Both the position numbers and the translations under genes were made by a program. A stretch of DNA of 64,000 bases from a virus (lineage: Duplodnaviria; Caudoviricetes), in IMG/VR virus record IMGVR_UViG_2933953506_000002, positions 51,775-115,774 of that record; one strand, written 5' to 3'. The notes under the pieces are model-generated. The model saw only the letters and a list, made by a program, of their open reading frames with translations. It had not been told where the DNA came from and ran no database searches. Numbering within the stretch: position 1 is the first letter of the stretch; each line of letters opens with the position of its first letter. Of this stretch, positions 1 through 64,000 are shown piece after piece.

Positions 1-2
1 GG

Positions 3-443
3 GGCATTGATCTCAGCGCGCTCCGGTACGTCGCGCCGGGACTGACCGGGCAGATGATCTTTCGCGAGATCCGGTACATGCCGCGCTATCGGCAGCTCTA
101 CCACTGCTTCGAGAAGGCCAAGGCACTGGAGGCTTGGGACTACTGGAACCACGAGGGCATCCCCACGCCCTTCAACGGCATCCTCCCCAAGGGCGAGATC
201 GGGATACATCCCGTCTACCCCCGGTCGGCCGTCAGGGCGTGGACGGCAAAGCAGGACAGCAGAGGCTTCCTGCACCCAGCCCAGGAGATCACCGCGGTTC
301 TCACGCCGCACCTGGCGTCGTGGTGGGCGCCCCCTCGCAACCGCGGACGGGTGATCACCACCGATCCGCAGGTCACAGTGGACCGTAGTGCCCCGTCCTC
401 GGTTCCCGCCCACCGATCATCCATCGAGGGGATCTCCGCGTGA
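3..443 (+). CDS. Hypothetical protein, 5'-truncated by the window edge
   Basis: Frame is open from position 3 (GIDLSALRYV...); its stop overlaps the next start (GTGA at 440-443). Confidence 0.65.
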   Translation, partial: GIDLSALRYVAPGLTGQMIFREIRYMPRYRQLYHCFEKAKALEAWDYWNHEGIPTPFNGILPKGEIGIHPVYPRSAVRAWTAKQDSRGFLHPAQEITAVLTPHLASWWAPPRNRGRVITTDPQVTVDRSAPSSVPAHRSSIEGISA

Positions 444-1606
444 CCACGAAACCCTTGACGATCCTCACGGGCATCAACCGCACGTCCGAGCCTTCGTCCG
501 GCAGCATGATCCTCGTCAGCGACCTCTACCGCGCCATGCCCGACACCCATACGACCTTCCTCGGCCGGACACCGGTCCATCACGTGTGGAAGACCGCGTT
601 CGATCACCTGATCCCCCTCTCCACGACGAAACGACCCCAGGGCCCCGGCTTCGACACCTACGTGGACAAGCTGACGCAAGAGGTAGGGACGCTCATCGAG
701 CAGATCCGACCCGACGCCATCCACGCCCAGAACGTCGGGTTCGCGCTCAGCCTCGCGCTCAGTCGCACCGCCGGCACCATCCCGATCATCTCCATCGCTC
801 ACGGCCCCGAAGTGATGGCGGCCGAGCGCAACACGGCGGAACACGAGGCCCTGCTCGAAGTCGCCGGCGCCAGCGCCGCGATCGTCACCCCGACCTCCGT
901 CCTCGCCGACCGCATCGACCGCCTCACCGGGCGCCGGTTCACCGACCGCATCGTCATCATCCCGTGGGGCATCCGTCTGGCCGATGCCCATGTACGTGAT
1001 CAGCCCTCCGCAGGGACCGGACCCCTGTCTCTGGTACAGGCCGGCCGCCTGGACGACAACAAATCCACGATCACCGCCGTCGAATCCCTCGCATTGACCG
1101 ATCAGCCACACCACTTGACCGTGATCGGCAACGGACCCCTACGCGAGTACCTGGAACAGCGGGCTACCGACCTCGGCCTGCGGGATCGGGTCCATTTTCA
1201 TCCGTTCCTGCCCCGTGCCGAACTCTGGCGCCGCCTGCCGAACTTCGACGCCTGGGTCTTCACAACCACGGGTCTGGAGGCTTTCGGACTCGTCCTCATT
1301 GAGGCTCAAGCCCACGGACTCCCGGTTGTCTACTCCGATCTTCCCGGAGTGAGGGAAATCCTCGGAGGCGCTGGCATCGCCTACACTCCGGGCGACCCGC
1401 TCTCGCTGGCTGCGGCCCTAGACGAGATGGGCCGGGACTCCCACCAACGCCGGGCCCTGAACAAAGCGGCTCTCAATAACGCGCGCCGATACGACATCAC
1501 TACCACCGGCCGCCAGCTTCGCGAACTGACGCTCCGCGTTACCTCCCCACGGGGCAGTCATCGGTGGGGCCCGTGCACCAAGGGCCCCACCGATGTTGGG
1601 GTGTAA
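440..1606 (+). CDS. Glycosyltransferase family 4 (GT-B fold)
   Basis: GRLDDNK and EAFGLVLIEAQAHGLPVV motifs (E-x7-E signature of GT4). Confidence 0.9.
   Translation: MTTKPLTILTGINRTSEPSSGSMILVSDLYRAMPDTHTTFLGRTPVHHVWKTAFDHLIPLSTTKRPQGPGFDTYVDKLTQEVGTLIEQIRPDAIHAQNVGFALSLALSRTAGTIPIISIAHGPEVMAAERNTAEHEALLEVAGASAAIVTPTSVLADRIDRLTGRRFTDRIVIIPWGIRLADAHVRDQPSAGTGPLSLVQAGRLDDNKSTITAVESLALTDQPHHLTVIGNGPLREYLEQRATDLGLRDRVHFHPFLPRAELWRRLPNFDAWVFTTTGLEAFGLVLIEAQAHGLPVVYSDLPGVREILGGAGIAYTPGDPLSLAAALDEMGRDSHQRRALNKAALNNARRYDITTTGRQLRELTLRVTSPRGSHRWGPCTKGPTDVGV
1559..1595. terminator. Perfect 14-bp stem-loop overlapping the glycosyltransferase 3' end
   Basis: CATCGGTGGGGCCC-9 nt loop-GGGCCCCACCGATG. Confidence 0.6.
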
Positions 1607-1629
1607 CAGAACGCGGTCGTTGACGTTCC
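1600..1629 (+). promoter_or_regulatory. ECF-sigma-type promoter, copy 1 (TGTAAC-N16-CGTTCC)
   Basis: GGTGTAACA and the CGT element at identical spacing recur at 62301 (+) and 55928 (-). Confidence 0.65.
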
Positions 1630-1682
1630 GGCTGTGAAGGGGGTTGCGCTTTACGTCAATCCCGCGTTGATCCGGAGGAACG

Positions 1683-2192
1683 GTGACGACCGCTATAGCT
1701 GCCCTTTCGTCCACGACCGGCAGGTCGCACCTGCAGGAGTCTCTGTTCTCGTGGCTCGCCCCGGAGAGCACTCCGCCCCTGCCCGAGACCAAGGCCCTGG
1801 TGGAGTCCGACCCCGAAGGCCCGCCCGAGCCCCCCGCCGAGGAGGAGAAGGCCGACCTCTCCCACGTCTGGGTTGTGGCCGCGGAGATCGAGGTCATCCC
1901 GAAGATTGCGAAGGTGGCCGACTACCGCGGCAGCTTCAAGGCGAGCGAGGGCCAGCGCATCGACGCGCTCGAGGTCTACTGCAAGGGATGCCGACGCCCG
2001 TACGACGAAGTCACCGGCCAGGACTGCTCAGCGAAGATCGACAACCGGCACTTGATCGGCGGCGACCAGAGCACCCGGGCCAAGCGGAAGATCCCCGTCC
2101 CGCCCCGGAACGCCCGGGTCGTGCCCGGCGGCCGTATCCAGCGCCGCGGCATCGAGGCCTACGTGGGAGGGGTGTCGCGGCCCCCGCGCTGA
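1683..2192 (+). CDS. Hypothetical phage protein with CxxC motif
   Basis: GGAGG RBS before the GTG start; YCKGC motif; high-GC3 codon pattern. Confidence 0.75.
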   Translation: MTTAIAALSSTTGRSHLQESLFSWLAPESTPPLPETKALVESDPEGPPEPPAEEEKADLSHVWVVAAEIEVIPKIAKVADYRGSFKASEGQRIDALEVYCKGCRRPYDEVTGQDCSAKIDNRHLIGGDQSTRAKRKIPVPPRNARVVPGGRIQRRGIEAYVGGVSRPPR

Positions 2193-2195
2193 CCA

Positions 2196-2226
2196 CGCGA
2201 CACTAACGCCGCCCGCTGTCCACTGT
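2196..2226 (+). promoter_or_regulatory. Phage late-promoter-like motif CGCGAC-N19-CACTGT
   Basis: One of about 12 intergenic copies; in-frame GTG lies 7 nt downstream. Confidence 0.75.
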
Positions 2227-2233
2227 GCGCGGC

Positions 2234-2587
2234 GTGACTACTCAGCGAACCTCCTGGGCGCTCGCGCGTGAAGCCGCCGGCCTGTTCCTCACCGCGTTCG
2301 GCCTGCTCGGCGTCCTCGTGGCGTTGGGCGCACTCCACTGGGCCGCCGGACTCTCCGCCGCGATGGCCGGTCTCCTCGCCACGGGCCTGTTCATGCGCCC
2401 GAAGCCGACCGCAGCGCCCTGGGCGCACCTTGCCCGTGCCGCCGTCTGCATCCTCGGCTACGGCGGTCTCACCGGCTGCGCGTTCGCCCTCTGCACCCCC
2501 CTGGGCTGGATCGGCGTCGCCCTGGCGGTCGTGCTCCTCGGCCTGTGGCTCACCACCCGTGAGCACGAGGACGAGGGGGCCGCCTGA
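2234..2587 (+). CDS. Small membrane protein, probably leaderless
   Basis: About four hydrophobic segments; TGATG overlap with the portal start. Confidence 0.75.
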   Translation: MTTQRTSWALAREAAGLFLTAFGLLGVLVALGALHWAAGLSAAMAGLLATGLFMRPKPTAAPWAHLARAAVCILGYGGLTGCAFALCTPLGWIGVALAVVLLGLWLTTREHEDEGAA

Positions 2588-5046
2588 TGCCCCGCCAGTT
2601 CCTCCCCACGCTCCGGGGACTCCTCGTTCCGCGCTCCGCTGCTCCCCCACCCGCACCGACCGCTGAGACCAAGGACCTGCTCGCGGGCAACGCGTACGTG
2701 TCGATGACCTACGCCGGCGTCACGAACGTGTGGGGCACGCCCGGCCGAGCGGACGGCTGGGACATGGAACGCGTCATCGTCGAGGGTTACGAGCGCTCCA
2801 TCTGGACCTTCAAGTCCATCGAGGCGATCAGCAAGCACGCCAGCACCCTCCCGATTCAAATCGGCCGAGGCGGAGACGAACGGCGCTTCGAGGAGACCCT
2901 CGACGATCACCCGCTGTTGAAGCTGCTCAACAAGAAGGCCAATCCGCTGGAGAGCGGCGATGTCTTCAAGAAGCGGCTGAGCGCGCAGCTCCTTCTGTCG
3001 AAGAAGGGCGTCTTCATCGAGAAGACCTACAGCCGTGGCGGCACCCTCGTACGTCTCGACCTGCTTCCGCCGGACCGCGTCCAGATCATCCCCGACGACC
3101 GCAACGCCGACTATGTGAAGCACTTTGAGTTCACGGACTACAGCGGCCACGTCCGGGAGCTGCTGCCCAATCACGTCATTTGGATTCGCGATCCCCACCC
3201 CGTCGACCCTTTTTGCGGCGTCACCCCGCTCGAAGCGGCGGGCCTGTCCATCGACCTGGACGTGAAGGCCCGCACCTACAACATCAGTTTTATTGACAAT
3301 GACGGCAGACCGGGCGGAATTGTCGGTATCGACCTGGACGGCGTCGACCAGCGCGAGGTCGACCGCATCCAGAAGCGACTGGCCCCCGGCGCGCACAACG
3401 CCGGCCAGCTCACCCTCGTCGGCACCGGGCCCGGCGGCGTCACCTACGTCGACACCTCCGCCCGCCCCCGCGAGATGGCCTACGAGACGCTGTCCAGTAC
3501 CTCCAAGGGCGAGATCCTGGCCGCGTTCGGCGTCCCAGAGAGCATCGTCGGCAATGCCTCCGAGCGGACCTACGCGAACGCCGACCGCGAGGAATACAAC
3601 TTCTGGGACCACACGGAACTGCCCCACCTCAACCTGATCGCGTCCGGGTTCGACGCGGACCTTGATGACGAGTGGATCGTCCGCTTCGACACCTCCAGTG
3701 TTCAGGCGTTGGAGTTTCCCCGTCGTCAGGCCCGGGAGGAAGCCCGCAAGGAGTGGGAAGCCGGCCTCATCACGATCGACGAGTACCGGGAGATCGCGGG
3801 GCGCCCGGCATTCAACGTCCCACAGTCCCGGGCCCTGTGGATCTCTCCGCAGAAGGCCCCCGTCCCCGCCAACGACCAGGACGCCGCCGCACTGGGCCTC
3901 GGCCCCGACCCGGCCGCGGGTGGAACACCCGGAGCCGCGCCCACCGGCGCCCCGCTCCCGCCGACCGCTCCGGACACCGCGGCCGCCGACGTCGCCGCCG
4001 CCCGCGCTCTGGACGCTGGCCCGAGCGCCGCCGCGGATGTCGCCGCCGCACGGGCGCAGGGCACTCCCCTCGCCCTGCCTGCCGGTTCGACGGCTACCGA
4101 CGCCGTCGCCGCGGCCCGCGCCACCACTACCGACAGCGGCCCCGGCGACGCGGCCGCCGACGTCGACCGCGCCCGCAGCACTCAGAACGCTGCACTCCCC
4201 GGCGACGCCGCCGAGGACGTCGAAGCCGCACGCGCCACGGTCGAGACCAAGGCCCTGCCCGAGGACGACGGATACGAGGTCACTGACGACGACTTCGACG
4301 CTCTGTCTATGGCCGTGGCCACAGCCGTCACCGCGCTCCTCGCACGCCAGGAAGGCGTCATACTCGCCCGGCTCCGCGCCCCGAAAATCCGCAAGTACAC
4401 GAGGTACTGGGAGCCAGAGAACGACGACGACGTCCGGCACGTCGACACCGACCTCGACCAGGACCGTGTGGTCAGCGCCGCCCGCTGGGCCGAGGAGACC
4501 AGCCAATCCCTGACCCCGATCCTGCAGCAGGCGGCCATCGCCACGGCACGCAAGGTCGGCCAGGCCCTCACCAGCACGGACGAGGTCCCGCCGGCCGCGG
4601 CCGCGGCCGCCATTGTTACCGCGGCGTACGCCGGCGAGGCCATGACCACGTTCCTCCGCGAACTGGCCACCGCCTTGTTCGACGCGCAGCACGGCGTACC
4701 GACGATCAGCGACCTCGAGAACACAGTCGCCTTCTTCTACCGCTCCGCGGCCCCCAGCCTGGTGGCACGGCTGGCCGAAGCCTGCGCCGTGGCGACCATC
4801 AACGGCGCCGCAGACGCGGCCGCGGAGCACGCCGGCCCCGATGTCGTCCGGACCTGGATCACCCGCGGAGACACCCGCGTACGGCCCGCTCACAAGGCGC
4901 TCCACGGCACGACGCTGCCCGTCGGCACCCCGTACACCGTCGACGGCGCCAGCCTCCGCTACCCCGGCGACCCCTTCGCCCCCATCGCCCTCACGATCAA
5001 CTGCCGCTGCCGCCTGCACTACGCCACCGACAAGGAGCCCCAGTGA
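2587..5046 (+). CDS. HK97-type portal protein fused to a C-terminal MuF/head-morphogenesis-like domain
   Basis: Portal motifs HPLLKLLNKKANP, CGVTPLEAA, EILAAFGVP; C-terminal WITRGDTRVRPAH...YPGDP...INCRC. Confidence 0.92.
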   Translation: MPRQFLPTLRGLLVPRSAAPPPAPTAETKDLLAGNAYVSMTYAGVTNVWGTPGRADGWDMERVIVEGYERSIWTFKSIEAISKHASTLPIQIGRGGDERRFEETLDDHPLLKLLNKKANPLESGDVFKKRLSAQLLLSKKGVFIEKTYSRGGTLVRLDLLPPDRVQIIPDDRNADYVKHFEFTDYSGHVRELLPNHVIWIRDPHPVDPFCGVTPLEAAGLSIDLDVKARTYNISFIDNDGRPGGIVGIDLDGVDQREVDRIQKRLAPGAHNAGQLTLVGTGPGGVTYVDTSARPREMAYETLSSTSKGEILAAFGVPESIVGNASERTYANADREEYNFWDHTELPHLNLIASGFDADLDDEWIVRFDTSSVQALEFPRRQAREEARKEWEAGLITIDEYREIAGRPAFNVPQSRALWISPQKAPVPANDQDAAALGLGPDPAAGGTPGAAPTGAPLPPTAPDTAAADVAAARALDAGPSAAADVAAARAQGTPLALPAGSTATDAVAAARATTTDSGPGDAAADVDRARSTQNAALPGDAAEDVEAARATVETKALPEDDGYEVTDDDFDALSMAVATAVTALLARQEGVILARLRAPKIRKYTRYWEPENDDDVRHVDTDLDQDRVVSAARWAEETSQSLTPILQQAAIATARKVGQALTSTDEVPPAAAAAAIVTAAYAGEAMTTFLRELATALFDAQHGVPTISDLENTVAFFYRSAAPSLVARLAEACAVATINGAADAAAEHAGPDVVRTWITRGDTRVRPAHKALHGTTLPVGTPYTVDGASLRYPGDPFAPIALTINCRCRLHYATDKEPQ

Positions 5047-5288
5047 GACGCACAGCCAGCTTCATCCGACGGAACCTCAGCGCGTTTCTCTGGGGCGGCT
5101 GGGCGCTGTTCTTCGCCGTCTACGAGACCATCGCGCTGATTACCAAGAAGGACGACGACACGCTGAGCGAGAACACGCGCAAGCTGTTCCGCATTCGCAG
5201 CTCGAAGGCAGGACGCGCCGCGTTCACGGTCATCTTGGGCGGGGGCGCAGCGTGGTTCCTCCTGCACATCCTCACCGAGACGATGTAA
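5043..5288 (+). CDS. Small two-TM membrane protein
   Basis: AGGAG RBS, GTGA overlap with the portal stop, two hydrophobic stretches. Confidence 0.75.
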   Translation: MRRTASFIRRNLSAFLWGGWALFFAVYETIALITKKDDDTLSENTRKLFRIRSSKAGRAAFTVILGGGAAWFLLHILTETM

Positions 5289-5305
5289 GAGCGGGCTCGC
5301 GGGCG

Positions 5306-5336
5306 GCTTGCACAATTGTGCAAGAACGATCTTGGG
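5306..5336 (+). repeat. 31-bp operator-like repeat, copy 1
   Basis: GCTTGCACAATTGTGCAAGAACGATCTTGGG with a perfect 18-bp palindrome; near-identical copies at 22733 and 28749. Confidence 0.85.
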
Positions 5337-5358
5337 TGCGGAGGGTTGTCCCGCAGCG

Positions 5359-5389
5359 CGCGACGCTAACCACCCGCACTGTGCATGGT
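5359..5389 (+). promoter_or_regulatory. Late-promoter-like motif CGCGAC-N19-CATGGT
   Basis: In-frame ATG at 5397 lies 7 nt downstream. Confidence 0.75.
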
Positions 5390-5396
5390 CCGCGCC

Positions 5397-8300
5397 ATGC
5401 TGAATCGCCCCACTGCACAGGCTGAGTCGCAGGACCTGAGTCGCGACCTCGAGGTCAAGGTCACGCGCCGGCCGTGGAACCCTGCCCTGCACCCCCGGGA
5501 CAGCAAGGGCCGCTTCATCGAGACCGGCGGCGTGGTGAGGACCTGGGGCGGCAAGCTCGCGCGCGTCATCCGTGCGCTCCCGCACGACCGCATCCTCGTC
5601 CAGGACCAGACCGGCCCGGACGAGTTCCGCGGCCGCAGGCACACCACCAGTGCCAAGTGGGTCAGCATGGTCGCGCGCCCCGACGGCAGCGCGCCCACCG
5701 ACGACGAAGAGAAGGTCGCCGAAGAGGACGAGCGGCGCACCCAGGACCCGCGCCGCGGCAACGGCGTTGCCCGCGACGACGACGGCGACCCCAACACCCC
5801 GAACGAGCCTCACGACCAGGACGACAAGGGCCGCCCGATCGGCGCCGATGACGGCGACGGCCCGGACGACGATGACGACCAGGACGAGCCCGAGGACGGC
5901 GCCCACCCGGTCAACGTCGATGCCCTGCCGAACCAGCAGCATGCCGCCGGGGCCCGGTACGCCGATACCGCCGCCGTCCGCCGCCACTTCATGCAGGTAG
6001 CCGCCCAGCCCGGCACGAGCACGGACATGGCCACCTTCCTGCGCTCGGTGGCACACGACGACGACCTGCGGACCACACCGTCCGGCCGACTCCTCATCCT
6101 CCTCGACGACCGGCCCGAACACGCCGGCCGCTGGAACCTCACCGCAACCGGCTCCGGACAGCGCGTCGACGCCGCCGGCACCTTTGCCACCGCCGAGGAC
6201 GCCGCCCGATTCGCCGAACACCTCGACAAGACCGCCGTCAACGGTCAGCTCACCAAGTTCCAGCAGCCGTTCGACTTCTCCGACCCACAACTGGACCGGG
6301 CCGCCCACGACTGGCGCTCCACCAAGGGCGAGAACATCCAGGGCGCCATCCAGCGGGCCCGCACGGAGTTCGACGGCACCCCGGCACCCGCGGCCGCGCC
6401 GAAGGCCACCACGGACAGCCCGACCGACGGCAACGGCCAGCGCTTCAGCACGCTCCAGGCCGTTCGCGCCCACTGGCAGCAGCGCCTCGACCAGATCAAC
6501 GAACTCGGCCCGGACAGCCTCCGAGAGCAGCGCGCCGCGCGACACCTGGAAGGCCTGATTGGCAACGACCGGATCAAGCTTGTCGGCCGCGGCCAGTTCG
6601 TCGTCGGCCAGGACCAGAACGGCGAGTGGTACCTGGTCGCCACTGGCAACGGCCTGCCGCTCCGCCGTCGGTGGACCTCCCAGCAGGAAGCGCAGGCATT
6701 CGCCCAGTCCTTCACCGAGAACGCCCCCATGGGCGACGACGGAAAGCCACTGGACCTCTCCGACCCCAACGTCCGCATCGCGACGTGGCGCTCGGACGAC
6801 AACCGGTCGATCAGCGAGGTCATCGACGCGGCCGCCGAGAGGTTCCAGCGCGACGACGCCGCGGAGGGCGGCCCGGAGGCGACCCCGGCGCCGGCCGCCG
6901 CTCCGGAGACGCCCGCCGCCCCGCAGGCACCGGAGACCCCGGAGGAGCCTCAGACGCCCGCACTGCCGGGCAACGCCGAGCCCGTCGAGGGCGTCGAGGG
7001 GTACCACTACGTCAACGACGGCGGCTCAATCACGCTGTACGGCCCGGACGGACAGGTCGCCGCGACCAGCGAGCGCGGCTACCCGCCGAAGGCCAAGATC
7101 GACGGCGTCACCGTGCCCGTGCCGCAGTACCCGAAGCAAGGCGCCGCGGTGATGGCCCGGCTGCACCGCGCCGCCCAGAACCCCGACCAGCGCGACCGGA
7201 TCACCGCGGCGTGGGTGATGAAGCCCGGCAAGGAAGGCAAGCCCGCCAAGCGGGTCATGGTCTTCCGCGGCACCATCAAGGGCGACGAGCGGGACTACAG
7301 CGCCGTCGGCTCCACGCGTGCCATCAAATGGGCCCCGTCCCTGCGGGGGTACTCGACCCAGTCGAACATGACCGAGGCCACCCGGGACGAGCGGATTACC
7401 GAGGTCCTGTCCAAGCTCGCCCGCCAGGGCCGCAACATCCACGTCACCGACGAGACCGCCGCGGGCACCCCCAACGCTCCGGCCAACGCCGTCGACGAGA
7501 CCGAGGCTCTGCGCGAGGCCATCGCCAACGCGGACGACCCCCGCCTGTCGCAGATGAAGCACGAGCGGTGGGGCATGCTCAACAGCACCCGCTCCGAGGC
7601 CAAGCGCAAGCGACTCAACTCCGAGATCGAAATGATCAACGAGGAGTTGAAGCGCCGTCGGCAGGAGCGGGACGAGGCTGCCGCCCGGGACGCCACATCG
7701 CTCAGCGACGACGACATCGCCAACCGCATCCGCGAGTCGCAGGAAGAACGCGGCACGTACGGCTCCCGCAGGGGCCAGGAAGCCAACGACGTTGAGCGGG
7801 CCATCTACAGCGAGCGCCGCCGCCGTTCGCAGGCCCTCGTCGACGATGACACCGATCTGACCACGGCCGCTGAGGACGACCTGGTAAAGGCCCGCGAGAC
7901 GATCGCCGAACGGGTCCGCATGCACCAGGCCGCCGGCGACGACCCCGAGGCCGAGCGCATCATGCGCCAGGCCCTGCAGGCGCGGCACGACGCCGTCGTC
8001 GGCGAGCAGCAGCGCCGCCATGCCCAGCAGATCGCCGACCGGCCGCCGGTCGTCGACCTCACCGACGAGGAACTGTCGCAGGAGTACAACGACTTGCTCC
8101 GGCGCGACTTCCGGAAGGCCCCGCCGGAGGCGCAGCAGGTCCTCGAGGGCCGCATGGAGGACGTCAAGCGGGAGCGCCGCGACCGGGAGAAGCGGGCTAT
8201 CACCGACCGGGACGCCCCCGAGAACCTGAGTGATGAGGACCTGAAGGCGGAGTACACCGAGCTTCGCCGAACGCGCTCCTCGTACACCGGGACCGACGAC

Positions 8301-11300
8301 GTCAAGGCGGCCCGCAAGGAACGCATGGCCGTGCTGGAGGCCGAGCAGAACCGCCGCAGCACTACGCCGGAGGTCGAGCAGCTCGTCGCGCGCGTCGACA
8401 ACCCCGACGACAACGGCATGATCAGCATCGGCGGCGGCAGCGATTACGGCTACGTCGACTACCGGGACCAGACACACGGGCACACGACCCGCGAGATCGG
8501 ATGGACCTGGGGCAAGCACAGTTGGGGGCACGCAGACACCGCCTACCCCTCCCGCGCCGCAGCTCTGGCAGCGATGGTCCAGGCGTACGACAACGACCCC
8601 GACACCCGCGGTGAGCGCACCTGGGGCCGTAAGCGCCCCGTGTTCGTGCCGAAGATGTTCGTCGAGCTCTACCAGAACGAGCGTCTTCGCGACCGGCTCG
8701 CCGATGCCAGCGAGGAGCGGAAGTACCTCTACAGCCTGTTCCGGGACCGGTACGGCTGGGACGACGGCGTGAACCCCCTGGTGCCCAGCAACAAAAAGGG
8801 CCACCACATCAAGGGCCGGAAGCTGTGGGTGCCCGAAGGCCTCCTCGCCGAGCTGAACCGGGTGACGGAGGAGCTTTCCCGGGAGATGTCCGTACGGGCC
8901 ACGGACCGGGACGCGGACAGTTCCGACCGGCAGAAGGCCAAGACCCGGCTCGCGTCCATCAACGTGGCTCTGCACGGCATTGAGGCGCTGCGCGAGTCAG
9001 TCCGCAAGAATGGCGGGGACGACGACCGGAAGGTCATCTCCCGCGAGGAGATCGAGGCACAGCAGGCCGCGCTCCGTGCAGCGCTGGGAGGCGACGATGA
9101 CGAACATGTTCAGTCCGATGGTCCGGGATCACTGGCGGACGTACCGGCCCAAGGAGTGGGCGGCGATGACCGATCCGGAGGCGTTCGTGGAGACGAAGGC
9201 CAGGGAGATCGAGACTCAGATTCTGAAGGCCGAGGAGGCGCTGGAGCAGACGGTTCCGGAGCCGACGGAGTACGAGGAGCAGGTCGGCCGGCACAAGCAG
9301 ATCAGGGCGGACGCAACGGCGATGGTCCTGGCGGATCTTCTGCCGGAGCCGGAGCCCGGGGCGGAGACGGCGCCGGAGCAGACGCCGATGGAGCAGCACC
9401 TGCAGGAGATCAGGGACCTGATGTACGACGCGTAGCGCGGTTCCGGCCGGACCCGGCCGACGCGCCCAAGGGCGCCCGCGCGCGTGCGACGGCCAATGTC
9501 GAGGCCATCCGCGTCCTCAAGAAGGTTGAGGCCGAGAACCGGCCGGCCACCGACGAGGAGCGCCGCATCCTCGCCCGCTGGTCCGGCTGGGGCTCGGTTC
9601 CGATCCTCTTCGCCAACGAGCCGAACGAGAAGGAGCCCCGCTACCAGCAGGGCGGCACCCGGTACGGCAAGTTCGCCAAGGACCACGAGCGGTGGTCCGA
9701 GTACAGCGACATTCGCAGCGAGTTGCAGCGCGTGCTCACGCCTGTGGAGTTCCGGCAGGCATCCCGCGGCGTGCTGTCCATGCACTACACGCCGCAGCCC
9801 ATCGCTGAGGCGATGTGGGAAGGCCTTCGGGCATTCGGCTTCGAGCGCGGCGACGTCCTTGAAGCCGGCTCCGGCGCGGGCACGTTCTTCGGCGTCGCTC
9901 CGGACGGCGCCCGCCTGACCGGCGTCGAACTGGACCCGACCACGGCCCGGATCGCTCAGGCGATCTACCCGCACGCCAACGTTCTCAACGAGTCTTTCGC
10001 GGAGACCGACGCCCGGCCGGGCACCTTTGACGCCGCCATCGGCAACGTGCCCTTCGCTCGGGTCCCGTTCGATGACAAGCGGTACCCGGCAGAGAGCCTT
10101 CACAACGGCTTCGTCACCAAGGAGATCGCCCTCGTCCGGCCCGGCGGTATCACCGCCGTCATCACCTCCCGCCAGACCCTCGACTCCAAGGGCGACAAGG
10201 CCCGCCGCCAGATGGCCAAGTACGGCGACCTGGTCGGCGCCGTCCGCCTGCCCTCCGGCGTCTTCACCGACGCCGGCACCGGGGTCACCACCGACGTCCT
10301 CGTGTTCCGCCGCCGCGAGGACGGCACCGAGCCGGCCGACACGTCATGGCTGGACGCCCCTGAGCGGGACATCAACGGCACCGCGCACCACATCAACGCC
10401 TACTTCGACGAGCACCCCGAGCACATCCTCGGCACGCTCACCACGCAGTCCGGCCCGTACGGGCCCGAGGTGACCGTCAAGGGCGACCCGGCCAAGGCCG
10501 CCGAGCAGCTTCGCGCCGCGCTCGACGACATCGCCACCAAGGCGAAGGCCGACGGCCGCGGCTACGAGCCGCACCCCGACGGCGACAACCGGCCTCCGGT
10601 ACAGCTCCAGGCGGCCCGGGAGAAGCACGCGAACGACTGGACCGGCCGCCTCTACGAGGGCGACGACGGCCAGTTGTACCAGCACGTGAACGGTGCCGAA
10701 CCGGTCCTGCTGGAGCCCGCCGACGGCAACACCGCCCAGCTTCGCGCCCTCATGCAGCTCCGCGACGTCGCCGCCGAACTGCGCGAGCTGGACCGGAAGA
10801 ACGACGAGGAGGAGCGCGCCGAGGCTCTGCGCGCCCAACTCCGCGACTTGCACGCCGCCTACGTCGCCGAGTACGGCCCCCTGTCCAAGCCGGGCCAGCA
10901 CCGCACCAAGGGCGGCCGCCCGACGGCGTGGGGGTACTTCCGGGCCGACCCGGACGCCGCGGCGGTCCTCGCTCTGGAACGGTGGGACGCCAACAAGGGT
11001 GAGCCTGTCCTCTCCCGCGTCTTCACTGAGCGCGCCGCGGCCCGCCGACAGCCGCTCTCCTCGACCAACGACCCGAAGGCGGCCCTGGCCGCGGTCGTCG
11101 CTGCCAAGGGCGAAGTGGACCTCGGCGAGATCGCCCGGCTCCTCGACGTCACCCCGCAGGAGGCGGTGAAGCGCCTCGGCAACGAGGTCTTCACCGACCC
11201 GGAGACCGGCCGCCTCGAACTGGCCAGCGCCTACCTGTCCGGCGCCGTCCGCGACAAGCTCGACGCCGCCCGCAAGGCCGCCGAGCGCGACCCGGCGTAC

Positions 11301-14300
11301 GCGGTCAACGTCGCCGCGCTGGAGGCCGTGCAGCCGCCGGACCGCACCATCGGCCAGTTCACGCCTGAGATGGGCGCCCACTGGACGCCCCCAGAGCTTC
11401 TGCAGGGCTTCCTGCGCGAGTACCTGGGCGACCGCACACTCCGCGTCGCTCATGACGACCGGTACGGCTGGATTCTCAACACCGGCCGCGTGCCCGAGGC
11501 CAACAACGTCATGTACGGCGTCCCGGCCGTCGAGCCCGACCCGGAAAAGGGCATCAAGGGCAACAAGGGCAAGAACGCCGTGGAGATCGCCCGCGCGATC
11601 CTCGGCTTCGGCTCGCTGACCGTCTACGAGGACGACAAGCGCAAGGAAGTCGACGAGGCGACCTCACGTCTGATCCGGCAGAAGGCCGATCAGATGCGGG
11701 CCGAGTTCGCCAAGTACGCCACGGCGAACGCCGAGCGGCTGAGCGTCCTCACCGACTCGTACAACCGCATCATGAACGGGCACATCGTCCGTTCGTACGA
11801 GGGCATGTCGCCCACCCTCGAGGGCTTCACCCCCGACCGGAACCCGCACGCCTGGCAGCGCTCCGGCGCGGCCCGGATGCAGTTCGAGCGGGGCGTGATC
11901 CTCGCCCATGAGGTGGGCCTCGGTAAGACGTCCACGCTCGTCATGGGTACCCAGGCCCTCAAGGCGTCCGGGCAGATCGAAAAGCCCATGGCCGTGGTGC
12001 CGAACCACCTCGCGCGCCAGTGGTACAACGAGGCCCGGTTCCTGTACCCGAACGCCGACATCCACCTGATCACCTCGGCGGACCTGGCCGGCGACCGGCG
12101 CGGCAGCACGCTGGAGTGGCTGCGCGCCAACAGGCCGGACCTGGTCATCTTCACTGAAGAGGCGTTCGGCTCGATCAAGATGAGCCCGGAGGCTCAGGAC
12201 GAGTACGAGTTCCGGGAGCTGGAGGCGCTGCGCGAGCAGCTTGACCGCCAGTACGAGGACGCCGACAACCCGAACCACCCGTTCATCGTCGCGAAGATCG
12301 AGCAGCGCATCGCGACGGTCAGCAAGAACATCAACAAGAACGCCGCCCCGATGCGGCGACCGGGTGAGACGTACTGGGACGACCTCGGGTTCGACTACTT
12401 CGTCGTCGACGAGGCCCACAGGTACAAGGGCGTCGGCTTCCGCTCCAAGGAGGGTGGCGGCGACCCGGCGTCTATCCGCGGCGTCGACCTGCACCAGAAG
12501 ACGAGCGACCTGCACCGCCGCCGCCAGGGCCGAGCCACGATCACGCTCGCCACCGGTACGCCGCTGTCGAACAGCATCAGCGAGCAGTTCACCATGCTGA
12601 TGTTCGCGGCGCCGTGGGTGCTGGACGCCTACAAGGCGGGCGCCCCCGACCTGTGGGCCAACACCTTCGGCCGCAAGACCCTGCGCATCGAGAACGCCCC
12701 CGACGGCTCCGGCCTGCGCGTCGTGGAGCGGTTCTCCGAGTTCCACAACAAGCGCGCCATGAAGACCATGTGGGGCCTGGTCGCGGACACCAAGCGCGGT
12801 GACGACGTCGGCATTCCCCGTCCGAAGCTCAAGGGCGGCAAGCCGAACCTGATCATGGTCGACGCGACGCCCGACCAGAAGAAGCGTCTCAAGGGGCTCG
12901 TCGCCCGCGGCCGCGCGATCCACAACGGTGAGGTCGACCGCCACCAGGACAACATGCTCGCGGTGTCCAACGAGGGCACCAGCGTGGCCCTCGACCCGCG
13001 GCTCATCGACGCCAAGGCCCCGGCCGGCAACAAGCTCAAGGCCGTCGCAGACCGGCACATCGAGCGCTACCACCAGAACAAGGACCGGCTCTATCCGGTC
13101 GCCCTCGACAGCCTCGTCAACCACCCGGTACCGGGTGCCCTCCAGATGATCTTCCTGAACGAAGGCGTCCCGGGAGGCAAGAACAAGGGCAACTTCGACG
13201 CCTACGCCGAACTCAAGCGGCTCATGGTCGCGGGCGGCATCCCCGCGGACAAGATCGCCTTCGTTCAGGACGCCAAGAAGTCCGGCAAGCCCGAGGACAT
13301 GACGGAGCTGTTCCGGAAGGCCCGCGAAGGTGAAATCGCGGTCCTCATCGGCTCCAGTGCCGTCGCGGGTACGGGCATGAACGCCCAGGACCGCATGATC
13401 TCCCTCTCGCACGTCGACCTCGACTGGGGCGCCGCGCAGATGGAGCAGCGCAACGGCCGCATCCTGCGCTACGGCAATCTGAACCCCGAGGTCGAGATCG
13501 ACATCTACGCGACCAAGGGCTCCATGGACGGCTGGAAGGCCGGATTCGTCGCAGCCAAGGCCGAGGGCCTGGTCGACATCCAGCGGCCGGAGCCGGAAGA
13601 CGGCGACTCCAGCGACGTCGTCCAGGAGATCGACGGCGCCGAGTTCGACTACGAGACGATGGAAGCCGAGATCGGCGGCAACCCCTACATGAGCCAGCTC
13701 ATGAAGGCGAAGCGCCGTCTCAAGGACCTGGAGATCGACCAGCACAACGAGGCCGCCGAGCGTATCCGTCGCGCCGAAGCCCTCGATGCGCTGCGCCAGG
13801 AAGCCCAGGCCACCCGCGACGGTATCCAGCGCCGCGAGCAGGCCCTGCCCAGCATCCAGGAGGCCGACGACCGGTTCCGCATGACCATCGACGGCTCCCC
13901 GTACGGCGAGCGCTCCGACGCCGGCAAGGCCCTGCACCGGCAGATCACCTCCCGCCTCTTGGAGCACAACCGTGAGGGCCTGAGCGACTGGCACATCCTT
14001 GGCCAGTTCCGCGGCCTGGACTTCGGTGTCCGCACCGAGAAGACAGCGGACGGCAAGCTCGTCGCGCACGTCGGCTTCCCCGACCTGCGGCACTCCGACT
14101 TCGAGCGGACCGTGGAGGACCTGCAGAAGAAGGGCGCCGGGTCGGGCATGATCACCCGCCTCGGCAATGCCCTCGACAAGGCGCCCGCGTTGCAGGAGTC
14201 GGACCGGGCCAAGGTGCCGGAGCTGGACGAGCAGATAGCCCTGCTCCAGTCCGCGCACGCGGCCGCTGACCTCACTCCGCAGATCGACCACGCCCGCAAG

Positions 14301-17300
14301 CGGTCGAACCTGCTCGAGGAGATCGTCGCCCGCGTCACCAACCTGGACGCGAAGCCGGAGATCGACCCCGACGAACTCGACAAGGAGCGGTACAAGAACA
14401 AGGACGACCGCGAGAAGATCGCCAAGGGGCGGCGCGAGGAACGCGAGCCGCTGCAGGCCGCCGTCGACGAGGCCGTCGCGAACCTGCACCGCTGGGACGA
14501 GGAGAACCCGGCACCGGAGCAGGACGACACGGTTCGCCTCTCTGAGGACGAGGTGCGCGAAGCTCTTGCCCGTCTCCGCCCGGAGCCCAGCACTACCCCG
14601 CAGCCGGACGCCCCGGAGACCAGCGACCGCAGTTCCGCGGACGCCGACACCGACGTCGACGAGCCGAACACCGACGAGACGGCGACGCCTGACACCACCG
14701 GCGCAGGCAGCAGCGACGAGCCGCTGACCGACACGCCAGCCGCGGGCGACACCGGGGCCCAGAACAACGGCCAAGACCAGGACGACGTCGTTCGCCTCTC
14801 CGAGGACGAGGTGAACAACACCCTCGCCAGCATCCAGCCGGACGCCGACACGACCGCCACCGACGAGCCGGACGAGCCCCTTCGGTACGCGTGGGACAAG
14901 CCCGAGGACTTCGTCACCCTGACCATGCCGGCCGCACTCGTCAACTTCCTGAACGTCGACGAGACCGCCGCCATGGAGGACCCCGACACCCGGAAGGCTC
15001 TCAAGGAAGCCAAGCCGGGGCGCCGTGGCACGCTCCAGGTGACCGGCCCGATCGACGTACACCGCGCCCTCCTCCAGTGGGCATGGACGCTCGAGGGTGG
15101 AGAGGGGCTGGAGTCCGACCCCAGCGATGTCCGGGCCTACAAGGCGTACGCCAAGCGCATCGAGGAGGCCGACGCCGACCTGCAGCGCCGTCGCGCCGAG
15201 CGGGAGACCGCGGCCGCCGCTGACTCCGACGAGAACGACGACGCCCCGGAGACCGACGGAACGAACGACGGCGGCAGCGACGAGCCGCCGGCCGACGCGC
15301 CGAGCACGGCTGAGCCGGGCGACGAGAACGACGACCAGGACCAGCGCACAGCGGAGGACAGCGACACCGTCACCCTGACCCCGGACGAGGTGTCCGACCA
15401 GCTCGACTCTGTACGCCCCGAGGGGTCCAAGGCCCCGTCCTCGATGGACGATGGCGAGATCCGCGACGAGATCGTCGACCTGATGGGCCGGGAGATGGCT
15501 GATGAGCTGTCCGGCGCGGACCGTACCCGCCTGCAGGTCCTGGAAGCGGAGGAGGCCCGCCGTGCCGGCCGGGCCCCGAAGCAGGAGCCCAAGCCGAAGC
15601 GGACGACCGAGGAGCCCGGAGGACTCTTCGACGTCGACCAGCCCACCACCCAGCAGCCGAGCAGCGCCGCCGACGTCGACAACCCCGAGGACCAGCCCGA
15701 CGACCTCTTCGGCACGCCGGACATGATCGCCGACGCCGAGGGCCGCAGCACCGAGGGCCTGCGCCCGGCGCGCATGCGCAACGCCGCCGACCTGACCCAG
15801 GGCGACCGGTACACCGACGCAGACGGCCGCACGCACACCGTGTCCGAGCCGCCGGTCAAGACGCCTCGCGGCCGGACCCGACTCGTCACCGACGACGGCG
15901 AGGAGCGCTTCTACAACGCCGATGCCCAGGTGCGCCTGCGCTACCCGGACGAGGAGATCCCCGACAACGAGACCGACGAGCGGTCCGCCGACGACGATGC
16001 CGACAACGCCCCGGCCGTCGACGAACCGGAGACCTCCGAGCCGGACGTCGACGAGCCCGCCGCCGACGAGCCGGAAACTACCGCGGACAGCGACCGCAGC
16101 AGCACCAAGGACCGCGTCGACCGCATGTCAGGCCTCATCGACCAGGCCACCGACGGGGCGGGCGGTGACGAGCTGCCCGAGGTCAGCGAGATCCGGGACG
16201 CCTTGGGCCGGGCCGAGGACTCCGCCGACCCGGACGCCGAGCTGCGTTCCGCCGCCGACCGGCTCGACGACCTTGCGGAGATGTACGAGCTGGGAGGCCC
16301 GGACGGAGAGCACGCCGCAGACCTGTTCCGGCAGGCCGCCCGTATCGCGAGGGGCGAGGACGATGACGACCGCCGCGGCGACGACAACGACCGCAGCGAG
16401 GACGACAACGACGCCCCCGCCGCGACGAACCAGGACTCCGAGGAGGACCAGGACGACGACGCGGGACGCTTGCAGCGGGACGGAGACGGCAACGCCGCCG
16501 ACCCGAACGGCACCCCCGACGGAGGCGGCGCCGGTGCGCCCGACGCACCCGCCGACGACGAAGGCGACAGCGACAGCCCCGACGATGCCCCGGACAACGC
16601 TGACGACGAGCAGAACGAGCCGGACGCGGAGGACGAAGACGAGCAGGACGACGACCAGGAGCGCCGTCGCCGGCGTCGGCGCCGCCGCAACGGCGGAGGC
16701 GGTAACGGTGGCCCCGGCGGGCCTGGCGGCCCCGGACTGCCGCGCCTGAACCTCCCCGACCTCAAGACCCCGAACGCCAGCGGCGACGGCGGTGAAGGAG
16801 ACAGCGAGGACGGCGCTGCCGCCCGCGGCCGCCGCCCGGCCGCACGGCACCGCGACGTGGCGTCCCTGCGGCGCGCTTGGAAGAACGGCGACGGGCTCAC
16901 CGCCGCCGAGGACACCCCGGAGCGTCGCGCAGCCCTGGCCCAGGCAGCCGACCGGGACGGCCTGACGCTGTCCCCGGGCAGCGGCCTGGTCACATGGCCC
17001 GAACCGCAGGAAGACGGCACCACCCTGTGGCACTTCGCGCAGGCCCGGAACGGCAACAACCTGCCCGGCTTGTCCCTGGCCACGGACAACCCCGAGGAGG
17101 CCCGCGCCCTGGCTGGCCGCTTCGAGCAGATCACCGGCAGCGACGGTCAGCCCTTCGACTGGCACCGGCCGTGGGGCCCGAGCACCGTCACCCAGTGGCG
17201 CGACGGAGAAGGCCGCAACCTGCAGCGCGCCCTCCACGCCGTCCGCGACGACTTCGAGCAGCAGCGTGCCGCCTCCGCCCAGCCGGAGCCCACGACGGAG

Positions 17301-20300
17301 CCGGAACGGAGGGCACTGCCGGACGACCTCACCGGCCTGGACGACGACGAGCTGGTCGACGCGTGGAGCAACGACCTCAGCGACGAGGACCAGCAGCGCC
17401 TTATGGCGGAGATGGACCGCCGCGACGGCTACACCGACCAGCGCGTTCGTGACGTGCTGCCGGACACCCCGCCGGCCGACGCCGAAGAGGCCGAGCGCCG
17501 TGCGAAGGCCGTCGACGAGGCCCTCGGCTTCGGGGGCGTCGACGTCCCGCGCGTGCGCCGCACCCGTGAGGACATCATCCGTGCGGAGTTCGCCGACTTC
17601 GACGAGGCCCGCTACCAGGCCGCCATCGACGCCACGAACGGCTACTTCTACGCCCGGAAGTACAAGTACGGCAGCGGCATCAACGAACGAGAGCTGTTCT
17701 CCGGCGGTGAACTCGCCAAGTTCGGCCGCTGGGAGGAGTACGCCAGCGAGGAACTGAAGGACTGGTACAAGGCCAACGGCGGCCGCATCACGTACAACCA
17801 GTTCCGGCAGACCTACCGGGACAACGATCGCCGGGACCGGCAGCAGTTCGAGGAGGAGCAGCGCCGCCAGGCGGAAGTCGGGCAGACCGAGGAGCCCACG
17901 ACCCCGGAGACCGAGCCGTACGACCCGGCCACGCCGCGCTTCGCGGACGAGGCGGCCCTTCGGGATCACATCCGCAGCGGGCAGCTCGACGAGGTGCCCG
18001 AGGACCAGCGTGGGGACATTCCCTCAGCCGAGGAACGCGCGGAGATCGCCGATGCCGAGAGCACCCAGCTCTCCGACGGCGGCCGACTGCTCATCTACGG
18101 CAACGAGGCCGGTCGCGCTGGCAGCCGCCGCGGACAGCGGTTCGACGTGGCCCTTCCAGGCAGCATGCAGCCCCTGTTCCGCAACGGCTTCCACAGCGCC
18201 GAGGAGGCCCGCAAGTACGCCAGCGTCCTCGACGGCATCAAGGACACGGACGGCAACGCGTTCCCGTGGGACGCCCCCAACGTCGCCGAGCGCGCCCGCG
18301 CGTTCCGCACCGCCGACGGCAACCGCCTGTTCGACGAGATCACGGAACGCCTGTACGGCTTCAACGAGCTCTACGAGCAGTGGAACAGCGACCGCGGCCA
18401 GGCATTGCACCACCGGACGTGGAGCCAGCAGGAAGCCGACTGGAACACCCGCGAGGAGGAGGCCGGCTACTCGATCCCCGTCGACCTGACGGACATCCGC
18501 CCCGGCGACGAGATCAGCTTCCCCCTGGCCACGAGCCGCGGGCAGAACACGCGGCCGCAGGACGAGTACGTGGGAACCGTGCACGCCACGGTGACCGGCG
18601 AGGGAGAGCCCTTCCAGTACCGCTCGCAGTTCTCCGCCTTCGGGAACCAGCAGCTCTACCGGTTCCCGGCCGAAGGCTCTTGGACCAACCAGTACGGAGA
18701 GCACAGCGAGATCGATGAGGCGTTCCCGAACCTGGGAGTCGTCCGTCGCCGCCCGCGGCCCGACGAGGTGTCCAGCACGGGCGACGGCCGCGACGACCGT
18801 TCGTCCCGCGCGGACACCCCGCAGGCGGAGACGCCGGGCACCGCGACGCCCCCCTCGCGCCGGCAGCCCGCCCCGGACCGCGCTCCTGCGGAGCCGGAGC
18901 CCGCCGTGCCCTCGGCGCCGGCCGACGAGCCGCAGGGTGAACCCGAGCCCGTGGGCGGTCAGCCCGCACACTGGGCGCGTGTCCGCGACCTGGTGCCGGG
19001 CGACATGGTCCGTATGGAGGGCCGCACGAGGAACGGCCGCGCCATCACGCGGTCTGGTTACGTCTTCACCGGGCCCGTCGACGTGGAGGTCACTCGCAAC
19101 GGCCGCACGGAGCGGATGCTGCGCACGTACGTCACGGAGAACCCGGACGGCACCGGTAAGAGCGGCAACGTCTTCACGCCGCTGAACGCCACCGCGGCGC
19201 GGGCCGAGGCGCCCGACGACGTGGTGCCCGGGTCTCCGGCCAGCGGCGCTCAGAGCACCGTTCAGGCGGGCAGCCTCCCCGACGTGGTCCCCACGGACCG
19301 GAACGGCCGGGGCTTGTTCCCGGGTAGCACCGTCACCGGTGTTGACGGGCTGCGTACCCGTGAGGGCACCGTCACGGGCGCCACCAACACCACGGTGTCG
19401 GTGCGCTGGGACAACGACGACACCGCCGACGGCCTCTCGCCGAACACCCTCACCGTAACCGGTGGCGACCGCCCCGACGGCTGGACCTCGTCCGGGCAGC
19501 GCGTGACCCCGCGGCACATCGTAACCGACACCGAGGGCGCTCTCCTCGGGCCAGTCGACGAGGTCAACGGCGACCGCGTCACCATCACCACCGCCGAAGG
19601 CACCATCACGCGGAGCGCCGGAGACCTCCGCGTCGCCGGCGAAGTGCGCGACGACGCCCCGGGCACCGACCCCGTCACCGGCATCGACGACCCGGCGGCC
19701 GCGGACCTCAAGGAGGACGACGTCGTGGTCCTGGACCTCGACGGCACGCCGACCACCGTGGCGGTCACCGGTATCAACCGCGAAGGCGACCGCGTCACCA
19801 TCGACTTCGCCGACACCACCACGGGCGAGATCGGCCAGATCGACGTGGACGCCTCCCAGGTCATCCCCCGGGCCCAGGGCGCCGACGGCACCCCGCCCGA
19901 CCTCGGGCCGGACGACGCCCCAGACACCCCGGACGACCTAACCGTGCACGAGCCGCCGCACCGCGTCGAACCCGTCACCGGCCCGACCGTCGACCCCGAC
20001 CTCACGACGGGCGACCGAGACGTCATCGGTGACCTCGCCGACGGCCCGGACGACGACCCCGACGCCCAGCAGGCCGCCGTACGCATCACGGCCGACCTGC
20101 CCGTCACCCCGGAGCAGGCCGCCGCACTCGCCGCGCAACTCCGCGATTCCGCCGACCCCTCGACCCCGGAGGGCCGCGCCGCCCTGCGTGCCGCCAACCA
20201 CCTTGACCGGGCCATCGGCCGGACCCCTCCGCCCGAGCTCAACCGGCCGCGGCCGTCGAACGCCGCACAGGTCGCGGAAGACGACACGATCGCCATCCCC

Positions 20301-22445
20301 GACAACCAGGGCAACGGCGTACGCGTCTACCGCGTCCGGGGTGTCGAAGACGGCCCCGGCGGTACGCGCAGCCTCTTCCTGGAAGGCGAGGACGGCCGTA
20401 CACGCCGCCGCGTCGTCCACGGAGCGATGCCGCTGTGGCAGCTCGGTGAGCCCCAGTCGGACGGCGAGAGCGGACCGGACGACACCGCCCTCGTGCCGGG
20501 CGCCCCGGCTGCGCCGACCCCGAGCCTGCCGCCGGCCGGTGCTCCGCGGGACCCCAACCCGTCTCCGCAGTCCGACGCCGACCGCATCGTCGCCGACCAC
20601 CCCCGCGCCGTAGCTGCGCGGATCATCGACGCGGCGATTGCGGGCACCGAACCGCCCGGTGACATCCACGCGCTTCGTGAGCAGATCGCCCAGCGCCTCA
20701 CCGCCGAGGCCCTGCGCGATGCACGTCAGGCCGCTCGCCAGGACGCCGTGGCCGCGTTGGATGCCGCGGGCATCACCGGCCGCGACCGGTCCGCAGCGCT
20801 GCAAGCCCTCAAGAGGGCGCGGCAGAAGGCGCACACCGCGACGGTGCGCGCCGCCCTGCGCACCATCAACGACCTGGAGCCGCTGCCCGACGAGAGCGAC
20901 GAGGACCTCGCCGCGCGAGCCCGCGACCTCCTCAGCCTCATTCCCGACCAGATGGGAGGCACCCCCAACGGGCTCGACGACGACGGCGATGCAGACGTCG
21001 CCCGCACCGTCGCTGGGCACGTCGACGACGCCGTGAACGCGATCATGCAGCAGCTCCAGGCCGCGGGCATGGACCCGGGCGACGCCGACCGCATCGCCCG
21101 CCTCCTCACTCAGCAGATGAACGGCTCCCGACAGGCCACCGCCCGGCAGATCGCCCGTCGAGTTACGGCCGTGTCCCCGCAGGCTGGCCGCCAGCCGGGT
21201 CTGCTCGCCCGGATCGTGGCCGCGCTCGTCCGTCTCGCCAAGCGCTTCGCGGAACTTGTGCGGGCCGGAGCCCGGAAGATCGCAGGGAAGTACCGCAGTG
21301 CCCGCGAGCGGCTGCGTCGTCTGCGCGCCTTCCTCGGCCGCCTCGCCCGTCGCGTGCGGGAGTGGCCGGAGTCCCGGCGCCTGGCTCGCCTGCACCGCGC
21401 CCTCGACCTGCCCGGAGCCGACGGCGAGTCCCTGGCCGCCCGGATCTCCCACTGGGCCGGCCTGATGCCGGAGGCCGGACGCTTCGGTCAGGCTCAGCGC
21501 CGTGTCACGTGGTGGAGGCCCACGACGTGGGCGCAGCTTGCCGCCGGACGACTCCCTGGCCGAAGCGACCGCACCCAGTGGGCCCCGGACCAGGCCGCGG
21601 ACGCTGGCCCCGGCCTGACCGCGCTCCGCCACCTGGCAGCGCTGAGGGCGGCCGGCGGCGACGTCGACCAAGACGTGACCCGCCGTCTGGCCGACACTCT
21701 CGGCGACGACTTCGGCGGCGACCCTCACGGCACGCTGCAGCGCGCGGACGACTACGTGGCGCTCACCGAACGCCGCCTGGTCAACCTCCAGGCCGCGCGG
21801 ACGGGCGGCACCCTGCCGGATGACCCCGACCTCGAGGTCGAGATCACTGCGGCTCGGGCCGAAGCCGCGGCCGCGCGCCGAGAGTGGGCGGACCTGCGGG
21901 CTCAGTACGCCGCGGCGGTCCCGGACGCGGTCGCGGCGACCCTCGCCGAGATCCGCGACATGGGACCTGCGGGGAACGCCGGCATCGTGTTCGGCCCGGA
22001 CTCCACGCCGGACGCCGAGCGGGCCGTACGGGGCGTGCAGCGCATCGTGCCTCAGGCGTGGCTCAACACCCCGGCCACGCGCCGACTGACGGCCGTTGAC
22101 GGCGACGAGGGCCGCTACGAGCCCGACGGACAGCGAATCACCGTCGCCGACCTCGCCGACGACGGGCTGGGCACCGCCGGGCACGCCCTAGCGCAGCACC
22201 TTGCCCAACACCTGGGAGACCTGGACGCCGCCCAGCGCGCGTTCTGGTTCAACCAGACCCACACCGGCCGACCGGGCGCCCGCCGCATGCGGCGCAGCAC
22301 CCTCAGCCGCATCCTGCGTCGCCAGCAGACGCAACCGGACACCGGTGACACCCTCGCCCGGTCCGTTCAGTCGATGTTCAATGGCGACTGGTACCTGGAT
22401 GACGACCTGCGGGCGTTCCTCCTGGGCCTGCTCGCCACCCGATGA
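5397..22445 (+). CDS. Giant DarB-like polyvalent protein (~5,682 aa): N6-adenine methyltransferase + SNF2/SF2 helicase + repeated domains
   Basis: HYTP, LEAGSGAG (motif I) and GNVPF (motif IV) at ~9780-10055; AHEVGLGKT, VDEAH, ATGTP and QRNGRILR at ~11900-13470; located in the head module. Confidence 0.9.
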   Translation: MLNRPTAQAESQDLSRDLEVKVTRRPWNPALHPRDSKGRFIETGGVVRTWGGKLARVIRALPHDRILVQDQTGPDEFRGRRHTTSAKWVSMVARPDGSAPTDDEEKVAEEDERRTQDPRRGNGVARDDDGDPNTPNEPHDQDDKGRPIGADDGDGPDDDDDQDEPEDGAHPVNVDALPNQQHAAGARYADTAAVRRHFMQVAAQPGTSTDMATFLRSVAHDDDLRTTPSGRLLILLDDRPEHAGRWNLTATGSGQRVDAAGTFATAEDAARFAEHLDKTAVNGQLTKFQQPFDFSDPQLDRAAHDWRSTKGENIQGAIQRARTEFDGTPAPAAAPKATTDSPTDGNGQRFSTLQAVRAHWQQRLDQINELGPDSLREQRAARHLEGLIGNDRIKLVGRGQFVVGQDQNGEWYLVATGNGLPLRRRWTSQQEAQAFAQSFTENAPMGDDGKPLDLSDPNVRIATWRSDDNRSISEVIDAAAERFQRDDAAEGGPEATPAPAAAPETPAAPQAPETPEEPQTPALPGNAEPVEGVEGYHYVNDGGSITLYGPDGQVAATSERGYPPKAKIDGVTVPVPQYPKQGAAVMARLHRAAQNPDQRDRITAAWVMKPGKEGKPAKRVMVFRGTIKGDERDYSAVGSTRAIKWAPSLRGYSTQSNMTEATRDERITEVLSKLARQGRNIHVTDETAAGTPNAPANAVDETEALREAIANADDPRLSQMKHERWGMLNSTRSEAKRKRLNSEIEMINEELKRRRQERDEAAARDATSLSDDDIANRIRESQEERGTYGSRRGQEANDVERAIYSERRRRSQALVDDDTDLTTAAEDDLVKARETIAERVRMHQAAGDDPEAERIMRQALQARHDAVVGEQQRRHAQQIADRPPVVDLTDEELSQEYNDLLRRDFRKAPPEAQQVLEGRMEDVKRERRDREKRAITDRDAPENLSDEDLKAEYTELRRTRSSYTGTDDVKAARKERMAVLEAEQNRRSTTPEVEQLVARVDNPDDNGMISIGGGSDYGYVDYRDQTHGHTTREIGWTWGKHSWGHADTAYPSRAAALAAMVQAYDNDPDTRGERTWGRKRPVFVPKMFVELYQNERLRDRLADASEERKYLYSLFRDRYGWDDGVNPLVPSNKKGHHIKGRKLWVPEGLLAELNRVTEELSREMSVRATDRDADSSDRQKAKTRLASINVALHGIEALRESVRKNGGDDDRKVISREEIEAQQAALRAALGGDDDEHVQSDGPGSLADVPAQGVGGDDRSGGVRGDEGQGDRDSDSEGRGGAGADGSGADGVRGAGRPAQADQGGRNGDGPGGSSAGAGARGGDGAGADADGAAPAGDQGPDVRRVARFRPDPADAPKGARARATANVEAIRVLKKVEAENRPATDEERRILARWSGWGSVPILFANEPNEKEPRYQQGGTRYGKFAKDHERWSEYSDIRSELQRVLTPVEFRQASRGVLSMHYTPQPIAEAMWEGLRAFGFERGDVLEAGSGAGTFFGVAPDGARLTGVELDPTTARIAQAIYPHANVLNESFAETDARPGTFDAAIGNVPFARVPFDDKRYPAESLHNGFVTKEIALVRPGGITAVITSRQTLDSKGDKARRQMAKYGDLVGAVRLPSGVFTDAGTGVTTDVLVFRRREDGTEPADTSWLDAPERDINGTAHHINAYFDEHPEHILGTLTTQSGPYGPEVTVKGDPAKAAEQLRAALDDIATKAKADGRGYEPHPDGDNRPPVQLQAAREKHANDWTGRLYEGDDGQLYQHVNGAEPVLLEPADGNTAQLRALMQLRDVAAELRELDRKNDEEERAEALRAQLRDLHAAYVAEYGPLSKPGQHRTKGGRPTAWGYFRADPDAAAVLALERWDANKGEPVLSRVFTERAAARRQPLSSTNDPKAALAAVVAAKGEVDLGEIARLLDVTPQEAVKRLGNEVFTDPETGRLELASAYLSGAVRDKLDAARKAAERDPAYAVNVAALEAVQPPDRTIGQFTPEMGAHWTPPELLQGFLREYLGDRTLRVAHDDRYGWILNTGRVPEANNVMYGVPAVEPDPEKGIKGNKGKNAVEIARAILGFGSLTVYEDDKRKEVDEATSRLIRQKADQMRAEFAKYATANAERLSVLTDSYNRIMNGHIVRSYEGMSPTLEGFTPDRNPHAWQRSGAARMQFERGVILAHEVGLGKTSTLVMGTQALKASGQIEKPMAVVPNHLARQWYNEARFLYPNADIHLITSADLAGDRRGSTLEWLRANRPDLVIFTEEAFGSIKMSPEAQDEYEFRELEALREQLDRQYEDADNPNHPFIVAKIEQRIATVSKNINKNAAPMRRPGETYWDDLGFDYFVVDEAHRYKGVGFRSKEGGGDPASIRGVDLHQKTSDLHRRRQGRATITLATGTPLSNSISEQFTMLMFAAPWVLDAYKAGAPDLWANTFGRKTLRIENAPDGSGLRVVERFSEFHNKRAMKTMWGLVADTKRGDDVGIPRPKLKGGKPNLIMVDATPDQKKRLKGLVARGRAIHNGEVDRHQDNMLAVSNEGTSVALDPRLIDAKAPAGNKLKAVADRHIERYHQNKDRLYPVALDSLVNHPVPGALQMIFLNEGVPGGKNKGNFDAYAELKRLMVAGGIPADKIAFVQDAKKSGKPEDMTELFRKAREGEIAVLIGSSAVAGTGMNAQDRMISLSHVDLDWGAAQMEQRNGRILRYGNLNPEVEIDIYATKGSMDGWKAGFVAAKAEGLVDIQRPEPEDGDSSDVVQEIDGAEFDYETMEAEIGGNPYMSQLMKAKRRLKDLEIDQHNEAAERIRRAEALDALRQEAQATRDGIQRREQALPSIQEADDRFRMTIDGSPYGERSDAGKALHRQITSRLLEHNREGLSDWHILGQFRGLDFGVRTEKTADGKLVAHVGFPDLRHSDFERTVEDLQKKGAGSGMITRLGNALDKAPALQESDRAKVPELDEQIALLQSAHAAADLTPQIDHARKRSNLLEEIVARVTNLDAKPEIDPDELDKERYKNKDDREKIAKGRREEREPLQAAVDEAVANLHRWDEENPAPEQDDTVRLSEDEVREALARLRPEPSTTPQPDAPETSDRSSADADTDVDEPNTDETATPDTTGAGSSDEPLTDTPAAGDTGAQNNGQDQDDVVRLSEDEVNNTLASIQPDADTTATDEPDEPLRYAWDKPEDFVTLTMPAALVNFLNVDETAAMEDPDTRKALKEAKPGRRGTLQVTGPIDVHRALLQWAWTLEGGEGLESDPSDVRAYKAYAKRIEEADADLQRRRAERETAAAADSDENDDAPETDGTNDGGSDEPPADAPSTAEPGDENDDQDQRTAEDSDTVTLTPDEVSDQLDSVRPEGSKAPSSMDDGEIRDEIVDLMGREMADELSGADRTRLQVLEAEEARRAGRAPKQEPKPKRTTEEPGGLFDVDQPTTQQPSSAADVDNPEDQPDDLFGTPDMIADAEGRSTEGLRPARMRNAADLTQGDRYTDADGRTHTVSEPPVKTPRGRTRLVTDDGEERFYNADAQVRLRYPDEEIPDNETDERSADDDADNAPAVDEPETSEPDVDEPAADEPETTADSDRSSTKDRVDRMSGLIDQATDGAGGDELPEVSEIRDALGRAEDSADPDAELRSAADRLDDLAEMYELGGPDGEHAADLFRQAARIARGEDDDDRRGDDNDRSEDDNDAPAATNQDSEEDQDDDAGRLQRDGDGNAADPNGTPDGGGAGAPDAPADDEGDSDSPDDAPDNADDEQNEPDAEDEDEQDDDQERRRRRRRRRNGGGGNGGPGGPGGPGLPRLNLPDLKTPNASGDGGEGDSEDGAAARGRRPAARHRDVASLRRAWKNGDGLTAAEDTPERRAALAQAADRDGLTLSPGSGLVTWPEPQEDGTTLWHFAQARNGNNLPGLSLATDNPEEARALAGRFEQITGSDGQPFDWHRPWGPSTVTQWRDGEGRNLQRALHAVRDDFEQQRAASAQPEPTTEPERRALPDDLTGLDDDELVDAWSNDLSDEDQQRLMAEMDRRDGYTDQRVRDVLPDTPPADAEEAERRAKAVDEALGFGGVDVPRVRRTREDIIRAEFADFDEARYQAAIDATNGYFYARKYKYGSGINERELFSGGELAKFGRWEEYASEELKDWYKANGGRITYNQFRQTYRDNDRRDRQQFEEEQRRQAEVGQTEEPTTPETEPYDPATPRFADEAALRDHIRSGQLDEVPEDQRGDIPSAEERAEIADAESTQLSDGGRLLIYGNEAGRAGSRRGQRFDVALPGSMQPLFRNGFHSAEEARKYASVLDGIKDTDGNAFPWDAPNVAERARAFRTADGNRLFDEITERLYGFNELYEQWNSDRGQALHHRTWSQQEADWNTREEEAGYSIPVDLTDIRPGDEISFPLATSRGQNTRPQDEYVGTVHATVTGEGEPFQYRSQFSAFGNQQLYRFPAEGSWTNQYGEHSEIDEAFPNLGVVRRRPRPDEVSSTGDGRDDRSSRADTPQAETPGTATPPSRRQPAPDRAPAEPEPAVPSAPADEPQGEPEPVGGQPAHWARVRDLVPGDMVRMEGRTRNGRAITRSGYVFTGPVDVEVTRNGRTERMLRTYVTENPDGTGKSGNVFTPLNATAARAEAPDDVVPGSPASGAQSTVQAGSLPDVVPTDRNGRGLFPGSTVTGVDGLRTREGTVTGATNTTVSVRWDNDDTADGLSPNTLTVTGGDRPDGWTSSGQRVTPRHIVTDTEGALLGPVDEVNGDRVTITTAEGTITRSAGDLRVAGEVRDDAPGTDPVTGIDDPAAADLKEDDVVVLDLDGTPTTVAVTGINREGDRVTIDFADTTTGEIGQIDVDASQVIPRAQGADGTPPDLGPDDAPDTPDDLTVHEPPHRVEPVTGPTVDPDLTTGDRDVIGDLADGPDDDPDAQQAAVRITADLPVTPEQAAALAAQLRDSADPSTPEGRAALRAANHLDRAIGRTPPPELNRPRPSNAAQVAEDDTIAIPDNQGNGVRVYRVRGVEDGPGGTRSLFLEGEDGRTRRRVVHGAMPLWQLGEPQSDGESGPDDTALVPGAPAAPTPSLPPAGAPRDPNPSPQSDADRIVADHPRAVAARIIDAAIAGTEPPGDIHALREQIAQRLTAEALRDARQAARQDAVAALDAAGITGRDRSAALQALKRARQKAHTATVRAALRTINDLEPLPDESDEDLAARARDLLSLIPDQMGGTPNGLDDDGDADVARTVAGHVDDAVNAIMQQLQAAGMDPGDADRIARLLTQQMNGSRQATARQIARRVTAVSPQAGRQPGLLARIVAALVRLAKRFAELVRAGARKIAGKYRSARERLRRLRAFLGRLARRVREWPESRRLARLHRALDLPGADGESLAARISHWAGLMPEAGRFGQAQRRVTWWRPTTWAQLAAGRLPGRSDRTQWAPDQAADAGPGLTALRHLAALRAAGGDVDQDVTRRLADTLGDDFGGDPHGTLQRADDYVALTERRLVNLQAARTGGTLPDDPDLEVEITAARAEAAAARREWADLRAQYAAAVPDAVAATLAEIRDMGPAGNAGIVFGPDSTPDAERAVRGVQRIVPQAWLNTPATRRLTAVDGDEGRYEPDGQRITVADLADDGLGTAGHALAQHLAQHLGDLDAAQRAFWFNQTHTGRPGARRMRRSTLSRILRRQQTQPDTGDTLARSVQSMFNGDWYLDDDLRAFLLGLLATR
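9097..9435 (+). CDS. TnpV-like protein (112 aa) nested in the +1 frame of the giant gene
   Basis: GGGAGG RBS at 9086-9091; protein-like sequence MTNMFSPMVRDHWRTYRPKEW...; the giant-gene frame here is G/D/A/R low-complexity. Confidence 0.8.
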   Translation: MTNMFSPMVRDHWRTYRPKEWAAMTDPEAFVETKAREIETQILKAEEALEQTVPEPTEYEEQVGRHKQIRADATAMVLADLLPEPEPGAETAPEQTPMEQHLQEIRDLMYDA

Positions 22446-22455
22446 GGAGGTAGCC

Positions 22456-22725
22456 GTGCCGTTCACTGTCACCGGCGCGTTCGACGACGGGGCGACCTAC
22501 AGCGTGCAGGTCACCGGGCGGGCCGACCGCCCGGTGATCGGGTCGTACCGGGCCAGCGCCCTGGTGGAGCTCCACCAGGGGAGCCCGATCTCCCTGTCCC
22601 CGACCGGCCCCGTCCGTACGGTGGCCGGGGACGATGAAGCGACCGTGCTCGCAGTGCTTCGGGAGTACACCAGGGTCGTCGAGGAGGGGCCTGGCGCTCC
22701 CCGGCAGGCCAGTGTTCCCGGGTGA
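22456..22725 (+). CDS. Small hypothetical protein coupled to the giant gene
   Basis: GAGGAGG RBS overlapping the giant-gene stop; GTG at 22456. Confidence 0.75.
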   Translation: MPFTVTGAFDDGATYSVQVTGRADRPVIGSYRASALVELHQGSPISLSPTGPVRTVAGDDEATVLAVLREYTRVVEEGPGAPRQASVPG

Positions 22726-22732
22726 TTCAGGC

Positions 22733-22763
22733 GCTTGTGTAATTGCGCAAGAACGATCTTGGG
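22733..22763 (+). repeat. 31-bp operator-like repeat, copy 2
   Basis: GCTTGTGTAATTGCGCAAGAACGATCTTGGG, 4 mismatches to copy 1. Confidence 0.85.
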
Positions 22764-22784
22764 CCGGGGTGGGGCAGTTGTGGC

Positions 22785-22814
22785 CGGGACACAAGCGGCC
22801 CCGCCCGTCATCCT
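22785..22814 (+). promoter_or_regulatory. Variant late-promoter-like motif CGGGAC-N18-CATCCT
   Basis: In-frame GTG at 22821 lies 6 nt downstream. Confidence 0.55.
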
Positions 22815-22820
22815 CCGCCC

Positions 22821-23426
22821 GTGACCAGATACGGATTCGCCATCAAGGCTCTCCCCAAGGGCGGTAAGCCGTTCGGGGACGAAGAAGACGACGAGCAGCC
22901 CGAGGGCACAGAGGAGGAGACGCTCGAAGGTGACGACCCCTCAGCGGCCTTCGAAGACCCTTCCGCCGACATGGGCCAGGACCCCCTGGCGCCGCCCGAG
23001 GACCCGGCCGCGCCGCCAGAGGAACCAGCCGCCGAACCACCCGCAGAGAGAGCCGAGCCCCCGGCCGAGGGCGAGGAGCCGGTCGACGCACCGGAGCCGC
23101 CAGCCGACGACGCCCGGCCGTGGGCCGGCGACATGTACGACGAGGGAGACGAGACCGACCCGGCCGACTCCTTTTCCGCGTACACCGGCAGCAACGGTGA
23201 ACAGGCTTGGTTGGACCGGGCCCCAGACGGCACACTGACCGGGTGGGTCAGGGACGGTACGGGCCAGGTGTGGCGCTACACCGATCCGGACGCGTGGGCG
23301 ATCGACGTGGACGGCGCGCACATGACCCGCACGCACAGCCAGGCCGACGACCCCTCCGCCCCGCCCGCGGACGCCCCACCCGGCAACCGCGGCGTACAGG
23401 ACTCGATGTTCCAGCAAGGGAGCTGA
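22821..23426 (+). CDS. Acidic Pro-rich hypothetical head-module protein
   Basis: ORF with a D/E/P-rich N-half and a Trp-rich C-terminal domain; start inferred from the promoter motif. Confidence 0.75.
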   Translation: MTRYGFAIKALPKGGKPFGDEEDDEQPEGTEEETLEGDDPSAAFEDPSADMGQDPLAPPEDPAAPPEEPAAEPPAERAEPPAEGEEPVDAPEPPADDARPWAGDMYDEGDETDPADSFSAYTGSNGEQAWLDRAPDGTLTGWVRDGTGQVWRYTDPDAWAIDVDGAHMTRTHSQADDPSAPPADAPPGNRGVQDSMFQQGS

Positions 23427-23427
23427 C

Positions 23428-23637
23428 GTGCAGTTGAACCGCAGCACCGCCCTCGCGCTCCAGCAGGAGGGCAAGGCCGCCTTCGAGGCGGGCGACCCCG
23501 CTGACTCCAGCCCGTACAACAGGTTCGGCAACGCGGAGCAGCAGTTCGGCTATCAGTTCTGGACCCGCGGCTACATCACGGCGCGTTCGACGGCCGAGGG
23601 CGCCCAGGAACCTGCAGGAGCCAGCGCAGGACGTTAG
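23428..23637 (+). CDS. Small hypothetical protein
   Basis: AAGGGAG RBS; 69 aa with SPY...W..GY pattern. Confidence 0.7.
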   Translation: MQLNRSTALALQQEGKAAFEAGDPADSSPYNRFGNAEQQFGYQFWTRGYITARSTAEGAQEPAGASAGR

Positions 23638-23696
23638 CCAGACGCGAACGACACGGTGCCCGGCGGCCCACTGTCCACCGCCGGAGGTTCCCCGCC

Positions 23697-25625
23697 GTGC
23701 CGAGCGCTCCACCCACCAGATCGTCACACCCGAACACCCTGCGAGGCACCAGCCGGGCAATCTACGCCGTCACTGGCGTGGTCGACGAGGTCAACGACCT
23801 CATCGTCCCCGGCGCCTTCGCCCACACCCTGGCCACCCGTCGCGTCAAGGCTGTATGGCACCACGAATGGAAGGACGCCGTCGGCGTCGTCCTGCACGTG
23901 GAGGAGTGGCTACCCGGCGACCCCAGGTTCGCCGACGTCCCCGACTGGCCCGCCGAGGCCGGCGCGCTGGTCGCAACCGTCGAGTACAACCGGCGCACCA
24001 GCAAGGGCCGCGACACCTACGAGCAGGTCAAGCAGTGGTACGAGCACGGCGAGGCCGCGTTCTCCATCGGCTACCGCGTGCCCGCAGACGGAGCCACCCG
24101 CCGCGGTGACGGCGTCCGCGTCATCCACCGCCTCGACCTGTTCGAAGTGAGCCCCGTCCTGCACGGCGCGCACCCGATGACCCGGGCGCTCGAGGTCAAG
24201 GCCGCGGCCAACCCCGGCATGGAGTACAAGGCGACGCCAAACGTCGTCGAACTCGACACAGGGAAAGACGAGGACCGCATCAAGGTCGCCGGACTCGTCC
24301 TCAAGGCCGAGGACACCGGCCGCGTCCTGCTCATCCAGCGCGCACTCGACGACGAGGACCCGGCCGCTGGAACCTGGGAGTTCCCCGGCGGCCACCTGGA
24401 GAAGGACGAGGACGCGCTCGCCGCGGCGCTGCGCGAGTGGCAGGAAGAGACCGGCGCCGAACTCCCCGGATCGGCAAGCGTAGTCGGCTCCTGGACCGCC
24501 CCGAACGGCATCTATCGCGGGTTCGTAGCCATAGTCCCCGGCGAGTCCCACGTACCCCTGAACCAGCCCCCCAGCGAACGACGGGTGACCAACCCTGACG
24601 ACCCCCAGGGCGAAACGCCAGAGGTCACCGCCTGGTGGCCGATCACCGCCCTCCCCGACATGTCCCTGCTCCGCCCCGCCTGCCGTGAGACCCCCTGGTC
24701 CCTCCTGGCAGGCGCCACCCTGCCGCAGGGCCCGGCGGCCAAGAAGCCCAGCGCCGAGGCCGAGCAGTTCGCCGCCGGCGTCATGAACACCTACGCCGCT
24801 CTCGGCACCACGGAAGCGAAGTCCGCGCACGTCGCAGTAGCCGCCGCCCGCTCCGTCCAGCCGCGCATCGAGCACAAGTCCGCCCGCTCCACGGTCGCCG
24901 AGGCCAAGAGCCATCCCACGCCCCTCTCGGAGGCTTCTGTGATGTCCCGCACCCCCCTGCCCGAGTCCCAAGAGCAGTTCCGTGCCCGCCTCTCCGACAG
25001 CGTCCGCGAACTCCTCGACCAGGACGGCCAGACCTGGACGTGCGTCGAAGGCACCTACCCGGACCGCGTCATCGTGTCCGTACACAGCGAGGACGAGCGG
25101 CGCAGCAGTTACTACGCCATCCCTTACACGGCCGCCACGAATGGCGAGATCAGCCTCGGCACCCCTCAGCCCGTCGAACTCGCCACGGTCGTACTCCCGG
25201 AGGGCGCCAGCGCACAACGCACGGCCACCGACGCGGAAGACGTCGACGCCCGCGTCGTGCAGCCCACAGTGGAAGCCCTCGCCGACGCCACCGCCCGCAT
25301 CAACACCACCGAGGCTGACCCGGACCAACTCACGGGCGTACGGGACAAGGTGCGCACGCTGATCGCCGCCCTGTCCGCGAAGGGCCTCGACGTCGCCGGC
25401 GACGCCAGCGAGCCGACGTCCGCCCCCGCCCGGGACCGCCTGGCCGGCCCCACCGGCATGGACCTGTGGGACGACTACACGTTCGCCGACGACGAGAACG
25501 ACGAGGTACCCACGGAGGCGGCTCCGCCGCCCGCCGAGGAGGACGTCGACGCGGAGGACGACCCGGACACGGTCCGGCTGGACGAGGACGAAGTGAAGTC
25601 CGTGCTCGCCATGATGCGGAGCTGA
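23697..25625 (+). CDS. HK97-type prohead protease fused to a NUDIX hydrolase and a scaffold-like C-terminus
   Basis: DLIVPGAF, WHHEW, FSIGY and LFEVSPV protease motifs; Nudix box GGHLEKDEDALAAALREWQEETG. Confidence 0.88.
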   Translation: MPSAPPTRSSHPNTLRGTSRAIYAVTGVVDEVNDLIVPGAFAHTLATRRVKAVWHHEWKDAVGVVLHVEEWLPGDPRFADVPDWPAEAGALVATVEYNRRTSKGRDTYEQVKQWYEHGEAAFSIGYRVPADGATRRGDGVRVIHRLDLFEVSPVLHGAHPMTRALEVKAAANPGMEYKATPNVVELDTGKDEDRIKVAGLVLKAEDTGRVLLIQRALDDEDPAAGTWEFPGGHLEKDEDALAAALREWQEETGAELPGSASVVGSWTAPNGIYRGFVAIVPGESHVPLNQPPSERRVTNPDDPQGETPEVTAWWPITALPDMSLLRPACRETPWSLLAGATLPQGPAAKKPSAEAEQFAAGVMNTYAALGTTEAKSAHVAVAAARSVQPRIEHKSARSTVAEAKSHPTPLSEASVMSRTPLPESQEQFRARLSDSVRELLDQDGQTWTCVEGTYPDRVIVSVHSEDERRSSYYAIPYTAATNGEISLGTPQPVELATVVLPEGASAQRTATDAEDVDARVVQPTVEALADATARINTTEADPDQLTGVRDKVRTLIAALSAKGLDVAGDASEPTSAPARDRLAGPTGMDLWDDYTFADDENDEVPTEAAPPPAEEDVDAEDDPDTVRLDEDEVKSVLAMMRS

Positions 25626-25698
25626 GTCGCGCGACCCAGCTTCCCCCGCTCTCGGTGCCTTTCCAACGGCATGACGAAAAACCGCAGGTCAAACCTAT

Positions 25699-25734
25699 GC
25701 GCTGCCCGCTCTTGACTCCCTGAGCGGGCAGCGC
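25699..25734. terminator. 13-bp stem-loop between the protease and capsid genes
   Basis: GCGCTGCCCGCTC-10 nt loop-GAGCGGGCAGCGC. Confidence 0.55.
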
Positions 25735-25766
25735 GCGACGTTAACCCCTCTCTCCCTCTTCACTCC
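25734..25766 (+). promoter_or_regulatory. Late-promoter-like motif (CGCGACGTTAAC) upstream of the capsid gene; -10 element atypical
   Basis: Exact match to the upstream 12-mer of the 57552 copy. Confidence 0.6.
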
Positions 25767-25849
25767 CGCCTCGCGTTGAGGCTGTCCCGGTGCTGGCCGG
25801 GCGGAGCGACGCACGTCAACCGCACCCCAGCACCAGGGAGAGAGCAGCA

Positions 25850-27139
25850 ATGCCCGACAACGCTCGCATCAAGGAACTGCAGAAGCAGCTCCAGGCCAAG
25901 AGCGCCGAGGCCGAGGAGATCAGCAAGTCCTTCAAGGTCGAGGACGGCGGGTTCGTCGTCTCCACCGAGCAGGCCACGAAGTTCCGTAGGATCTCCAGCG
26001 AGGCGCAGGAGATCAAGTCCCTCATCGACGCCGAGCAGGGCCTGATCGAGGTCAAGCAGTACCTCGACACCCCGGAGACCACGCCGGCCGCGGCCGCGCA
26101 CTACGGCAAGACGCCGACCCTGGAGGAGAAGTCCCTCGGTGACCTGTTCATCGAGTCCGACTCCTTCAAGCGCGCCAGCGCCTCTGGGTTCGACGACCGC
26201 CCGTACATCCGCTCCGCGATGGAGGGGAAGTCGATCTTCTCCCTGTCCGCGGGCACCGTCACGCACCAGACCCTCGGCAGCGTCCAGAACCTGGGCATCG
26301 CCGAACGGCAGTTCCGCAAGTTCCACATCCGGGATCTGTTCCCGAAGTCCTCGACCAAGCAGGCCGTCCTCTACGGCGCCCGAGAGACCGGCTGGACCAA
26401 CAACGCCCGCCAGGTGAAGGAGCGCTACGCCGCCGACGGGACCAGTCCGGCGACCGGCGCGGACACCGACACCTGGGGCCGCGCACCGCGGTCCAAGCTG
26501 GCCCTTACGCCGGTGATGTACCCGGTTGCCGAGATCGCGCATTTGATCGATTCCCACAAGAACATCCTCACGGACGAACCGCGTCTGAAGACGTTCATCA
26601 ATGGGCGCATGGTCGAGGGGGTCAAGTACCAGGAGGACTGGGACCTGCTCCACTCCGTCGGCGACGGCCAGTCCCTCACCGGCATCTACAACACGCCGGG
26701 CGTCCAGCAGTACACCGGCCTTGCGGCCGACAAGTACAGCGTCCAGATCCGGCGCGCCATCACCAAGGCGCTCCTGGCTGAGTACGAGCCGACCGGCATC
26801 GTCCTGTCGCCCACGATGTGGGAGCACGTCGAGGTCGAAGAGGACGACAACGGCGCGTTCCGCGTCGCCGTCGCCGTCGCCATCGGCGCGGAGAAGAAAG
26901 TGTGGAGGCTGAACGTCGTCGAGACCACGGCCATGGCAGACACGGACTTCCTGATCGGCGCCTTCGGGTTGGGCGCCCAGTTGCACGACAGGGAGAACGT
27001 CAGCGTCACCGTCTCCTCGGAGAACGCGGAGAACTTCGAGAAGGGGCTGATCACCTTCCGTGCGGACGAGCGCGTGGCCCTTGAGGTTCCGCGTCCCGAG
27101 TCGTTCGTCATCGGCACCTGGACGCAGCCCACCGGCTGA
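25850..27139 (+). CDS. Major capsid protein (HK97 fold)
   Basis: Coiled-coil delta domain, IAHLIDSHKNILTD, GDGQSLTGI, FEKGLITFRADERVALEVPRPESF. Confidence 0.93.
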   Translation: MPDNARIKELQKQLQAKSAEAEEISKSFKVEDGGFVVSTEQATKFRRISSEAQEIKSLIDAEQGLIEVKQYLDTPETTPAAAAHYGKTPTLEEKSLGDLFIESDSFKRASASGFDDRPYIRSAMEGKSIFSLSAGTVTHQTLGSVQNLGIAERQFRKFHIRDLFPKSSTKQAVLYGARETGWTNNARQVKERYAADGTSPATGADTDTWGRAPRSKLALTPVMYPVAEIAHLIDSHKNILTDEPRLKTFINGRMVEGVKYQEDWDLLHSVGDGQSLTGIYNTPGVQQYTGLAADKYSVQIRRAITKALLAEYEPTGIVLSPTMWEHVEVEEDDNGAFRVAVAVAIGAEKKVWRLNVVETTAMADTDFLIGAFGLGAQLHDRENVSVTVSSENAENFEKGLITFRADERVALEVPRPESFVIGTWTQPTG

Positions 27140-27222
27140 CCCGGACGCGGGTGAGGGGTGTGTCCCGCCGTAGGCGGGCGCGCCCCCTCCACGTACCACC
27201 ACCACGACCACGGAGGACGCCG

Positions 27223-27498
27223 GTGATCGAGATACAACCCCTTGGCCTCGCGGCAGAGTTGGACGCGCTTGCCAACGCCCCCGCCACCCACCGGGGCCCT
27301 CAGTGCAGCATCGGGGCGTTCCTGGCCGCCGCAGATGAGAAGGCAACGGCATCCCTGCGCGCGGCCCTGGACTCTGACCGTGTCACGGCGAAGTCCATCG
27401 CCGACACCCTCAGCCGGTACGGCGACGCGGTCACCGCGTACACCGTCGCCCGGCACCGGCGCCGCGGGCAGTCCAACGGATGCCGGTGCGAGCGATGA
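27223..27498 (+). CDS. Small HTH-like/Cys-containing protein
   Basis: GGAGG RBS; CSIG...RHRRR...CRC; ATGA overlap with the next gene. Confidence 0.7.
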   Translation: MIEIQPLGLAAELDALANAPATHRGPQCSIGAFLAAADEKATASLRAALDSDRVTAKSIADTLSRYGDAVTAYTVARHRRRGQSNGCRCER

Positions 27499-28742
27499 GC
27501 CTGGACAGCGACCTGCAGGCGCTCCTCGAACCGGCCTCCCCCGAGCAGAGCCACCCCGCGCAGGCACAGCGCACGCTGCCGGCCGCCCCCCGCGGCTGGG
27601 AGGCAGGAGTCCGGTTCGAGCCCGGCGGCACGATGGTCGTCACGGCCCCGCCCACTGAGGCGAAGCCCGGCGGCGAAGCTGACTGGCGCGAGCGCGTCGA
27701 GGAGATGGGACTTGCCGTCCCCGACGGGTTCCGCGTCCGCCTCGTGGAGGCCAAGCACGACCCAGCCGCCTGGCACCGCGACAACCAGGGCGACGACGCC
27801 GTCACCCGGGCCGTGTGGCGCTGCCGGTACGTCATCGAACCGGCCGCTCTCGCCTGGCAGTCCACCGGTGACGTCGACGCCCTCGTGCGCGATGCGATGC
27901 GCCGCCGCCGCAAGGCCCGACCAACGGTCGACACCGCGGAGCGCGCCCTGGTCGTGGTCTACGCCGACGCCCAGGCCGGAAAGGTCGGGAGGGACGGCGG
28001 AACCCCCGAGTTGATCGCGCGCGTCGCCGACCGCTTCGACAAGCTCGACGACCACGTACGCGACCTCAAGGCCATTGGTCGCGGCCCCACCGCGGCGTAC
28101 TGGATGGACGCCGGAGACTGCGTCGAGAACTACGAGAACACCGCCCAGCAGGCGTACACCAACGACCTGACCATGACGGAGATGATCCGCGTCCACCGTC
28201 GGATCACCTTCGAGGGCCTGGACCGCCTAGCCGGACGCTTCGGCCGCGTCGTCGCCGCGACGTGCGGCTCGAATCACGGCCGAGTGCGACGCGGCCGTGA
28301 GGCTGTCGGACCGCCCAGCGACGATTGGGGCCTTGAAGTCCTGTCGCAGATCGCCGACGCGTACGCCCGCAACCAGGACGCCTACGGGCACGTCAGCTTC
28401 GTCATGCCGGAACGGTGGCGGGAGTCGGTGTCGCTGGACGTTGCCGGCACCATCGTGGGCCTGTCGCACGGGCACCAATACCCGCGGCCGGATAAGGCCG
28501 TGGACTGGTGGCGCGGACAGACCTTCGGGCGGCAGCCGATCGCCGACGCGGACGTGTTGATCACCGGCCACTTCCACCACTTCCGCGCCCAGCAGGTCGG
28601 CAACGGCCGACTGTGGATTCAAGCCCCCACCCTCGACAACGGGTCCGATTGGTACACCGCGCGCAGTGGAGAGGTGTCCGCGTCCGGCCTCCTCGTGTTC
28701 AGCATCGGTCCCGACGGCTGGGACGACCTTCGGCTCCTGTGA
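27495..28742 (+). CDS. Calcineurin-like metallophosphoesterase (Mre11-like)
   Basis: ADAQ, GDCVE, SNHG, SHGH and GHFHH motifs. Confidence 0.85.
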   Translation: MSLDSDLQALLEPASPEQSHPAQAQRTLPAAPRGWEAGVRFEPGGTMVVTAPPTEAKPGGEADWRERVEEMGLAVPDGFRVRLVEAKHDPAAWHRDNQGDDAVTRAVWRCRYVIEPAALAWQSTGDVDALVRDAMRRRRKARPTVDTAERALVVVYADAQAGKVGRDGGTPELIARVADRFDKLDDHVRDLKAIGRGPTAAYWMDAGDCVENYENTAQQAYTNDLTMTEMIRVHRRITFEGLDRLAGRFGRVVAATCGSNHGRVRRGREAVGPPSDDWGLEVLSQIADAYARNQDAYGHVSFVMPERWRESVSLDVAGTIVGLSHGHQYPRPDKAVDWWRGQTFGRQPIADADVLITGHFHHFRAQQVGNGRLWIQAPTLDNGSDWYTARSGEVSASGLLVFSIGPDGWDDLRLL

Positions 28743-28748
28743 GGGGCA

Positions 28749-28778
28749 CCAAGATCGTTCTTGCGTAATTGTGCAAGC
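28749..28778 (-). repeat. 30-bp operator-like repeat, copy 3 (inverted)
   Basis: Reverse complement is GCTTGCACAATTACGCAAGAACGATCTTGG, 2 mismatches to copy 1. Confidence 0.85.
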
Positions 28779-28788
28779 CCACCCAGGG

Positions 28789-28819
28789 CGCGACCGTAGC
28801 TTTCTCTGTCCCCCATCCT
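28789..28819 (+). promoter_or_regulatory. Late-promoter-like motif CGCGAC-N19-CATCCT
   Basis: Conserved spacing, intergenic. Confidence 0.75.
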
Positions 28820-28857
28820 TCCGCGGCCACCACACCGGAAGCAGCGGAAGGAAACCC

Positions 28858-29322
28858 ATGGGGCTCTACCGAGAGAACGGGCAGCGGATCACGAAGGCGG
28901 CGTTCCCGGCCGCCGCGCTCACCGACCCGCCCAAGCGCATCACCGAGAACGTCTACCAGACCGAGCCGTACGGCCGCGGCGACGGCCGCCCCGAAGGCTC
29001 CCGCCGTCACCTGCTCTACGAGGCCGGGGACATCGTCCCTCAGTCGGTGATCGACCGGCTGTTCACCACGGCGACGATCGACACCGTCACGCCGGCCACC
29101 GGCCCGGCCGCGGGCGGCACCACCGTCACCATTACCGGCAGCGCCCTCGACGGCGTCTCCGCGGTGAACTTCGGCGCGACCGCCGGGACCGAACTCAAGG
29201 TCGTCTCCGCGACCGAGCTGCGCGTCAAGACGCCCGCAGGCGCGTCCGGGGCGGCGAACGTCGTCCTCGTCGACGACGCCGGCAACGTCACCAAGACCAA
29301 CGGCTTCACCTACACCGCCTGA
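28858..29322 (+). CDS. IPT/TIG (Ig-like) domain virion protein
   Basis: TPATGPAAGGTTVTITGS...VNFG...TPAG...GFTY. Confidence 0.85.
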   Translation: MGLYRENGQRITKAAFPAAALTDPPKRITENVYQTEPYGRGDGRPEGSRRHLLYEAGDIVPQSVIDRLFTTATIDTVTPATGPAAGGTTVTITGSALDGVSAVNFGATAGTELKVVSATELRVKTPAGASGAANVVLVDDAGNVTKTNGFTYTA

Positions 29323-29331
29323 TCCCGGGCG

Positions 29332-29369
29332 CCGGGCGTCCCCTGTGCCCTGTCTGTGGGGACGCCCGG
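29332..29369. terminator. 12-bp stem-loop after the IPT gene
   Basis: CCGGGCGTCCCC...GGGGACGCCCGG. Confidence 0.55.
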
Positions 29370-29408
29370 TACCGCTGTGCGTCCGCGCTGCCCACCGCAG
29401 CGACAGGG

Positions 29409-29439
29409 CGCGACACAAGCGCCGCCCGGTGTGCAGGGT
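29409..29439 (+). promoter_or_regulatory. Late-promoter-like motif CGCGAC-N19-CAGGGT
   Basis: Conserved spacing, intergenic. Confidence 0.7.
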
Positions 29440-29477
29440 GCGCGCCGACCGGACCACCACCCGAGAGGGAGCCACCC

Positions 29478-30014
29478 ATGGCAGGCAACACCACCCGCAC
29501 CCGTAAGACCACCGCGGCGAAGCCCACGGAGGCCGGCGACACCCCCGTCGCCGAGACCGAGCAGACCACCGCCGATCCCTCGGGCGATCTGGCCACCGAG
29601 GAATCCAACTCCTCGGCGGGCGCCGAGGAGTCCCCCGCGGCCGAGACCAGCCCGAAGGCGCCCGACGTGGCCCCGCTGGAGCCTCCGGCCGTTCACGAGG
29701 CCCCCGAGCCCCCGGCGGAGCCCGGCTACGTCTCCCCGACCGAGGTCATCCCCGACGACATCGCCGAGGTCATCCTCGACGACGCCACCAAGGAACCCCC
29801 GGCCGACATCGACGCCGTGTTCCAGCCCGTCACCCCGTACGGCTCCACCCTCCGCTGCACCGTCCGACTGGTCGAGCGGACCTACGTGGGCCCGCACCGC
29901 AACCCGATCGAGCGGCTGCTGCAGCCCAAGGGCGCCCACGTCTCCGAGAGCATCGCCGCCCGCATCCGCGAGCGCCTGGTCGCGCAGGCCGACGCCACCA
30001 GCACCGAGAAGTAG
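29478..30014 (+). CDS. Hypothetical virion-module protein
   Basis: GAGGGAG RBS; acidic N-terminus. Confidence 0.75.
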   Translation: MAGNTTRTRKTTAAKPTEAGDTPVAETEQTTADPSGDLATEESNSSAGAEESPAAETSPKAPDVAPLEPPAVHEAPEPPAEPGYVSPTEVIPDDIAEVILDDATKEPPADIDAVFQPVTPYGSTLRCTVRLVERTYVGPHRNPIERLLQPKGAHVSESIAARIRERLVAQADATSTEK

Positions 30015-30025
30015 GGGAGGCCGGG

Positions 30026-30889
30026 GTGTCGGTCATCGACTACGAACCCATGTACGGCGGGGCGCACTACGACCCCGAACCGGCCGGAGGGCAGGTCACG
30101 AGCCTCGTCCTCTACGACGGCCCGGAACGCACCACCGAAGTTGCCGCGGCAGGGCCGGGCACTCGACTGCGTCCCGGGACGTACCGGTTCGCGCTGCCCG
30201 ACGTGCTACCCGGCCGGTACTGGGCGACCGTCACTTTCACCCCGAGCAACGGCGCCCAGCCCGTCAAGGACCAGTCCGTACGGCTGGACCTCCCCCTCGG
30301 GCTGGGGCTCGCCACCTCCCCGGAAGCCGTCGCCGACGACCTCGGCGTTCCGCTCCCGCTCACCCCCTCCCAGCGCGACTCCCTCACGACCGCGATCCGC
30401 CGGGCGCAAGCCGACGTCGAGGGCTACCTCGGCCGCTCCCTCATTCCGCGCGTCGTCACCCGCACCGCGGTCACGCCCTACTGGCGCCCCGGTGAGGACC
30501 TGACCGACCCCGAGGCGTGGCCGTTCGACATCGACGACGACTGGCAGGTGTCCGCCTACCGCGACCGCGGGGACGGCGCGTACGACGTCGACCTCCTCGT
30601 GGGCCTGGACGGCGCCGCCGAAGACCCGGTCGTCCGCTACGTCACCGCCCACGCCGCGGAGTCCGAACGCAACCGGCCCGGCGGCGTCGGCGCCCAGGGC
30701 CGCCGCGTCTCCTCCGTGAGTGCTGAAGGACAGTCGATCTCGTACGACTCAGCGCCCACGACCGGTCAGGCCGGCGCCCTGCCGACCATCGACACCCTGT
30801 CCCGGTTGAAGCGCCGCCTGTGGCAGTCGCTCGCCACCCCGCCGCGCCCGCCGTGGCCGTACTCCTCCACCCGCTACCGCCGCCGCTGA
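30026..30889 (+). CDS. Head-tail connector/adaptor-like protein
   Basis: Position; AQADVEGYLGR and SVSAEGQSISY patterns. Confidence 0.7.
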   Translation: MSVIDYEPMYGGAHYDPEPAGGQVTSLVLYDGPERTTEVAAAGPGTRLRPGTYRFALPDVLPGRYWATVTFTPSNGAQPVKDQSVRLDLPLGLGLATSPEAVADDLGVPLPLTPSQRDSLTTAIRRAQADVEGYLGRSLIPRVVTRTAVTPYWRPGEDLTDPEAWPFDIDDDWQVSAYRDRGDGAYDVDLLVGLDGAAEDPVVRYVTAHAAESERNRPGGVGAQGRRVSSVSAEGQSISYDSAPTTGQAGALPTIDTLSRLKRRLWQSLATPPRPPWPYSSTRYRRR

Positions 30890-30905
30890 ACAGGAGCTGC
30901 CCCGC

Positions 30906-31238
30906 ATGGCCGTCGTGCTGCCGAATGCCACGCTGACGGTGCGCGCGCTCGCCCACCCCTGGGAGCGCGACGCCAACGGCGTGCCCGTACCGCCGAACCC
31001 AAATCAGAAGCCGGCCCCGCGCGGCACCTGGCCCGGGTCGGTCCTCGAGCAGACCGACGGCTCATGGTCGGTACGCCTCGACCCGCAGGCATGGCCGGTC
31101 AAGGAGGGCGACACCATCGAGGACGAGACCGGCAGGTCCTGGACCCTGACCAGCGCCCGCAACCACACCGTGCCCAGATACTCCGACGCCGACTATGTCC
31201 AGGCAACTGCCACCCTCAACCCGCCGGAGATCCCCTGA
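30906..31238 (+). CDS. Head-closure (stopper)-like protein
   Basis: Position and size; RDANG...GDTI...W pattern. Confidence 0.65.
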   Translation: MAVVLPNATLTVRALAHPWERDANGVPVPPNPNQKPAPRGTWPGSVLEQTDGSWSVRLDPQAWPVKEGDTIEDETGRSWTLTSARNHTVPRYSDADYVQATATLNPPEIP

Positions 31239-31768
31239 TGGCGAAGTTCACGGCCGCCCCCGGGCTCGAGGAGGCGCTCGCCCGGATGGTGGCGCCCCAC
31301 GTCCAACGGATCGCTCAGCAGGTGGAGATCGAGGCCAAGCGGCTCGCCCCGCCGGTCAAGCGCTGGATCACCGTCGGCGACGACAAGGTGCGCCCGACCC
31401 ACGTCGCCGCCCAGGGCCAAGAGGTCCCGGGCAACCTGCGATTCGCCATCAACTCCATGGACTGGGACCGCCGGCACCGCGGCCTCGGCGACAAGACGTA
31501 CATGCGAGAGCCCAAGGACCAGTCCTCCCGCGCCGTCGCCAACATCAAGAACTGCCGGTGCACAACCCACAGCGACCCGGACGGCATCGCAAGGAACATC
31601 AACACCGGCCCGCCCGTCGTCTCCGGGAAGAAGGTCACCGTGACCGTCACCGCCCGCGGCCACCTGGTCGTCGAGGCCGAAGTCGGCACGGTCTACCCCG
31701 GCAACCTCGTCGCCGACGGCGCGCACTTCATGTCCCGTGGCGCTGCCATCGTCGCCAGCCGCCGCTAG
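31238..31768 (+). CDS. HK97 gp10-like neck/tail-completion protein with an inserted MuF-like motif
   Basis: EAKRLAP...EVGT...HFM frame with internal WITVGDDKVRPTH...NCRC. Confidence 0.7.
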   Translation: MAKFTAAPGLEEALARMVAPHVQRIAQQVEIEAKRLAPPVKRWITVGDDKVRPTHVAAQGQEVPGNLRFAINSMDWDRRHRGLGDKTYMREPKDQSSRAVANIKNCRCTTHSDPDGIARNINTGPPVVSGKKVTVTVTARGHLVVEAEVGTVYPGNLVADGAHFMSRGAAIVASRR

Positions 31769-32583
31769 GCTCCGATGTCCTCCAGCTCAACGGTCACCCG
31801 GCTCACGGTCACAAGGGCGCGAAGTACTTCCCGCGCGGAATTGATGCCGCTGTCGAGGAGACGCAATGATGCGGGGTTTCCGTCTCTTCGGTTACGCAAC
31901 TCCTGAACGTGATGCTCCACCATGCTGATGGAAGGAGTCTTTTCGAGGACCTGTACCGCCTTCCGCATATCCGAATACCGGGGATTAGGCAGCCACCGCA
32001 AGTCCAGCTCTTCGAGACGAGGTCGAACATCTTCGTCGAGAGACCGCCAGCTCAAGATGATCTCGTTGAACCACTCCGAGTCACGGTAGGAAGGATTGGC
32101 GGGGAAGAGTGCAGTCAGGGCGTTGTCTCGCGCAGCTGCAGTCTCGCGTAGAACCTCGTATCTTTCGCTGTCCGATCTCTGACGGTAGCGCTGTAGAGCC
32201 ATCCTGGCCTGGTCGTTCGCATCGGATGCTCTCTCAAAAGCTGAGGGAAGGTTCGCCCGTACGTCTTCTGCGACGCGCAGGTTCAAGGCGTCACGCACGC
32301 GTGCAGCGCCCTTCTTGGCCCGTCGCCTGATCGACAGCCGCGCTTGGGTCTCGGCCTGATGAGTGTTCAGCCATCCCAACACGACAAGAGCTGTCGGGAT
32401 TCCGAAGAGCACACTCGTCATGCTTGACAGCAAGTTAGTCAGGAAGCCGAAGTTGTCCCACCAGCCGACAGTGTCGCCGTAAACCCCAAAAGCTGTCATC
32501 GTGACGCCCAGCGGTAGACAAATATAGGTCGCCCACTTTGCCGATGGCGCAGTCTCAGACCAGAAACCGGTCACGCGATTCAT
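31765..32583 (-). CDS. Moron: two-TM membrane protein inserted antisense in the tail operon
   Basis: GGGAGGG RBS before ATG 32583; lower GC; two N-terminal hydrophobic helices. Confidence 0.75.
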   Translation of the reverse strand: MNRVTGFWSETAPSAKWATYICLPLGVTMTAFGVYGDTVGWWDNFGFLTNLLSSMTSVLFGIPTALVVLGWLNTHQAETQARLSIRRRAKKGAARVRDALNLRVAEDVRANLPSAFERASDANDQARMALQRYRQRSDSERYEVLRETAAARDNALTALFPANPSYRDSEWFNEIILSWRSLDEDVRPRLEELDLRWLPNPRYSDMRKAVQVLEKTPSISMVEHHVQELRNRRDGNPASLRLLDSGINSAREVLRALVTVSRVTVELEDIGA

Positions 32584-32608
32584 GTGTTCCCTCCCCTTAG
32601 GTCTAGGA

Positions 32609-32639
32609 GGCGACGCTAGCGGGCCGTTGCCTCCACAGT
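32609..32639 (+). promoter_or_regulatory. Late-promoter-like motif GGCGAC-N19-CACAGT
   Basis: ATG 32647 lies 7 nt downstream. Confidence 0.7.
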
Positions 32640-32646
32640 GCGCGCT

Positions 32647-32919
32647 ATGGCTACGAACACCACCACCAAGCGGACCGCCGCCGAGACCGAAGAATCCGTC
32701 GCGGCCACCACCGAAAGCACTGGGGCCCGCCCCGAGCACACTGCAAGCCGCGCCCCGGTCGTCGGCCCGCCCCTCGGCGAGGGCCAGGAGCCGGTGACCG
32801 TCACCCTGTCGCATCACCTGCGCATCGACGGCACCGACTACACGCCCGGCGCCGAGATCATCGTCTCCCCGGACTACGCCCGCCGTCTCCGCGGTCAGGG
32901 CTTCACCGCTCGCACCTGA
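32647..32919 (+). CDS. Small hypothetical virion-module protein, probably leaderless
   Basis: YTPGAEI..S...ARRL...G pattern; TGATG overlap with the next gene. Confidence 0.7.
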   Translation: MATNTTTKRTAAETEESVAATTESTGARPEHTASRAPVVGPPLGEGQEPVTVTLSHHLRIDGTDYTPGAEIIVSPDYARRLRGQGFTART

Positions 32920-33344
32920 TGACCGAGCTGACCCTCGCGGACGCCGACCCGGTATCCGCTCTCCTGGCCTGGCTCCAGCAGAGCGCCGAGGCCGCCGATG
33001 CCCTCGGCGGCCCCGGACGAGTATCCGGCATCGCCGAAGCGCCGTGGCCGCACCTGGTCATCGGCCACGGCCCCGGCGGCGACCTCCGCGACTTCCGATG
33101 GGCCACCGCTCCGGAGGTGACTCTCGAGGTCCACGGAGACCCGGGCGGCTGGCCGGGCAAGGCCGAACTCCGGCGCATCCTCGTCGGCTGCGCGCAGGCC
33201 GCCCAGAGCATCGTCGAGGCCCCACACACGCCCGGCCAGCCGGTCATCAACGGCGTGAAACCCTCCGGCCTCCTCCTCTGGTCACCACTCGTCGACGGCC
33301 AACCCCGATGGCTGCTGAACCTCTCCGTGACCCTCCACCCCTGA
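32919..33344 (+). CDS. Tail terminator-like protein
   Basis: Size and position directly before the major tail gene. Confidence 0.65.
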   Translation: MTELTLADADPVSALLAWLQQSAEAADALGGPGRVSGIAEAPWPHLVIGHGPGGDLRDFRWATAPEVTLEVHGDPGGWPGKAELRRILVGCAQAAQSIVEAPHTPGQPVINGVKPSGLLLWSPLVDGQPRWLLNLSVTLHP

Positions 33345-33347
33345 CGA

Positions 33348-33378
33348 CGCGACGCTAACCACCTCGGCTCTCCAAGGT
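33348..33378 (+). promoter_or_regulatory. Late-promoter-like motif CGCGAC-N19-CAAGGT
   Basis: Conserved spacing, intergenic. Confidence 0.75.
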
Positions 33379-33417
33379 GGCCCGGCCTTACCACCGGACC
33401 CCCTTGGAGAGCACGTC

Positions 33418-34005
33418 ATGGCAGGCGAAGCCAACAGCAACCAGATCGTCATCCCCGCAGTCACTCGGATCTACCTGGGACCTGTCGGGTCCACGGCGCC
33501 GGCCGACGCCACGTCGGCGATGCCCGAAGCCCTCCGAAATTGCGGCCTTTCCACCGAGGACAGCCTGAAGTTCAACACCGAGCCCAACTTCGAGCAAGTC
33601 AGAAGTGCCCAGTCCTCCTACCCGACCCGGACCTTCCAGACCACGGACGCGGCGACGATCGAAATCGACCTGCAGCAGTGGTCCGGCGAGAACTTCAAGG
33701 CCGTGTACGGCGGCGGCGAGATCAGCGAGATCACCGTGGCCGGCCAGACCAGTGTCAAGCACTACAAGTTCTCCCCGCCGAAGATCGGCGGCCGTACCGA
33801 GGTGATGGCCGTCGTCGAGGTCATCGACGGCGGCAAGCACTACCGGTTCGTCTTTCCGCGCTGCATGCAGATGGAAGGCGTCTCCGGCGACCTCGCCAAG
33901 ACCAAGGAAGCCGTCCTTCCTCTGCGCCTCGCCGTCCAGGGCGGCGACGACCTCGACGCCTGGTATGTCATCACCGACGACCCGGCGTTCGACCTGACGG
34001 CGTGA
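33418..34005 (+). CDS. Major tail protein
   Basis: IYLGPVGSTAP, GLSTEDS and VIDGGKHYR patterns typical of actinophage tail tubes; position. Confidence 0.85.
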   Translation: MAGEANSNQIVIPAVTRIYLGPVGSTAPADATSAMPEALRNCGLSTEDSLKFNTEPNFEQVRSAQSSYPTRTFQTTDAATIEIDLQQWSGENFKAVYGGGEISEITVAGQTSVKHYKFSPPKIGGRTEVMAVVEVIDGGKHYRFVFPRCMQMEGVSGDLAKTKEAVLPLRLAVQGGDDLDAWYVITDDPAFDLTA

Positions 34006-34020
34006 CCTCTCTCGGCAGCG

Positions 34021-34051
34021 CGCGACACAAGCCCTGACGGCTTGCCACTGT
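34021..34051 (+). promoter_or_regulatory. Late-promoter-like motif CGCGAC-N19-CACTGT
   Basis: Conserved spacing, intergenic. Confidence 0.75.
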
Positions 34052-34106
34052 CCGCGCGCTGCCGCACCCCCGCGACTCAGCTACGCAGACACGAGAGGTC
34101 ACGCAC

Positions 34107-34631
34107 ATGTCGTACGTCATCGACCTGGACGCGGAACGCCGTGAGGTCCAGTACCCCGACGGCATCCCGGTCAAGTTCGGCGGAGAGCAGTTCATCTTCC
34201 CCGCGGAACTGCCGGCCGAAGCCCTCGACCCGATCCTCTCGGACGAGTTGGACCTGGTCGGGCTCCTCGGCGACGTCATCGACTCCGCCGAAGGTGACGC
34301 GGGAATCACCGAGGTCGTCACCGCCCTGTTCCGCCGCCCGTCCCTGCCGCGGAAGTTCCTCGCCGCGATCCGGGAGACGTACGCCGTCCTCCTCCGCGAC
34401 CAGCATGAGGACTTCCTCAAGCAGCGCCCGTACATCGGCGACTACGTCCGTCTGACGACCGCTCTGACCCGCGTCTACGGGGTGGAGCTGGGGAAACTCT
34501 TTCGGTCGGCCGACTCCTCCGCGAACGATTCGCAGACGTCGAAGCCGACCTCTCCCGATACCACCGGATCGACGCCCGACGCGTCTGGCTCCGACCAGGA
34601 CAGCCCGGATTCCTCGGAGTCCGACGGCTGA
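34107..34631 (+). CDS. Tail assembly chaperone (gpG-like)
   Basis: Lies between the major tail and tape measure genes; ELGK at slippery site GGGGAAAC. Confidence 0.82.
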   Translation: MSYVIDLDAERREVQYPDGIPVKFGGEQFIFPAELPAEALDPILSDELDLVGLLGDVIDSAEGDAGITEVVTALFRRPSLPRKFLAAIRETYAVLLRDQHEDFLKQRPYIGDYVRLTTALTRVYGVELGKLFRSADSSANDSQTSKPTSPDTTGSTPDASGSDQDSPDSSESDG

Positions 34632-34936
34632 TCTCCCTCGTCGACGGACTGCCAGACGACTCCCAGGTCCGCTCCGCCCCTGCTGGGGGCTGGACCAAGG
34701 TCCTGGAACTCCTGGCCCTGATCGTCGACGAAGTCGGGCTCCTGGCCGCAGACAAGCGGCGTGAGGAGCCGACCCACGTCATCCGCCCGCCCCGCTCCAG
34801 CAGCGCAGGGCGCCAGCGCGGCGGTTCCGCACCGCCGCCAGCGCAGCCCCCACCGGAGCAGCAGGCGCCCCGCATGACCGGCCACCGGCAAATGCTCATG
34901 GCCGCCATGCAGAGAGGAATGATCCGCAGTGGCTGA
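34107..34936 (+). CDS. Tail assembly chaperone, -1 frameshift product (gpGT-like); slip at ~34490-34497
   Basis: The -1 frame reads ETLSVGRLLRERFADVEADLSRYHRID...RRLISLVDGLPDDS to TGA 34934-34936. Confidence 0.8.
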
Positions 34937-37900
34937 GGGCCTGCAGGCCGGTCGCCTCGACGTGCCGGTCGTCGCCGACCTTGCAGGCTTCGCAGCGAAG
35001 CTCCGCACCGAGGTCGAATCGGCCGCCGAGGGGCTGGCCGCCAAGATCAAGGTGGAGGTCGACGCCAAGGGGCTGCGACGCCGCCTCAAGGACGTCGTCA
35101 AGGAGGCGTCCAAGGGCGTCACCGCCACCGTCAAGGTCAGGGTCGACGAGGAGCGGTTCCGCGCCGAGATCGACGGAATCCGCCGCCGTCTCGACGACGC
35201 CGACCTCAACCTCCCCGTGCGCCCCAACGGCGACGGGGACGGGGAGCGTAGAGGCGGACTGCTCAGCGGTCTGCGGAACCTGATCACCGGCGCCCAGGGC
35301 GAGGCCGACCGGAACCCGGTCAACGTGCCAGTGCAGATGCGCATGCCCGGCCGCGGCCGCGGTTCACTGCGGATGCTCGGCATCGGCGCGATCGTCTCCC
35401 TGCTCGAGCCCGCGGTCGCCCTCATCGGCCAGTACGGCGCCGGCCTCACCGCGCTCGTCTCAGCGGCCGCGCCCGCGGTCGGTGTCCTCGGCGCGATACC
35501 CGGGCTGATCGCCGCGGCAGGCTCCGCGGCGATCGGGACGAAGATCGCGTTCAGTGGGTTCGGCGAAGCGCTCAAGCAGTCGGCGGCCGCGCAGCAGATG
35601 CTCGCGCGGGACGGCAAGGTCACCGAGGCGCAGCAGAAGAAGCTGCAGGAGGCGCTGGACAAGCTCTCTCCGTCAGCCCGCGACGCCGTCAAGGCCGTCT
35701 CCTCGCTGCAAGGGGCGTGGAGCAAGGTCCGCATGTCGGTCAGCGACCGGTTCTTCTCCAAGGTCGCCGACGACATCAAGCCCCTGGCGAAGTCAGTCTT
35801 TCCGCTCCTGGAAGACGCCCTCGGCGACTCCGCCGCCCAGATGGGCAGCCTCGCGGAACGTGGCGCCGAGGCCATGCAGACGGGTCCGTTCCGCAAGGAC
35901 TTCAAGACCATCGCGTCGACGAACTCGCGGGTCCTCGGGCACCTGACAGACAGTCTCGCCAACGTGGGGTCCGCTACCAAGGACTTCCTGGTGGCGAGCG
36001 GGCCGTTCGTCGAGCGCGTCGCCCGCGGCGGCGAGCGGATGACCCAGTGGTTCCGCGCCTCCGTGAAGGCAGGCCGGGAGACCGGCAGCCTCGCCAAATT
36101 CCTCGATCACGCCGGAGACAAGGCCGCTCAACTCGGCCGCACGACCGGCAGCCTGATCGCGGGTTTCGGTGGCGTCGGCCGGGCCGCAATGGACACCGGC
36201 AATGCGCTGCTCAACGGCCTCGAAGGCAGCATGCTGCGGTTCGAGCGCTGGGCCAACTCGGGCGCAGGCCAGAAGGCCATGCAGCAGTTCTTCTCCGACG
36301 CTGCGCCGGTCATCCACGAGGTCAACGCCCTGTTCGGCGACCTCATGCGCGGGATGGGCCGGTCCATGAAGGACGGCGGAATCCTCGACCTGGTCCGCCA
36401 GATCCGCACCGAGCTGATGCCGGCCTTGGGCACCTTCTTCAGCGCCCTCGGACAGACCGTCGGTCCGGCAGTCATCTCCGTCATCTCGAACGTCGCCACG
36501 GCGATCGGCAACCTCTCGGCGGCCGGCTCCGGGCTTGGGGTCCTGCTCGTGGCGTTCAGTGGACTGCTGAACGTCTTCAACACGTTGATGAGCGTCATTC
36601 CCGGCGCGAACACCGTGTTGGCGACCTTCCTCGGCACGATGCTCGCCCTCAAGGTGGTCACGGCCGTCGGGAACATGGTCCGCTCTTTCGGTACCTCCGT
36701 CACGGCCGCGGGCACCTCCGTGCGTGGACTCGGAACGACGATGCGCGGCAGCCTAGGCCCCGGCGTCCTTGGCCCGCAGATCACCATGTGGCAGCGGATG
36801 GGCCTCGCCTACTCGGGGGCCGCAGCGCAGGGGAACCGCTTCACCGGAGCCATGCGCGGGATCGGCGCGGCCAACCGCGTCGCCTCCCGGGCCATCGGTG
36901 GTATCACCTCGGCCCTAGGCGGCCCGCTCGGTATCGCGCTCGCCGGCGTCACTATCGGTCTCGGTCTCCTCGCCTCACGGCAGGAAGAGGCGGCCCGCGC
37001 CACTCAGGCCCACAAGGAGCGCGTGCAGTCCCTCACGGACGCCTTGGTCGCCTCCGGTGGCGCGATCGACGCCAACGTGAGGGCCCAGGCCGCTCAGCTC
37101 CTACAGGACACGGAACTGGCCGACGGCAAGGGCAAGTTGGTCGACATGATGTCCAAGGCGGGCGTCAGCCTCGGTGAGCTGACGAACGCCTATCTCGGCC
37201 AGGGCACGACCCTCGACGCCCTGCAGAAGGACCTTCAGTCGACGGCCGACGCGCACAAGGTATGGGTGACCACCGCGTCCGGTGCCGCGCAGGCATGGGA
37301 CGACGAGGGCCTCGCAGCGATCCGCGCGAGGGATGCTCTCGGCACTGTGAAGGGCGAGCTCGGGGACGCCGCGAAGAAGCACAAGGAACTCGCCGACGCC
37401 ATCAACAACTCCGGCACCACCGGCAACTCCGCTTACGACCGTCTCGGTGCGGCCGTGCAGACGTTCGGCGACAAGACGAAGTCGGCGGACGAGCGGGTCA
37501 ACGCCCTCAAGCGGGCACTGGACGCGCTCAACGGCAACACGCAGAGCTTCCACGACGCCGAGGCCCAGCTCAACGCCGTGATGCTCCAGATCGACGACAC
37601 GATGAAGTCGAACATCGAGAACGCGGACGGCTGGGGCAAGGCACTCGTCGGCAACGACAACCTGGTCGACACCTCGACGAAGAACGGCCAGACCCTCAAC
37701 AGCCAGCTCACGGAACTGCGCGACAACATGCTGGCCGTGGCGACCCGGGCGAAGGAAGCCGGGGAACAGGGCCTGATGCCCATGTCCGAAGCGATGGACA
37801 AGAGCCAGACCGCCATGGAGCAGTCCCGCGCAAAGGCCATCGCTCTCGCCAGGGACCTCGGCATCCCGAAGGAGCAGGCCAAGGCGCTCGCCGACCAGAT

Positions 37901-38978
37901 GGGGTTCGTCCCGGACACCATCACCACCCTGGTCACCGCCCAGGGAATCCCGCAGGCGACGGCCGAAATCCTCAGCCTGCGCAGCAAGCTCGAGGGCATC
38001 AAGCCGGGCAAGTCGATCAAGATTGATGCGCCCACCGCCGCGGCCCGGCAGCAGCTCGAGGCCCTCGGCTTCACCGTGACGAAGGTTCCGGGGTCCAAGA
38101 AGGTCAGCGTCACCGCCCCCACCGGCGGCGCGCGCGTGAACATCGCAGCCCTGGCCGCGGACATCGCCAACGCCCCGGACAAGAAGAAGGTGACCGTCCA
38201 GGCCATCATCCAGAAGGCCGCGGGCGACCTCAAAAGTGTCCAGGAGAAGGTCGCGGGCCTGCCCAAGGGCAAGAGCATCGACGTCAAGGCACCGACGAAG
38301 ACCGCACAGCAGGCGCTGAAAGACCTTGGATACAAGATCAAGACCGTCGACGGCTCGAATGGCAAGACGGTGAGGATCACCGCCCCGACTGCGTCGCCGC
38401 TGGCCAATGTGCAGCGCATCCAGGGAGCGATCAACGGCCTCACCGGCAAGACCGTCAACGTCACGGTGCAGTACACCGAGTCAGGGAAGCCGGCCGTCGT
38501 ACGGACGCACGCGGACGGCGGCATCGTGCACTACGCCAACGGCGGCATCCGCGCGGCGACCAACCGCATCAAGGCGTTCGCGGCCGGGGCTGAGCGGCAC
38601 ATTGCGCAGATCGGGCGGCCGGGCGAAATGCGCATATGGAATGAGCCGGAGACTCAGGGGGAGGCCTACATCCCTCTGGCCCCCGGCAAGCGCAAGCGCA
38701 GCGAGGCCATCCTCCAGCGCGTTGCGCAGATGTTCGGCGGACAGGTCGTGTACTTCGCTCAGGGCGCCCTCCGCCAGTACGCGGCCGGCGGCGTGCGCAG
38801 CTCCAGCCTGACCACGACCAGGCCCCGCGCGAGCACCGCCCCGGCGTCCACTCCGCTCGTCGGCGGTGACCTGAACCTGAACATGACCAGCGCCCCCACA
38901 AGCCCGAGCCAGGCATTGGGCGACGCGATGTTCGAACTGCGCCGCATCAAACTGGGAGGTGCGTATGCCTCTGGCTGA
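34929..38978 (+). CDS. Tape measure protein
   Basis: 1349 aa, Ala/Gly-rich and helical, HADGG / WNEPETQGEAYIPL C-terminal motifs. Confidence 0.93.
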   Translation: MAEGLQAGRLDVPVVADLAGFAAKLRTEVESAAEGLAAKIKVEVDAKGLRRRLKDVVKEASKGVTATVKVRVDEERFRAEIDGIRRRLDDADLNLPVRPNGDGDGERRGGLLSGLRNLITGAQGEADRNPVNVPVQMRMPGRGRGSLRMLGIGAIVSLLEPAVALIGQYGAGLTALVSAAAPAVGVLGAIPGLIAAAGSAAIGTKIAFSGFGEALKQSAAAQQMLARDGKVTEAQQKKLQEALDKLSPSARDAVKAVSSLQGAWSKVRMSVSDRFFSKVADDIKPLAKSVFPLLEDALGDSAAQMGSLAERGAEAMQTGPFRKDFKTIASTNSRVLGHLTDSLANVGSATKDFLVASGPFVERVARGGERMTQWFRASVKAGRETGSLAKFLDHAGDKAAQLGRTTGSLIAGFGGVGRAAMDTGNALLNGLEGSMLRFERWANSGAGQKAMQQFFSDAAPVIHEVNALFGDLMRGMGRSMKDGGILDLVRQIRTELMPALGTFFSALGQTVGPAVISVISNVATAIGNLSAAGSGLGVLLVAFSGLLNVFNTLMSVIPGANTVLATFLGTMLALKVVTAVGNMVRSFGTSVTAAGTSVRGLGTTMRGSLGPGVLGPQITMWQRMGLAYSGAAAQGNRFTGAMRGIGAANRVASRAIGGITSALGGPLGIALAGVTIGLGLLASRQEEAARATQAHKERVQSLTDALVASGGAIDANVRAQAAQLLQDTELADGKGKLVDMMSKAGVSLGELTNAYLGQGTTLDALQKDLQSTADAHKVWVTTASGAAQAWDDEGLAAIRARDALGTVKGELGDAAKKHKELADAINNSGTTGNSAYDRLGAAVQTFGDKTKSADERVNALKRALDALNGNTQSFHDAEAQLNAVMLQIDDTMKSNIENADGWGKALVGNDNLVDTSTKNGQTLNSQLTELRDNMLAVATRAKEAGEQGLMPMSEAMDKSQTAMEQSRAKAIALARDLGIPKEQAKALADQMGFVPDTITTLVTAQGIPQATAEILSLRSKLEGIKPGKSIKIDAPTAAARQQLEALGFTVTKVPGSKKVSVTAPTGGARVNIAALAADIANAPDKKKVTVQAIIQKAAGDLKSVQEKVAGLPKGKSIDVKAPTKTAQQALKDLGYKIKTVDGSNGKTVRITAPTASPLANVQRIQGAINGLTGKTVNVTVQYTESGKPAVVRTHADGGIVHYANGGIRAATNRIKAFAAGAERHIAQIGRPGEMRIWNEPETQGEAYIPLAPGKRKRSEAILQRVAQMFGGQVVYFAQGALRQYAAGGVRSSSLTTTRPRASTAPASTPLVGGDLNLNMTSAPTSPSQALGDAMFELRRIKLGGAYASG

Positions 38979-39903
38979 GGGCGAATTCAAGCTGACGTAC
39001 AGCGCGAACGGTGTTCACCCGGGCGCCGCCTTCACCTTCGGGACCGAGCGGACGGGGTACTACCTGCTCGACGACTTCGAGGTGAAGGACACCGACATCA
39101 CGGCCGGCGACACCCCGCTCCCGCGGGAGGACGGTATCCGGCACGGCCAGGACTACACCACGGGCGCCATCATCACGTTCGAGGTCGGAGTCGACACCGT
39201 CGACGCCGGAAGCACCCTGCTTGACCGGCATGGGGCGAACTTGGACGCGGTATCGGTCATGAAGCAGGCGTGGGACGCGAAGGCGGTGCGCGACCGCATG
39301 GCCACGCCCGCAGTGCTGTCGACGACGCAGGGCGGCCGGGCACGGCGCTGGTACGGGCGGCCGCGCCAGCTTGCGAAGGCAGCGTCGAAGCTGACGCGCC
39401 AGGGGTACACGCCCGTCGTCGCCACGTTCGCCACGGCGCACACGGGCAGCTTCGACGACGTCGAGCAGAGCGTGCGCGTCGATATGGCCCCGCCCCCGCA
39501 CCGCGGCATCGTGGGCCCGCTCAAGGACCCGTTGACGATGATCGGCGAGGGAAGCGTGCGCGTCCCCGGCGAGATCGTCGTGCGCGGCAACCGCCCGGCC
39601 TGGCCGGTCATCACCATCACCGGACCGATCTCCCAACCGGTGTGCGAGTTGGTCGGCAGGTGGAAGCTGGGCCTGAACCTGACGCTCAAGGCGGGCGAGA
39701 AGGTCACCGTCGACCCGCGGCCGTGGGTCCGCACGGTCCTGCGCGGCAGCGGAAGCGTTGCGGGCCTCCTCACCAGGGGCTCACCGCTGCTCGAGGACCT
39801 GCTCATCCCGCCCGGCCGGCAGGACTTCGTACTGCGCGGCACCGACGCAACCGCCACGGCGTTCATGACGGTGGCCTGGCGCGACGCCTACGCCTACCTG
39901 TAG
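38965..39903 (+). CDS. Distal tail protein-like
   Basis: GGAGG RBS; follows the tape measure gene; WPVITITGP and WRDAY motifs. Confidence 0.8.
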   Translation: MPLAEGEFKLTYSANGVHPGAAFTFGTERTGYYLLDDFEVKDTDITAGDTPLPREDGIRHGQDYTTGAIITFEVGVDTVDAGSTLLDRHGANLDAVSVMKQAWDAKAVRDRMATPAVLSTTQGGRARRWYGRPRQLAKAASKLTRQGYTPVVATFATAHTGSFDDVEQSVRVDMAPPPHRGIVGPLKDPLTMIGEGSVRVPGEIVVRGNRPAWPVITITGPISQPVCELVGRWKLGLNLTLKAGEKVTVDPRPWVRTVLRGSGSVAGLLTRGSPLLEDLLIPPGRQDFVLRGTDATATAFMTVAWRDAYAYL

Positions 39904-39913
39904 GCCACCAGGA

Positions 39914-39944
39914 CGCGACATAAGCGCGACAGGCCCGTGATCCT
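39914..39944 (+). promoter_or_regulatory. Late-promoter-like motif CGCGAC-N19-GATCCT
   Basis: Conserved spacing, intergenic. Confidence 0.7.
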
Positions 39945-39982
39945 CCGCTGTCCACCAGGACCAGCAGCGAGGAGAAGCAGAG

Positions 39983-40957
39983 ATGGCGTGGGACAGCGTG
40001 CCGTGGTTCACCGAGGGCGGCGCCGAGCACAGCAGTGAGGTGGCGCGGCTTCTGGCGTACGCAGCGTTCGGCGGTGCGCAGGGGGTGGTCGGCTCCGGGG
40101 ACCTGGCCGTGAAGGCGCTGTCGTCGCCGGCGGCCCAGATCCAGGTACGCCCCGGAGCATGCGCGATCATCAACCGGGCCACCGGGTCGACGTACCAGGC
40201 GTACGCGGGCCGACTGCCGACGTCGGACACGGTCAACGTCGCCGGGACCGGCACGTCTGCCCGCTCGGACCTGGTCGTGGCCCGGGTCGAAAACCCGTAC
40301 TCCTACGGAGAGACCTGGCCGAACCCCTCGGACCCCGTGGTCGGGCCGTACATCTTCACGCGGATCATCTCCGGAGTGGCCAAGACGGTTACCGACGTCA
40401 GACAGGTCCGTCCCAACGACTCGGCGATCACCCTGGCCCGCATCGACATCCCCGCGAACACCTCGGCCATCACCCAAGCGATGATCAAGGACCTGCGGGA
40501 CATGGTCAGCCCTCGCCGGGACCGACGTCTCTACACCGCGTTCCCCGACAGCCTGTCAACGCTGGCCTACTCCGACAACAAGTGGCACAACTGGCCCGGC
40601 GTGGCGTCCTGGGACATCGACGTGCCGTCGTGGGCAACCCGGGCCAAGATCGTGATGACGTTCGCGGGCTTCCGCATGACGAAGGCCGACGTGTTCGCGC
40701 GGATGCAGACCAAGTTCGGCTCCCTTCTCGGGCAGGACACCGGCATCGACGACGACCAGGGCAACAACACCCGGCGTTCCACGATCGTCCTCGCGGACAA
40801 CTACGCCATCACCAGCGCGCTGCGCGGCACCACGCAGACCCTGTCCGTGCAGACGTACATGTACAAGAGCCCGACGGGCGACGTGTCCGTCGACGCCAAC
40901 ACCTCGATCATCGCCGATGTCGAGTTCGTCGAGAGCCCGGACGACGAGGAGGTGTGA
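39983..40957 (+). CDS. Minor tail/baseplate protein
   Basis: RSDLVVARVENP and LARIDIPANT..IT..MIKDLR patterns. Confidence 0.8.
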   Translation: MAWDSVPWFTEGGAEHSSEVARLLAYAAFGGAQGVVGSGDLAVKALSSPAAQIQVRPGACAIINRATGSTYQAYAGRLPTSDTVNVAGTGTSARSDLVVARVENPYSYGETWPNPSDPVVGPYIFTRIISGVAKTVTDVRQVRPNDSAITLARIDIPANTSAITQAMIKDLRDMVSPRRDRRLYTAFPDSLSTLAYSDNKWHNWPGVASWDIDVPSWATRAKIVMTFAGFRMTKADVFARMQTKFGSLLGQDTGIDDDQGNNTRRSTIVLADNYAITSALRGTTQTLSVQTYMYKSPTGDVSVDANTSIIADVEFVESPDDEEV

Positions 40958-40960
40958 GGC

Positions 40961-42184
40961 GTGGCGACCGGGTGGCGCTTCATCGCGCAGGACGCGCTCA
41001 CCGAGGAGGTGCTGGACTGGCAGGTGCCGTTCACTCTGTCCTCAAATCCGAAGCGGGATCTCTCAGGGCCGGGCGCCATGGCCGGGACCATTGATCCGGA
41101 GTACGCGCGGATGCTCGGCCCGAGCGGGGACCCGATCCTGCAGGAGTGGAGCACGAAGCTGTACCTCGAGGTAGACGGCGCGATCCGGTGGGGCGGCGTC
41201 GTCACCAAGACCGCGTACGACGGGGCGCAGGCGACGGTCAACTGTGAGGGGTTCTCGACGTATCCGCACGGCATCCCGTTCGAGGGCTACATCATCTCCG
41301 GCAAGAAGATCACGCCAAAAGACCCATACGCGGGCAAAGATAAGAATCACGACGGATACATTGACGGATCGAACCCCAAGCGGAAGGTGCCCAAGCCCCC
41401 CAAGTCGTACGGCGGCCCCCGCATCGACGTGTATGACGCCTTCCGCAAAATCTGGTCGCACGTCCAGTCGAAGCCCAACGGGGATATTGGCCTGGTCATC
41501 GACTCCCACGACAAGGGGGAGCTGCTGGGGACCGCCGACGGCGAGGACCCGTGGGAACTCGCCTGGTGGGACGCACCCGACTGTGGCCAGACCCTCGACA
41601 CCATGGTCAATCAGTTCATGTTCGACTGGATCGAGACGCACGCCTGGAAGGACTCGACCAGCAACACCATTACCCACCGGCTGAGGCTGGGCACGCCCCG
41701 ACTCGGCCGCAAGCGCACCGACCTCCGGTTCGCGCAGGGCGAGAACATCGCCGCCATCGCCAAACCCGAGGGCATGGGTGAGGACTACGCCAACGAGGTC
41801 ATCGTCCTGGGGCGCGGCGAAGGCCAGAAGATGAAGCGCATCCAAGTGGCAGACCTCTCTTCCCACGGCTGGTCACAGGGGCGGCGACTGCGCCGGGTGG
41901 CGACCGTCACCGACAAGACGCTGTCCTCGGCCGACGCGCTGCGCAAGAGGGCATCGAAGGAACTCGCCGGCCGCACGGCCGCCCTCCAGATCCCCGCCAT
42001 CCAGATCATCGACCACCCCAACGCCCGGTTCGGGTCCTGGTCCCTCGGCGATGACATCCGCGTCCAGGTGCACGTCCCGTGGGTCGGGGACATCGACGTA
42101 TGGCACCGCATCATCTCCGACGAGATCAGCGCGGACGGGTTCATCACCCTCACCCTGAAAAGGTCCGACAGCTTCCACTACTAG
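40961..42184 (+). CDS. Minor tail protein (hub/Tal-like)
   Basis: LSGPG, WGG, LRFAQGENI and GEGQKM patterns of actinophage minor tails. Confidence 0.8.
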   Translation: MATGWRFIAQDALTEEVLDWQVPFTLSSNPKRDLSGPGAMAGTIDPEYARMLGPSGDPILQEWSTKLYLEVDGAIRWGGVVTKTAYDGAQATVNCEGFSTYPHGIPFEGYIISGKKITPKDPYAGKDKNHDGYIDGSNPKRKVPKPPKSYGGPRIDVYDAFRKIWSHVQSKPNGDIGLVIDSHDKGELLGTADGEDPWELAWWDAPDCGQTLDTMVNQFMFDWIETHAWKDSTSNTITHRLRLGTPRLGRKRTDLRFAQGENIAAIAKPEGMGEDYANEVIVLGRGEGQKMKRIQVADLSSHGWSQGRRLRRVATVTDKTLSSADALRKRASKELAGRTAALQIPAIQIIDHPNARFGSWSLGDDIRVQVHVPWVGDIDVWHRIISDEISADGFITLTLKRSDSFHY

Positions 42185-42190
42185 CCAGGA

Positions 42191-42221
42191 CGCGACACTA
42201 ACCACCTGGACCGTTGACCAT
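42191..42221 (+). promoter_or_regulatory. Late-promoter-like motif CGCGAC-N19-GACCAT
   Basis: ATG 42230 lies 8 nt downstream with no RBS. Confidence 0.7.
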
Positions 42222-42229
42222 CCCGCGCC

Positions 42230-45200
42230 ATGGTCAACTTCCTGGACGGTCAGTCAGACGCCAAGCGCTTCGCTGCGCTCCTGGCTGACTATGACCGGCG
42301 CCTGAAGGACCTCGAGCGCACCTCCAAGGCCGCGTACACCAGCGTCGAGGGCGGCACCCTCGACATCTACACCGAGGACGGGACGCTCGCCGGATCGGTC
42401 GGTGTGCAGCCGGACGGCGGGATCGCGCTCGTCCCCGAACCCGCGGCCGCCGCCGCGCCCCCTACGCCCGGCGCCCCGACGGTGACGTCGGCACTGTCCG
42501 GCCTCACCGTCACCTGGGATGGCTGGTGGGACGACTCCAACGCCCCGCCGACGGACTTCGCCGCCATGCAGGTGCATGTCGGCGCGGCCGCCGACTTCAC
42601 CCCAGACGCCACCACGCTCGCCGCGGCCATCGTCGACGTCACCGGCGGCAGTGTCTCCCTTGCGCTGGAGGGCTATGACGAGCGATGGATACGCCTCGTC
42701 GCCCTGAACACCGCGGGCCTCGTCAGCGCCCCATCCGTGGGCGTATCTGGCAAGGCGCGGCAGGCCGTAGAGCAGGACCTGGTCGACGGGATGGTCACCG
42801 AGGTCAAGCTCGCCGAGAGCGCAGTCACTCAGGCGAAGATCGCCCTTGGAGCAGTAGGGGCGGCCGCCCTCGCCGATGGCGCGGTCCTGGAGGAGAAGCT
42901 CGCCAAGGCCGCGGTCACTCTCGGGAAGATCGCGGACGGCGCCGTCACGATCAACGCCCTCGGCGGCGCGCTCAGCGACAGTGCAGCACAGCGCTACGTC
43001 GACGCGATGGGCGACCCGGCGGCCTGGACCGTCAACGCGCAGGGCACCGGCGCCACCTGGACCCACAAGTCCGGAATCGCCGACGCTCCTACCGGACAGA
43101 CCGTCGGCGAGGCCGCGGGCTTCGCCCGGCTGCTCGGGAACACGGTCATCCCGTACGAGCCCGGCGTCCTGTACCGGCTCAGTGCCCGTGTCCGCCTCAC
43201 GGCCGGCGCCTCCAACTCCTTCTATATCGGCGTCGCCGGTATCGCTGCCGACGGCGTGACCCTGGTCAACCGCGACGGAGTCCACGGCAGCGCGAACTCG
43301 CACTACTACGTCGCCGCGTCAGGCAAGGCCATCGCACAGGCCGACGGCTGGGTGCAGGTCATCGGTTTCATCAAGGACCGGGCCGCGGCCGGGGTGAGCG
43401 GTTCGGCCGGACCGAACAACGACCCCCGGGCCGCGGGCCTGGCGCACGCCGACGTCCGGTTCATCGCGCCGTACATCTGGCTCAACTATGCGGGCCAGGG
43501 AACGACGTCGACGAGCGTCATGCAGGTCGACTGTGTGACCCTCGAGGCCCTCAAGACGGGCATCGTCGACTCCGTAAATCTGGTGGCCGGATCGGTCACC
43601 ACCGCGGCGCTCGCCACGGACTCCGTGACGGCCGGGAAGGTCGCGGCCGACGCGATCAGCGCCCGAGAGCTGCAAGCGAACTCGGTCACGGCGCAGGAAC
43701 TCGCCGCGAACTCCGTCACCGCGAACGCCGTGGCGGCCGGCGCCATTACGGCCGAGAAACTGACCGTCGTTGGCGGGACGAACATCCTGCCCGACCCCAG
43801 CTTCGAGGGAGCGGTCGCCGCCTCCCTGGTGGTGGGCCTGTCGTACGCCTCGCAGGACAAGACGCGCGGCAACGGCTCGGCCGCCTCCCTCAAGATCGAC
43901 TCTCGGTCCGCCACCGCCGTGTTCCGGGACATCCCGCTCACCCTGATCCCGTGCCTGGCCGGTGACCAGCTCCACCTCGCCACGGATTACTACCTCTCCG
44001 CGGACTGGGCGGGGTCCTCCGTCAACATTCACGCCCGCTGGGAGGACGCCGCCGGAGCAATCCTCGGCTACGGCGTCATCGGCACGACCACCGTCGTACG
44101 GGAAGCATGGACTCGGCTCGCCGGCACGACCACTGCCCCGGCCGGAACCGTACGGGCCGCAATCCGACTTCAGGCCGCCAGCGCCACCGCGGGCGACGCC
44201 TGGTTCGACAACGCCGCGCTACGCCCCCTCGTGCCAGGCGTGCAGATCGCGGACGGGGCGATCACCGCACCGAAGATCCTCGCCGGGGCGATCACGACGG
44301 ACAAACTCGTCGCCCTGGCCGTGACCGCCGAGAAGATCGCGTCACTCGCCATCACGACGGACAAGCTCGCCGCGCTCGCGGTGACCGCGGACAAGCTCGC
44401 CGTGAACAGCGTGACGGCTACGAAGATCGCCGCCGGAGTCATCGACGCCACCCACATCAAGGCTGGCTCCCTGACCGCCGACCGCCTATCCCTTGGCACC
44501 GACGGAAACCTGATCGCCGACCCCTCGTTCGAGGGAGCCGTGTCCGCTCAACGGGTAGCGGGGAGCACGGCCTGGACCGTCGTCGCCGGAGGAAACGGCA
44601 CGGCGCAAGCCCTCCGCGTGAACGCGGCGTCGCCCCCGGACATGCTGCTAGTCGGTCCGATTCCCGCAGTGCCGGGCCAGAAGATGTATCTCGCGGTCGA
44701 CTACTTCGCGTCCACCGACTGGGTGGGCGACCGCATCAGCATTTACGCGGAATGGCGCGACGCCTCGGGCACTCCGCTGGACGCCGCTGTCATAACCACC
44801 GGCACGGGCCTGGCGACCCTGGGCGCCTGGACTCGTATCTCTGGAGTCTCTGCGGTAGCTGCGCCCTCGGGCACAACACAGGTAGTTGTTCGCATCAAGT
44901 CCGTCACGTCAACGGCTGGCAGCGTGCTGTGGGACAACGCCGACGCCAAGTTCGTGACCGCCTCCGGCTTCGCTGGGGCACGGGCAGAGCTGTCGCCCAT
45001 AGGGCTGCAACTGTTCGACGAGGCGGGTGAGGAAGCCGTCGCGCTCCTGACCGGGCGCCCCAACTACCTCACCCTCTCCGCTGACGGCGTTCCCGTCGCC
45101 ACGATCGACCAGGAGGGCAAGGCAGGCTTTCAGGCGATGGCCATCGCCGACGGCCTGACCATCGGCGGCGACGACCTACTCACGATCCTCGACCAGCGGC

Positions 45201-46162
45201 CGCGCGGCATCATCGCGTACGGCGTGCCGGCCACGACCGTGACGTCGACCGGCACGGAGATCGGCTACTTCGAGCTGCCTGCCACGCTCGTCGCCGGCCG
45301 GATGTACCGCATCAAGTTCCACGCCACGGCCGACTTCGACACCGCCAACGACGGTGAGGCCCGGGTCTACCTCCGGGACGGTGGGGCGTCCACACCCACG
45401 ATCAATTCGACGCTGCGCCAGCACTGCATCCTCACCCCGTCGCACACGGGCCGGTACTGGACGGCCGAGCTGGAGCACATCGCGCCGGCAAGCGCACTCG
45501 GTGCAGGCCTGCACCGGTTCCTGCTCAGCTTCAACAACGAGGGCAGCACCAGCGGCACGACGTTCGAACTCGGCCTGCCCACCACCGGCAGGACTTGCTA
45601 CTTCATCGTCGAGGACATCGGCCCCGAGATCCCGAAGACCGGCGGCTACAACACCGGAGGCGGCACAGCCACCCCGCCCGTCATCCAGTACACCAAGACG
45701 TACAACGCCACCTGGTCCGGCTCGTACGCCGCCCGCGGCTCGTACAACTCGTACTACGGGAACTCTTGCTACCAGGGCTACTACAGCTCGACCAACGGCA
45801 TGCAGGCCAGTCTCATTGGTTTCTCGTCCGCCCTGGGCACCGACTTGTCCGGCGCGACCATCCAGAAAGCCGAGGTCTACCTGTATTTCGATCACTGGTA
45901 CAACAACAGCGGCGGCAAGGCAGTGATCAAGGCCCACGGCTTCACATCGCGACCGTCCACGTTCTCCTGCGACCCCGAGTCCAAGACGATCTCCTGGGCG
46001 AAGAACGAGGGCAAGTGGGTGGACATCACATCGGTGTTCGACTCCACCAAGTGGCGGGGCATCGCCCTGGACCCAAACACCTCCGGCCTGACGTACTACG
46101 GCCGCGCCCGGGGCTACGGCCAGACCAACCCGCCGAAGCTCCGCGTCACCTACACCAAGTGA
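42230..46162 (+). CDS. Tail fibre / host-specificity protein with carbohydrate-binding-like domains
   Basis: 10-aa (A/S)(I/V)TxxK(I/L)A repeats; two NxxxDPSFE beta-sandwich modules. Confidence 0.85.
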   Translation: MVNFLDGQSDAKRFAALLADYDRRLKDLERTSKAAYTSVEGGTLDIYTEDGTLAGSVGVQPDGGIALVPEPAAAAAPPTPGAPTVTSALSGLTVTWDGWWDDSNAPPTDFAAMQVHVGAAADFTPDATTLAAAIVDVTGGSVSLALEGYDERWIRLVALNTAGLVSAPSVGVSGKARQAVEQDLVDGMVTEVKLAESAVTQAKIALGAVGAAALADGAVLEEKLAKAAVTLGKIADGAVTINALGGALSDSAAQRYVDAMGDPAAWTVNAQGTGATWTHKSGIADAPTGQTVGEAAGFARLLGNTVIPYEPGVLYRLSARVRLTAGASNSFYIGVAGIAADGVTLVNRDGVHGSANSHYYVAASGKAIAQADGWVQVIGFIKDRAAAGVSGSAGPNNDPRAAGLAHADVRFIAPYIWLNYAGQGTTSTSVMQVDCVTLEALKTGIVDSVNLVAGSVTTAALATDSVTAGKVAADAISARELQANSVTAQELAANSVTANAVAAGAITAEKLTVVGGTNILPDPSFEGAVAASLVVGLSYASQDKTRGNGSAASLKIDSRSATAVFRDIPLTLIPCLAGDQLHLATDYYLSADWAGSSVNIHARWEDAAGAILGYGVIGTTTVVREAWTRLAGTTTAPAGTVRAAIRLQAASATAGDAWFDNAALRPLVPGVQIADGAITAPKILAGAITTDKLVALAVTAEKIASLAITTDKLAALAVTADKLAVNSVTATKIAAGVIDATHIKAGSLTADRLSLGTDGNLIADPSFEGAVSAQRVAGSTAWTVVAGGNGTAQALRVNAASPPDMLLVGPIPAVPGQKMYLAVDYFASTDWVGDRISIYAEWRDASGTPLDAAVITTGTGLATLGAWTRISGVSAVAAPSGTTQVVVRIKSVTSTAGSVLWDNADAKFVTASGFAGARAELSPIGLQLFDEAGEEAVALLTGRPNYLTLSADGVPVATIDQEGKAGFQAMAIADGLTIGGDDLLTILDQRPRGIIAYGVPATTVTSTGTEIGYFELPATLVAGRMYRIKFHATADFDTANDGEARVYLRDGGASTPTINSTLRQHCILTPSHTGRYWTAELEHIAPASALGAGLHRFLLSFNNEGSTSGTTFELGLPTTGRTCYFIVEDIGPEIPKTGGYNTGGGTATPPVIQYTKTYNATWSGSYAARGSYNSYYGNSCYQGYYSSTNGMQASLIGFSSALGTDLSGATIQKAEVYLYFDHWYNNSGGKAVIKAHGFTSRPSTFSCDPESKTISWAKNEGKWVDITSVFDSTKWRGIALDPNTSGLTYYGRARGYGQTNPPKLRVTYTK

Positions 46163-46174
46163 GGAGCCTCCGCC

Positions 46175-46579
46175 ATGCCTGCTCTACCGCTGTCCCTGCA
46201 AGCCATCTGCGGTCTCGCCACAGAGCCGACGTTACTGCCCCGCGTTCGCATGGCCATCGCGATGATCGCGCAGGAAGTGTTCGCCGAACCCCCGGACACT
46301 CCCGGGTATCCCGCCCGCTGGAACCTCTCGAAGACCGTCCTCAGCCCCACCGAACCGCAGGCCGCCCAGATGATGGTCGGCATCGTCGCCTCGCCACCCA
46401 TGATTGCGGCGGCCGCGGCCGCCGCCGCTGCCGCCGGCGGCGCCACGGACCCCACGGCCATGGCCGCAGCCATCACGGACGACGAGATCCTTAACGCGAT
46501 CCGAATGGGCTGGAATGCCGTCGCCGGTGTCGGCCCCACGTCCGCCGAGACGACGCGGCTCGAGGAGGCCGAGACGTAA
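46175..46579 (+). CDS. Hypothetical tail-associated protein
   Basis: GAGGAG RBS; ITDDEIL...WNAVAG. Confidence 0.75.
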   Translation: MPALPLSLQAICGLATEPTLLPRVRMAIAMIAQEVFAEPPDTPGYPARWNLSKTVLSPTEPQAAQMMVGIVASPPMIAAAAAAAAAAGGATDPTAMAAAITDDEILNAIRMGWNAVAGVGPTSAETTRLEEAET

Positions 46580-46666
46580 GGGCCCGGCGTGGTGCAGCGT
46601 TCCGGGCTGCGGGGAGCCGCGGACCTCAACAGGTCCCGGCTCCCGCGCACCCCTACCTGACGACCG

Positions 46667-47065
46667 ATGACCGAGGAGGCGCTCGTGGAGTGGCTCACCT
46701 CTCTGGCGCCTGTCCTCTCCCCCCTCTTCGGCATGACGGGCGTGCTGGGCGGGGCGTGGCTGGTGTACCGGAGCAACAACCGCAAGACCACCACCGTGGA
46801 TTCGGTGCAGACCATGGTCCAGGGCTTCACCCAACTCCTGGAGCAGCAGCGGGCGACGAACACACAGACGCTCGAGCGGGTGACCACCCTGGAAAACCGC
46901 GTCGAGCGCCTGGAGGAGGAACAGAGGCAGTGGCGGCGGTGGAAGGCCGCGGCAGTCGAGTACATCCACCAGCTCCGCGCCCTGCTCCTCAAGCTCTACG
47001 AGCACCCCGCCCCAGCCGCGCCCCGTGAGATTGCCGAGGACCTGGGCGACGGGCCCGACGGCTGA
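46667..47065 (+). CDS. Membrane-anchored coiled-coil protein (lysis-cassette type)
   Basis: N-terminal TM followed by a coiled coil. Confidence 0.7.
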   Translation: MTEEALVEWLTSLAPVLSPLFGMTGVLGGAWLVYRSNNRKTTTVDSVQTMVQGFTQLLEQQRATNTQTLERVTTLENRVERLEEEQRQWRRWKAAAVEYIHQLRALLLKLYEHPAPAAPREIAEDLGDGPDG

Positions 47066-47072
47066 TCCAGCA

Positions 47073-47103
47073 CGCGACGCAAGGAGGCCGCCTCGCGCAC
47101 AGT
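47073..47103 (+). promoter_or_regulatory. Late-promoter-like motif CGCGAC-N19-CACAGT
   Basis: Conserved spacing, intergenic. Confidence 0.75.
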
Positions 47104-47140
47104 CCGCCCGACACACAACCTCGTTGAAGGGCAGGACCTC

Positions 47141-47464
47141 ATGTCGCAGACGCTCGAATCCCTCTCCAACGGCGCCCAGGTGGGCGCCGTGCTGCCGCTC
47201 CTCACCGCGGTGGTGCAGAAGCCCGCCTGGTCGGCGAAGTACAAGAAGGCCGTGGCGGTCGTGGCCGCGCTCGTCGCCGGCGTCTTCGCCGTGGCAGCAG
47301 ACGGCGGATGGGCCCAGTTCCAGCACGGACAGCTCACAGCCGCGACCCTCCTCGGCGTCCTGGCGGCCTCACAGACGACCTACGACCTCGTCTGGAAGCC
47401 GAGCAAGCTCGCCCCCATGATCGAGGCCCTGACCACCAAGAAAACGGCTCAGCAGGCCGAATAG
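47141..47464 (+). CDS. Holin-like protein
   Basis: 107 aa, three hydrophobic segments, charged C-terminus. Confidence 0.7.
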   Translation: MSQTLESLSNGAQVGAVLPLLTAVVQKPAWSAKYKKAVAVVAALVAGVFAVAADGGWAQFQHGQLTAATLLGVLAASQTTYDLVWKPSKLAPMIEALTTKKTAQQAE

Positions 47465-47505
47465 CGCCCAGGGCACCTGCCCGGCCCTTCGCCGGCGGGT
47501 ACCAT

Positions 47506-47726
47506 CAGCACTCGAGGTGGCCGTACCGCTGCCGCGACAACAGCGTTGAGATAGCCGTCAGGCGTCATTGGATTCTCGGACACCGCGGTGACCCTTCTCC
47601 AGGGACGCGCCTGACACCAGGCATCGAGACCACCGGGTGCGTGCAGAGCACTCGGGGCCGGGGAGCACTGCTCAGCGATGAGCCGGCACACGCTGTCGCA
47701 AAGCTCGGTACGGCCACCTCTTGCTG
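47506..47726 (+). ncRNA. Candidate structured ncRNA or 5' leader (~220 nt)
   Basis: Perfect 15-bp closing stem 47514-47528/47706-47720, three internal hairpins, GCGA tetraloop, TACCAT -10-like box at 47500-47505. Confidence 0.6.
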
Positions 47727-47779
47727 CCCCGGCAGCGCCGAGAGCAGCGGGCCCCCCAACCCGAGGAGGAACAGACCGC

Positions 47780-48601
47780 ATGGCCGAAGCACAGGAGATC
47801 GAGGCGGAGATCAAACGCCTGTCAGGCATGTCTCCCGATGGCCTGATGAACGCGGTCGTCCAGTACGTCACCGGCGGGTCCAAGACCGGCGCCCCACGCG
47901 ACGTCCAAGGCGCGGCACTGCTCTCCCCTCAGATGGCTCCGCGGACCCTCGATGCGCTGGAGCTGGCCCTCAAGCGGGTGCGCAGCTTCATGCCCCGCCA
48001 GGAGGGCGAGAGCAAGAACCAGCAGGCGGCCCGCATCGCTCCGTTCCGGGCAGCTCTCCAGGCGGCCACGCGTCCGTACGAGGACGTCGTCGACGACCTC
48101 GCACACGAGGAAGCCAAACAGCTCGCCGCGCTCGACGACGAGACGTTCGCCCGTCGGTGGACAGCGTTCGTCCGCGACCAGCCGGTCACAGGACCGGTGC
48201 CGCGGCGGGTGCAGGCTCTCGCCTTCCGCTCACCGAGAGTAGCGAGCAGGGCTGAGGCGATCTGCCGTCTGATGATGGAGGAACCGGCCCGGTTCCTGCC
48301 GTCGGCCGCGGCTGGCGAAAGCCGCAAGGCGCGCGATGCCCGGGTCAAGGAGTTCCGCGACCGGGTCCTGGCGGAAGCGCGCTTCCTGCGGTACGCCATC
48401 CAGTACGCCGAGGCGCGCCACGGCCGGATGCCGAGCGAGCCGAACGTCCGACTGCGCGCGCTCCGTCTCCTCGGCCAGCAGCACCCCGAGGAGCTGTCGA
48501 GTCTCCTGCGCCAGGTCCGCGAGGAGCTGATGGAAGGGAAGAAGCAGGCGCGCCGAGACGCACGAGCGGTCCGCCGTGTCGCCGGGCGGAGCGCGCCGTA
48601 A
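47780..48601 (+). CDS. Hypothetical Arg-rich helical protein
   Basis: GAGGAGG RBS before ATG 47780; high-GC3 codon pattern. Confidence 0.8.
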   Translation: MAEAQEIEAEIKRLSGMSPDGLMNAVVQYVTGGSKTGAPRDVQGAALLSPQMAPRTLDALELALKRVRSFMPRQEGESKNQQAARIAPFRAALQAATRPYEDVVDDLAHEEAKQLAALDDETFARRWTAFVRDQPVTGPVPRRVQALAFRSPRVASRAEAICRLMMEEPARFLPSAAAGESRKARDARVKEFRDRVLAEARFLRYAIQYAEARHGRMPSEPNVRLRALRLLGQQHPEELSSLLRQVREELMEGKKQARRDARAVRRVAGRSAP

Positions 48602-49320
48602 GGGCGCGCGACACCGGCCGGATCGTGGAGAGAGGGCGCGCCTGGGGCGCGCCCTTCGTCGTCTCCGGGCGCGCGCGAGCGGCCCGGCCAGGCGCGCCAC
48701 TGGCGCGCGCTCGAGGGGAACCGGCGCGCGCTCGATCAGTACCCGCGCCGCGCGGCGCGGCCGGACCGCGCGGTCGACGGCGCGCTCGAGGACCCGCGCC
48801 GTACTCGCCGCGCGCTGCGCTGGCCCGTTCACCCCGCGCCAGGCATGCGCGCGCCACGCAGCCCACCGGGCGCGCCTCGATGAATTCGCAGGTCACAGGG
48901 CGCGCGTCATCGACTCCGAGGGGCGCGCCGTCCTGAGCGCGCCATACCGCGCGGCTACGCAGGCGTGGGCGCGCCGGTCGAGATCAAGCGCGCCGCGCCG
49001 CGCGAATCGGTGGGCGCGCTGCGCGCCGATCGGGGGCGCGCCCTTCCCCGGCGCGCGCCATCGCGAGGGTTCGCAGGCACGCCAAGATCAGCGCGCGGCG
49101 CGCCCCACGGAGGCGCGCCCTGGGTCCCGTATGGCGCGCGTCGGATGGCGCGGGCGCGCCCCGGGAGGCGATCACGGGCGCGCCGGCCACCGACCGGAGG
49201 CACGTCTGCAGGCGGGGGCAGGGCGCGCCGCGCGCCCCGTGAGGTGAGGTGAGGTGACGCAGGGAGGGAGGCGCGCGAGAGCGGTGGGCGCGCCCCAGGG
49301 GCCCCGGGCGCGCGTCACCT
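48590..49320. repeat. Non-coding tract densely packed with GCGCGC/GGCGCGCC motifs
   Basis: About 30 separate GCGCGC sites counted by eye in ~730 bp between convergent genes. Confidence 0.85.
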
Positions 49321-51026
49321 CACTGCCCTGCGGGCGCGCTGTCGAAGTAGGGGGCGAACTTCTTAGCGAGACCAAGATCCGGCATCGGCGCGCGCCGGTA
49401 GACGTCGGCGAGGACGGCCTGGTCGTTCTCCTCCAGGAGCGCGATCACCTCGGCGCGCTGCCCCTGCACGAAGTCCCGGAGCTGAGCCAAACCCGGCTCT
49501 CCGTTCGCGTAGATCGGCTGGAGGAGGTCACGCCGAGTAGTGAACTTCAAGCGGGCCTGTACCTCGGCTTCGTCGAGCAGAGCCTGGCGCGCGAACTCCG
49601 TCGGGTCGTTCGGCTTCTTCTTCGGGGCGCGTCTGGCCGCGGGCCGGGCCGGGATGTCCTGCGGCTCCTCGGCCGCGCTGGTGTCCTCGGGTGTCTCAGC
49701 GGACGGCGGCTCCTCGGCCTGCGGGTCCGGCGGCGGAGGGGTGGCGCCTTCGGCCGGAGGCTCCTGCTCGGGCGTGGGCGGGACCGGCGCCGAGGACTCC
49801 GGCGGCGTCTCGCGGTGCTCGCGCGCCTGGTCCTGCTCGACCGCGGCCGGCGGAGTGCTGGTCGTCTCTGCCTGCCCGGCGTCGGTGCCGGTCGTCTCTC
49901 CCTGCTTCTTGTCCCCCGCGCCCTGCTGGCGCTTCTCGGCCTGTGCCTTGATGTACGCGAGGGAGCGGGTGATCAGGGCGTCCGCGCTCATCTTCCCGAG
50001 CCGGGACTCGGTGGGGATCTGCTGAAGGGTGCGGATGCCCCACTCCTCGCGGATGCCCTGCAGGGCCATCTCGGGGTTGGTCGGGTCTTCCAGCGCCTTC
50101 TTGATGAGCGCGGCCGCCTTCGGGCCGGTCAGCTCGTTGTCCGCGGGGCGCTGCTGAGCACGCTGGGGCTGGGGTGGCTGGGTGGGCTGCTGCTCGTCGA
50201 GGTAGGCCTCCGGGCGCGACTCGGTGACCTGACGGTGTGTGGCCGCTTCCTCGAACCCCATACGGCGCAAAAGGGCGTCGATGCTGAAGTCCTCGAACGG
50301 GACGGTATCGCCGGGCTTCACGTCCCAGTGCAGGGTGCGCACTCCCGTCAGGTACGCATCACCGATGCCGCGCATCTCCACGATCGCGTCGACGGCGGCC
50401 GGGAGATTCTTCTCCGCCTTGATCTTCCGGGTCGTGTTGCGGGTGGGCTTGTCGTTCTCGAAGGCCGTGACAACCTCCTGACGGGCGATCATCACCACGG
50501 GCCCGGCGTGGCGGCGGAGCATCCAAAGGATCTCGCCCCACCTGTCCTTGGCCCGGTTCCACAAGTCAGGGTCGACGACGACCGGATCGTCCAGGCTGGG
50601 TGCGCGACGACGGCTCTCCTGTGCCTTGTTCACGGCTCGTCGCCGGGCGAACAGGGCCTGCTCGTCGCTGATCATGTCCCACAGGTTGGAGCCATTGTCG
50701 ATGACGATCATGTTCGGCTTGCCCGCGACGCGTTGCGGCTGGTGCACGGCCCATCGGATGGCGTCGAGGATGTCCTGGTAACTGCCGTCATGCGGAACGA
50801 TCTCGTAGTTGGCGCCAGGGACTCGACCGTAGTAGTCGGCTGTTCCCTCAGACCCGCCGATCTCGATCCAGAACGCGATGCCGATCAGGTCGGAGCCGGT
50901 ACCACGGGCGGCCTCGTGGCTCTTGCCGCATTTCTCCGGACCGCACAGCACGATCATGGGCGGGTTGGGGAGACCGGTCGGCCGGCGGGACTTGCGTTCA
51001 CGCAAGGGCGTGGTGATACCAGGCAT
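49320..51026 (-). CDS. AAA_24/Sak4-like P-loop ATPase with a long C-terminal extension
   Basis: GPEKCGKS Walker A, MIVIDN Walker B, VVMIARQ. Confidence 0.8.
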   Translation of the reverse strand: MPGITTPLRERKSRRPTGLPNPPMIVLCGPEKCGKSHEAARGTGSDLIGIAFWIEIGGSEGTADYYGRVPGANYEIVPHDGSYQDILDAIRWAVHQPQRVAGKPNMIVIDNGSNLWDMISDEQALFARRRAVNKAQESRRRAPSLDDPVVVDPDLWNRAKDRWGEILWMLRRHAGPVVMIARQEVVTAFENDKPTRNTTRKIKAEKNLPAAVDAIVEMRGIGDAYLTGVRTLHWDVKPGDTVPFEDFSIDALLRRMGFEEAATHRQVTESRPEAYLDEQQPTQPPQPQRAQQRPADNELTGPKAAALIKKALEDPTNPEMALQGIREEWGIRTLQQIPTESRLGKMSADALITRSLAYIKAQAEKRQQGAGDKKQGETTGTDAGQAETTSTPPAAVEQDQAREHRETPPESSAPVPPTPEQEPPAEGATPPPPDPQAEEPPSAETPEDTSAAEEPQDIPARPAARRAPKKKPNDPTEFARQALLDEAEVQARLKFTTRRDLLQPIYANGEPGLAQLRDFVQGQRAEVIALLEENDQAVLADVYRRAPMPDLGLAKKFAPYFDSAPAGQ

Positions 51027-51142
51027 CGGTGATCCTTCGTTCGGGACGCGCGGGTTGCTCTGCCCGCGCAGAATGAGACAGCTGAACCGTTAAGCTCTCA
51101 CAGTCTCATTGCTGCACCATTCTACCCGCATGAAGGCCTGCC

Positions 51143-51553
51143 TCAATGCCTGTTCAGCAGATCAGCGACAGGTTTTTCGAGGTCAGGGTCGTGATCCTCG
51201 CGATGCCGGGCGTACCAGGCGTCCAGGTCCTCTGCGCCTTCGTCCTCGGAGTCGGCCTCGTCCTCGTGCGCGCTCCACTCGGCGACGGCGTCCGCGTACT
51301 CCCCCTCGACCGTCTTCGGGTCGCGACGGTTCAGCGCCTTGCTGATCTCCTGCCAGTCGGCGCCGGCCAGGGCTTCGCCGAGTACGACTCGGTCCACGTA
51401 CTCGTTGACCATCTGTCGCAGTTCGCGTGCGCGCCGGATGCGCTCGGTGGAACTGACGGGCTCGGCTGTCGCGCCGACCGCCTGACGGGCCAGGTCGGAA
51501 AGGTCGCGTGCGGCACGGGCGGCGGCGATCCGGGCCAGGATCTCCGGTCTCAT
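51143..51553 (-). CDS. Hypothetical protein
   Basis: GADWQEISKAL HTH-like segment; start uncertain. Confidence 0.65.
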   Translation of the reverse strand: MRPEILARIAAARAARDLSDLARQAVGATAEPVSSTERIRRARELRQMVNEYVDRVVLGEALAGADWQEISKALNRRDPKTVEGEYADAVAEWSAHEDEADSEDEGAEDLDAWYARHREDHDPDLEKPVADLLNRH

Positions 51554-51631
51554 GAACGGTCCGATCATGCAGGCGGCGGGCACCCCCGTGGAGGGTGCCC
51601 GCCGCGTTGGTGCGGGTGGGTGCAGCATGCC

Positions 51632-52870
51632 TTACGGCCGTGCTGCGGTCATCACGTCCTCGACCGTGAAGTTATCGGGCAGGGTCTGGTTCAGGAGTTT
51701 GGCCGCGTACGTGGAGAGCAGGCGGCGGCGGACCTTGCGGCCGTTCTGCGCGGTCTGGCCCATCGCCCGTCCGATGGCGGAGCCGGTCAGGTCTCCGCTG
51801 TTGAAGCGGTCTATGTCGCGGGCCTGGATCGCATCCTTGATCATGTCGTACACCTGCGCCTCGGTGAGCGGGGTCGACGTCGGCGCCGGAGTCGGGGCGG
51901 GTGACTGAGCAGCGGGCGCGGGGGATGGGGCTGGGACTGAGGCCGGGGCCGCTGTGGGTGCGGGAACGGTGGCGGTCACCCGGCGGGGCGTCGCCTGGGC
52001 AGCCGGGACGGGCGCGAGCGGCTTGGCGACCGGTGCCGCGGGAGCGGGCAGAGCAGCGAAGGGCCCGGCGGTCTCGATGCCGGCCGCGGCGAGCCCGTCC
52101 GGGGCGGTCTCGGCGAGGGGGATGCCGTTGCGCGCCAGGCGCAGCGGCAGCAGTGCCTCGACCGGCGCCTTCCGGCGCCACTTCCGGCCGAACCGTCCGT
52201 GGAGCTTGGCCTGGTAGACCAGGCGCTCCTGCTCCAGTTTGAGGGCGGTGTCGTACGACTCCTGCTCCCACAGGTTCATGCGGCGCCACAGCACGAACGT
52301 GGGCCCCGGGGAGAGGAGCCAGCGCTTCCAGCGGACCTTGTCGAGGCGGCGGCGACGGCCGGTCGCGGCGCCGATGCGGACGGCGTAGGCGTGTGCGGCG
52401 ATCTCGGAAACGCCGACCCACAGCAGGGAGATCGCGCCGTGTGCGACCTTCGCCCACAGGGAGTTGCCCGCGGCGACGTTCAGGGCGCAGGTGATCAGGC
52501 TCAGCGCCCAGGGCACGAACCGCACCCACGCCAGAGCCATGTCCATACGGATCAGGTAGAGGTTGGCCGCGGTGAACACGGGAATTGCCGAGTCGATGGA
52601 CACGGGCAGCACCCACGGGTCATCGAATCCCCAGGACACCGCTTTGAGGGAGACCGCGTCGAAGGACGCGTAGAAGCCCAGGGCGCCGACGCCGACGGCG
52701 AGCAGCGAGGTGAGGACGGCGCCGAAGCACTCCCAGCGGGTGAGCGGCGGCACTCCGGACTCGGTGAGCGGCTTCGGCTGCTTCGCCCTGCCCTTACGGG
52801 CACGCAAAAACGGCAGGTTCGACAAGACACCATCCCTTCGTTCGGGTCGCCCCGGCCGACGTATGCTCAT
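51632..52870 (-). CDS. DUF2637-type membrane protein
   Basis: GFYASFDAV...WVLPVSID...LNVAAG...RWLLSPGPTF.LWRRM.LWE pattern seen in actinomycete mobile elements. Confidence 0.8.
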   Translation of the reverse strand: MSIRRPGRPERRDGVLSNLPFLRARKGRAKQPKPLTESGVPPLTRWECFGAVLTSLLAVGVGALGFYASFDAVSLKAVSWGFDDPWVLPVSIDSAIPVFTAANLYLIRMDMALAWVRFVPWALSLITCALNVAAGNSLWAKVAHGAISLLWVGVSEIAAHAYAVRIGAATGRRRRLDKVRWKRWLLSPGPTFVLWRRMNLWEQESYDTALKLEQERLVYQAKLHGRFGRKWRRKAPVEALLPLRLARNGIPLAETAPDGLAAAGIETAGPFAALPAPAAPVAKPLAPVPAAQATPRRVTATVPAPTAAPASVPAPSPAPAAQSPAPTPAPTSTPLTEAQVYDMIKDAIQARDIDRFNSGDLTGSAIGRAMGQTAQNGRKVRRRLLSTYAAKLLNQTLPDNFTVEDVMTAARP

Positions 52871-52974
52871 GGCCGTCCGGGTCGACCAAACGATATAGCG
52901 TCTTTCCTTCGCACGCTCTGACGTAATTCACACCGCGTCAGTTTCGTCCCGTAAGGGGGCATTTCTCGGCGCGG

Positions 52975-53805
52975 TCACCAGTCGAGAGGCTTCTCCGGCT
53001 TCCGTCGGTCCGGTCCGTGGATCTTCACGAGGTGGGCGGAGGCTTCGAGCCGGGACAGAAGCCGCTCGCCGAGGATATCCACCACACCCAAGCCGGGGTG
53101 TTCCTCAGACCGGCGGCTGCGCAGGTTTGTGGAGAACGCCGTGGCGCGGCCGGCCGCGAGCCGGGAGTCGATCAGGTCGATGGTCTCCTTGCGGGCGAAC
53201 TCCGTGGCGGTCATGTCCATCTCGCCGCACAGCTCGTCGAGAATCAGCAGATCGCAGGTGACGAACCGCTCCCGCACCTGGTGCGCGGTCAGGTTGTGCG
53301 GAGCGGAGTCGGGACGGCGCCACGTCAGGTAGGTGGCGTGCTTCACGAACCGCACGACCAGGCCCTGCTCCGCGGCCTCGTTGCCGAGCGCGCACACTGC
53401 AGCCGTCTTTCCGCTGCCGATGTTCCCCGGCACGATCAGGTTCAGGACCTCCGGCCGCGCCTCGCGCTTCTTCGCCTCAACCAGTGAACTCATCCAGTTC
53501 CGCAAGGTGTTCGGCTTCTGGCTCGGGTCCAAGTGCTCGAAGCGGAAGTGCAGGTACTCGTCGTGCGCCGCGTCCGTCATGCTGTTCCTCCACAAGTTCC
53601 GCCGTGCGCGGGCCTGCGGAACACTCACGTCCTCCCACAGACCGTCTTCCGGCTCCGGCTGCGCAGGCACGCCGAGCTTGGACATGTCCGCCCCGCCGCG
53701 CTCCAGAACAGCCATCAGGTGCTCGCTGAGCGCGCCGAAGGAGTTCATCCCGCGGGCCGGTGCGGGGACCGCCGGGGCGTCCGTGGTGAGAGACATCAGG
53801 GTCAC
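52975..53805 (-). CDS. DnaC/IstB-like ATPase (helicase loader)
   Basis: GNIGSGKT, DLLILDEL, STNL, ERLLSRL, GPDRR. Confidence 0.85.
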   Translation of the reverse strand: MTLMSLTTDAPAVPAPARGMNSFGALSEHLMAVLERGGADMSKLGVPAQPEPEDGLWEDVSVPQARARRNLWRNSMTDAAHDEYLHFRFEHLDPSQKPNTLRNWMSSLVEAKKREARPEVLNLIVPGNIGSGKTAAVCALGNEAAEQGLVVRFVKHATYLTWRRPDSAPHNLTAHQVRERFVTCDLLILDELCGEMDMTATEFARKETIDLIDSRLAAGRATAFSTNLRSRRSEEHPGLGVVDILGERLLSRLEASAHLVKIHGPDRRKPEKPLDW

Positions 53806-53810
53806 GCTCC

Positions 53811-62413: not shown

Positions 62414-62599
62414 ATGGCGCGCGGCGGTTCAAATGCATTGCTGAGTTTCGAGACGATTGCCGAACGCATGGAAGTCCCAAAGCGCACGGTGCTCGACAAC
62501 TACAGAACTTGGGACATCCCCGTCGTTCGTATCAGCGACCGAATTCTCCGCGTACGGGAGCGCGATTTCGAGGCATGGCTAGACGCGCGCACGGAATGA
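62414..62599 (+). CDS. xis: Excisionase-like HTH protein
   Basis: 61 aa, LLSFETIAERM...IPVVRI...RVRERDFEAWL; AAGGA RBS; next to the integrase. Confidence 0.8.
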   Translation: MARGGSNALLSFETIAERMEVPKRTVLDNYRTWDIPVVRISDRILRVRERDFEAWLDARTE

Positions 62600-62764
62600 A
62601 TCTCGGGCGCCGGCACATGAGTTATAGCTGCCAATGCTGGGTCCTCACCGGCGACACAGCCTCTGACGCGACGACTTGACCTGCCACGGCTACGCCTACG
62701 TACAGTCCAACTCCCCTGGCCAGGGAGTCACCTGAGAAACAACCAAGATCGCGAAAGGCGTCCC

Positions 62765-64000
62765 GTGGCACGCAAGCCCACTGTCTATAAGCGGTGCGAA
62801 TGCTCCGATCAGAACAGGCCCAAGAAGGGCGGATGTCACCACAGTTGGGAATACAACCTCACGGTCGACGGCAAGCGCACGCGCGCGTCGGTTCCCGAGT
62901 CCGTTGGCCTGACCCAGGCTCAAGCTCAGGCACTTCTGGACGGAACACCTCCAGGCGCGGCACCGGAGCCGGTGGAGTCAAACCTCACCTTTCGACAGTG
63001 GGCGGCTGACTGGCTCAGCAGGCGGCGGGTGAAGGACACCAGCCTGGAGAAGTACGAGATAGCCATCCGCGTGCACCTCAATCCACGCTGGGGCAGACAA
63101 CGCCTAAGAAACATCAAGAAGGCTCAGGTCGAAGCCTGGGTCCAGGAGATGGAGGACAACGAGAAGCTCGCCAACTCCACCGCTGAGGGCCACTGGAAGG
63201 TCTTCCAGATGGTCCTGAAGGACGCCCTTCAGAACGGAAAGATCGCCTCAAACCCGACCTACGAAGTCGATGGGCCGTACGTAGGCGAGTCGACGTCGTA
63301 CGTCTTCACACCCGACGAGTGCTGGGCGATCTACGACGAGTTCCCCGAGCGCTACCGCCTCATCCCCATGTTCGGTTTCGCTTGCGGCGTCCGGCAGGCC
63401 GAAGCGTTCGCTGTGTGCGATGACGTTATCGACGGCGCCCAAGGCCTGCTCACCGTGCGTCGGCAGGTGCTGAGGATCAAGGAGACTCGCTACAGACCCC
63501 TCCTGGTAGACCGCCTGAAGACGAGCCCGCGCCTCAACTCGAAGAACACGCCGATGCCTCCGTACCTCCTGGAAGCTGTCGCCGAGCACACCCAGCGTTT
63601 CCCCCCTCGATCCACGAAGACCGTGATGTGGGAGCACAGGAAGAAGATCGACGACTGTAAGCGGGGCTCGGCCCGAGCACTCTTCTGGTCGTCACGGGGC
63701 AATCTGCTGTGCCGCAACCACTTCAACGATGACCTGTGGAAGCCCACCATGCTGAAGTTGGGCATCAAGGACGAGGAGGGGAACCTTCCGACCTTCCATG
63801 ACCTCCGGCACACCTTCATCTCCACATGCCTCCAGAACGGCATACCGGAGCACACCGTGGCCGCCTGGGTGGGCGACTCCGTCGATGAGCTTCGGCGCAC
63901 GTACAGCCACCTCCTGAAGGACCACGTCGACACGCACGGGGCGGTGGCCGCTGGCCTGACGGCGCGGCCGAAGCTGACCATCGTGCGCAACGCGGCGTGA
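62765..64000 (+). CDS. int: Tyrosine recombinase/integrase
   Basis: GVRQAE, LKT, FHDLRHT and TYSH catalytic motifs; HLNPRWG core-binding pattern. Confidence 0.93.
   Translation: MARKPTVYKRCECSDQNRPKKGGCHHSWEYNLTVDGKRTRASVPESVGLTQAQAQALLDGTPPGAAPEPVESNLTFRQWAADWLSRRRVKDTSLEKYEIAIRVHLNPRWGRQRLRNIKKAQVEAWVQEMEDNEKLANSTAEGHWKVFQMVLKDALQNGKIASNPTYEVDGPYVGESTSYVFTPDECWAIYDEFPERYRLIPMFGFACGVRQAEAFAVCDDVIDGAQGLLTVRRQVLRIKETRYRPLLVDRLKTSPRLNSKNTPMPPYLLEAVAEHTQRFPPRSTKTVMWEHRKKIDDCKRGSARALFWSSRGNLLCRNHFNDDLWKPTMLKLGIKDEEGNLPTFHDLRHTFISTCLQNGIPEHTVAAWVGDSVDELRRTYSHLLKDHVDTHGAVAAGLTARPKLTIVRNAA

What the first reader, a model, noticed from the sequence alone, without database searches (positions are those of the whole stretch)
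9086..9435. Complete out-of-frame gene (TnpV-like, 112 aa) nested inside the giant gene just before the methyltransferase
Seen: GGGAGG RBS, then ATG 9097 to TAG 9435 in the +1 frame, giving a globular-looking protein (MTNMFSPMVRDHWRTYRPKEWAAMTDPEAFVETKAREIETQI...EQVGRHKQIRADATAMVLADLL). Over exactly this interval the giant frame stays open but becomes G/D/A/R-rich with many GGA/GAT codons, the signature of an off-frame reading. Knowledge from memory: the HW...RP..(W/Y) and VG....R..A...VL pattern matches TnpV-like proteins of mobile elements. Inference: true dual coding, where the giant protein uses a partner gene as its linker. The small protein may regulate or chaperone the methyltransferase-helicase. 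Standard annotation would miss it.
Basis: partly seen in the sequence, partly recalled or inferred. Interest (0 to 1): 0.85.

Follow-up and report, generated by a model that had tools for sequence, protein, structure and literature searches.

The report
Small gene embedded inside giant phage gene
A real 112-residue TnpV-like gene sits in a second reading frame inside a 5,686-residue phage anti-restriction-type gene, whose own frame reads across it as a floppy linker; the arrangement is conserved across many actinobacterial mobile elements and gene callers miss it.

Summary
ATG 9097 to TAG 9435, with GGGAGG at 9086-9091, lies in the +1 frame inside an unbroken ORF, 5385-22445. Third-position GC switches frames exactly over this interval and nowhere else in the 17-kb ORF.

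This is not an assembly error. The giant frame runs through the small gene in 24 of 26 Streptomyces or viral relatives. The same nesting occurs in other Actinomycetes genomes, in plasmids, and in 70 of 74 metagenome loci.

In the simpler forms, a conserved N-terminal peptide (M..RRR..GQLSFxxLW) lies just before the small gene. The LPD36-methyltransferase-SNF2 helicase (DarB-like) part lies just after it. The two are in one frame, joined only through the small gene's -1 frame.

The nested frame folds as a confident five-helix protein (pLDDT 86.5). The giant frame over the same DNA is predicted disordered (pLDDT 31-39).

The small protein has 422 relative clusters. It is a remote, sub-threshold relative of Pfam TnpV. 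Two natural in-frame fusions to the methyltransferase argue for a functional partnership.

No expression data exist, and the function is inferred. I found no description of this arrangement in print.

The parts
5385..22445 (+). Giant ORF, 5686 aa. It is a phage polyvalent protein with an N-terminal region, a linker, LPD36-like helices, an adenine methyltransferase, an SNF2/ResIII helicase and a long C-terminal part.
   Evidence: ORF list and translation. Pfam: ResIII 27.5 bits (cut-off 22.5); SNF2-rel, DEAD, Methyltransf_25 and Eco57I below cut-off; Helicase_C 22.1 bits. Mean GC3 is 0.90.
5385..9086 (+). N-terminal part of the giant protein, about 1234 aa. It begins with an HPRDSKGRFIE-type motif and has only a weak DUF6158 match.
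   Evidence: GC3 is 0.86-1.00 in the giant frame up to 9079.
9086..9091 (+). GGGAGG Shine-Dalgarno-like site, 5 nt before the nested ATG.
   Evidence: A purine-rich site (GGGAGG, GGGAGGA or GAAGGGG; weakened to GAGAGG in L013 and GAAGGA in L022) lies before the start in all 27 close sequences printed. A GGAG/GAGG/AGGA core occurs before 34 of 63 distinct metagenome starts, against 95 of 800 control positions.
9097..9435 (+). Embedded gene in the +1 frame: a 112-aa TnpV-like helical protein (P0001) plus a TAG stop.
   Evidence: AF2 pLDDT 86.5 with five helices. 422 relative clusters at E<=1e-3. 37 invariant columns in 27 sequences.
9087..9434 (+). The same DNA read in the giant frame (residues 1235-1350): a G/D/A/R-rich linker.
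   Evidence: Translation. GC3 0.34-0.55. AF2 residues 48-163 of window:8946-9884 have pLDDT below 50 and no secondary structure.
9435..9850 (+). Helical domain N-terminal to the methyltransferase (FRPDP ... ARWSGWGS). It fits the description of LPD36 with its GxGU motif.
   Evidence: Alignments. AF2 helices with pLDDT 80-90. Description of LPD36 in PMC5512222 section 14.
9855..10218 (+). Core of the methyltransferase domain.
   Evidence: Pfam Methyltransf_25 at residues 140-210 and Eco57I at residues 184-260 of window:9438-12500. Both are below the curated cut-off.
11880..13475 (+). SNF2/ResIII helicase core and Helicase_C.
2587..5046 (+). Portal protein with a C-terminal Mu F-like domain, directly upstream of the giant gene.
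   Evidence: Pfam Phage_portal E 5.2e-42; Phage_Mu_F E 4.8e-5, below cut-off.
23505..27139 (+). Prohead protease fused to NUDIX (23505-25625) and the major capsid protein (25745-27139), downstream of the giant gene.
   Evidence: Pfam Peptidase_S78, NUDIX and Phage_capsid.

Best explanation
The window is part of a Streptomyces prophage or phage-plasmid head module. Between the portal-MuF gene and the protease and capsid genes lies a 5686-aa polyvalent protein of the DarB type, built as LPD36 - adenine methyltransferase - SNF2 helicase.

Directly 5' of the LPD36-methyltransferase part, a separate 112-aa gene for a TnpV-like helical protein is embedded in the +1 frame. It has its own ribosome-binding site, start codon and stop codon.

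The large protein has no stop before this gene and no start after it. Ribosomes that begin at 5385 therefore read the embedded gene's DNA in its -1 frame. This produces a 116-residue disordered Gly/Asp/Arg/Ala linker that joins the N-terminal region to the methyltransferase. Ribosomes that begin at 9097 make the small protein.

Shown:
- the sequence anatomy;
- conservation of both frames across relatives;
- a module, [embedded TnpV-like gene] + [LPD36-MTase], that is ancient and widespread in Actinomycetes mobile elements, whatever lies upstream of it. The upstream part can be a 20-30-aa conserved leader peptide, a 1200-aa phage region, or another methyltransferase.

Inferred:
- both products are made;
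- the small protein is an obligate partner (subunit, loader or regulator) of the methyltransferase-helicase. This would resemble the way small Dar proteins accompany DarB in phage P1;
- embedding guarantees that the two genes are inherited and transcribed together.
For: Frame switch. GC3 changes frame exactly at 9080-9439, and nowhere else in the ORF.

Close relatives.
- The giant frame is open across the gene and both flanks in 24 of 26 loci.
- The exceptions are L013, a remnant holding only giant residues 1189-1428, and L020, with one 1-nt loss in a C-run.
- The nested stop always lies within 2-32 nt of the FRP motif. Spacer differences are 0, +3 or +27 nt.
- The only canonical start codon in the giant frame inside the overlap is GTG 9156, present in 15 of 27 sequences.
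- Stop avoidance: 0 of 167 against 802 of 3369. At column level, 0 of 13 against 17 of 55.
- dS in the nested gene is lower than in both flanks in 11 of 11 pairs. Third-position variable columns number 69 of 111, against 258 of 289 and 339 of 398 in the flanks.

Wider set.
- In 401 Actinomycetes genomes, the TnpV-like profile hits 15 and the methyltransferase query hits 17. All 15 are co-located. A 16th (G390) has a divergent embedded gene.
- In 13 of 14 fetched loci, the downstream ORF is in the -1 frame and open over the whole small gene.
- The same holds in all 8 further plasmid loci examined (L058-L065), which include Pimelobacter, Nocardioides, Arthrobacter and Ruania.
- Metagenomes: 70 of 74 complete copies are open in -1 and 0 of 74 in +1. 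Of 52 with at least 600 nt downstream, 45 continue in that frame.
- 57 of 65 distinct loci carry a conserved leader motif before the small gene. The sequences printed there typically resume with FRP..LAPSGARARV.ANL right after it; that second feature was read off the output, not counted.
- L048 and L050 have no other start codon before the conserved domain.

Folds. The nested frame gives pLDDT 86.5. The giant frame over the overlap gives 31-39.

Functional link. In-frame TnpV-like + LPD36-MTase fusions occur in P0130 and L122.
Against: - There is no transcript, ribosome-profiling or peptide evidence for either product.
- An open -1 frame is common in this genome, at 41.5% of windows. Synonymous-shuffle P(open) is 0.065-1.0 per sequence. 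The argument therefore rests on many related sequences, which are not independent. At 50% identity there are only 9 clusters, 8 of them open (P 5e-3).
- Nested-frame dN/dS is high, with a median of 0.69 over 348 pairs. Variable columns are nearly flat over codon positions, at 53/57/69. The small protein is therefore under loose constraint within this lineage.
- Amino-acid identity is about equal in both frames.
- P0001 has no direct family match and no fold match in PDB. The proposed function is by association only.
- Four metagenome copies are not nested.
Confidence: 0.78

Rival explanations
1. Recoding instead of read-through. Only the nested frame is translated over 9097-9435. The methyltransferase-helicase is then made by a -1 frameshift near the end of the small gene (a TnpV-MTase fusion), or by re-initiation at its stop. 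The upstream part ends by some other event.
For: In-frame TnpV-like + MTase fusions exist in nature (P0130, L122). The methyltransferase is always in the -1 frame relative to the small gene.
Against: - No X XXY YYZ heptamer lies in register at either junction. The single CCCGGGG at 9355 is out of register, and its codons differ in the distant half of the family in the alignment printed.
- There is no Rfam element.
- There is no start codon near the stop.
- This model needs the -1 frame open only at the 3' end. In fact the frame is open over the whole gene and continues upstream into a conserved leader peptide (57 of 65 distinct loci) or into 1234 codons of high-GC3 sequence.
Confidence: 0.1
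2. Ordinary tandem genes joined by an assembly or sequencing error, or by a recent mutation in this one genome.
For: One relative (L020) does have a 1-nt difference in a C-run at the junction. PGAP annotates separate genes in four non-Streptomyces plasmids.
Against: The same unbroken arrangement appears in 24 of 26 relatives, from independent assemblies, and far beyond them. In three of those four plasmids, the annotated helicase start lies 78-175 nt downstream of the small gene's stop, inside or past the conserved FRP..LAPSG block, which begins directly after that stop.
Confidence: 0.02
3. The nested ORF is a fossil. It would be an old TnpV-like gene swallowed by the large ORF, no longer translated, and kept open only by drift.
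For: Nested-frame dN/dS is high, at a median of 0.69. The remnant L013 has a weakened ribosome-binding site, GAGAGG.
Against: - GC3 is 0.86-1.00 in the nested frame.
- The start codon is kept in all 27 sequences (ATG or GTG) and in 63 of 63 distinct metagenome copies (61 ATG, 2 GTG).
- The stop codon is fixed at one place.
- The Shine-Dalgarno core is enriched (34 of 63 against 12%).
- 37 columns are invariant.
- The fold prediction is confident.
- The ORF has stayed intact over divergence down to 54% identity and across orders of Actinomycetes.
Confidence: 0.05
4. Origin by insertion. The small gene would be, or once was, a mobile cassette that inserts just 5' of LPD36-MTase domains while keeping the host frame open, like the ShiLan out-of-frame HNH element in actinophage methylases. 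This concerns origin and does not exclude the best explanation.
For: - In L168, the leader peptide runs straight into a first methyltransferase with no small gene. The small gene sits before the second methyltransferase.
- In L055, L056 and L091, an LF-type motif occurs both before and after the embedded gene.
- The upstream partners of the module differ.
- The ShiLan precedent comes from PMC11855218, abstract only.
Against: There is no nuclease or recombinase signature in the small protein. No empty-versus-filled pair of otherwise near-identical genes was found. Co-location is nearly universal (15 of 17 genomes), which fits vertical co-inheritance.
Confidence: 0.15

Closest known systems
DarB-type methyltransferase-SNF2 helicase dyad of polyvalent proteins (Iyer et al. 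2017, PMC5512222; archetype phage P1 DarB)
   Same: It has an LPD36-like helical domain with a GxGU motif (ARWSGWGS), an adenine-methyltransferase core, and then an SNF2/ResIII helicase in one polypeptide. It is encoded beside portal, MuF and capsid genes, so it is probably packaged and injected. P1 DarB also works with small accessory proteins, Ulx and DdrB (passages of PMC12810830).
   Different: The paper's text does not mention TnpV, overlapping genes or frameshifts (0 occurrences each). Here a second gene is embedded just before LPD36. Ulx is not related to the small protein (hhalign probability 0.6%), and in P1 it lies downstream of darB as a separate gene.
Pfam PF14198 TnpV (transposon-encoded protein of unknown function)
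   Same: The proteins are of similar size and helical. 22 of 80 relatives of the small protein match TnpV weakly, best E 1.7e-5. Atlas neighbours are named TnpV.
   Different: The window's protein does not match the model at E<=1. None of the ten relatives scanned singly reaches the 27-bit cut-off; the best is 22.1 bits. The TnpV literature found (38 papers holding the term, 15 listed) gives no function. That Tn4451 is the source of the name is recalled, not checked.
Embedded spanin genes Rz/Rz1 of phage lambda
   Same: A small gene lies wholly inside a larger one, on the same strand, in the +1 frame, with its own start. (This is recalled; the titles and abstract openings listed for PMC5295617 and PMC6139136 name Rz and Rz1 as the two spanin subunits.) The two products form one complex, which is the model proposed here.
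   Different: In Rz/Rz1 both frames encode functional sequence. Here the outer frame appears to be a disordered spacer over the overlap. The outer gene is 10 to 40 times longer. The host elements are high-GC actinobacterial phages and plasmids.
ShiLan out-of-frame HNH endonuclease inside an actinophage DNA methylase gene (PMC11855218, abstract read)
   Same: An out-of-frame ORF with its own start and stop lies inside a phage methylase gene whose frame stays free of stops. The in-frame reading is proposed to loop out.
   Different: ShiLan is a sporadic homing element encoding a nuclease, inserted within the methylase. Here the ORF is a non-nuclease helical protein. It is nearly always present and sits at a domain boundary. 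It also has free-standing and in-frame fused relatives.

Membership tests
Pfam PF14198 TnpV | Score at or above the gathering cut-off (27 bits) against the TnpV model | tested here: not met
   P0001 has no TnpV match at E<=1. Relatives P0022, P0029, P0046 and P0123 score 17-22 bits. 22 of 80 match at E<=0.01, best 1.7e-5.
Pfam PF14198 TnpV | Homology shown through intermediate sequences or profile comparison | tested here: inconclusive
   The transitive link (A2 profile to relatives to sub-threshold TnpV hits) comes. Atlas neighbours are named TnpV at 0.87-0.92. No profile-profile comparison with the Pfam model was possible.
DarB-like LPD36-MTase-SNF2 dyad / polyvalent protein | N-terminal four-helix LPD36 with a GxGU motif before the methyltransferase | tested here: inconclusive
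   The GWGS motif and predicted helices are present and fit the description in PMC5512222 section 14. No LPD36 model was available to score.
DarB-like LPD36-MTase-SNF2 dyad / polyvalent protein | Adenine methyltransferase followed by an SNF2-type helicase in one polypeptide | tested here: met
   ResIII scores 27.5 bits, above its cut-off. SNF2-rel, DEAD, Methyltransf_25, Eco57I and Helicase_C fall just below their cut-offs, but appear in the expected order. The NVPF motif is visible in the translation.
DarB-like LPD36-MTase-SNF2 dyad / polyvalent protein | Encoded in a phage head or packaging module, or a conjugative context | tested here: met
   Portal-MuF lies upstream; protease and capsid lie downstream. 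Relatives sit on plasmids beside T4SS genes.
Embedded same-strand overlapping gene pair (Rz/Rz1 kind) | Inner ORF wholly inside the outer ORF, on the same strand, in another frame, with its own start and stop | tested here: met
Embedded same-strand overlapping gene pair (Rz/Rz1 kind) | Both frames maintained by selection | tested here: met
   Outer frame. Inner frame.
Embedded same-strand overlapping gene pair (Rz/Rz1 kind) | Both products made and acting together | not testable with these tools
ShiLan-type out-of-frame homing endonuclease insertion | The inner ORF encodes an HNH or other homing nuclease | tested here: not met
   No nuclease family in Pfam, NCBIfam or PHROGs. The all-helical model has no PDB match at E<=0.001.
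Programmed ribosomal frameshift site | A conserved slippery heptamer in register, with a stimulatory structure | tested here: not met
   No heptamer at 8990-9130. One out-of-register CCCGGGG lies at 9355. No Rfam match at E<=1 in 8700-9800.

The most novel reading that the evidence does not exclude
Across Actinomycetota, DarB-like anti-restriction methyltransferase-helicases carry the gene for an obligate small partner inside their own reading frame, and the overlap is itself functional. Elongating ribosomes on the large frame and initiating ribosomes at the internal start would compete on one stretch of mRNA. This would set the ratio of partner to enzyme. The large protein reuses the partner's DNA as a disordered tether. 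On this reading it is an ancient, selected dual-coding module, not a by-product of high GC content.
Probability: 0.35. Interest if true: 0.85.

Novelty: new variant of a known kind. Interest (0 to 1): 0.78.

Why it matters
Fully embedded same-strand genes that are conserved over long evolutionary distances are rare outside small viruses. In high-GC bacteria they are usually dismissed as shadow ORFs.

Here a 330-630-nt embedded gene is kept, together with the reading-through frame, in phages, plasmids and integrated elements of several orders of Actinomycetes. The case offers a clean test bed for dual coding.

It also matters for annotation. Pipelines either drop the small gene, as in the Streptomyces giant CDSs. 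Or they keep it and call the helicase start too late, cutting the conserved domain before the methyltransferase, as in the Pimelobacter, Nocardioides and Arthrobacter plasmids.

Finally, it gives a first handle on TnpV-like proteins, which have no known function. They are tied, by embedding and by natural fusions, to the injected methyltransferase-helicase enzymes thought to protect incoming DNA from restriction.

Tried and rejected
- TnpV membership by direct search was rejected for P0001.
- Fold search of the small protein against PDB found no match at E<=0.001. A profile of 80 relatives against PDB sequences gave only a chance-level row.
- Search for longer fused forms with the search for homologous proteins ('longer') scored nothing among 8000 candidates of 581-2000 aa. 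This is weak evidence either way.
- Phage collection: P0001 found nothing by tblastn. DNA of 8000-11000 matched only 150-nt methylase stretches in 4 records of 2 phages, Sinorhizobium PBC5 and Pseudomonas Itty13.
- Ulx of phage P1 as a homologue was rejected.
- Group I/II intron or another RNA element over the interval: no Rfam match.
- Programmed frameshift signals: none in register.
- RNA evidence: the look-up of sequencing runs returned three runs, with shares of 0.07, 0.06 and 0.45. Only one is on record as RNA. I did not lay them, because contigs cannot show translation.
- Lower-GC relatives were sought with P0141, P0120 and P0075. No locus was found.
- Supplementary files of the papers were not opened. 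The domain tables of PMC5512222 might list related architectures.

Rows dropped before counts:
- L013 and L020 were left out of the flank alignments.
- L013, L014 and L020 were left out of alignment A4.
- L013 and L020 were left out of A7.
- 6 of 80 metagenome loci with incomplete small genes were left out of the 74.
- Identical upstream peptides were collapsed to 65, and identical start contexts to 63.
Full report
OBSERVATION. The window has 69% GC and is part of a virus record. An ORF of 5686 codons runs from 5385 to 22445. Inside it, in the +1 frame, lie GGGAGG (9086-9091), ATG (9097) and TAG (9433-9435). These enclose a 112-aa protein, P0001.

Third-position GC shows which frame carries the coding signature. 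The giant frame has 0.86-1.00 on both sides and falls to 0.34-0.55 in 9080-9439. The nested frame has 0.86-1.00 there. This is the only such switch in the 17-kb ORF.

IS IT AN ERROR? No. Five viral contigs and 21 Streptomyces genome contigs carry the small gene at 54-98% identity. In 24 of these 26, the giant frame is open through the small gene and through at least 3.4 kb upstream and 6 kb downstream, or to the ends of the shorter loci L012 and L014.

The two exceptions are as follows.
- L013 is a remnant that retains only the equivalent of giant residues 1189-1428.
- L020 differs by one base in a C-run directly after the small gene's stop and is otherwise intact.

The stop of the small gene (TAG in 26 of 27 sequences, TAA in one) always lies just before the FRP motif that opens the methyltransferase part. 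The spacer varies by 0, +3 or +27 nt, so the frame is kept. A start codon (ATG or GVG-type GTG) preceded by a purine-rich site is present in all 27. In the giant frame, the only canonical start inside the overlap is GTG 9156, present in 15 of 27. In the other 12, the methyltransferase part has no start of its own before its conserved domain.

IS THE OPEN GIANT FRAME MORE THAN CHANCE? Openness alone is weak evidence. In real genes of this window, 492 of 1186 windows of 112 codons (41.5%) have the -1 frame open. Synonymous shuffles of the small gene leave the frame open in 6.5-100% of trials, depending on the sequence.

Three observations go beyond chance.
- None of 167 T-ending codons of the small gene in the 27 sequences precedes an AA/AG/GA codon. 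In the flanks, read in their own frame, 802 of 3369 do. By alignment column, the figures are 0 of 13 always-dangerous columns against 17 of 55 never-dangerous ones.
- Synonymous divergence in the small gene is lower than in both flanks in 11 of 11 pairs (for example 0.12 against 0.60 and 0.47). Third positions vary in 69 of 111 codons, against 258 of 289 and 339 of 398 in the flanks. This is the expected mark of a second constraint on the same bases.
- The wider survey described below.

Against a simple reading: nested-frame dN/dS is high (median 0.69 over 348 pairs), giant-frame dN/dS is 0.91, and amino-acid identity is about equal in the two frames.

THE WIDER PICTURE. A profile of the 27 small proteins finds 422 clusters at E<=1e-3 among 1.84 billion representatives. 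Most are 90-200 aa and match from residue 1.

Among 401 sampled Actinomycetes genomes, 15 carry a relative. The methyltransferase part of the giant protein finds 17 genomes, including all 15, at the same places. A 16th (G390) has a longer, divergent embedded gene, and the 17th is a fragment.

Of 14 fetched loci, 13 have the downstream large ORF in the -1 frame relative to the small gene and open across all of it. The 14th, L043, is multiply frameshifted.

In the short forms (about 1800 aa), the large ORF starts at an ATG about 70 nt before the small gene. It encodes a conserved leader (M-A/P-RR..QIDGQLSLESLW), crosses the small gene as G/R/A/D/P-rich sequence, and resumes right after the stop with (A/R)FRP..QDDLAPSGA(K/R)ARVRANL. 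L048 and L050 have no other start codon in that frame.

The same holds on plasmids of Pimelobacter, Nocardioides, Arthrobacter (63% GC, 180-codon small gene) and Ruania, and on four further Streptomyces plasmids.

In 80 metagenome loci, 74 have a complete small gene. Of these, 70 have the -1 frame open across it and none has the +1 frame open. Of 52 with at least 600 nt downstream, 45 continue in that frame. 57 of 65 distinct upstream peptides carry a leader motif.

Counting clusters rather than sequences, openness holds as follows, against the 0.415 baseline.

| Identity threshold | Clusters open | P |
|---|---|---|
| 70% | 43 of 47 | 8e-13 |
| 60% | 22 of 26 | 8e-6 |
| 50% | 8 of 9 | 5e-3 |

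A GGAG/GAGG/AGGA core precedes 34 of 63 distinct small-gene starts, against 95 of 800 control positions. 61 of 63 starts are ATG.

In L168, the leader runs directly into a first methyltransferase, and the small gene sits before a second one. The constant unit is therefore [embedded small gene] + [LPD36-MTase], and the upstream partner varies. The window, like L051 and the giant CDSs on Streptomyces plasmids, is the version in which the upstream partner is a 1200-aa-plus polyvalent region.

WHAT THE TWO FRAMES ENCODE. With the 27-sequence alignment, AlphaFold2 gives the small protein five helices at mean pLDDT 86.5. It has no PDB neighbour at E<=0.001.

The giant-frame translation of 8946-9884, with 25 sequences, gives pLDDT below 50 and no secondary structure for residues 48-163. 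These correspond exactly to 9087-9434. The flanks are helical, with pLDDT 80-90 on the methyltransferase side. The outer protein therefore uses the DNA as a disordered tether, and the inner frame encodes a folded protein.

WHAT THE ELEMENT IS. Upstream lies a portal protein with a Mu F-like tail (2587-5046). Downstream lie a prohead protease fused to NUDIX and a major capsid protein. The giant protein has methyltransferase and ResIII/SNF2/Helicase_C signatures in order. Before the methyltransferase is a helical domain with ARWSGWGS, which fits LPD36 with its GxGU motif.

This is the DarB-like dyad of polyvalent proteins, described as packaged and injected with the DNA to counter restriction (PMC5512222, section 14 read). 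That paper's main text does not mention TnpV, overlapping genes or frameshifts.

IS THE SMALL PROTEIN TnpV? P0001 has no Pfam, NCBIfam or PHROG family. Among 80 relatives, 22 match PF14198 at E<=0.01 (best 1.7e-5). The ten scanned singly all stay below the 27-bit cut-off. The nearest ESM-Atlas clusters are named TnpV protein (0.92, 0.91, 0.87), one with PF14198 on 19% of members. I file it as a remote TnpV-like protein, not as a member.

MECHANISM AND FUNCTION. Shown: the anatomy and its conservation. Inferred: ribosomes from 5385 make the 5686-aa protein with the linker, and ribosomes starting at 9097 make the small protein.

The small protein is probably a partner of the methyltransferase-helicase, for two reasons.
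- It is almost never apart from the enzyme.
- Two natural sequences fuse it in frame to LPD36-MTase: P0130 and L122.

P1 DarB likewise depends on small Dar proteins such as Ulx and DdrB (passages of PMC12810830). Ulx, however, is unrelated to the small protein and is a separate downstream gene in P1.

RIVALS.
- Frameshifting or re-initiation would need neither the full-length open frame nor the in-frame leader. No signal was found.
- Assembly error is excluded by the comparison across relatives.
- A dead relic is unlikely, given the conserved start, stop, composition and fold.
- A cassette-insertion origin, as for the ShiLan HNH element (PMC11855218, abstract), remains possible. It is compatible with the present function.

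NOVELTY. Searches for TnpV, for overlapping or out-of-frame genes in Streptomyces and phages, for dual coding with SNF2 or methyltransferase, and passages of the GeneTack paper turned up no description of this arrangement.

Embedded genes as such are known. Rz/Rz1 is the classic case: the embedding is recalled, and the listing shows only titles and abstract openings. ShiLan is another. I therefore rate this a new variant of a known kind.

Standard annotation fails in two ways. It drops the small gene. Or it keeps the small gene and calls the helicase start too late, after the beginning of the conserved block (read).

Noticed in passing
window 2587-5046: The portal protein carries a C-terminal Mu F-like domain in one ORF (Phage_portal E 5.2e-42; Phage_Mu_F E 4.8e-5, below cut-off).
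   Followed up: no
window 23505-25625: One ORF combines a Caudovirus prohead protease (Peptidase_S78) with a NUDIX hydrolase domain. This is an unusual pairing in a head module.
   Followed up: no
window 5385-5560 and L051 about 3100-3200: The giant protein, and the distant relative L051, begin with an (A/D)LHPRD.KGRFIE motif. I recall this motif from phage head-associated proteins, but did not check it.
   Followed up: no
L055, L056 (G102, G048) and L091 (G390) around 2700-3400: A second, longer embedded gene (about 200-250 aa, weakly related to the TnpV-like family) occupies the same position inside related methyltransferase-helicase ORFs. An LF-type motif occurs both before and after it.
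   Followed up: partly
L168 2563-6181: A metagenome ORF with at least three methyltransferase domains in tandem. The embedded small gene lies between the first and the second.
   Followed up: partly
L013 5481-6401: A Streptomyces contig keeps only about 720 nt of the giant gene, centred on an intact small gene. PGAP annotates the small gene there as a hypothetical protein (P0008).
   Followed up: partly
L059 7633, L063 7447, L064 7714 (plasmid records NZ_CP097986, NC_008697, NZ_MH067967): The annotated start of the 'SNF2-related protein' or 'helicase' lies 78-175 nt after the small gene's stop. It therefore cuts into the conserved FRP..LAPSGAKAR block, and the starts look mis-called.
   Followed up: partly
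L057 (CP108533.1 14555-32890): A 130-kb Streptomyces 'plasmid' carries dnaE, a phage portal gene and a 5846-aa homologue of the giant gene. This suggests a phage-plasmid.
   Followed up: no
window about 15900-16300 (giant residues about 3500-3640): Extreme low-complexity stretches occur in the giant protein, among them a run of nine arginines followed by Gly/Asn/Pro repeats. GC3 stays normal there, unlike in the overlap.
   Followed up: no

Follow-up and report, generated by a model that had tools for sequence, protein, structure and literature searches.

Analysis of the head gene module of a Gilgamesh-like Streptomyces phage revealed that the 19-residue peptide at the C-terminus of its prohead protease fusion recurs three times inside a giant multi-domain protein. 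The recurrence is genuine, and the motif is confined to these two proteins and conserved at the protein level. By analogy with known capsid-loading systems, we consider it a candidate prohead-docking peptide, shared by the protease and the giant protein and loading both into the capsid, a reading to which we assign a probability of roughly one half. The window, meaning the whole stretch of DNA analyzed, covers 64,000 nt of a 115,774-nt (115.8 kb) record, and all features described here lie on its plus strand. Our literature search found no publication on Gilgamesh-like phages.

The gene set encodes a portal-MuF fusion, the giant protein, which is DarB-like, a fusion of protease and Nudix, and a capsid protein with a long extension at its N-terminus. 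The portal protein (2587..5046; Pfam Phage_portal, E 5.2e-42) displays a weak C-terminal MuF-like match, with aa 735-810 aligning to Phage_Mu_F at E 4.8e-05 and 24.5 bits, under the cut-off of 29.6, and its Gilgamesh ortholog is annotated as a 'portal and MuF-like fusion protein'. The giant protein (5385..22445) is a single open frame of 5,686 aa that contains no Cys; it is the ortholog of Gilgamesh gp48 and has 112 homologs of 3,419-6,321 aa. PHROG and Pfam searches identified its central module (~aa 1434-3040; 9684..14504) as a methyltransferase and SNF2-type helicase homologous to the DarB type, matching phrog_10089 'DarB-like antirestriction' at E 3.8e-254 over ~1,600 residues and including the Pfam domains N6_Mtase, SNF2-rel_dom, ResIII and Helicase_C. 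With this methyltransferase and helicase, several uncharacterised conserved modules and a gene located between those of the portal-MuF fusion and the protease, the giant has the make-up of a polyvalent protein. Since it is DarB-like, multi-domain and encoded in the head module, a role as capsid cargo is plausible, and the position of its gene suggests that it is present in the virion. The HK97-fold major capsid protein (25850..27139; Pfam Phage_capsid, E 2.9e-30, spanning residues 219-443 of a 449-aa frame) was assigned its start (MPDNARIKELQ) from an alignment with relatives, among which identity is 69-94%. Its N-terminal extension may serve as a scaffold or delta domain; between the protease and capsid genes there is no separate gene for a scaffold. 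A K-SLG sequence is conserved in the capsid alignment (A4), and by analogy with HK97 we take it to be the likely maturation site.

The 642-aa protease fusion (23697..25625), characterized by Pfam, AlphaFold2 and Foldseek, joins an S78 prohead protease to a Nudix domain and a C-terminal domain, and 454 homologs were found. The protease match (Peptidase_S78, PF04586) reached E 1e-10 and 42.4 bits, above the cut-off of 21, while the NUDIX domain scored E 3.4e-17 and the Foldseek matches were Nudix hydrolases. H55, H56 and S123 (in FSIGY), presumably the catalytic His and Ser residues, are invariant in 70 aligned homologs. The domains are followed by a hypervariable acidic linker (aa 566-623; 25392..25565), delimited by conservation and pLDDT, whose column conservation is 0.45 as compared with 0.80-0.85 in the domains; AlphaFold2 modeled residues 568-627 at pLDDT <50. 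A small conserved island, GMDLWDDYTF, lies within this linker. Conservation rises again to 0.80, comparable to the 0.85 of the catalytic domain, at the translated C-terminal tail DTVRLDEDEVKSVLAMMRS (25566..25622, stop codon at 25623-25625), which is predicted to form a helix at residues 630-641 with a pLDDT of ~77. The tail was found in 118 of 120 protease homologs and forms the exact C-terminus in 112; among the homologs listed (P0106 onward), it is retained where 2H/2'-5' RNA ligase Pfam domains replace NUDIX. Stand-alone short forms of the C-terminal domain were found in only five instances.

The three copies in the giant protein begin at aa 3048 (copy 1, DTVRLSEDEVREALARLRP, 14526..14582), aa 3134 (copy 2, DVVRLSEDEVNNTLASIQP, 14784..14840) and aa 3327 (copy 3, DTVTLTPDEVSDQLDSVRP, 15363..15419), exactly where the first-pass annotation had placed them. 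In ungapped comparison with the tail of the phage's own 642-aa fusion they are identical at 12, 10 and 9 of 19 positions, respectively; the next-best stretch of the giant reaches 6/19, and of 300 composition-preserving shuffles (60-residue blocks) 299 gave a maximum of 5-8 identities and one gave 9. A position-specific scoring matrix (PSSM) built solely from protease tails found in other elements (96 non-redundant sequences) scored the copies at 26.6, 24.5 and 14.3, against a maximum of 5.7 and a mean of -11 over 100 shuffles. Detection was reciprocal, as a matrix derived from the giant copies recovered the protease tail with a score of 21.0 (null maximum 8.1). Six-frame scans of the window and of the whole record located the motif only at the tail and the three giant copies, and at related loci no open frame besides those of the protease and the giant scored as a match. 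The tail and the three copies differ at synonymous sites, indicating that their likeness is held at the protein level. A weak fourth copy had also been suggested at RKVISREEIEAQQAALRA (nt 9027-9080), but could not be confirmed, given its scores of -6.0 with the tail PSSM (null maximum 5.7-5.9) and 4.0 with the giant-copy PSSM (null maximum 8.1). The conserved element to which it belongs, DRKVISREEIEAQQAALRA (9024..9080), hardly varies across all 64 giant homologs, of 112 searched, that had a BLASTP match there.

The core of the 19-residue peptide is [D/E/G]-T-V-x-L-x-x-[D/E]-E-V-x-x-x-L-x-x-hydrophobic-R. In each of three sequence classes, namely the 96 non-redundant protease tails and two giant-copy classes of 67 and 69 copies, conservation is 76-100% at every one of the positions V3, L5, [D/E]8, E9, V10, L14, hydrophobic 17 and R18. 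At position 19 the protease has Ser or Gly followed by the stop codon, and 123 of 137 giant copies have Pro, a pattern that fits one structural unit closed by either the chain end or a helix breaker. In line with the earlier placement of the copies in acidic disordered linkers, 56% of the 30 residues upstream of the 137 copies are D, A, E or P, and AlphaFold2 assigned the flanks a pLDDT <50. At all four sites the models show a short coil or strand and a helix starting at DEV (pLDDT 57-77); the motif is thus predicted to be an isolated helix within low-confidence linkers. Copy 1, located 8 residues past the DarB-like module, has the predicted helix DEVREALARLR (pLDDT ~75) and then linker, and copy 2 is an isolated helix with linker on either side. 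Between copies 2 and 3, AlphaFold2 revealed a small folded domain (LRYAWDKPEDF...; 14877..15239; pLDDT 82-94 at model residues 145-265) that is conserved across relatives (alignments A2 and A5), and no motif site falls inside its high-confidence blocks. Copy 3 is the most widely conserved, with an ortholog or variant in most of the 112 giants, and its TVTLTPDEV is invariant in 6/6 aligned relatives inside a hypervariable linker.

The occurrence of the motif in both proteins of homologous phages, on which the first-pass annotation had staked its proposal, was borne out by the protease tails described above and by at least one full copy in 80 of the 112 giants. The remaining 32, in which the protease-derived matrix detected no full copy, comprise 28 with a recognizable variant (...V[T/I]L[S/T]PDEVNAPAAAAxA) from which the residues of the amphipathic helix are gone, and four with neither; many smaller giants retain just the first half of one copy. 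Copy number correlates with giant length (Spearman rho 0.76, n = 112, phylogeny ignored), and an R-type copy follows the inserted enzyme module, be it DarB-like (~aa 3040) or UvrD-like (P0140, P0152, P0167, P0188, P0190 and P0231). At two related loci (L022 and L023) the giants have no significant copy and the protease tails are present; together with the four homologs with neither form, this indicates that the copies are not the sole loading route, and, judging from these sequences, some lineages can dispense with them or replace them. A match to the N-terminal region of the giant was obtained in 5/5 records tested, copy-less ones included, and by analogy this region could be the real incorporation signal, like those of P1 DarB and the T4 internal proteins. 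Co-variation between tail and cargo copies, proposed earlier as a check, was not seen on inspecting the sequence lists; at two loci (L004 and L005), for example, the giant copies read TVHL and the protease tails TVRL. Such an absence is also expected if the receptor is conserved, as the capsid protein is at 69-94% identity.

In the docking reading, the peptide would be a short linear motif consisting of a few extended residues and a 10-11-residue amphipathic helix, tethered by a linker that is acidic and flexible. Placed at the C-terminal end of the protease-Nudix protein, it would draw the enzyme into the assembling prohead, the likely contact being the inner face of the capsid protein or its N-terminal scaffold-like extension, as reported for the HK97 gp4 protease. 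Through its copies, the giant would be held at those same sites by several tethers, enclosed in the capsid and later ejected with the DNA. We infer that the capsid protein is the docking partner and that binding to it causes encapsidation.

A close precedent in arrangement is HK97 gp4, an S78 protease whose capsid protein likewise has its own N-terminal scaffold-like extension, with no separate scaffold gene between the two. HK97 particles encapsulate GFP when it is fused to a gp4 segment (review PMC11626933). As in gp4, the non-catalytic C-terminal part would direct encapsidation, and a conserved segment of this kind on a flexible linker was found here. Unlike gp4, the present protease is joined to Nudix and one more domain in a 642-aa chain, and its tail is a discrete 19-residue motif on a ~60-residue acidic linker that is reiterated in a second, giant protein, an arrangement of which we found no report for HK97 in the literature consulted. 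The herpesvirus major capsid protein also adopts the HK97 fold. In herpesviruses, the protease-scaffold and scaffold proteins (UL26/UL26.5) have a common 25-residue C-terminal tail that binds the capsid protein, so that, as here, a protease protein and a second protein contain the same peptide (PMC12474303), and the fold of the protease belongs to the assemblin/S78 class (PMC12474303, PMC5512222). There, however, the sharing is due to genes nested in frame, and cutting at the M site removes the tail, whereas the phage copies are separately encoded inside a different protein.

Short peptides also load ejected anti-restriction-type proteins into the heads of T4 (internal proteins) and P1 (PMC9024508, PMC7411985). 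In P1 these include DarB, the functional namesake of the central module seen here, which is packaged in the capsid and has a targeting signal (PMC9024508). Those signals are N-terminal and 10-30 residues long, the T4 ones bind to the scaffold core and the protease cleaves them off, and the P1 Dar proteins have no common consensus signal. In contrast, the present motif is internal or C-terminal, multi-copy and common to protease and giant, the copies starting at aa 3048, 3134 and 3327 of 5,686 and the remaining instance forming the protease C-terminus. Encapsulin cargo peptides are short and conserved, sit on a flexible linker, dock cargo to the inside of an HK97-fold shell and can be grafted onto foreign cargo. 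The likeness to them is functional, and membership is not claimed: the sequence differs, the shell here is a DNA-packaging phage capsid encoded beside portal and tail genes, and the phage cargo would coexist with DNA and be ejected. Finally, the combination of methyltransferase, helicase and uncharacterised modules among virion genes resembles the polyvalent proteins of Iyer et al. 2017, which in such gene contexts are predicted to be packaged and delivered with the DNA by a logic of MuF/portal fusions and embedded peptidases (PMC5512222). In the passages of that article consulted there is no mention of a reiterated linker peptide that also occurs in the prohead protease, and the word 'linker' has 0 occurrences.

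The main rival reading explains the same data almost as well. In it, the S78 prohead protease would recognize or cleave the motif, the giant would be a polyprotein cut at its linkers, in the head or after ejection, so as to release its modules, and the protease's own tail would be an autoprocessing site, bound product or pseudosubstrate. We regard this as rather unlikely, even though the copies lie at module boundaries, right after the DarB-like or UvrD-like insert and the small folded domain, and the extended TVRL segment could pair with the substrate groove of the protease. Precedents exist as well, since polyvalent proteins have been proposed to be processed by embedded or associated peptidases, assemblin-like ones included (PMC5512222), short cleavage motifs are common to SPN3US and T4 head proteins, and the SPN3US protease autocleaves off its C-terminal propeptide (PMC7411985). 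However, 19 constrained residues, including an amphipathic face (V10, L14, 17 and R18), far exceed the needs of known prohead-protease sites, and helical cleavage sites are rare. The presumed capsid maturation site K-SLG is unlike the motif, no significant copy lies ahead of the DarB-like module, and a cut 19 residues from the end of the protease would have no obvious purpose unless the tail also docks. The >2,000 residues of modules past copy 3 contain long acidic linkers with no copy, which favors docking, because docking needs only a few tags, whereas freeing every module would take more sites. The two roles can also go together: at the herpesvirus M site, the tail that binds the capsid is cut off by the protease.

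A constraint common to three classes points to a common partner and not to its identity, and the motif might bind the portal (or the MuF-like part of it) or a chaperone of phage or host origin, or mediate mutual binding of protease and giant, coordinating assembly or activity in place of serving as a capsid-loading tag. This appears distinctly unlikely to us. MuF-family proteins are head components tied to effector delivery (PMC5512222), and the portal here is weakly MuF-like. In the related phages Cantare and ChisanaKitsune, it is an N-terminal motif that is common to proteins encoded between portal and protease, so the loading signals of the wider group are not all protease-tail-like. Nevertheless, absence of the motif from the portal-MuF protein and every other frame gives no indication of self-association among many head proteins, the S78 C-terminal tail and capsid N-terminal extension match the HK97 arrangement, in which the partner is the shell interior, and no alternative partner has direct evidence. 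We consider it very improbable that the likeness lacks a common function, as a relic of shuffling or duplication in acidic linkers or a generic linker-helix for solubility or spacing. A ~24-nt run common to copies 1 and 2 does suggest a fairly recent duplication, and the second half of copy 3 has decayed to an Ala-rich stretch in many giants. Yet the same eight positions are maintained in three separately evolving classes despite synonymous divergence, the surrounding linkers are hypervariable, the tail persists in nearly all protease homologs, and the shuffles exclude chance.

A broader proposal, which we put forward tentatively and with the odds somewhat against it, is that Gilgamesh-like Streptomyces phages may load cargo into a DNA-filled HK97-fold capsid by means of a portable code, in which the peptide is repeated after each enzyme cassette and every exchangeable cassette, whether DarB-like or UvrD-like, brings a tag of its own. 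If this proposal is right, a single 19-residue strand-plus-helix peptide would load both the maturation protease and a 0.6-MDa anti-restriction polyprotein, and would represent the phage counterpart of encapsulin cargo peptides as well as a tag that can be placed internally and used as it is to pack foreign proteins into the heads of phages.

The S78 protease fusion (23697–25625) is 642 residues long and combines Peptidase_S78 and NUDIX domains. Its last 19 residues (hereafter the tail) recur as a motif within the neighbouring giant, an open frame of 5,686 residues (5385–22445). On translation, all four peptides reported by the first-pass annotation, namely the tail and copies 1, 2, and 3 (nt 14526, 14784, and 15363), were found where it had placed them. 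The copies match the window's own tail at 12, 10, and 9 of 19 residues, with the next best stretch of the giant at 6, and among 300 shuffles preserving local composition a maximum of 9 identities occurred once and a higher value never. An ungapped scan with shuffle controls was then carried out with a matrix derived solely from the protease tails of other elements (96, non-redundant), using a pseudocount since the giant has no cysteine; the copies scored 26.6, 24.5, and 14.3 versus a null maximum of 5.7 (100 shuffles). A 19-column HMMER profile missed the giant copies in a six-frame scan, in which the 5,691-residue frame was penalised for its length and skewed composition, and six-frame scans of the window or the entire record revealed no further motif sites. 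When the protease was compared with the giant by BLASTP, only weak alignments resulted (best E 1.4e-4, 7.1e-4, 0.001, and 0.002), of which the two best and one weaker (E 0.014) were anchored on the motif and two others lay in acidic low-complexity sequence, with no clear larger domain common to both proteins. At the DNA level, the copies differ at synonymous positions, which argues that selection acts on the peptide.

Comparison across relatives further defined the motif. Among 120 protease homologs, 118 carry the tail, a descriptive count given that the matrix derives from these very tails; in 112 the tail forms the exact C-terminus, and in six it is followed by 2–17 more residues. The other two homologs have a frameshifted-looking C-terminus and a very diverged tail, respectively. 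When 112 giant homologs were scanned with the protease-derived matrix, 32 had no full copy, 35 had one, 33 had two, and 12 had three, and copy number rose with giant length (rho 0.76, uncorrected for phylogeny). A second matrix, built from the giant copies and scoring the protease tail itself at 21.0 versus a null maximum of 8.1, revealed, in 28 of the 32 giants without a full copy, a variant at the position orthologous to copy 3, most of these variants reading ...V[T/I]L[S/T]PDEVNAPAAAAxA. A significant copy was absent from 4 of the 112 giants and from the giants of L022 and L023, two related loci in which the protease tails are kept. For the giant of the Streptomyces phage Gilgamesh (129 kb), the closest named relative (protease 67.6% identical at the protein level, DNA 78% over part of the region), a strict regular expression detected no copy, and a half-motif scan together with an alignment revealed a conserved TVTLTPDEV. 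A scan of genome contigs with A2, the alignment of giants, retrieved only seven loci. In the chromosomal relative L018, the giant is present as two overlapping frames (4634–10561 and 9901–17715) with one motif copy each, reflecting either a frameshift or a real split.

The giant copies fall into two classes. The R-type copy, TVRLSEDEVRxxLARxRP, lies directly after an inserted enzyme module that is DarB-like or, in six giants, UvrD-like, and the T-type copy, TVTL[T/D][P/R]DEV[S/A]xQLDA[V/I]RP, lies after a small folded domain. Eight positions hardly vary in the tails or in either giant class, namely V3, L5, [D/E]8, E9, V10, L14, a hydrophobic residue at position 17, and R18, and class-specific residues occupy positions 4, 6, 11, and 19, the last being Pro in 123 of 137 giant copies and Ser or Gly followed by the stop in the protease. 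Given the short extensions on 6 of the 118 tails and the internal location of all giant copies, the motif seems able to function both terminally and inside a chain. AlphaFold2 modeled the tail as a short coil and a helix (residues 630–641, pLDDT ~77) after a linker below 50, and each of copies 1–3 as a helix of 10–11 residues starting from DEV (pLDDT 57–75), located between low-confidence linkers and outside the confident fold between copies 2 and 3. In these monomeric, partner-blind models, such a coil and isolated helix within linkers is the pattern predicted for a short linear motif that becomes ordered upon binding.

A weaker fourth copy, proposed by the same annotation at nt ~9027, did not hold up, as it scored −6.0 with the tail matrix and 4.0 with the giant-copy matrix, under the null maxima. 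The stretch itself, KVISREEIEAQQAALRAAL (9024–9095), is almost invariant in all 64 giants that match it, of 112 searched, and is positioned at the end of the N-terminal region, before the long Gly/Asp/Arg-rich linker preceding the methyltransferase module. This is the end of a module, a place comparable to that of the motif copies, and the stretch may be a very diverged relative of the motif. The start of the giant (5385–5600) is a conserved region containing NPALHPRDSKGRF. A query with the N-terminal 333 residues of the giant matched all five related records tested, over 146–330 residues each and with motif-less giants included, and this region is a candidate for the primary incorporation signal or for a portal-binding region.

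In the middle of the giant, ~1,600 residues match the PHROG family ‘DarB-like antirestriction' (E 3.8e-254), and the Pfam matches in the same region are N6_Mtase and SNF2/ResIII/Helicase_C. No family matches were found in the remainder, and several stretches of the giant are conserved with its Gilgamesh ortholog, gp48. A composition count gave zero cysteines in all 5,686 residues, which may be due to passage of the unfolded protein through the phage tail or to the avoidance of disulfides in the capsid. The protease fusion comprises an S78 domain, whose H55/H56 and FSIGY serine do not vary among 70 homologs, a Nudix domain that Foldseek matches to Nudix hydrolases, a third folded domain (aa 421–565, pLDDT 76–88), and a hypervariable acidic linker of ~60 residues that leads to the tail. 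Foldseek of the protease model against the PDB gave only Nudix hydrolases among the matches listed, none informing on the C-terminal domain. In a subset of relatives (P0106–P0122), precomputed Pfam matches place a 2H/2′-5′ RNA ligase where NUDIX would be, with the tails kept, and the protease may bring an interchangeable enzyme with it into the head. Within the linker, ~30 residues before the tail, lies a small conserved island, G-M-D-L-W-D-x-x-T-F (25455–25484; aa 587–596), in which L590 and W591 are the same in all of 70 homologs. A search for a UL26.5-like scaffold, that is, a stand-alone short protein with the C-terminal domain and tail of the protease, yielded only five short matches, probably fragments.

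The window makes up the rightmost 64 kb of a virus record of 115,774 nt, with a GC content of 63–75% per 2-kb window. Its head-gene block begins with a portal protein with a weak MuF-like match (2587–5046), followed by the giant, a few small frames, the protease fusion, and an HK97-fold major capsid protein (25850–27139). The Phage_capsid match starts only at about residue 219 of the 449-residue capsid frame, indicating a long N-terminal extension, and no separate scaffold gene was recognised in the order portal, giant, S78 protease, and capsid protein. Upstream of the portal gene lies a GT4-family glycosyltransferase (440–1606), with a ‘GT4-conflict' match among its families, and directly after the capsid gene lies a frame (27480–28742) positionally orthologous to a Gilgamesh ‘metallophosphoesterase'. 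Homologs of the protease fusion numbered 454 at E ≤ 0.001 among 8,000 candidates scored, the named ones being nearly all from Streptomyces. Many protease or giant homologs are found on Streptomyces contigs of about 124–132 kb, two of them labelled plasmid, and others within multi-megabase contigs. In roughly 55 elements, the protease and the giant are assignable to one contig. The family looks like one of large phages or phage-plasmids, and its distribution suggests two states, extrachromosomal phage-plasmids and integrated elements.

Most economically, the protease and the giant would present one and the same peptide to one common partner. The likeliest partner would be the inside of the prohead shell, in view of the gene order, the capsid protein with its own N-terminal extension, the lack of a recognised scaffold gene, and published precedents, and the giant would be capsid cargo. 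The title of Duda et al. 2013 concerns ‘mechanisms of protein encapsidation'. In a review, a fusion of GFP with a segment of HK97 gp4 is described as encapsulated (PMC11626933), and herpesviruses have a protease-scaffold and a scaffold with the same C-terminal 25 residues, a tail that attaches to the capsid protein and is cut off at the M site (PMC12474303). P1 DarB is a capsid-packaged protein with a defined, N-terminal targeting signal (PMC9024508), and for polyvalent proteins whose genes lie among virion genes, packaging and injection have been predicted (PMC5512222), which makes a cargo role for the giant plausible. Taken together, we assign a probability of about 0.5 to a common docking peptide that would load both proteins, a reading in which we infer the binding step as a whole; some giants have no recognisable copy. 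The capsid-docking interpretation of the first-pass annotation is thus partly supported and comparatively well grounded.

The main rival, which we consider unlikely, is that the motif is a recognition or cleavage site of the prohead protease, processing a polyprotein at module boundaries. As a sole role, cleavage fits poorly with a motif that is long, partly helical, and unlike the conserved K-SLG, the probable site of capsid maturation, which we take it to be by analogy with HK97. Moreover, the many other linkers of the giant have no copies, and no purpose is obvious for a site that lies 19 residues before the C-terminus of the protease itself. Cleavage is nevertheless compatible with the published proposal that peptidases process polyvalent proteins and with the shared cleavage motifs of T4 and SPN3US (PMC5512222 and PMC7411985, respectively). 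By analogy with herpesviruses, docking and cleavage may also be combined. More doubtful is a different common partner, to which the shared peptide of the two proteins would be directed in place of the shell. That the motif is a functionless relic appears highly improbable.

In the phages Cantare and ChisanaKitsune, whose protease domains are 43–49% identical, the protease C-termini are different, and no copies of them were found among the N- and C-terminal ends of the neighbouring proteins examined; the generality of the pattern is therefore not established. In these related myoviruses (Brevibacterium phage Cantare, L024, 7454–10576; Gordonia phage ChisanaKitsune, L025, 9208–13205), separate genes lie between portal and protease, encoding an RNA ligase, an ADP-ribosyltransferase-annotated product, a 969-aa HNH-annotated product, and Cantare gp11. 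Three of these products have a common N-terminal pattern, ...VR.V....WG.PYGTPI / ...VRTVEGARMYGQPIG, which could represent a different, N-terminal head-loading signal.

In its putative mode of working, the motif resembles the HK97 gp4 tail, the herpesvirus scaffold tail, the T4/P1 targeting sequences, and the encapsulin cargo peptides; in sequence, it belongs to none of the families tested, and it lacks the N-terminal position that defines the T4/P1 type. What appears new is that a protease tail is repeated within a putative giant cargo encoded by a separate gene, that the motif is placed internally, and that it apparently travels, across the sequences compared, with swappable enzyme cassettes. 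None of the titles and abstracts listed described the motif, and the literature searched contained no publication on Streptomyces phage Gilgamesh. To our knowledge, the entry of very large ejected proteins into the head is known only for a few model phages with N-terminal signals (T4, P1), and what determines the loading of giant polyvalent proteins is almost entirely unexplored. With a short peptide of defined sequence common to a prohead protease and a putative giant cargo, and conserved across >100 Streptomyces elements, this loading question becomes directly testable. If the peptide turned out to be a cleavage site instead, it would provide the first defined specificity for S78 protease processing of a polyvalent protein. 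Should it bind the capsid protein, the logic of the capsid-binding C-terminal tails of HK97 and herpesviruses would extend to multivalent cargo loading, and the peptide would provide a compact tag with which enzymes could be loaded into actinophage capsids.

Follow-up and report, generated by a model that had tools for sequence, protein, structure and literature searches.

A structured RNA of a previously undescribed family upstream of an orphan gene in temperate Streptomyces phages

The small stable c4 RNA of the temperate phages (or phage-plasmids) P1 and P7 reportedly stems from the 5' portion of its transcription unit in the immI region. It is said to be about 77 nt long and matured by RNase P, and its target operon is said to encode an antirepressor. 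Its exposed sequences are reportedly complementary to the ribosome-binding region of the next gene, and the RNA is said to accumulate apart from that mRNA. The orphan large structured RNAs of bacteria and phages, raiA, ROOL, GOLLD and HEARO, were found by comparative genomics and all have Rfam models, as has the phi29-type packaging RNA (pRNA). The non-coding RNA regions of mycobacteriophages with extrachromosomal prophages act as origins (Wetzel et al., 2020; PMC7157519); in the passages of that paper that treat them, these regions of about 600 bp lie beside parA, are transcribed away from it and are given no defined conserved fold. The lambda '6S' RNA and StxS (for the latter, PMC7547250) belong to the short transcripts made constitutively from lambdoid late promoters. 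RNAs of this kind end at an intrinsic terminator before a whole late operon, and the antiterminator Q allows read-through.

The element described here, within a 64,000-nt stretch of phage DNA (the window, by which the whole analyzed stretch is meant), is the gene for a stable, highly structured + strand RNA of a new family; no description of it was found in a full-text literature search. It resembles c4 RNA in its presumed 5' leader position, in a candidate anti-Shine-Dalgarno strand and in its probable separate accumulation, and like c4 it is encoded directly upstream of its proposed target gene, with which it is presumably co-transcribed. It differs in its length (about 200 nt), its four-way junction, the lack of any sequence or Rfam relation to c4, a downstream protein (p273) without known family and a pairing without covariation. 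With raiA, ROOL, GOLLD and HEARO it shares a multi-helix fold, strong covariation, conserved junctions, variable peripheral hairpins and abundance in RNA samples, whereas it has no Rfam match, a narrow distribution (one Streptomyces phage lineage) and always one gene context. The likeness to lambda '6S' and StxS may lie in an abundant short transcript (about 200 nt) that a prophage promoter yields while the genes behind it are silent; here, in contrast, no terminator-like site follows the RNA and a single gene precedes converging genes. The mycobacteriophage origins likewise come from actinobacteriophages, and the present family has both integrating and ParA-bearing, extrachromosomal-looking members, but here the RNA is kept in integrated copies and where the neighboring palindrome array is deleted.

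The fold, the sequence family and the gene context are thus new, within the known kind of phage-borne stable leader or regulatory RNAs. The carrier is a widespread family of about 126-kb temperate Streptomyces phages or phage-plasmids. Knowledge of what the RNA does would help to explain how a conserved orphan gene at the border of late and replication genes is controlled in large actinophages, and the RNA, being short and self-contained, could add a new regulator or RNA-protein pair for Streptomyces genetics.

Fold, covariation and strand of the RNA

The RNA is made up of the following parts.

47514..47720, + strand: structured RNA, 207 nt between the outer P1 ends; the part seen as a stand-alone RNA contig is 47521-47714
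47514..47528, + strand: 5' arm of P1, partner 47706-47720 (GAGGTGGCCGTACCG / CGGTACGGCCACCTC)
47531-32/47703-04, 47534-39/47694-99 and 47543-46/47690-93, + strand: P2a, P2 and P3, the inward continuation of P1
47550..47625, + strand: P4 arm, a long irregular hairpin, with P4a (47550-56/47620-25) and P4b (47557-65/47607-15)
47568-72/47598-602 and 47578-83/47588-93, + strand: P4c and P4d, further helices of the P4 arm
47633..47655, + strand: P5 hairpin (CCGGGUGC / GCACUCGG), with the 7-nt loop GUG(C/U)AGA kept
47657..47693, + strand: most conserved core, with P6 (GCCGG/CCGGC, 47657-61/47683-87) and an inner hairpin (47663-66/47670-73)
within 47657..47693, + strand: further parts of the core, namely the strand GCGAUGA and CACACGC running into P3

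P1-P3 make up a long closing stem, at the end of which a four-way junction gives off the arms P4, P5 and P6. The closing helix and internal arms that the earlier note had described match the sequence at every coordinate: the closing arms of P1 were recovered by a repeat search as 15 nt, 100% complementary and 177 nt apart, and the arms GTCAGGCG (47557-64) / CGCCTGAC (47608-15), in the P4b region, and CGGGTGC (47634-40) / GCACTCG (47648-54) are present in the window. Its multibranch structure was borne out as a four-way junction of 70 base pairs with support in 39 distinct homologues.

Two of its details hold for the window but not for the family. The GNRA hairpin GCTCA-GCGA-TGAGC (47670-83) exists in the window but is perfect only in window-type copies and is not a family feature; it is broken in L010, L011, L035 and L049. 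Most members have GGAGC-GGUU-GCUCC in its place, for which the window can form the equivalent GAGC-ACU-GCUC. Elsewhere in the family GNRA loops cap lineage-specific inserted hairpins; the tip of P4 varies in length, and the Gilgamesh-like subgroup has an extra hairpin there with a GCAA, GAAA, GUAA or GUGA cap. The outward extension of the closing helix, CAGCA (47506-10) / TGCTG (47722-26), is likewise present in the window, but it is not conserved and lies outside the RNA contigs.

Folding of 47500-47730 gave −112.1 kcal/mol, against −90.8 ± 5.1 for 200 dinucleotide-shuffled controls (z −4.16), none of which folded as well (0/200), as the claim of a structured RNA demanded. The opposite strand also folds well (z −3.71), so that folding energy alone does not assign the strand.

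Both the fold and its strand were read from the homologues, 39 distinct sequences from Streptomyces prophages, phage Gilgamesh and metagenomes. Before counting, the pattern matches L040 and L045 and five of the six metagenome pattern matches were removed as non-members by the model; duplicates were collapsed, L009 and L046 having the same core as the window and L024 being the same as L023; and L055 (same place as L047) and L079 (score equal to that of L056) were omitted from the alignment. Across these 39 sequences 92.7% of the cells of the 70-pair fold are paired, compared with 38-40% in slid controls. Covariation, which had been anticipated, is extensive: compensatory double changes fall on 40 of the 70 pairs (239 cells, against 71.9 ± 6.4 in shuffles), and 0/500 shuffles reached any of five measures. 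A MAFFT alignment that was not fitted to the structure still gave 89.9% paired cells and 19 pairs with double changes (0/500 shuffles for four measures, 2/500 for the fifth). By helix, P1 is 96.5% paired with double changes in 10/17 pairs (39 sequences), P4 (helices 4-6) has them in 18/20 pairs, and P5 is 98.1% paired with double changes in 5/8. A kept G.U position of P5 becomes a C.C mismatch in a divergent subgroup. P6 is invariant in 39/39, including copies that were found via the protein or the CM and not by sequence pattern.

G.U pairs fit the + strand only; read from the other strand, 43 such cells in P1 alone turn into A.C. The CM scores the + strand at 139-215 bits and the antisense at 18-29 bits. 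Its score at the element is 210.1 bits (CM R1), the sole full-score match in the window, and matches were obtained in 8 of the 151 Streptomyces genomes searched. No second copy of the RNA and no repeat of the promoter motif GGCGGGTACCATC was found in the window or genome (3 matches at ≤2 mismatches, 2.4 expected).

The earlier note had recognized no family, and the RNA belongs to none of those searched: at the gathering thresholds of Rfam 15 (4227 models) nothing in the window matched. At E ≤10 four matches to 47400-47850 were returned, with 13.6-17.2 bits against thresholds of 45-70 and three of them on the wrong strand. ARAGORN gave 0 tRNA or tmRNA genes in the window. Together with the covariation and the stand-alone metatranscriptome contigs described below, these negative searches uphold a discrete structured RNA outside the recognized families. 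Particular classes were also considered. A type III toxin-antitoxin RNA, whose hallmarks are tandem direct repeats and an adjacent endoribonuclease toxin that processes them, was rejected, and with it the suggested antitoxin role, for want of tandem repeats in 47300-47900 and of a PADLOC match for p273 or the upstream protein p107. A phi29-type packaging RNA was discarded on the absence of an Rfam match at threshold and on the map, the locus lying between lysis-side genes and the replication block with no packaging genes adjacent. A retron msr-msd would account for the inverted repeat and calls for a neighboring reverse transcriptase (RT) gene; the adjacent genes, which were searched, have no Pfam match and therefore no RT domain.

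Flanks of the RNA and its probable accumulation as a discrete species

The RNA is bordered by the following features.

47141..47464, + strand: upstream gene p107, encoding a hydrophobic protein of 107 aa, the last of the tail/lysis-side block
47476..47499, + strand: hairpin rich in G+C (CCUGC-C-CGGC / GCCG-GCGGG), immediately behind the p107 stop codon; its stem resembles a terminator but lacks a U tract
47500..47505, + strand: −10-like box TACCAT, inside the invariant block GGGTAnnATC
47723-36, + strand: spacer hairpin GCUGCC-CC-GGCAGC, outside the stable RNA and not reached by the RNA contigs
47738-50, + strand: small spacer hairpin with the loop AGAGCA(G) kept, 3 bp in the window and 4-6 bp elsewhere

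The product of p107 has no match in Pfam, PHROG, PADLOC or NCBIfam; the gene precedes the RNA in Gilgamesh-like phages and is not found there in the distant member L088. The 3' arm of the hairpin behind it adjoins the −10 box, its arms change together among homologues, and it was not scored by the U-tract terminator scan. That scan returned just three terminator-like sites around the element, all on the minus strand and inside p273. TACCAT as a −10-like box held up well: TAnnAT occurs in all 30 copies listed and only its two middle positions vary (21 TACCAT, 6 TATCAT, 2 TAACAT and 1 TACAAT). In the window 8 nt separate the box from the first base of the closing helix, and 6-8 nt do so in the listed copies. 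Neither a conserved −35 nor a sigma-70 consensus match was found around the element. Transcription would start from this −10-only promoter (47500-05), which lies about 7-8 nt ahead of the closing helix. The stem pairs in the spacer vary among members (C-G to U-A in L036; U-A/U.G in subgroup C).

A transcript, which the earlier note had made a condition of its proposal, was found. Four metatranscriptome runs, each of a different study, were compared, and in every one a complete contig (187-200 nt) spans 47521/2/3 to 47708/11/13/14 with 0-1 differences; the flanking genes gave only short unrelated partial matches, although the uncovered parts of the stretch in these runs do not show that the flanking genes are silent. 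Among 24 listed runs, 23 share 5-7% of the words sampled from a 3.3-kb query, equivalent to about 200 nt; contigs were compared in four. The RNA samples were of soil, compost and rhizosphere.

Its stand-alone occurrence in RNA from soil and compost shows that the RNA is real and stable, and it appears to be the sole product of these phage elements that survives in soil, compost and rhizosphere samples. The folded domain, bounded at the closing helix or slightly within it, probably builds up as a separate species of roughly 195-207 nt. True ends, strand and level cannot be read from assembled contigs, so that we infer both the start at the helix and the separate accumulation. We also considered whether RNase III cleavage, leaving a 2-nt 3' overhang, produced the contig ends at 47522/47714, but set this aside: assembly hides the real termini, and a loss of about 8 nt could come from library chemistry alone.

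The downstream gene p273 and a candidate control of its translation

Three features concern the downstream gene and one the region behind it.

47593..47600, + strand: pyrimidine-rich strand CCUUCUCC (most members have GUGUUCCUC(U/C)), a complement of the p273 Shine-Dalgarno region
47763..47772, + strand: Shine-Dalgarno region of p273 (GAGGAGGAAC)
47780..48601, + strand: p273, an orphan protein of 273 aa, all-helical and arginine-rich
48600..49330, no strand assigned: non-coding gap crowded with copies of the palindrome GGCGCGCC, bounded by p273 and by the converging gene for a Sak4-like ATPase (49320-51026, − strand)

The structure of p273 was predicted with a pLDDT of 87.7, and the protein has a basic tail. 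It has no match in Pfam, PHROGs, PADLOC or NCBIfam; a PDB profile search returned just Cmr5 at E 0.05, the ESM Atlas had no usable match, Foldseek against PDB and BFVD reached a best TM of about 0.25, and the best Z in a wide VIA-align search (5.8) is under the level that is meaningful for helical proteins. Its homologues form 94 clusters, all named hypothetical and all labeled Streptomyces except one (Kitasatospora).

The tie between the RNA and the gene at 47780 was confirmed from both directions. At 19 of 19 loci found via the p273 protein, the RNA lies directly upstream and ends about 70-80 nt before the start codon; the distance from RNA to p273 start is 59-80 nt in 33 aligned copies. Conversely, a p273 homologue lies downstream at 7/7 checked loci found via the RNA model, the match at L061 being partial (39% over 102 residues). 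The tie also survives in another gene context. L088 has as its upstream neighbor an XRE-type HTH gene on the opposite strand, and its P1 ends 9 nt ahead of the Shine-Dalgarno sequence of a p273-like ORF, so that the RNA there must be the leader of that ORF. An internal AUG in GCGAUGA, which in the window is in frame with p273 (ORF 47678-48601), was rejected as a start because relatives have AAG, AGG or ACG instead and the spacer varies in length by non-multiples of three. Only p273 follows the RNA before converging genes; the next genes converge, there is accordingly no downstream operon, and the suggestion of an antiterminator was dropped.

We tentatively favor the reading that the RNA is a promoter-driven, stable 5'-leader domain that controls p273, perhaps through the conserved anti-Shine-Dalgarno stretch. 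The RNA would form the 5' part of the p273 transcription unit, co-transcription being presumed, and p273 expression would be controlled post-transcriptionally. The pyrimidine-rich strand of P4 (GUGUUCCUC / CCUUCUCC) may pair with the Shine-Dalgarno region (GGAGGAAC) and so block translation, in cis on the nascent transcript; the accumulated RNA might also act in trans, by analogy with the c4 RNA of phage P1 and the genes behind it. The near-invariant P5-P6 core could be the site for a processing enzyme or for a protein that sets the switch.

The proposed pairing rests on the conservation of both sides. The anti-Shine-Dalgarno helix has 84.6% of its cells paired, against 46-65% in slid controls, with 0 pairs showing a compensatory change and 405/500 shuffles as good. 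Cognate duplexes of RNA and TIR average −26.9 kcal/mol and non-cognate ones −25.1 (label permutation p = 0.0002, with related sequences treated as independent). Cognate duplexes beat 95% of shuffled TIRs in 14 of 36 cases, and those of L011, L016, L039, L042 and L043 are no better than chance. The stretch is itself partly paired within P4d.

Alternative readings of the element

The P5-P6 core, and not the anti-Shine-Dalgarno strand, is the most conserved part, so that control of one ribosome-binding site cannot explain the whole RNA. A possible though somewhat doubtful alternative is a stand-alone RNA that works in a ribonucleoprotein or as a decoy, its P5-P6 core binding p273 or some other protein of host or phage, and its link to p273 being only genetic. 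The core (GGGGCCGGGGAG...GCGAUGA.CCGGCACACG) stays near-invariant in members whose P1 has changed throughout, the RNA is much more visible than its neighbors in RNA samples, and p273, a helical protein, is rich in arginine and has a basic tail. In L039 p273 is cut after residue 103 and the RNA is intact at 212.8 bits, a state that fits a role of the RNA beyond p273, or a recent deletion. Against this reading, p273 matches no RNA-binding family or fold, and the strict placement before the p273 start in every member, at 9 nt from the Shine-Dalgarno sequence in L088, is more leader-like.

Less probable again, and on the whole unlikely, is a new class of large RNA with tertiary structure and an activity of its own (for example a ribozyme, a ligand sensor, or a mimic that traps host machinery, for instance the ribosome or RNA polymerase). 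The 45-nt P5-P6 core, unchanged where all other helices are rewritten, would then be the active site and p273 a partner or client, not the target; temperate Streptomyces phages would make the RNA abundantly in lysogens and so reprogram the host.

Two further readings are both improbable. The first is a riboswitch-like leader that senses a ligand or signal and controls p273 translation in cis, with the junction and P6 core as binding pocket. A conserved, covarying, aptamer-like fold does lie in a 5' UTR near a Shine-Dalgarno sequence; the junction strands are kept, the hairpins at the periphery differ in length and end in GNRA loops, and an anti-Shine-Dalgarno-like strand exists. The closing stem P1-P3, however, with at least 25 pairs, is very stable and unlike a switching P1. 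No alternative terminator/antiterminator fold and no terminator-like site were found, and in place of a ligand-related gene set there is a single orphan gene family downstream, with no metabolic theme.

The second, at about the same low level, makes the RNA a primer or regulator by which the prophage replicates or persists as a plasmid, with the GGCGCGCC array as origin or centromere. The map position, after tail and lysis genes and before a leftward block, is that of the RNA origins in extrachromosomal mycobacteriophage prophages (PMC7157519), and the RNA contigs show that this non-coding region between tail genes and leftward/maintenance genes is expressed. Many relatives are stand-alone contigs of 120-136 kb (41 of the 94 protein clusters), one contig has a 30-nt end overlap, and a ParA-like gene occurs on stand-alone contigs. 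The palindrome array adjoins and is conserved: 13 of the 19 copies in the window lie inside the gap, and the same gap holds 9-17 copies in 8/8 relatives. Whether the array belongs to the RNA/p273 unit is uncertain. The RNA is, however, equally kept in integrated copies, namely the G001 chromosome and the provirus record of the window, which has an extra tyrosine recombinase and no ParA or ParB match, and so does not follow an extrachromosomal, partition-gene lifestyle. L039, a circular 126-kb contig, keeps the RNA intact with the array deleted, L088 has the RNA and the p273-like gene without any array, and the 3' end, held within a helix, does not resemble that of a primer.

A DNA-level element (an inverted repeat for a protein, a cruciform, attP or an origin) is hardly tenable: the perfect 15-bp inverted repeat and the good folding of the opposite strand would suit it, but the 43 G.U cells of P1 would be A.C mismatches in a duplex too, the antisense strand scores far below the + strand, the inserted hairpins and GNRA caps would be meaningless in duplex DNA, and RNA contigs match the element exactly.

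Locus, homologues and fold

The RNA element (47514-47720, + strand) occupies a 315-nt gap between an ORF for a 107-aa hydrophobic protein (p107; 47141-47464) and the 273-aa ORF p273, which starts at 47780 and is preceded by GAGGAGG. The source record (115,774 bp) is classed as a provirus in IMG/VR. Of the deposited phages, only Streptomyces phage Gilgamesh (129 kb) is related to it; there, hypothetical genes 75 and 76 flank the equivalent gap and are followed by a gap of 743 bp and then an AAA-ATPase gene in converging orientation.

Every sequence element named in the earlier note was found in place on reading the sequence, and the closing helix was perfect, as it had claimed (15-nt arms, 100% complementary, 177 nt between them; inverted-repeat search). 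The region 47500-47730 folds at -112.1 kcal/mol, as against -90.8 ± 5.1 for 200 dinucleotide-preserving shuffles (z -4.16), 0/200 of which were as good. The reverse strand also folds strongly (z -3.71), so that the strand cannot be assigned from folding energy by itself.

Homologues were gathered by four independent routes. Searches of IMG/VR gave 8 loci with the downstream protein and 19 with its profile. Exact matching to a pair of invariant blocks gave 16 viral and 17 genome loci; two of the latter (L040 and L045), without a covariance-model match, were removed as chance matches. The covariance model matched in 8 of 151 Streptomyces genomes, five of these matches being new and much more divergent. 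A looser pattern gave 6 metagenome loci, one of them a family member by the covariance model. Identical cores were collapsed, which left 39 distinct RNAs. The structure tested was derived from the fold of the window together with manual comparison.

Helices of the RNA element (window coordinates)
P1, closing helix: 47514-28 / 47706-20, + strand
P2a: 47531-32 / 47703-04, + strand
P2: 47534-39 / 47694-99, + strand
P3: 47543-46 / 47690-93, + strand
P4a: 47550-56 / 47620-25, + strand
P4b: 47557-65 / 47607-15, + strand
P4c: 47568-72 / 47598-602, + strand
P4d: 47578-83 / 47588-93, + strand
P5, loop GUGCAGA: 47633-40 / 47648-55, + strand
P6: 47657-61 / 47683-87, with an inner hairpin at 47663-66 / 47670-73, + strand

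P3 opens onto P4, P5 and P6 in a four-way junction with conserved joining strands (UGA, GAGACCA, G and ACA). P6 (GCCGG/CCGGC) is unchanged in 39/39 copies; its blocks were part of two search patterns, which biases the pattern-derived loci, and it is equally invariant among loci found via the protein or the covariance model. The P4 tip varies in length, and a Gilgamesh-like subgroup adds a hairpin there with a GCAA, GAAA, GUAA or GUGA cap. Three members carry a hairpin inserted in the P1/P2 internal loop (loop GUAA, GCAA or CCUG-type). Length-variable, capped peripheral hairpins are typical RNA traits.

Two details of the earlier note failed when homologues were compared. The outward CAGCA/TGCTG extension of the closing helix is not kept among homologues, and the GCTCA-GCGA-TGAGC hairpin is perfect solely in window-type copies; its usual counterpart in most members is GGAGC-GGUU-GCUCC, the window having GAGC-ACU-GCUC at the same site. 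The AUG in the GCGAUGA strand, in frame with p273 in the window (307-aa ORF, 47678-48601), was rejected as a start codon because that triplet is AAG, AGG or ACG in relatives, whose spacer lengths also break the frame.

The fourth pair of P5 (47636/47652) is G.U in 32/39 copies and a C.C mismatch in a divergent subgroup (L057-L060), never a Watson-Crick pair in the latter; this has the look of a conserved non-canonical site and may mark a contact point. There are two occurrences of the motif AGAGCA, one across the P5 loop and 3' strand (47641-47651) and the other in the loop of a small spacer hairpin before the Shine-Dalgarno sequence (47738-47750), the stem of which covaries (CCCG/CGGG to UUCG/CGAA and CUUG/CGAG). 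Both sites could be bound by one factor.

Covariation was measured on two alignments. With plain MAFFT (30 distinct copies), 89.9% of cells were in standard pairs, versus 36-42% with the partner slid by 1-3 columns; 19 pairs were changed on both sides (reached by 0/500 shuffles), as were 75 cells (30.8 ± 4.1 in shuffles). Four of five measures were reached by 0/500 shuffles and the remaining one, further pair types, by 2/500. In the 39-copy alignment, which is model-fitted and thus biased towards structure, the standard pairs came to 92.7% (38-40% slid), with double changes in 40/70 pairs (23.1 ± 2.2 in shuffles) and 239 cells (71.9 ± 6.4); all five measures were reached by 0/500 shuffles.

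P1 alone holds 43 G.U cells in the 39 copies, equal to A.C on the opposite strand. Covariance-model scores are 139-215 bits for the + strand, as against 18-29 bits for the antisense strand at those loci. In the most distant member, soil metagenome locus L088, P1 is rewritten to GUCGUGCCCGC/GCGGGCACGAC with four compensatory pairs, the P6 core being nearly unchanged. These three results place the structured RNA on the + strand; that the element acts at the level of DNA is scarcely credible.

Association with p273 and environmental RNA

All 19 loci from the p273 profile have the RNA, which ends about 70-80 nt 5' of the start codon. The order p134-p132-p107-RNA-p273 was found in 7/7 genome-scan loci checked, down to 45-49% protein identity; the most divergent of these, L061, has a partial p273 match (39% over 102 residues). 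L088 (1899-2953) lacks p107 and has as its upstream neighbour, on the opposite strand, a gene for an XRE/Cro-C1-type HTH protein (91 aa; Pfam E 1e-14). There P1 stops 9 nt short of the GGGAGG that precedes a 167-aa ORF, which matches p273 over the latter's C-terminal two thirds (98.2% probability in hhalign, E 5e-14). The RNA thus travels with p273 and, given this spacing and the different upstream neighbour, must be part of its leader in L088, where the gene arrangement recalls a genetic-switch or immunity region.

The p273 model is confident and all-helical (pLDDT 87.7, pTM 0.74), and family, PDB and fold searches gave no match. It forms 94 clusters, every one of them named hypothetical and all but one from Streptomyces, the exception being labelled [Kitasatospora]. 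A natural deletion was observed in L039 (contig G002:C12, reverse strand, about 2107-2542 of the reversed locus): p273 ends after residue 103, and within about 120 nt of the cut the sequence enters the end of a Sak4-like gene, the palindrome array 3' of p273 being lost. The RNA of L039 is intact (212.8 bits).

A 3.3-kb query of a sequencing-run index returned 24 runs, 23 of them with just 5-7% of the sampled words, or about 200 nt; 14 rows were recorded as RNA (soil, compost, rhizosphere, plant and outdoor samples). Four of the 24, from four studies, were examined, and each held a single whole contig limited to the RNA element, with 0-1 differences.

Metatranscriptome contigs matching the RNA element
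Run X6: 187 nt, window 47523-47708
Run X13: 191 nt, window 47521-47711
Run X12: 192 nt, window 47522-47713
Run X9: 200 nt, window 47522-47714

Run X13 had one extra contig, a diverged copy of the RNA; other mapped matches in the four runs were short and partial (18-34 nt), with unrelated continuations. Since assembled contigs give no true ends, strand or level, and ends that coincide across studies are a weak hint, the claim was confined to a stable RNA species roughly as long as the folded domain, ending at or just inside P1.

A GGGTAnnATC block was present in 30/30 listed copies. Its -10-like box reads TACCAT in 21, TATCAT in 6, TAACAT in 2 and TACAAT in 1, so that variation is confined to the two middle positions, T1, A2, A5 and T6 being constant. 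Between the box and the start of P1 lie 6-8 nt, and a covarying G+C-rich hairpin 3' of the p107 stop codon adjoins the box. No conserved -35 was found, and a sigma-70 consensus scan gave no match. We infer that transcription would start at the base of P1.

The discrete RNA tied to its downstream gene that the earlier note had proposed is borne out by covariation, environmental RNA contigs and linkage to p273. That note had recognised no family, and across the window every Rfam model stayed below its threshold; with the E limit relaxed to 10, four noise matches appeared (13.6-17.2 bits). ARAGORN detected no tRNA or tmRNA, and a full-text literature search found no description of the RNA. Over ten thousand unnamed structured RNAs have been predicted in viral contigs (PMC10690425); the main text of that paper does not mention Streptomyces, Actinobacteria, Actinomycet-, lysis or prophage, and its supplementary lists might hold the motif. 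The element founds a new RNA family, strongly supported by comparative evidence and by environmental RNA.

Candidate roles

The specific roles that the earlier note had offered for the RNA gained no support. In a leader model, akin to c4, the stable leader-derived antisense RNA of phage P1, the RNA would control p273 translation in cis and, once accumulated, in trans. The 3' strand of the P4 tip, GUGUUCCUC(U/C) (CCUUCUCC in the window), is complementary to the Shine-Dalgarno (SD) region GGAGGAAC(AC), and on a reading of 30 rows the best duplex between an RNA and its own translation start region (TIR) usually runs through this strand. The ten-pair anti-SD helix is 84.6% paired, versus 46-65% in slid controls. 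Cognate duplexes averaged -26.9 and non-cognate ones -25.1 kcal/mol (permutation p = 0.0002, optimistic because the sequences are related). Against this, only 14/36 duplexes beat 95% of shuffled TIRs, the helix has no pair with a double change (405/500 shuffles equal it), the strand is partly paired inside P4d, and the most conserved part of the RNA lies elsewhere. On weighing this evidence for and against, control of p273 translation in cis and in trans is therefore a tentative reading, possible and somewhat short of probable.

A ribonucleoprotein or decoy RNA acting via the invariant core is unlikely, though worth keeping in view, and a ligand-sensing leader is improbable.

A role in replication or maintenance likewise has little probability. 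Extrachromosomal mycobacteriophage prophages have RNA-based origins, as outlined in PMC7157519, in a position like that of this RNA. In Streptomyces genomes the phage family often assembles as a contig of its own: 41/94 p273 clusters are on contigs of 120-136 kb, one of which (G002:C12) is self-closing with a 30-nt overlap and another breaks within the palindrome array; stand-alone contigs also carry a ParA-like gene that the window's record lacks. However, conservation of the RNA is no lower in a copy integrated in a chromosome or in the window's record, where two tyrosine recombinases are encoded, one of them at the extreme end. It is also intact in L039, a circular 126-kb contig without 170 C-terminal p273 residues and the whole GGCGCGCC array, and L088 has the RNA and a p273-like gene but no array.

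The recombinase genes of the source record (G000) lie at window 63308-63919 (G000:115082-115693) and at G000:30932-31504, and the former, at the extreme end, fits an integrase at a prophage border. The stand-alone contigs G002:C12 and G003:C18 each have a ParA-like (CbiA) gene, no ParB_N match and one tyrosine recombinase; the provirus record has no ParA match. This suggests a phage family of integrating and plasmid-like members with swapped modules, a split likened to the module swapping of cluster A mycobacteriophages.

The 730-bp gap 3' of p273 (48600-49330) holds 13/19 of the window's GGCGCGCC palindromes and 36/118 of its GCGCGC hexamers. Candidate functions are a protein-binding array, an origin and a centromere-like site; the alternating CG runs of the gap could also favour Z-DNA. 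The same gap has 9-17 GGCGCGCC copies in 8/8 relatives checked, Gilgamesh included.
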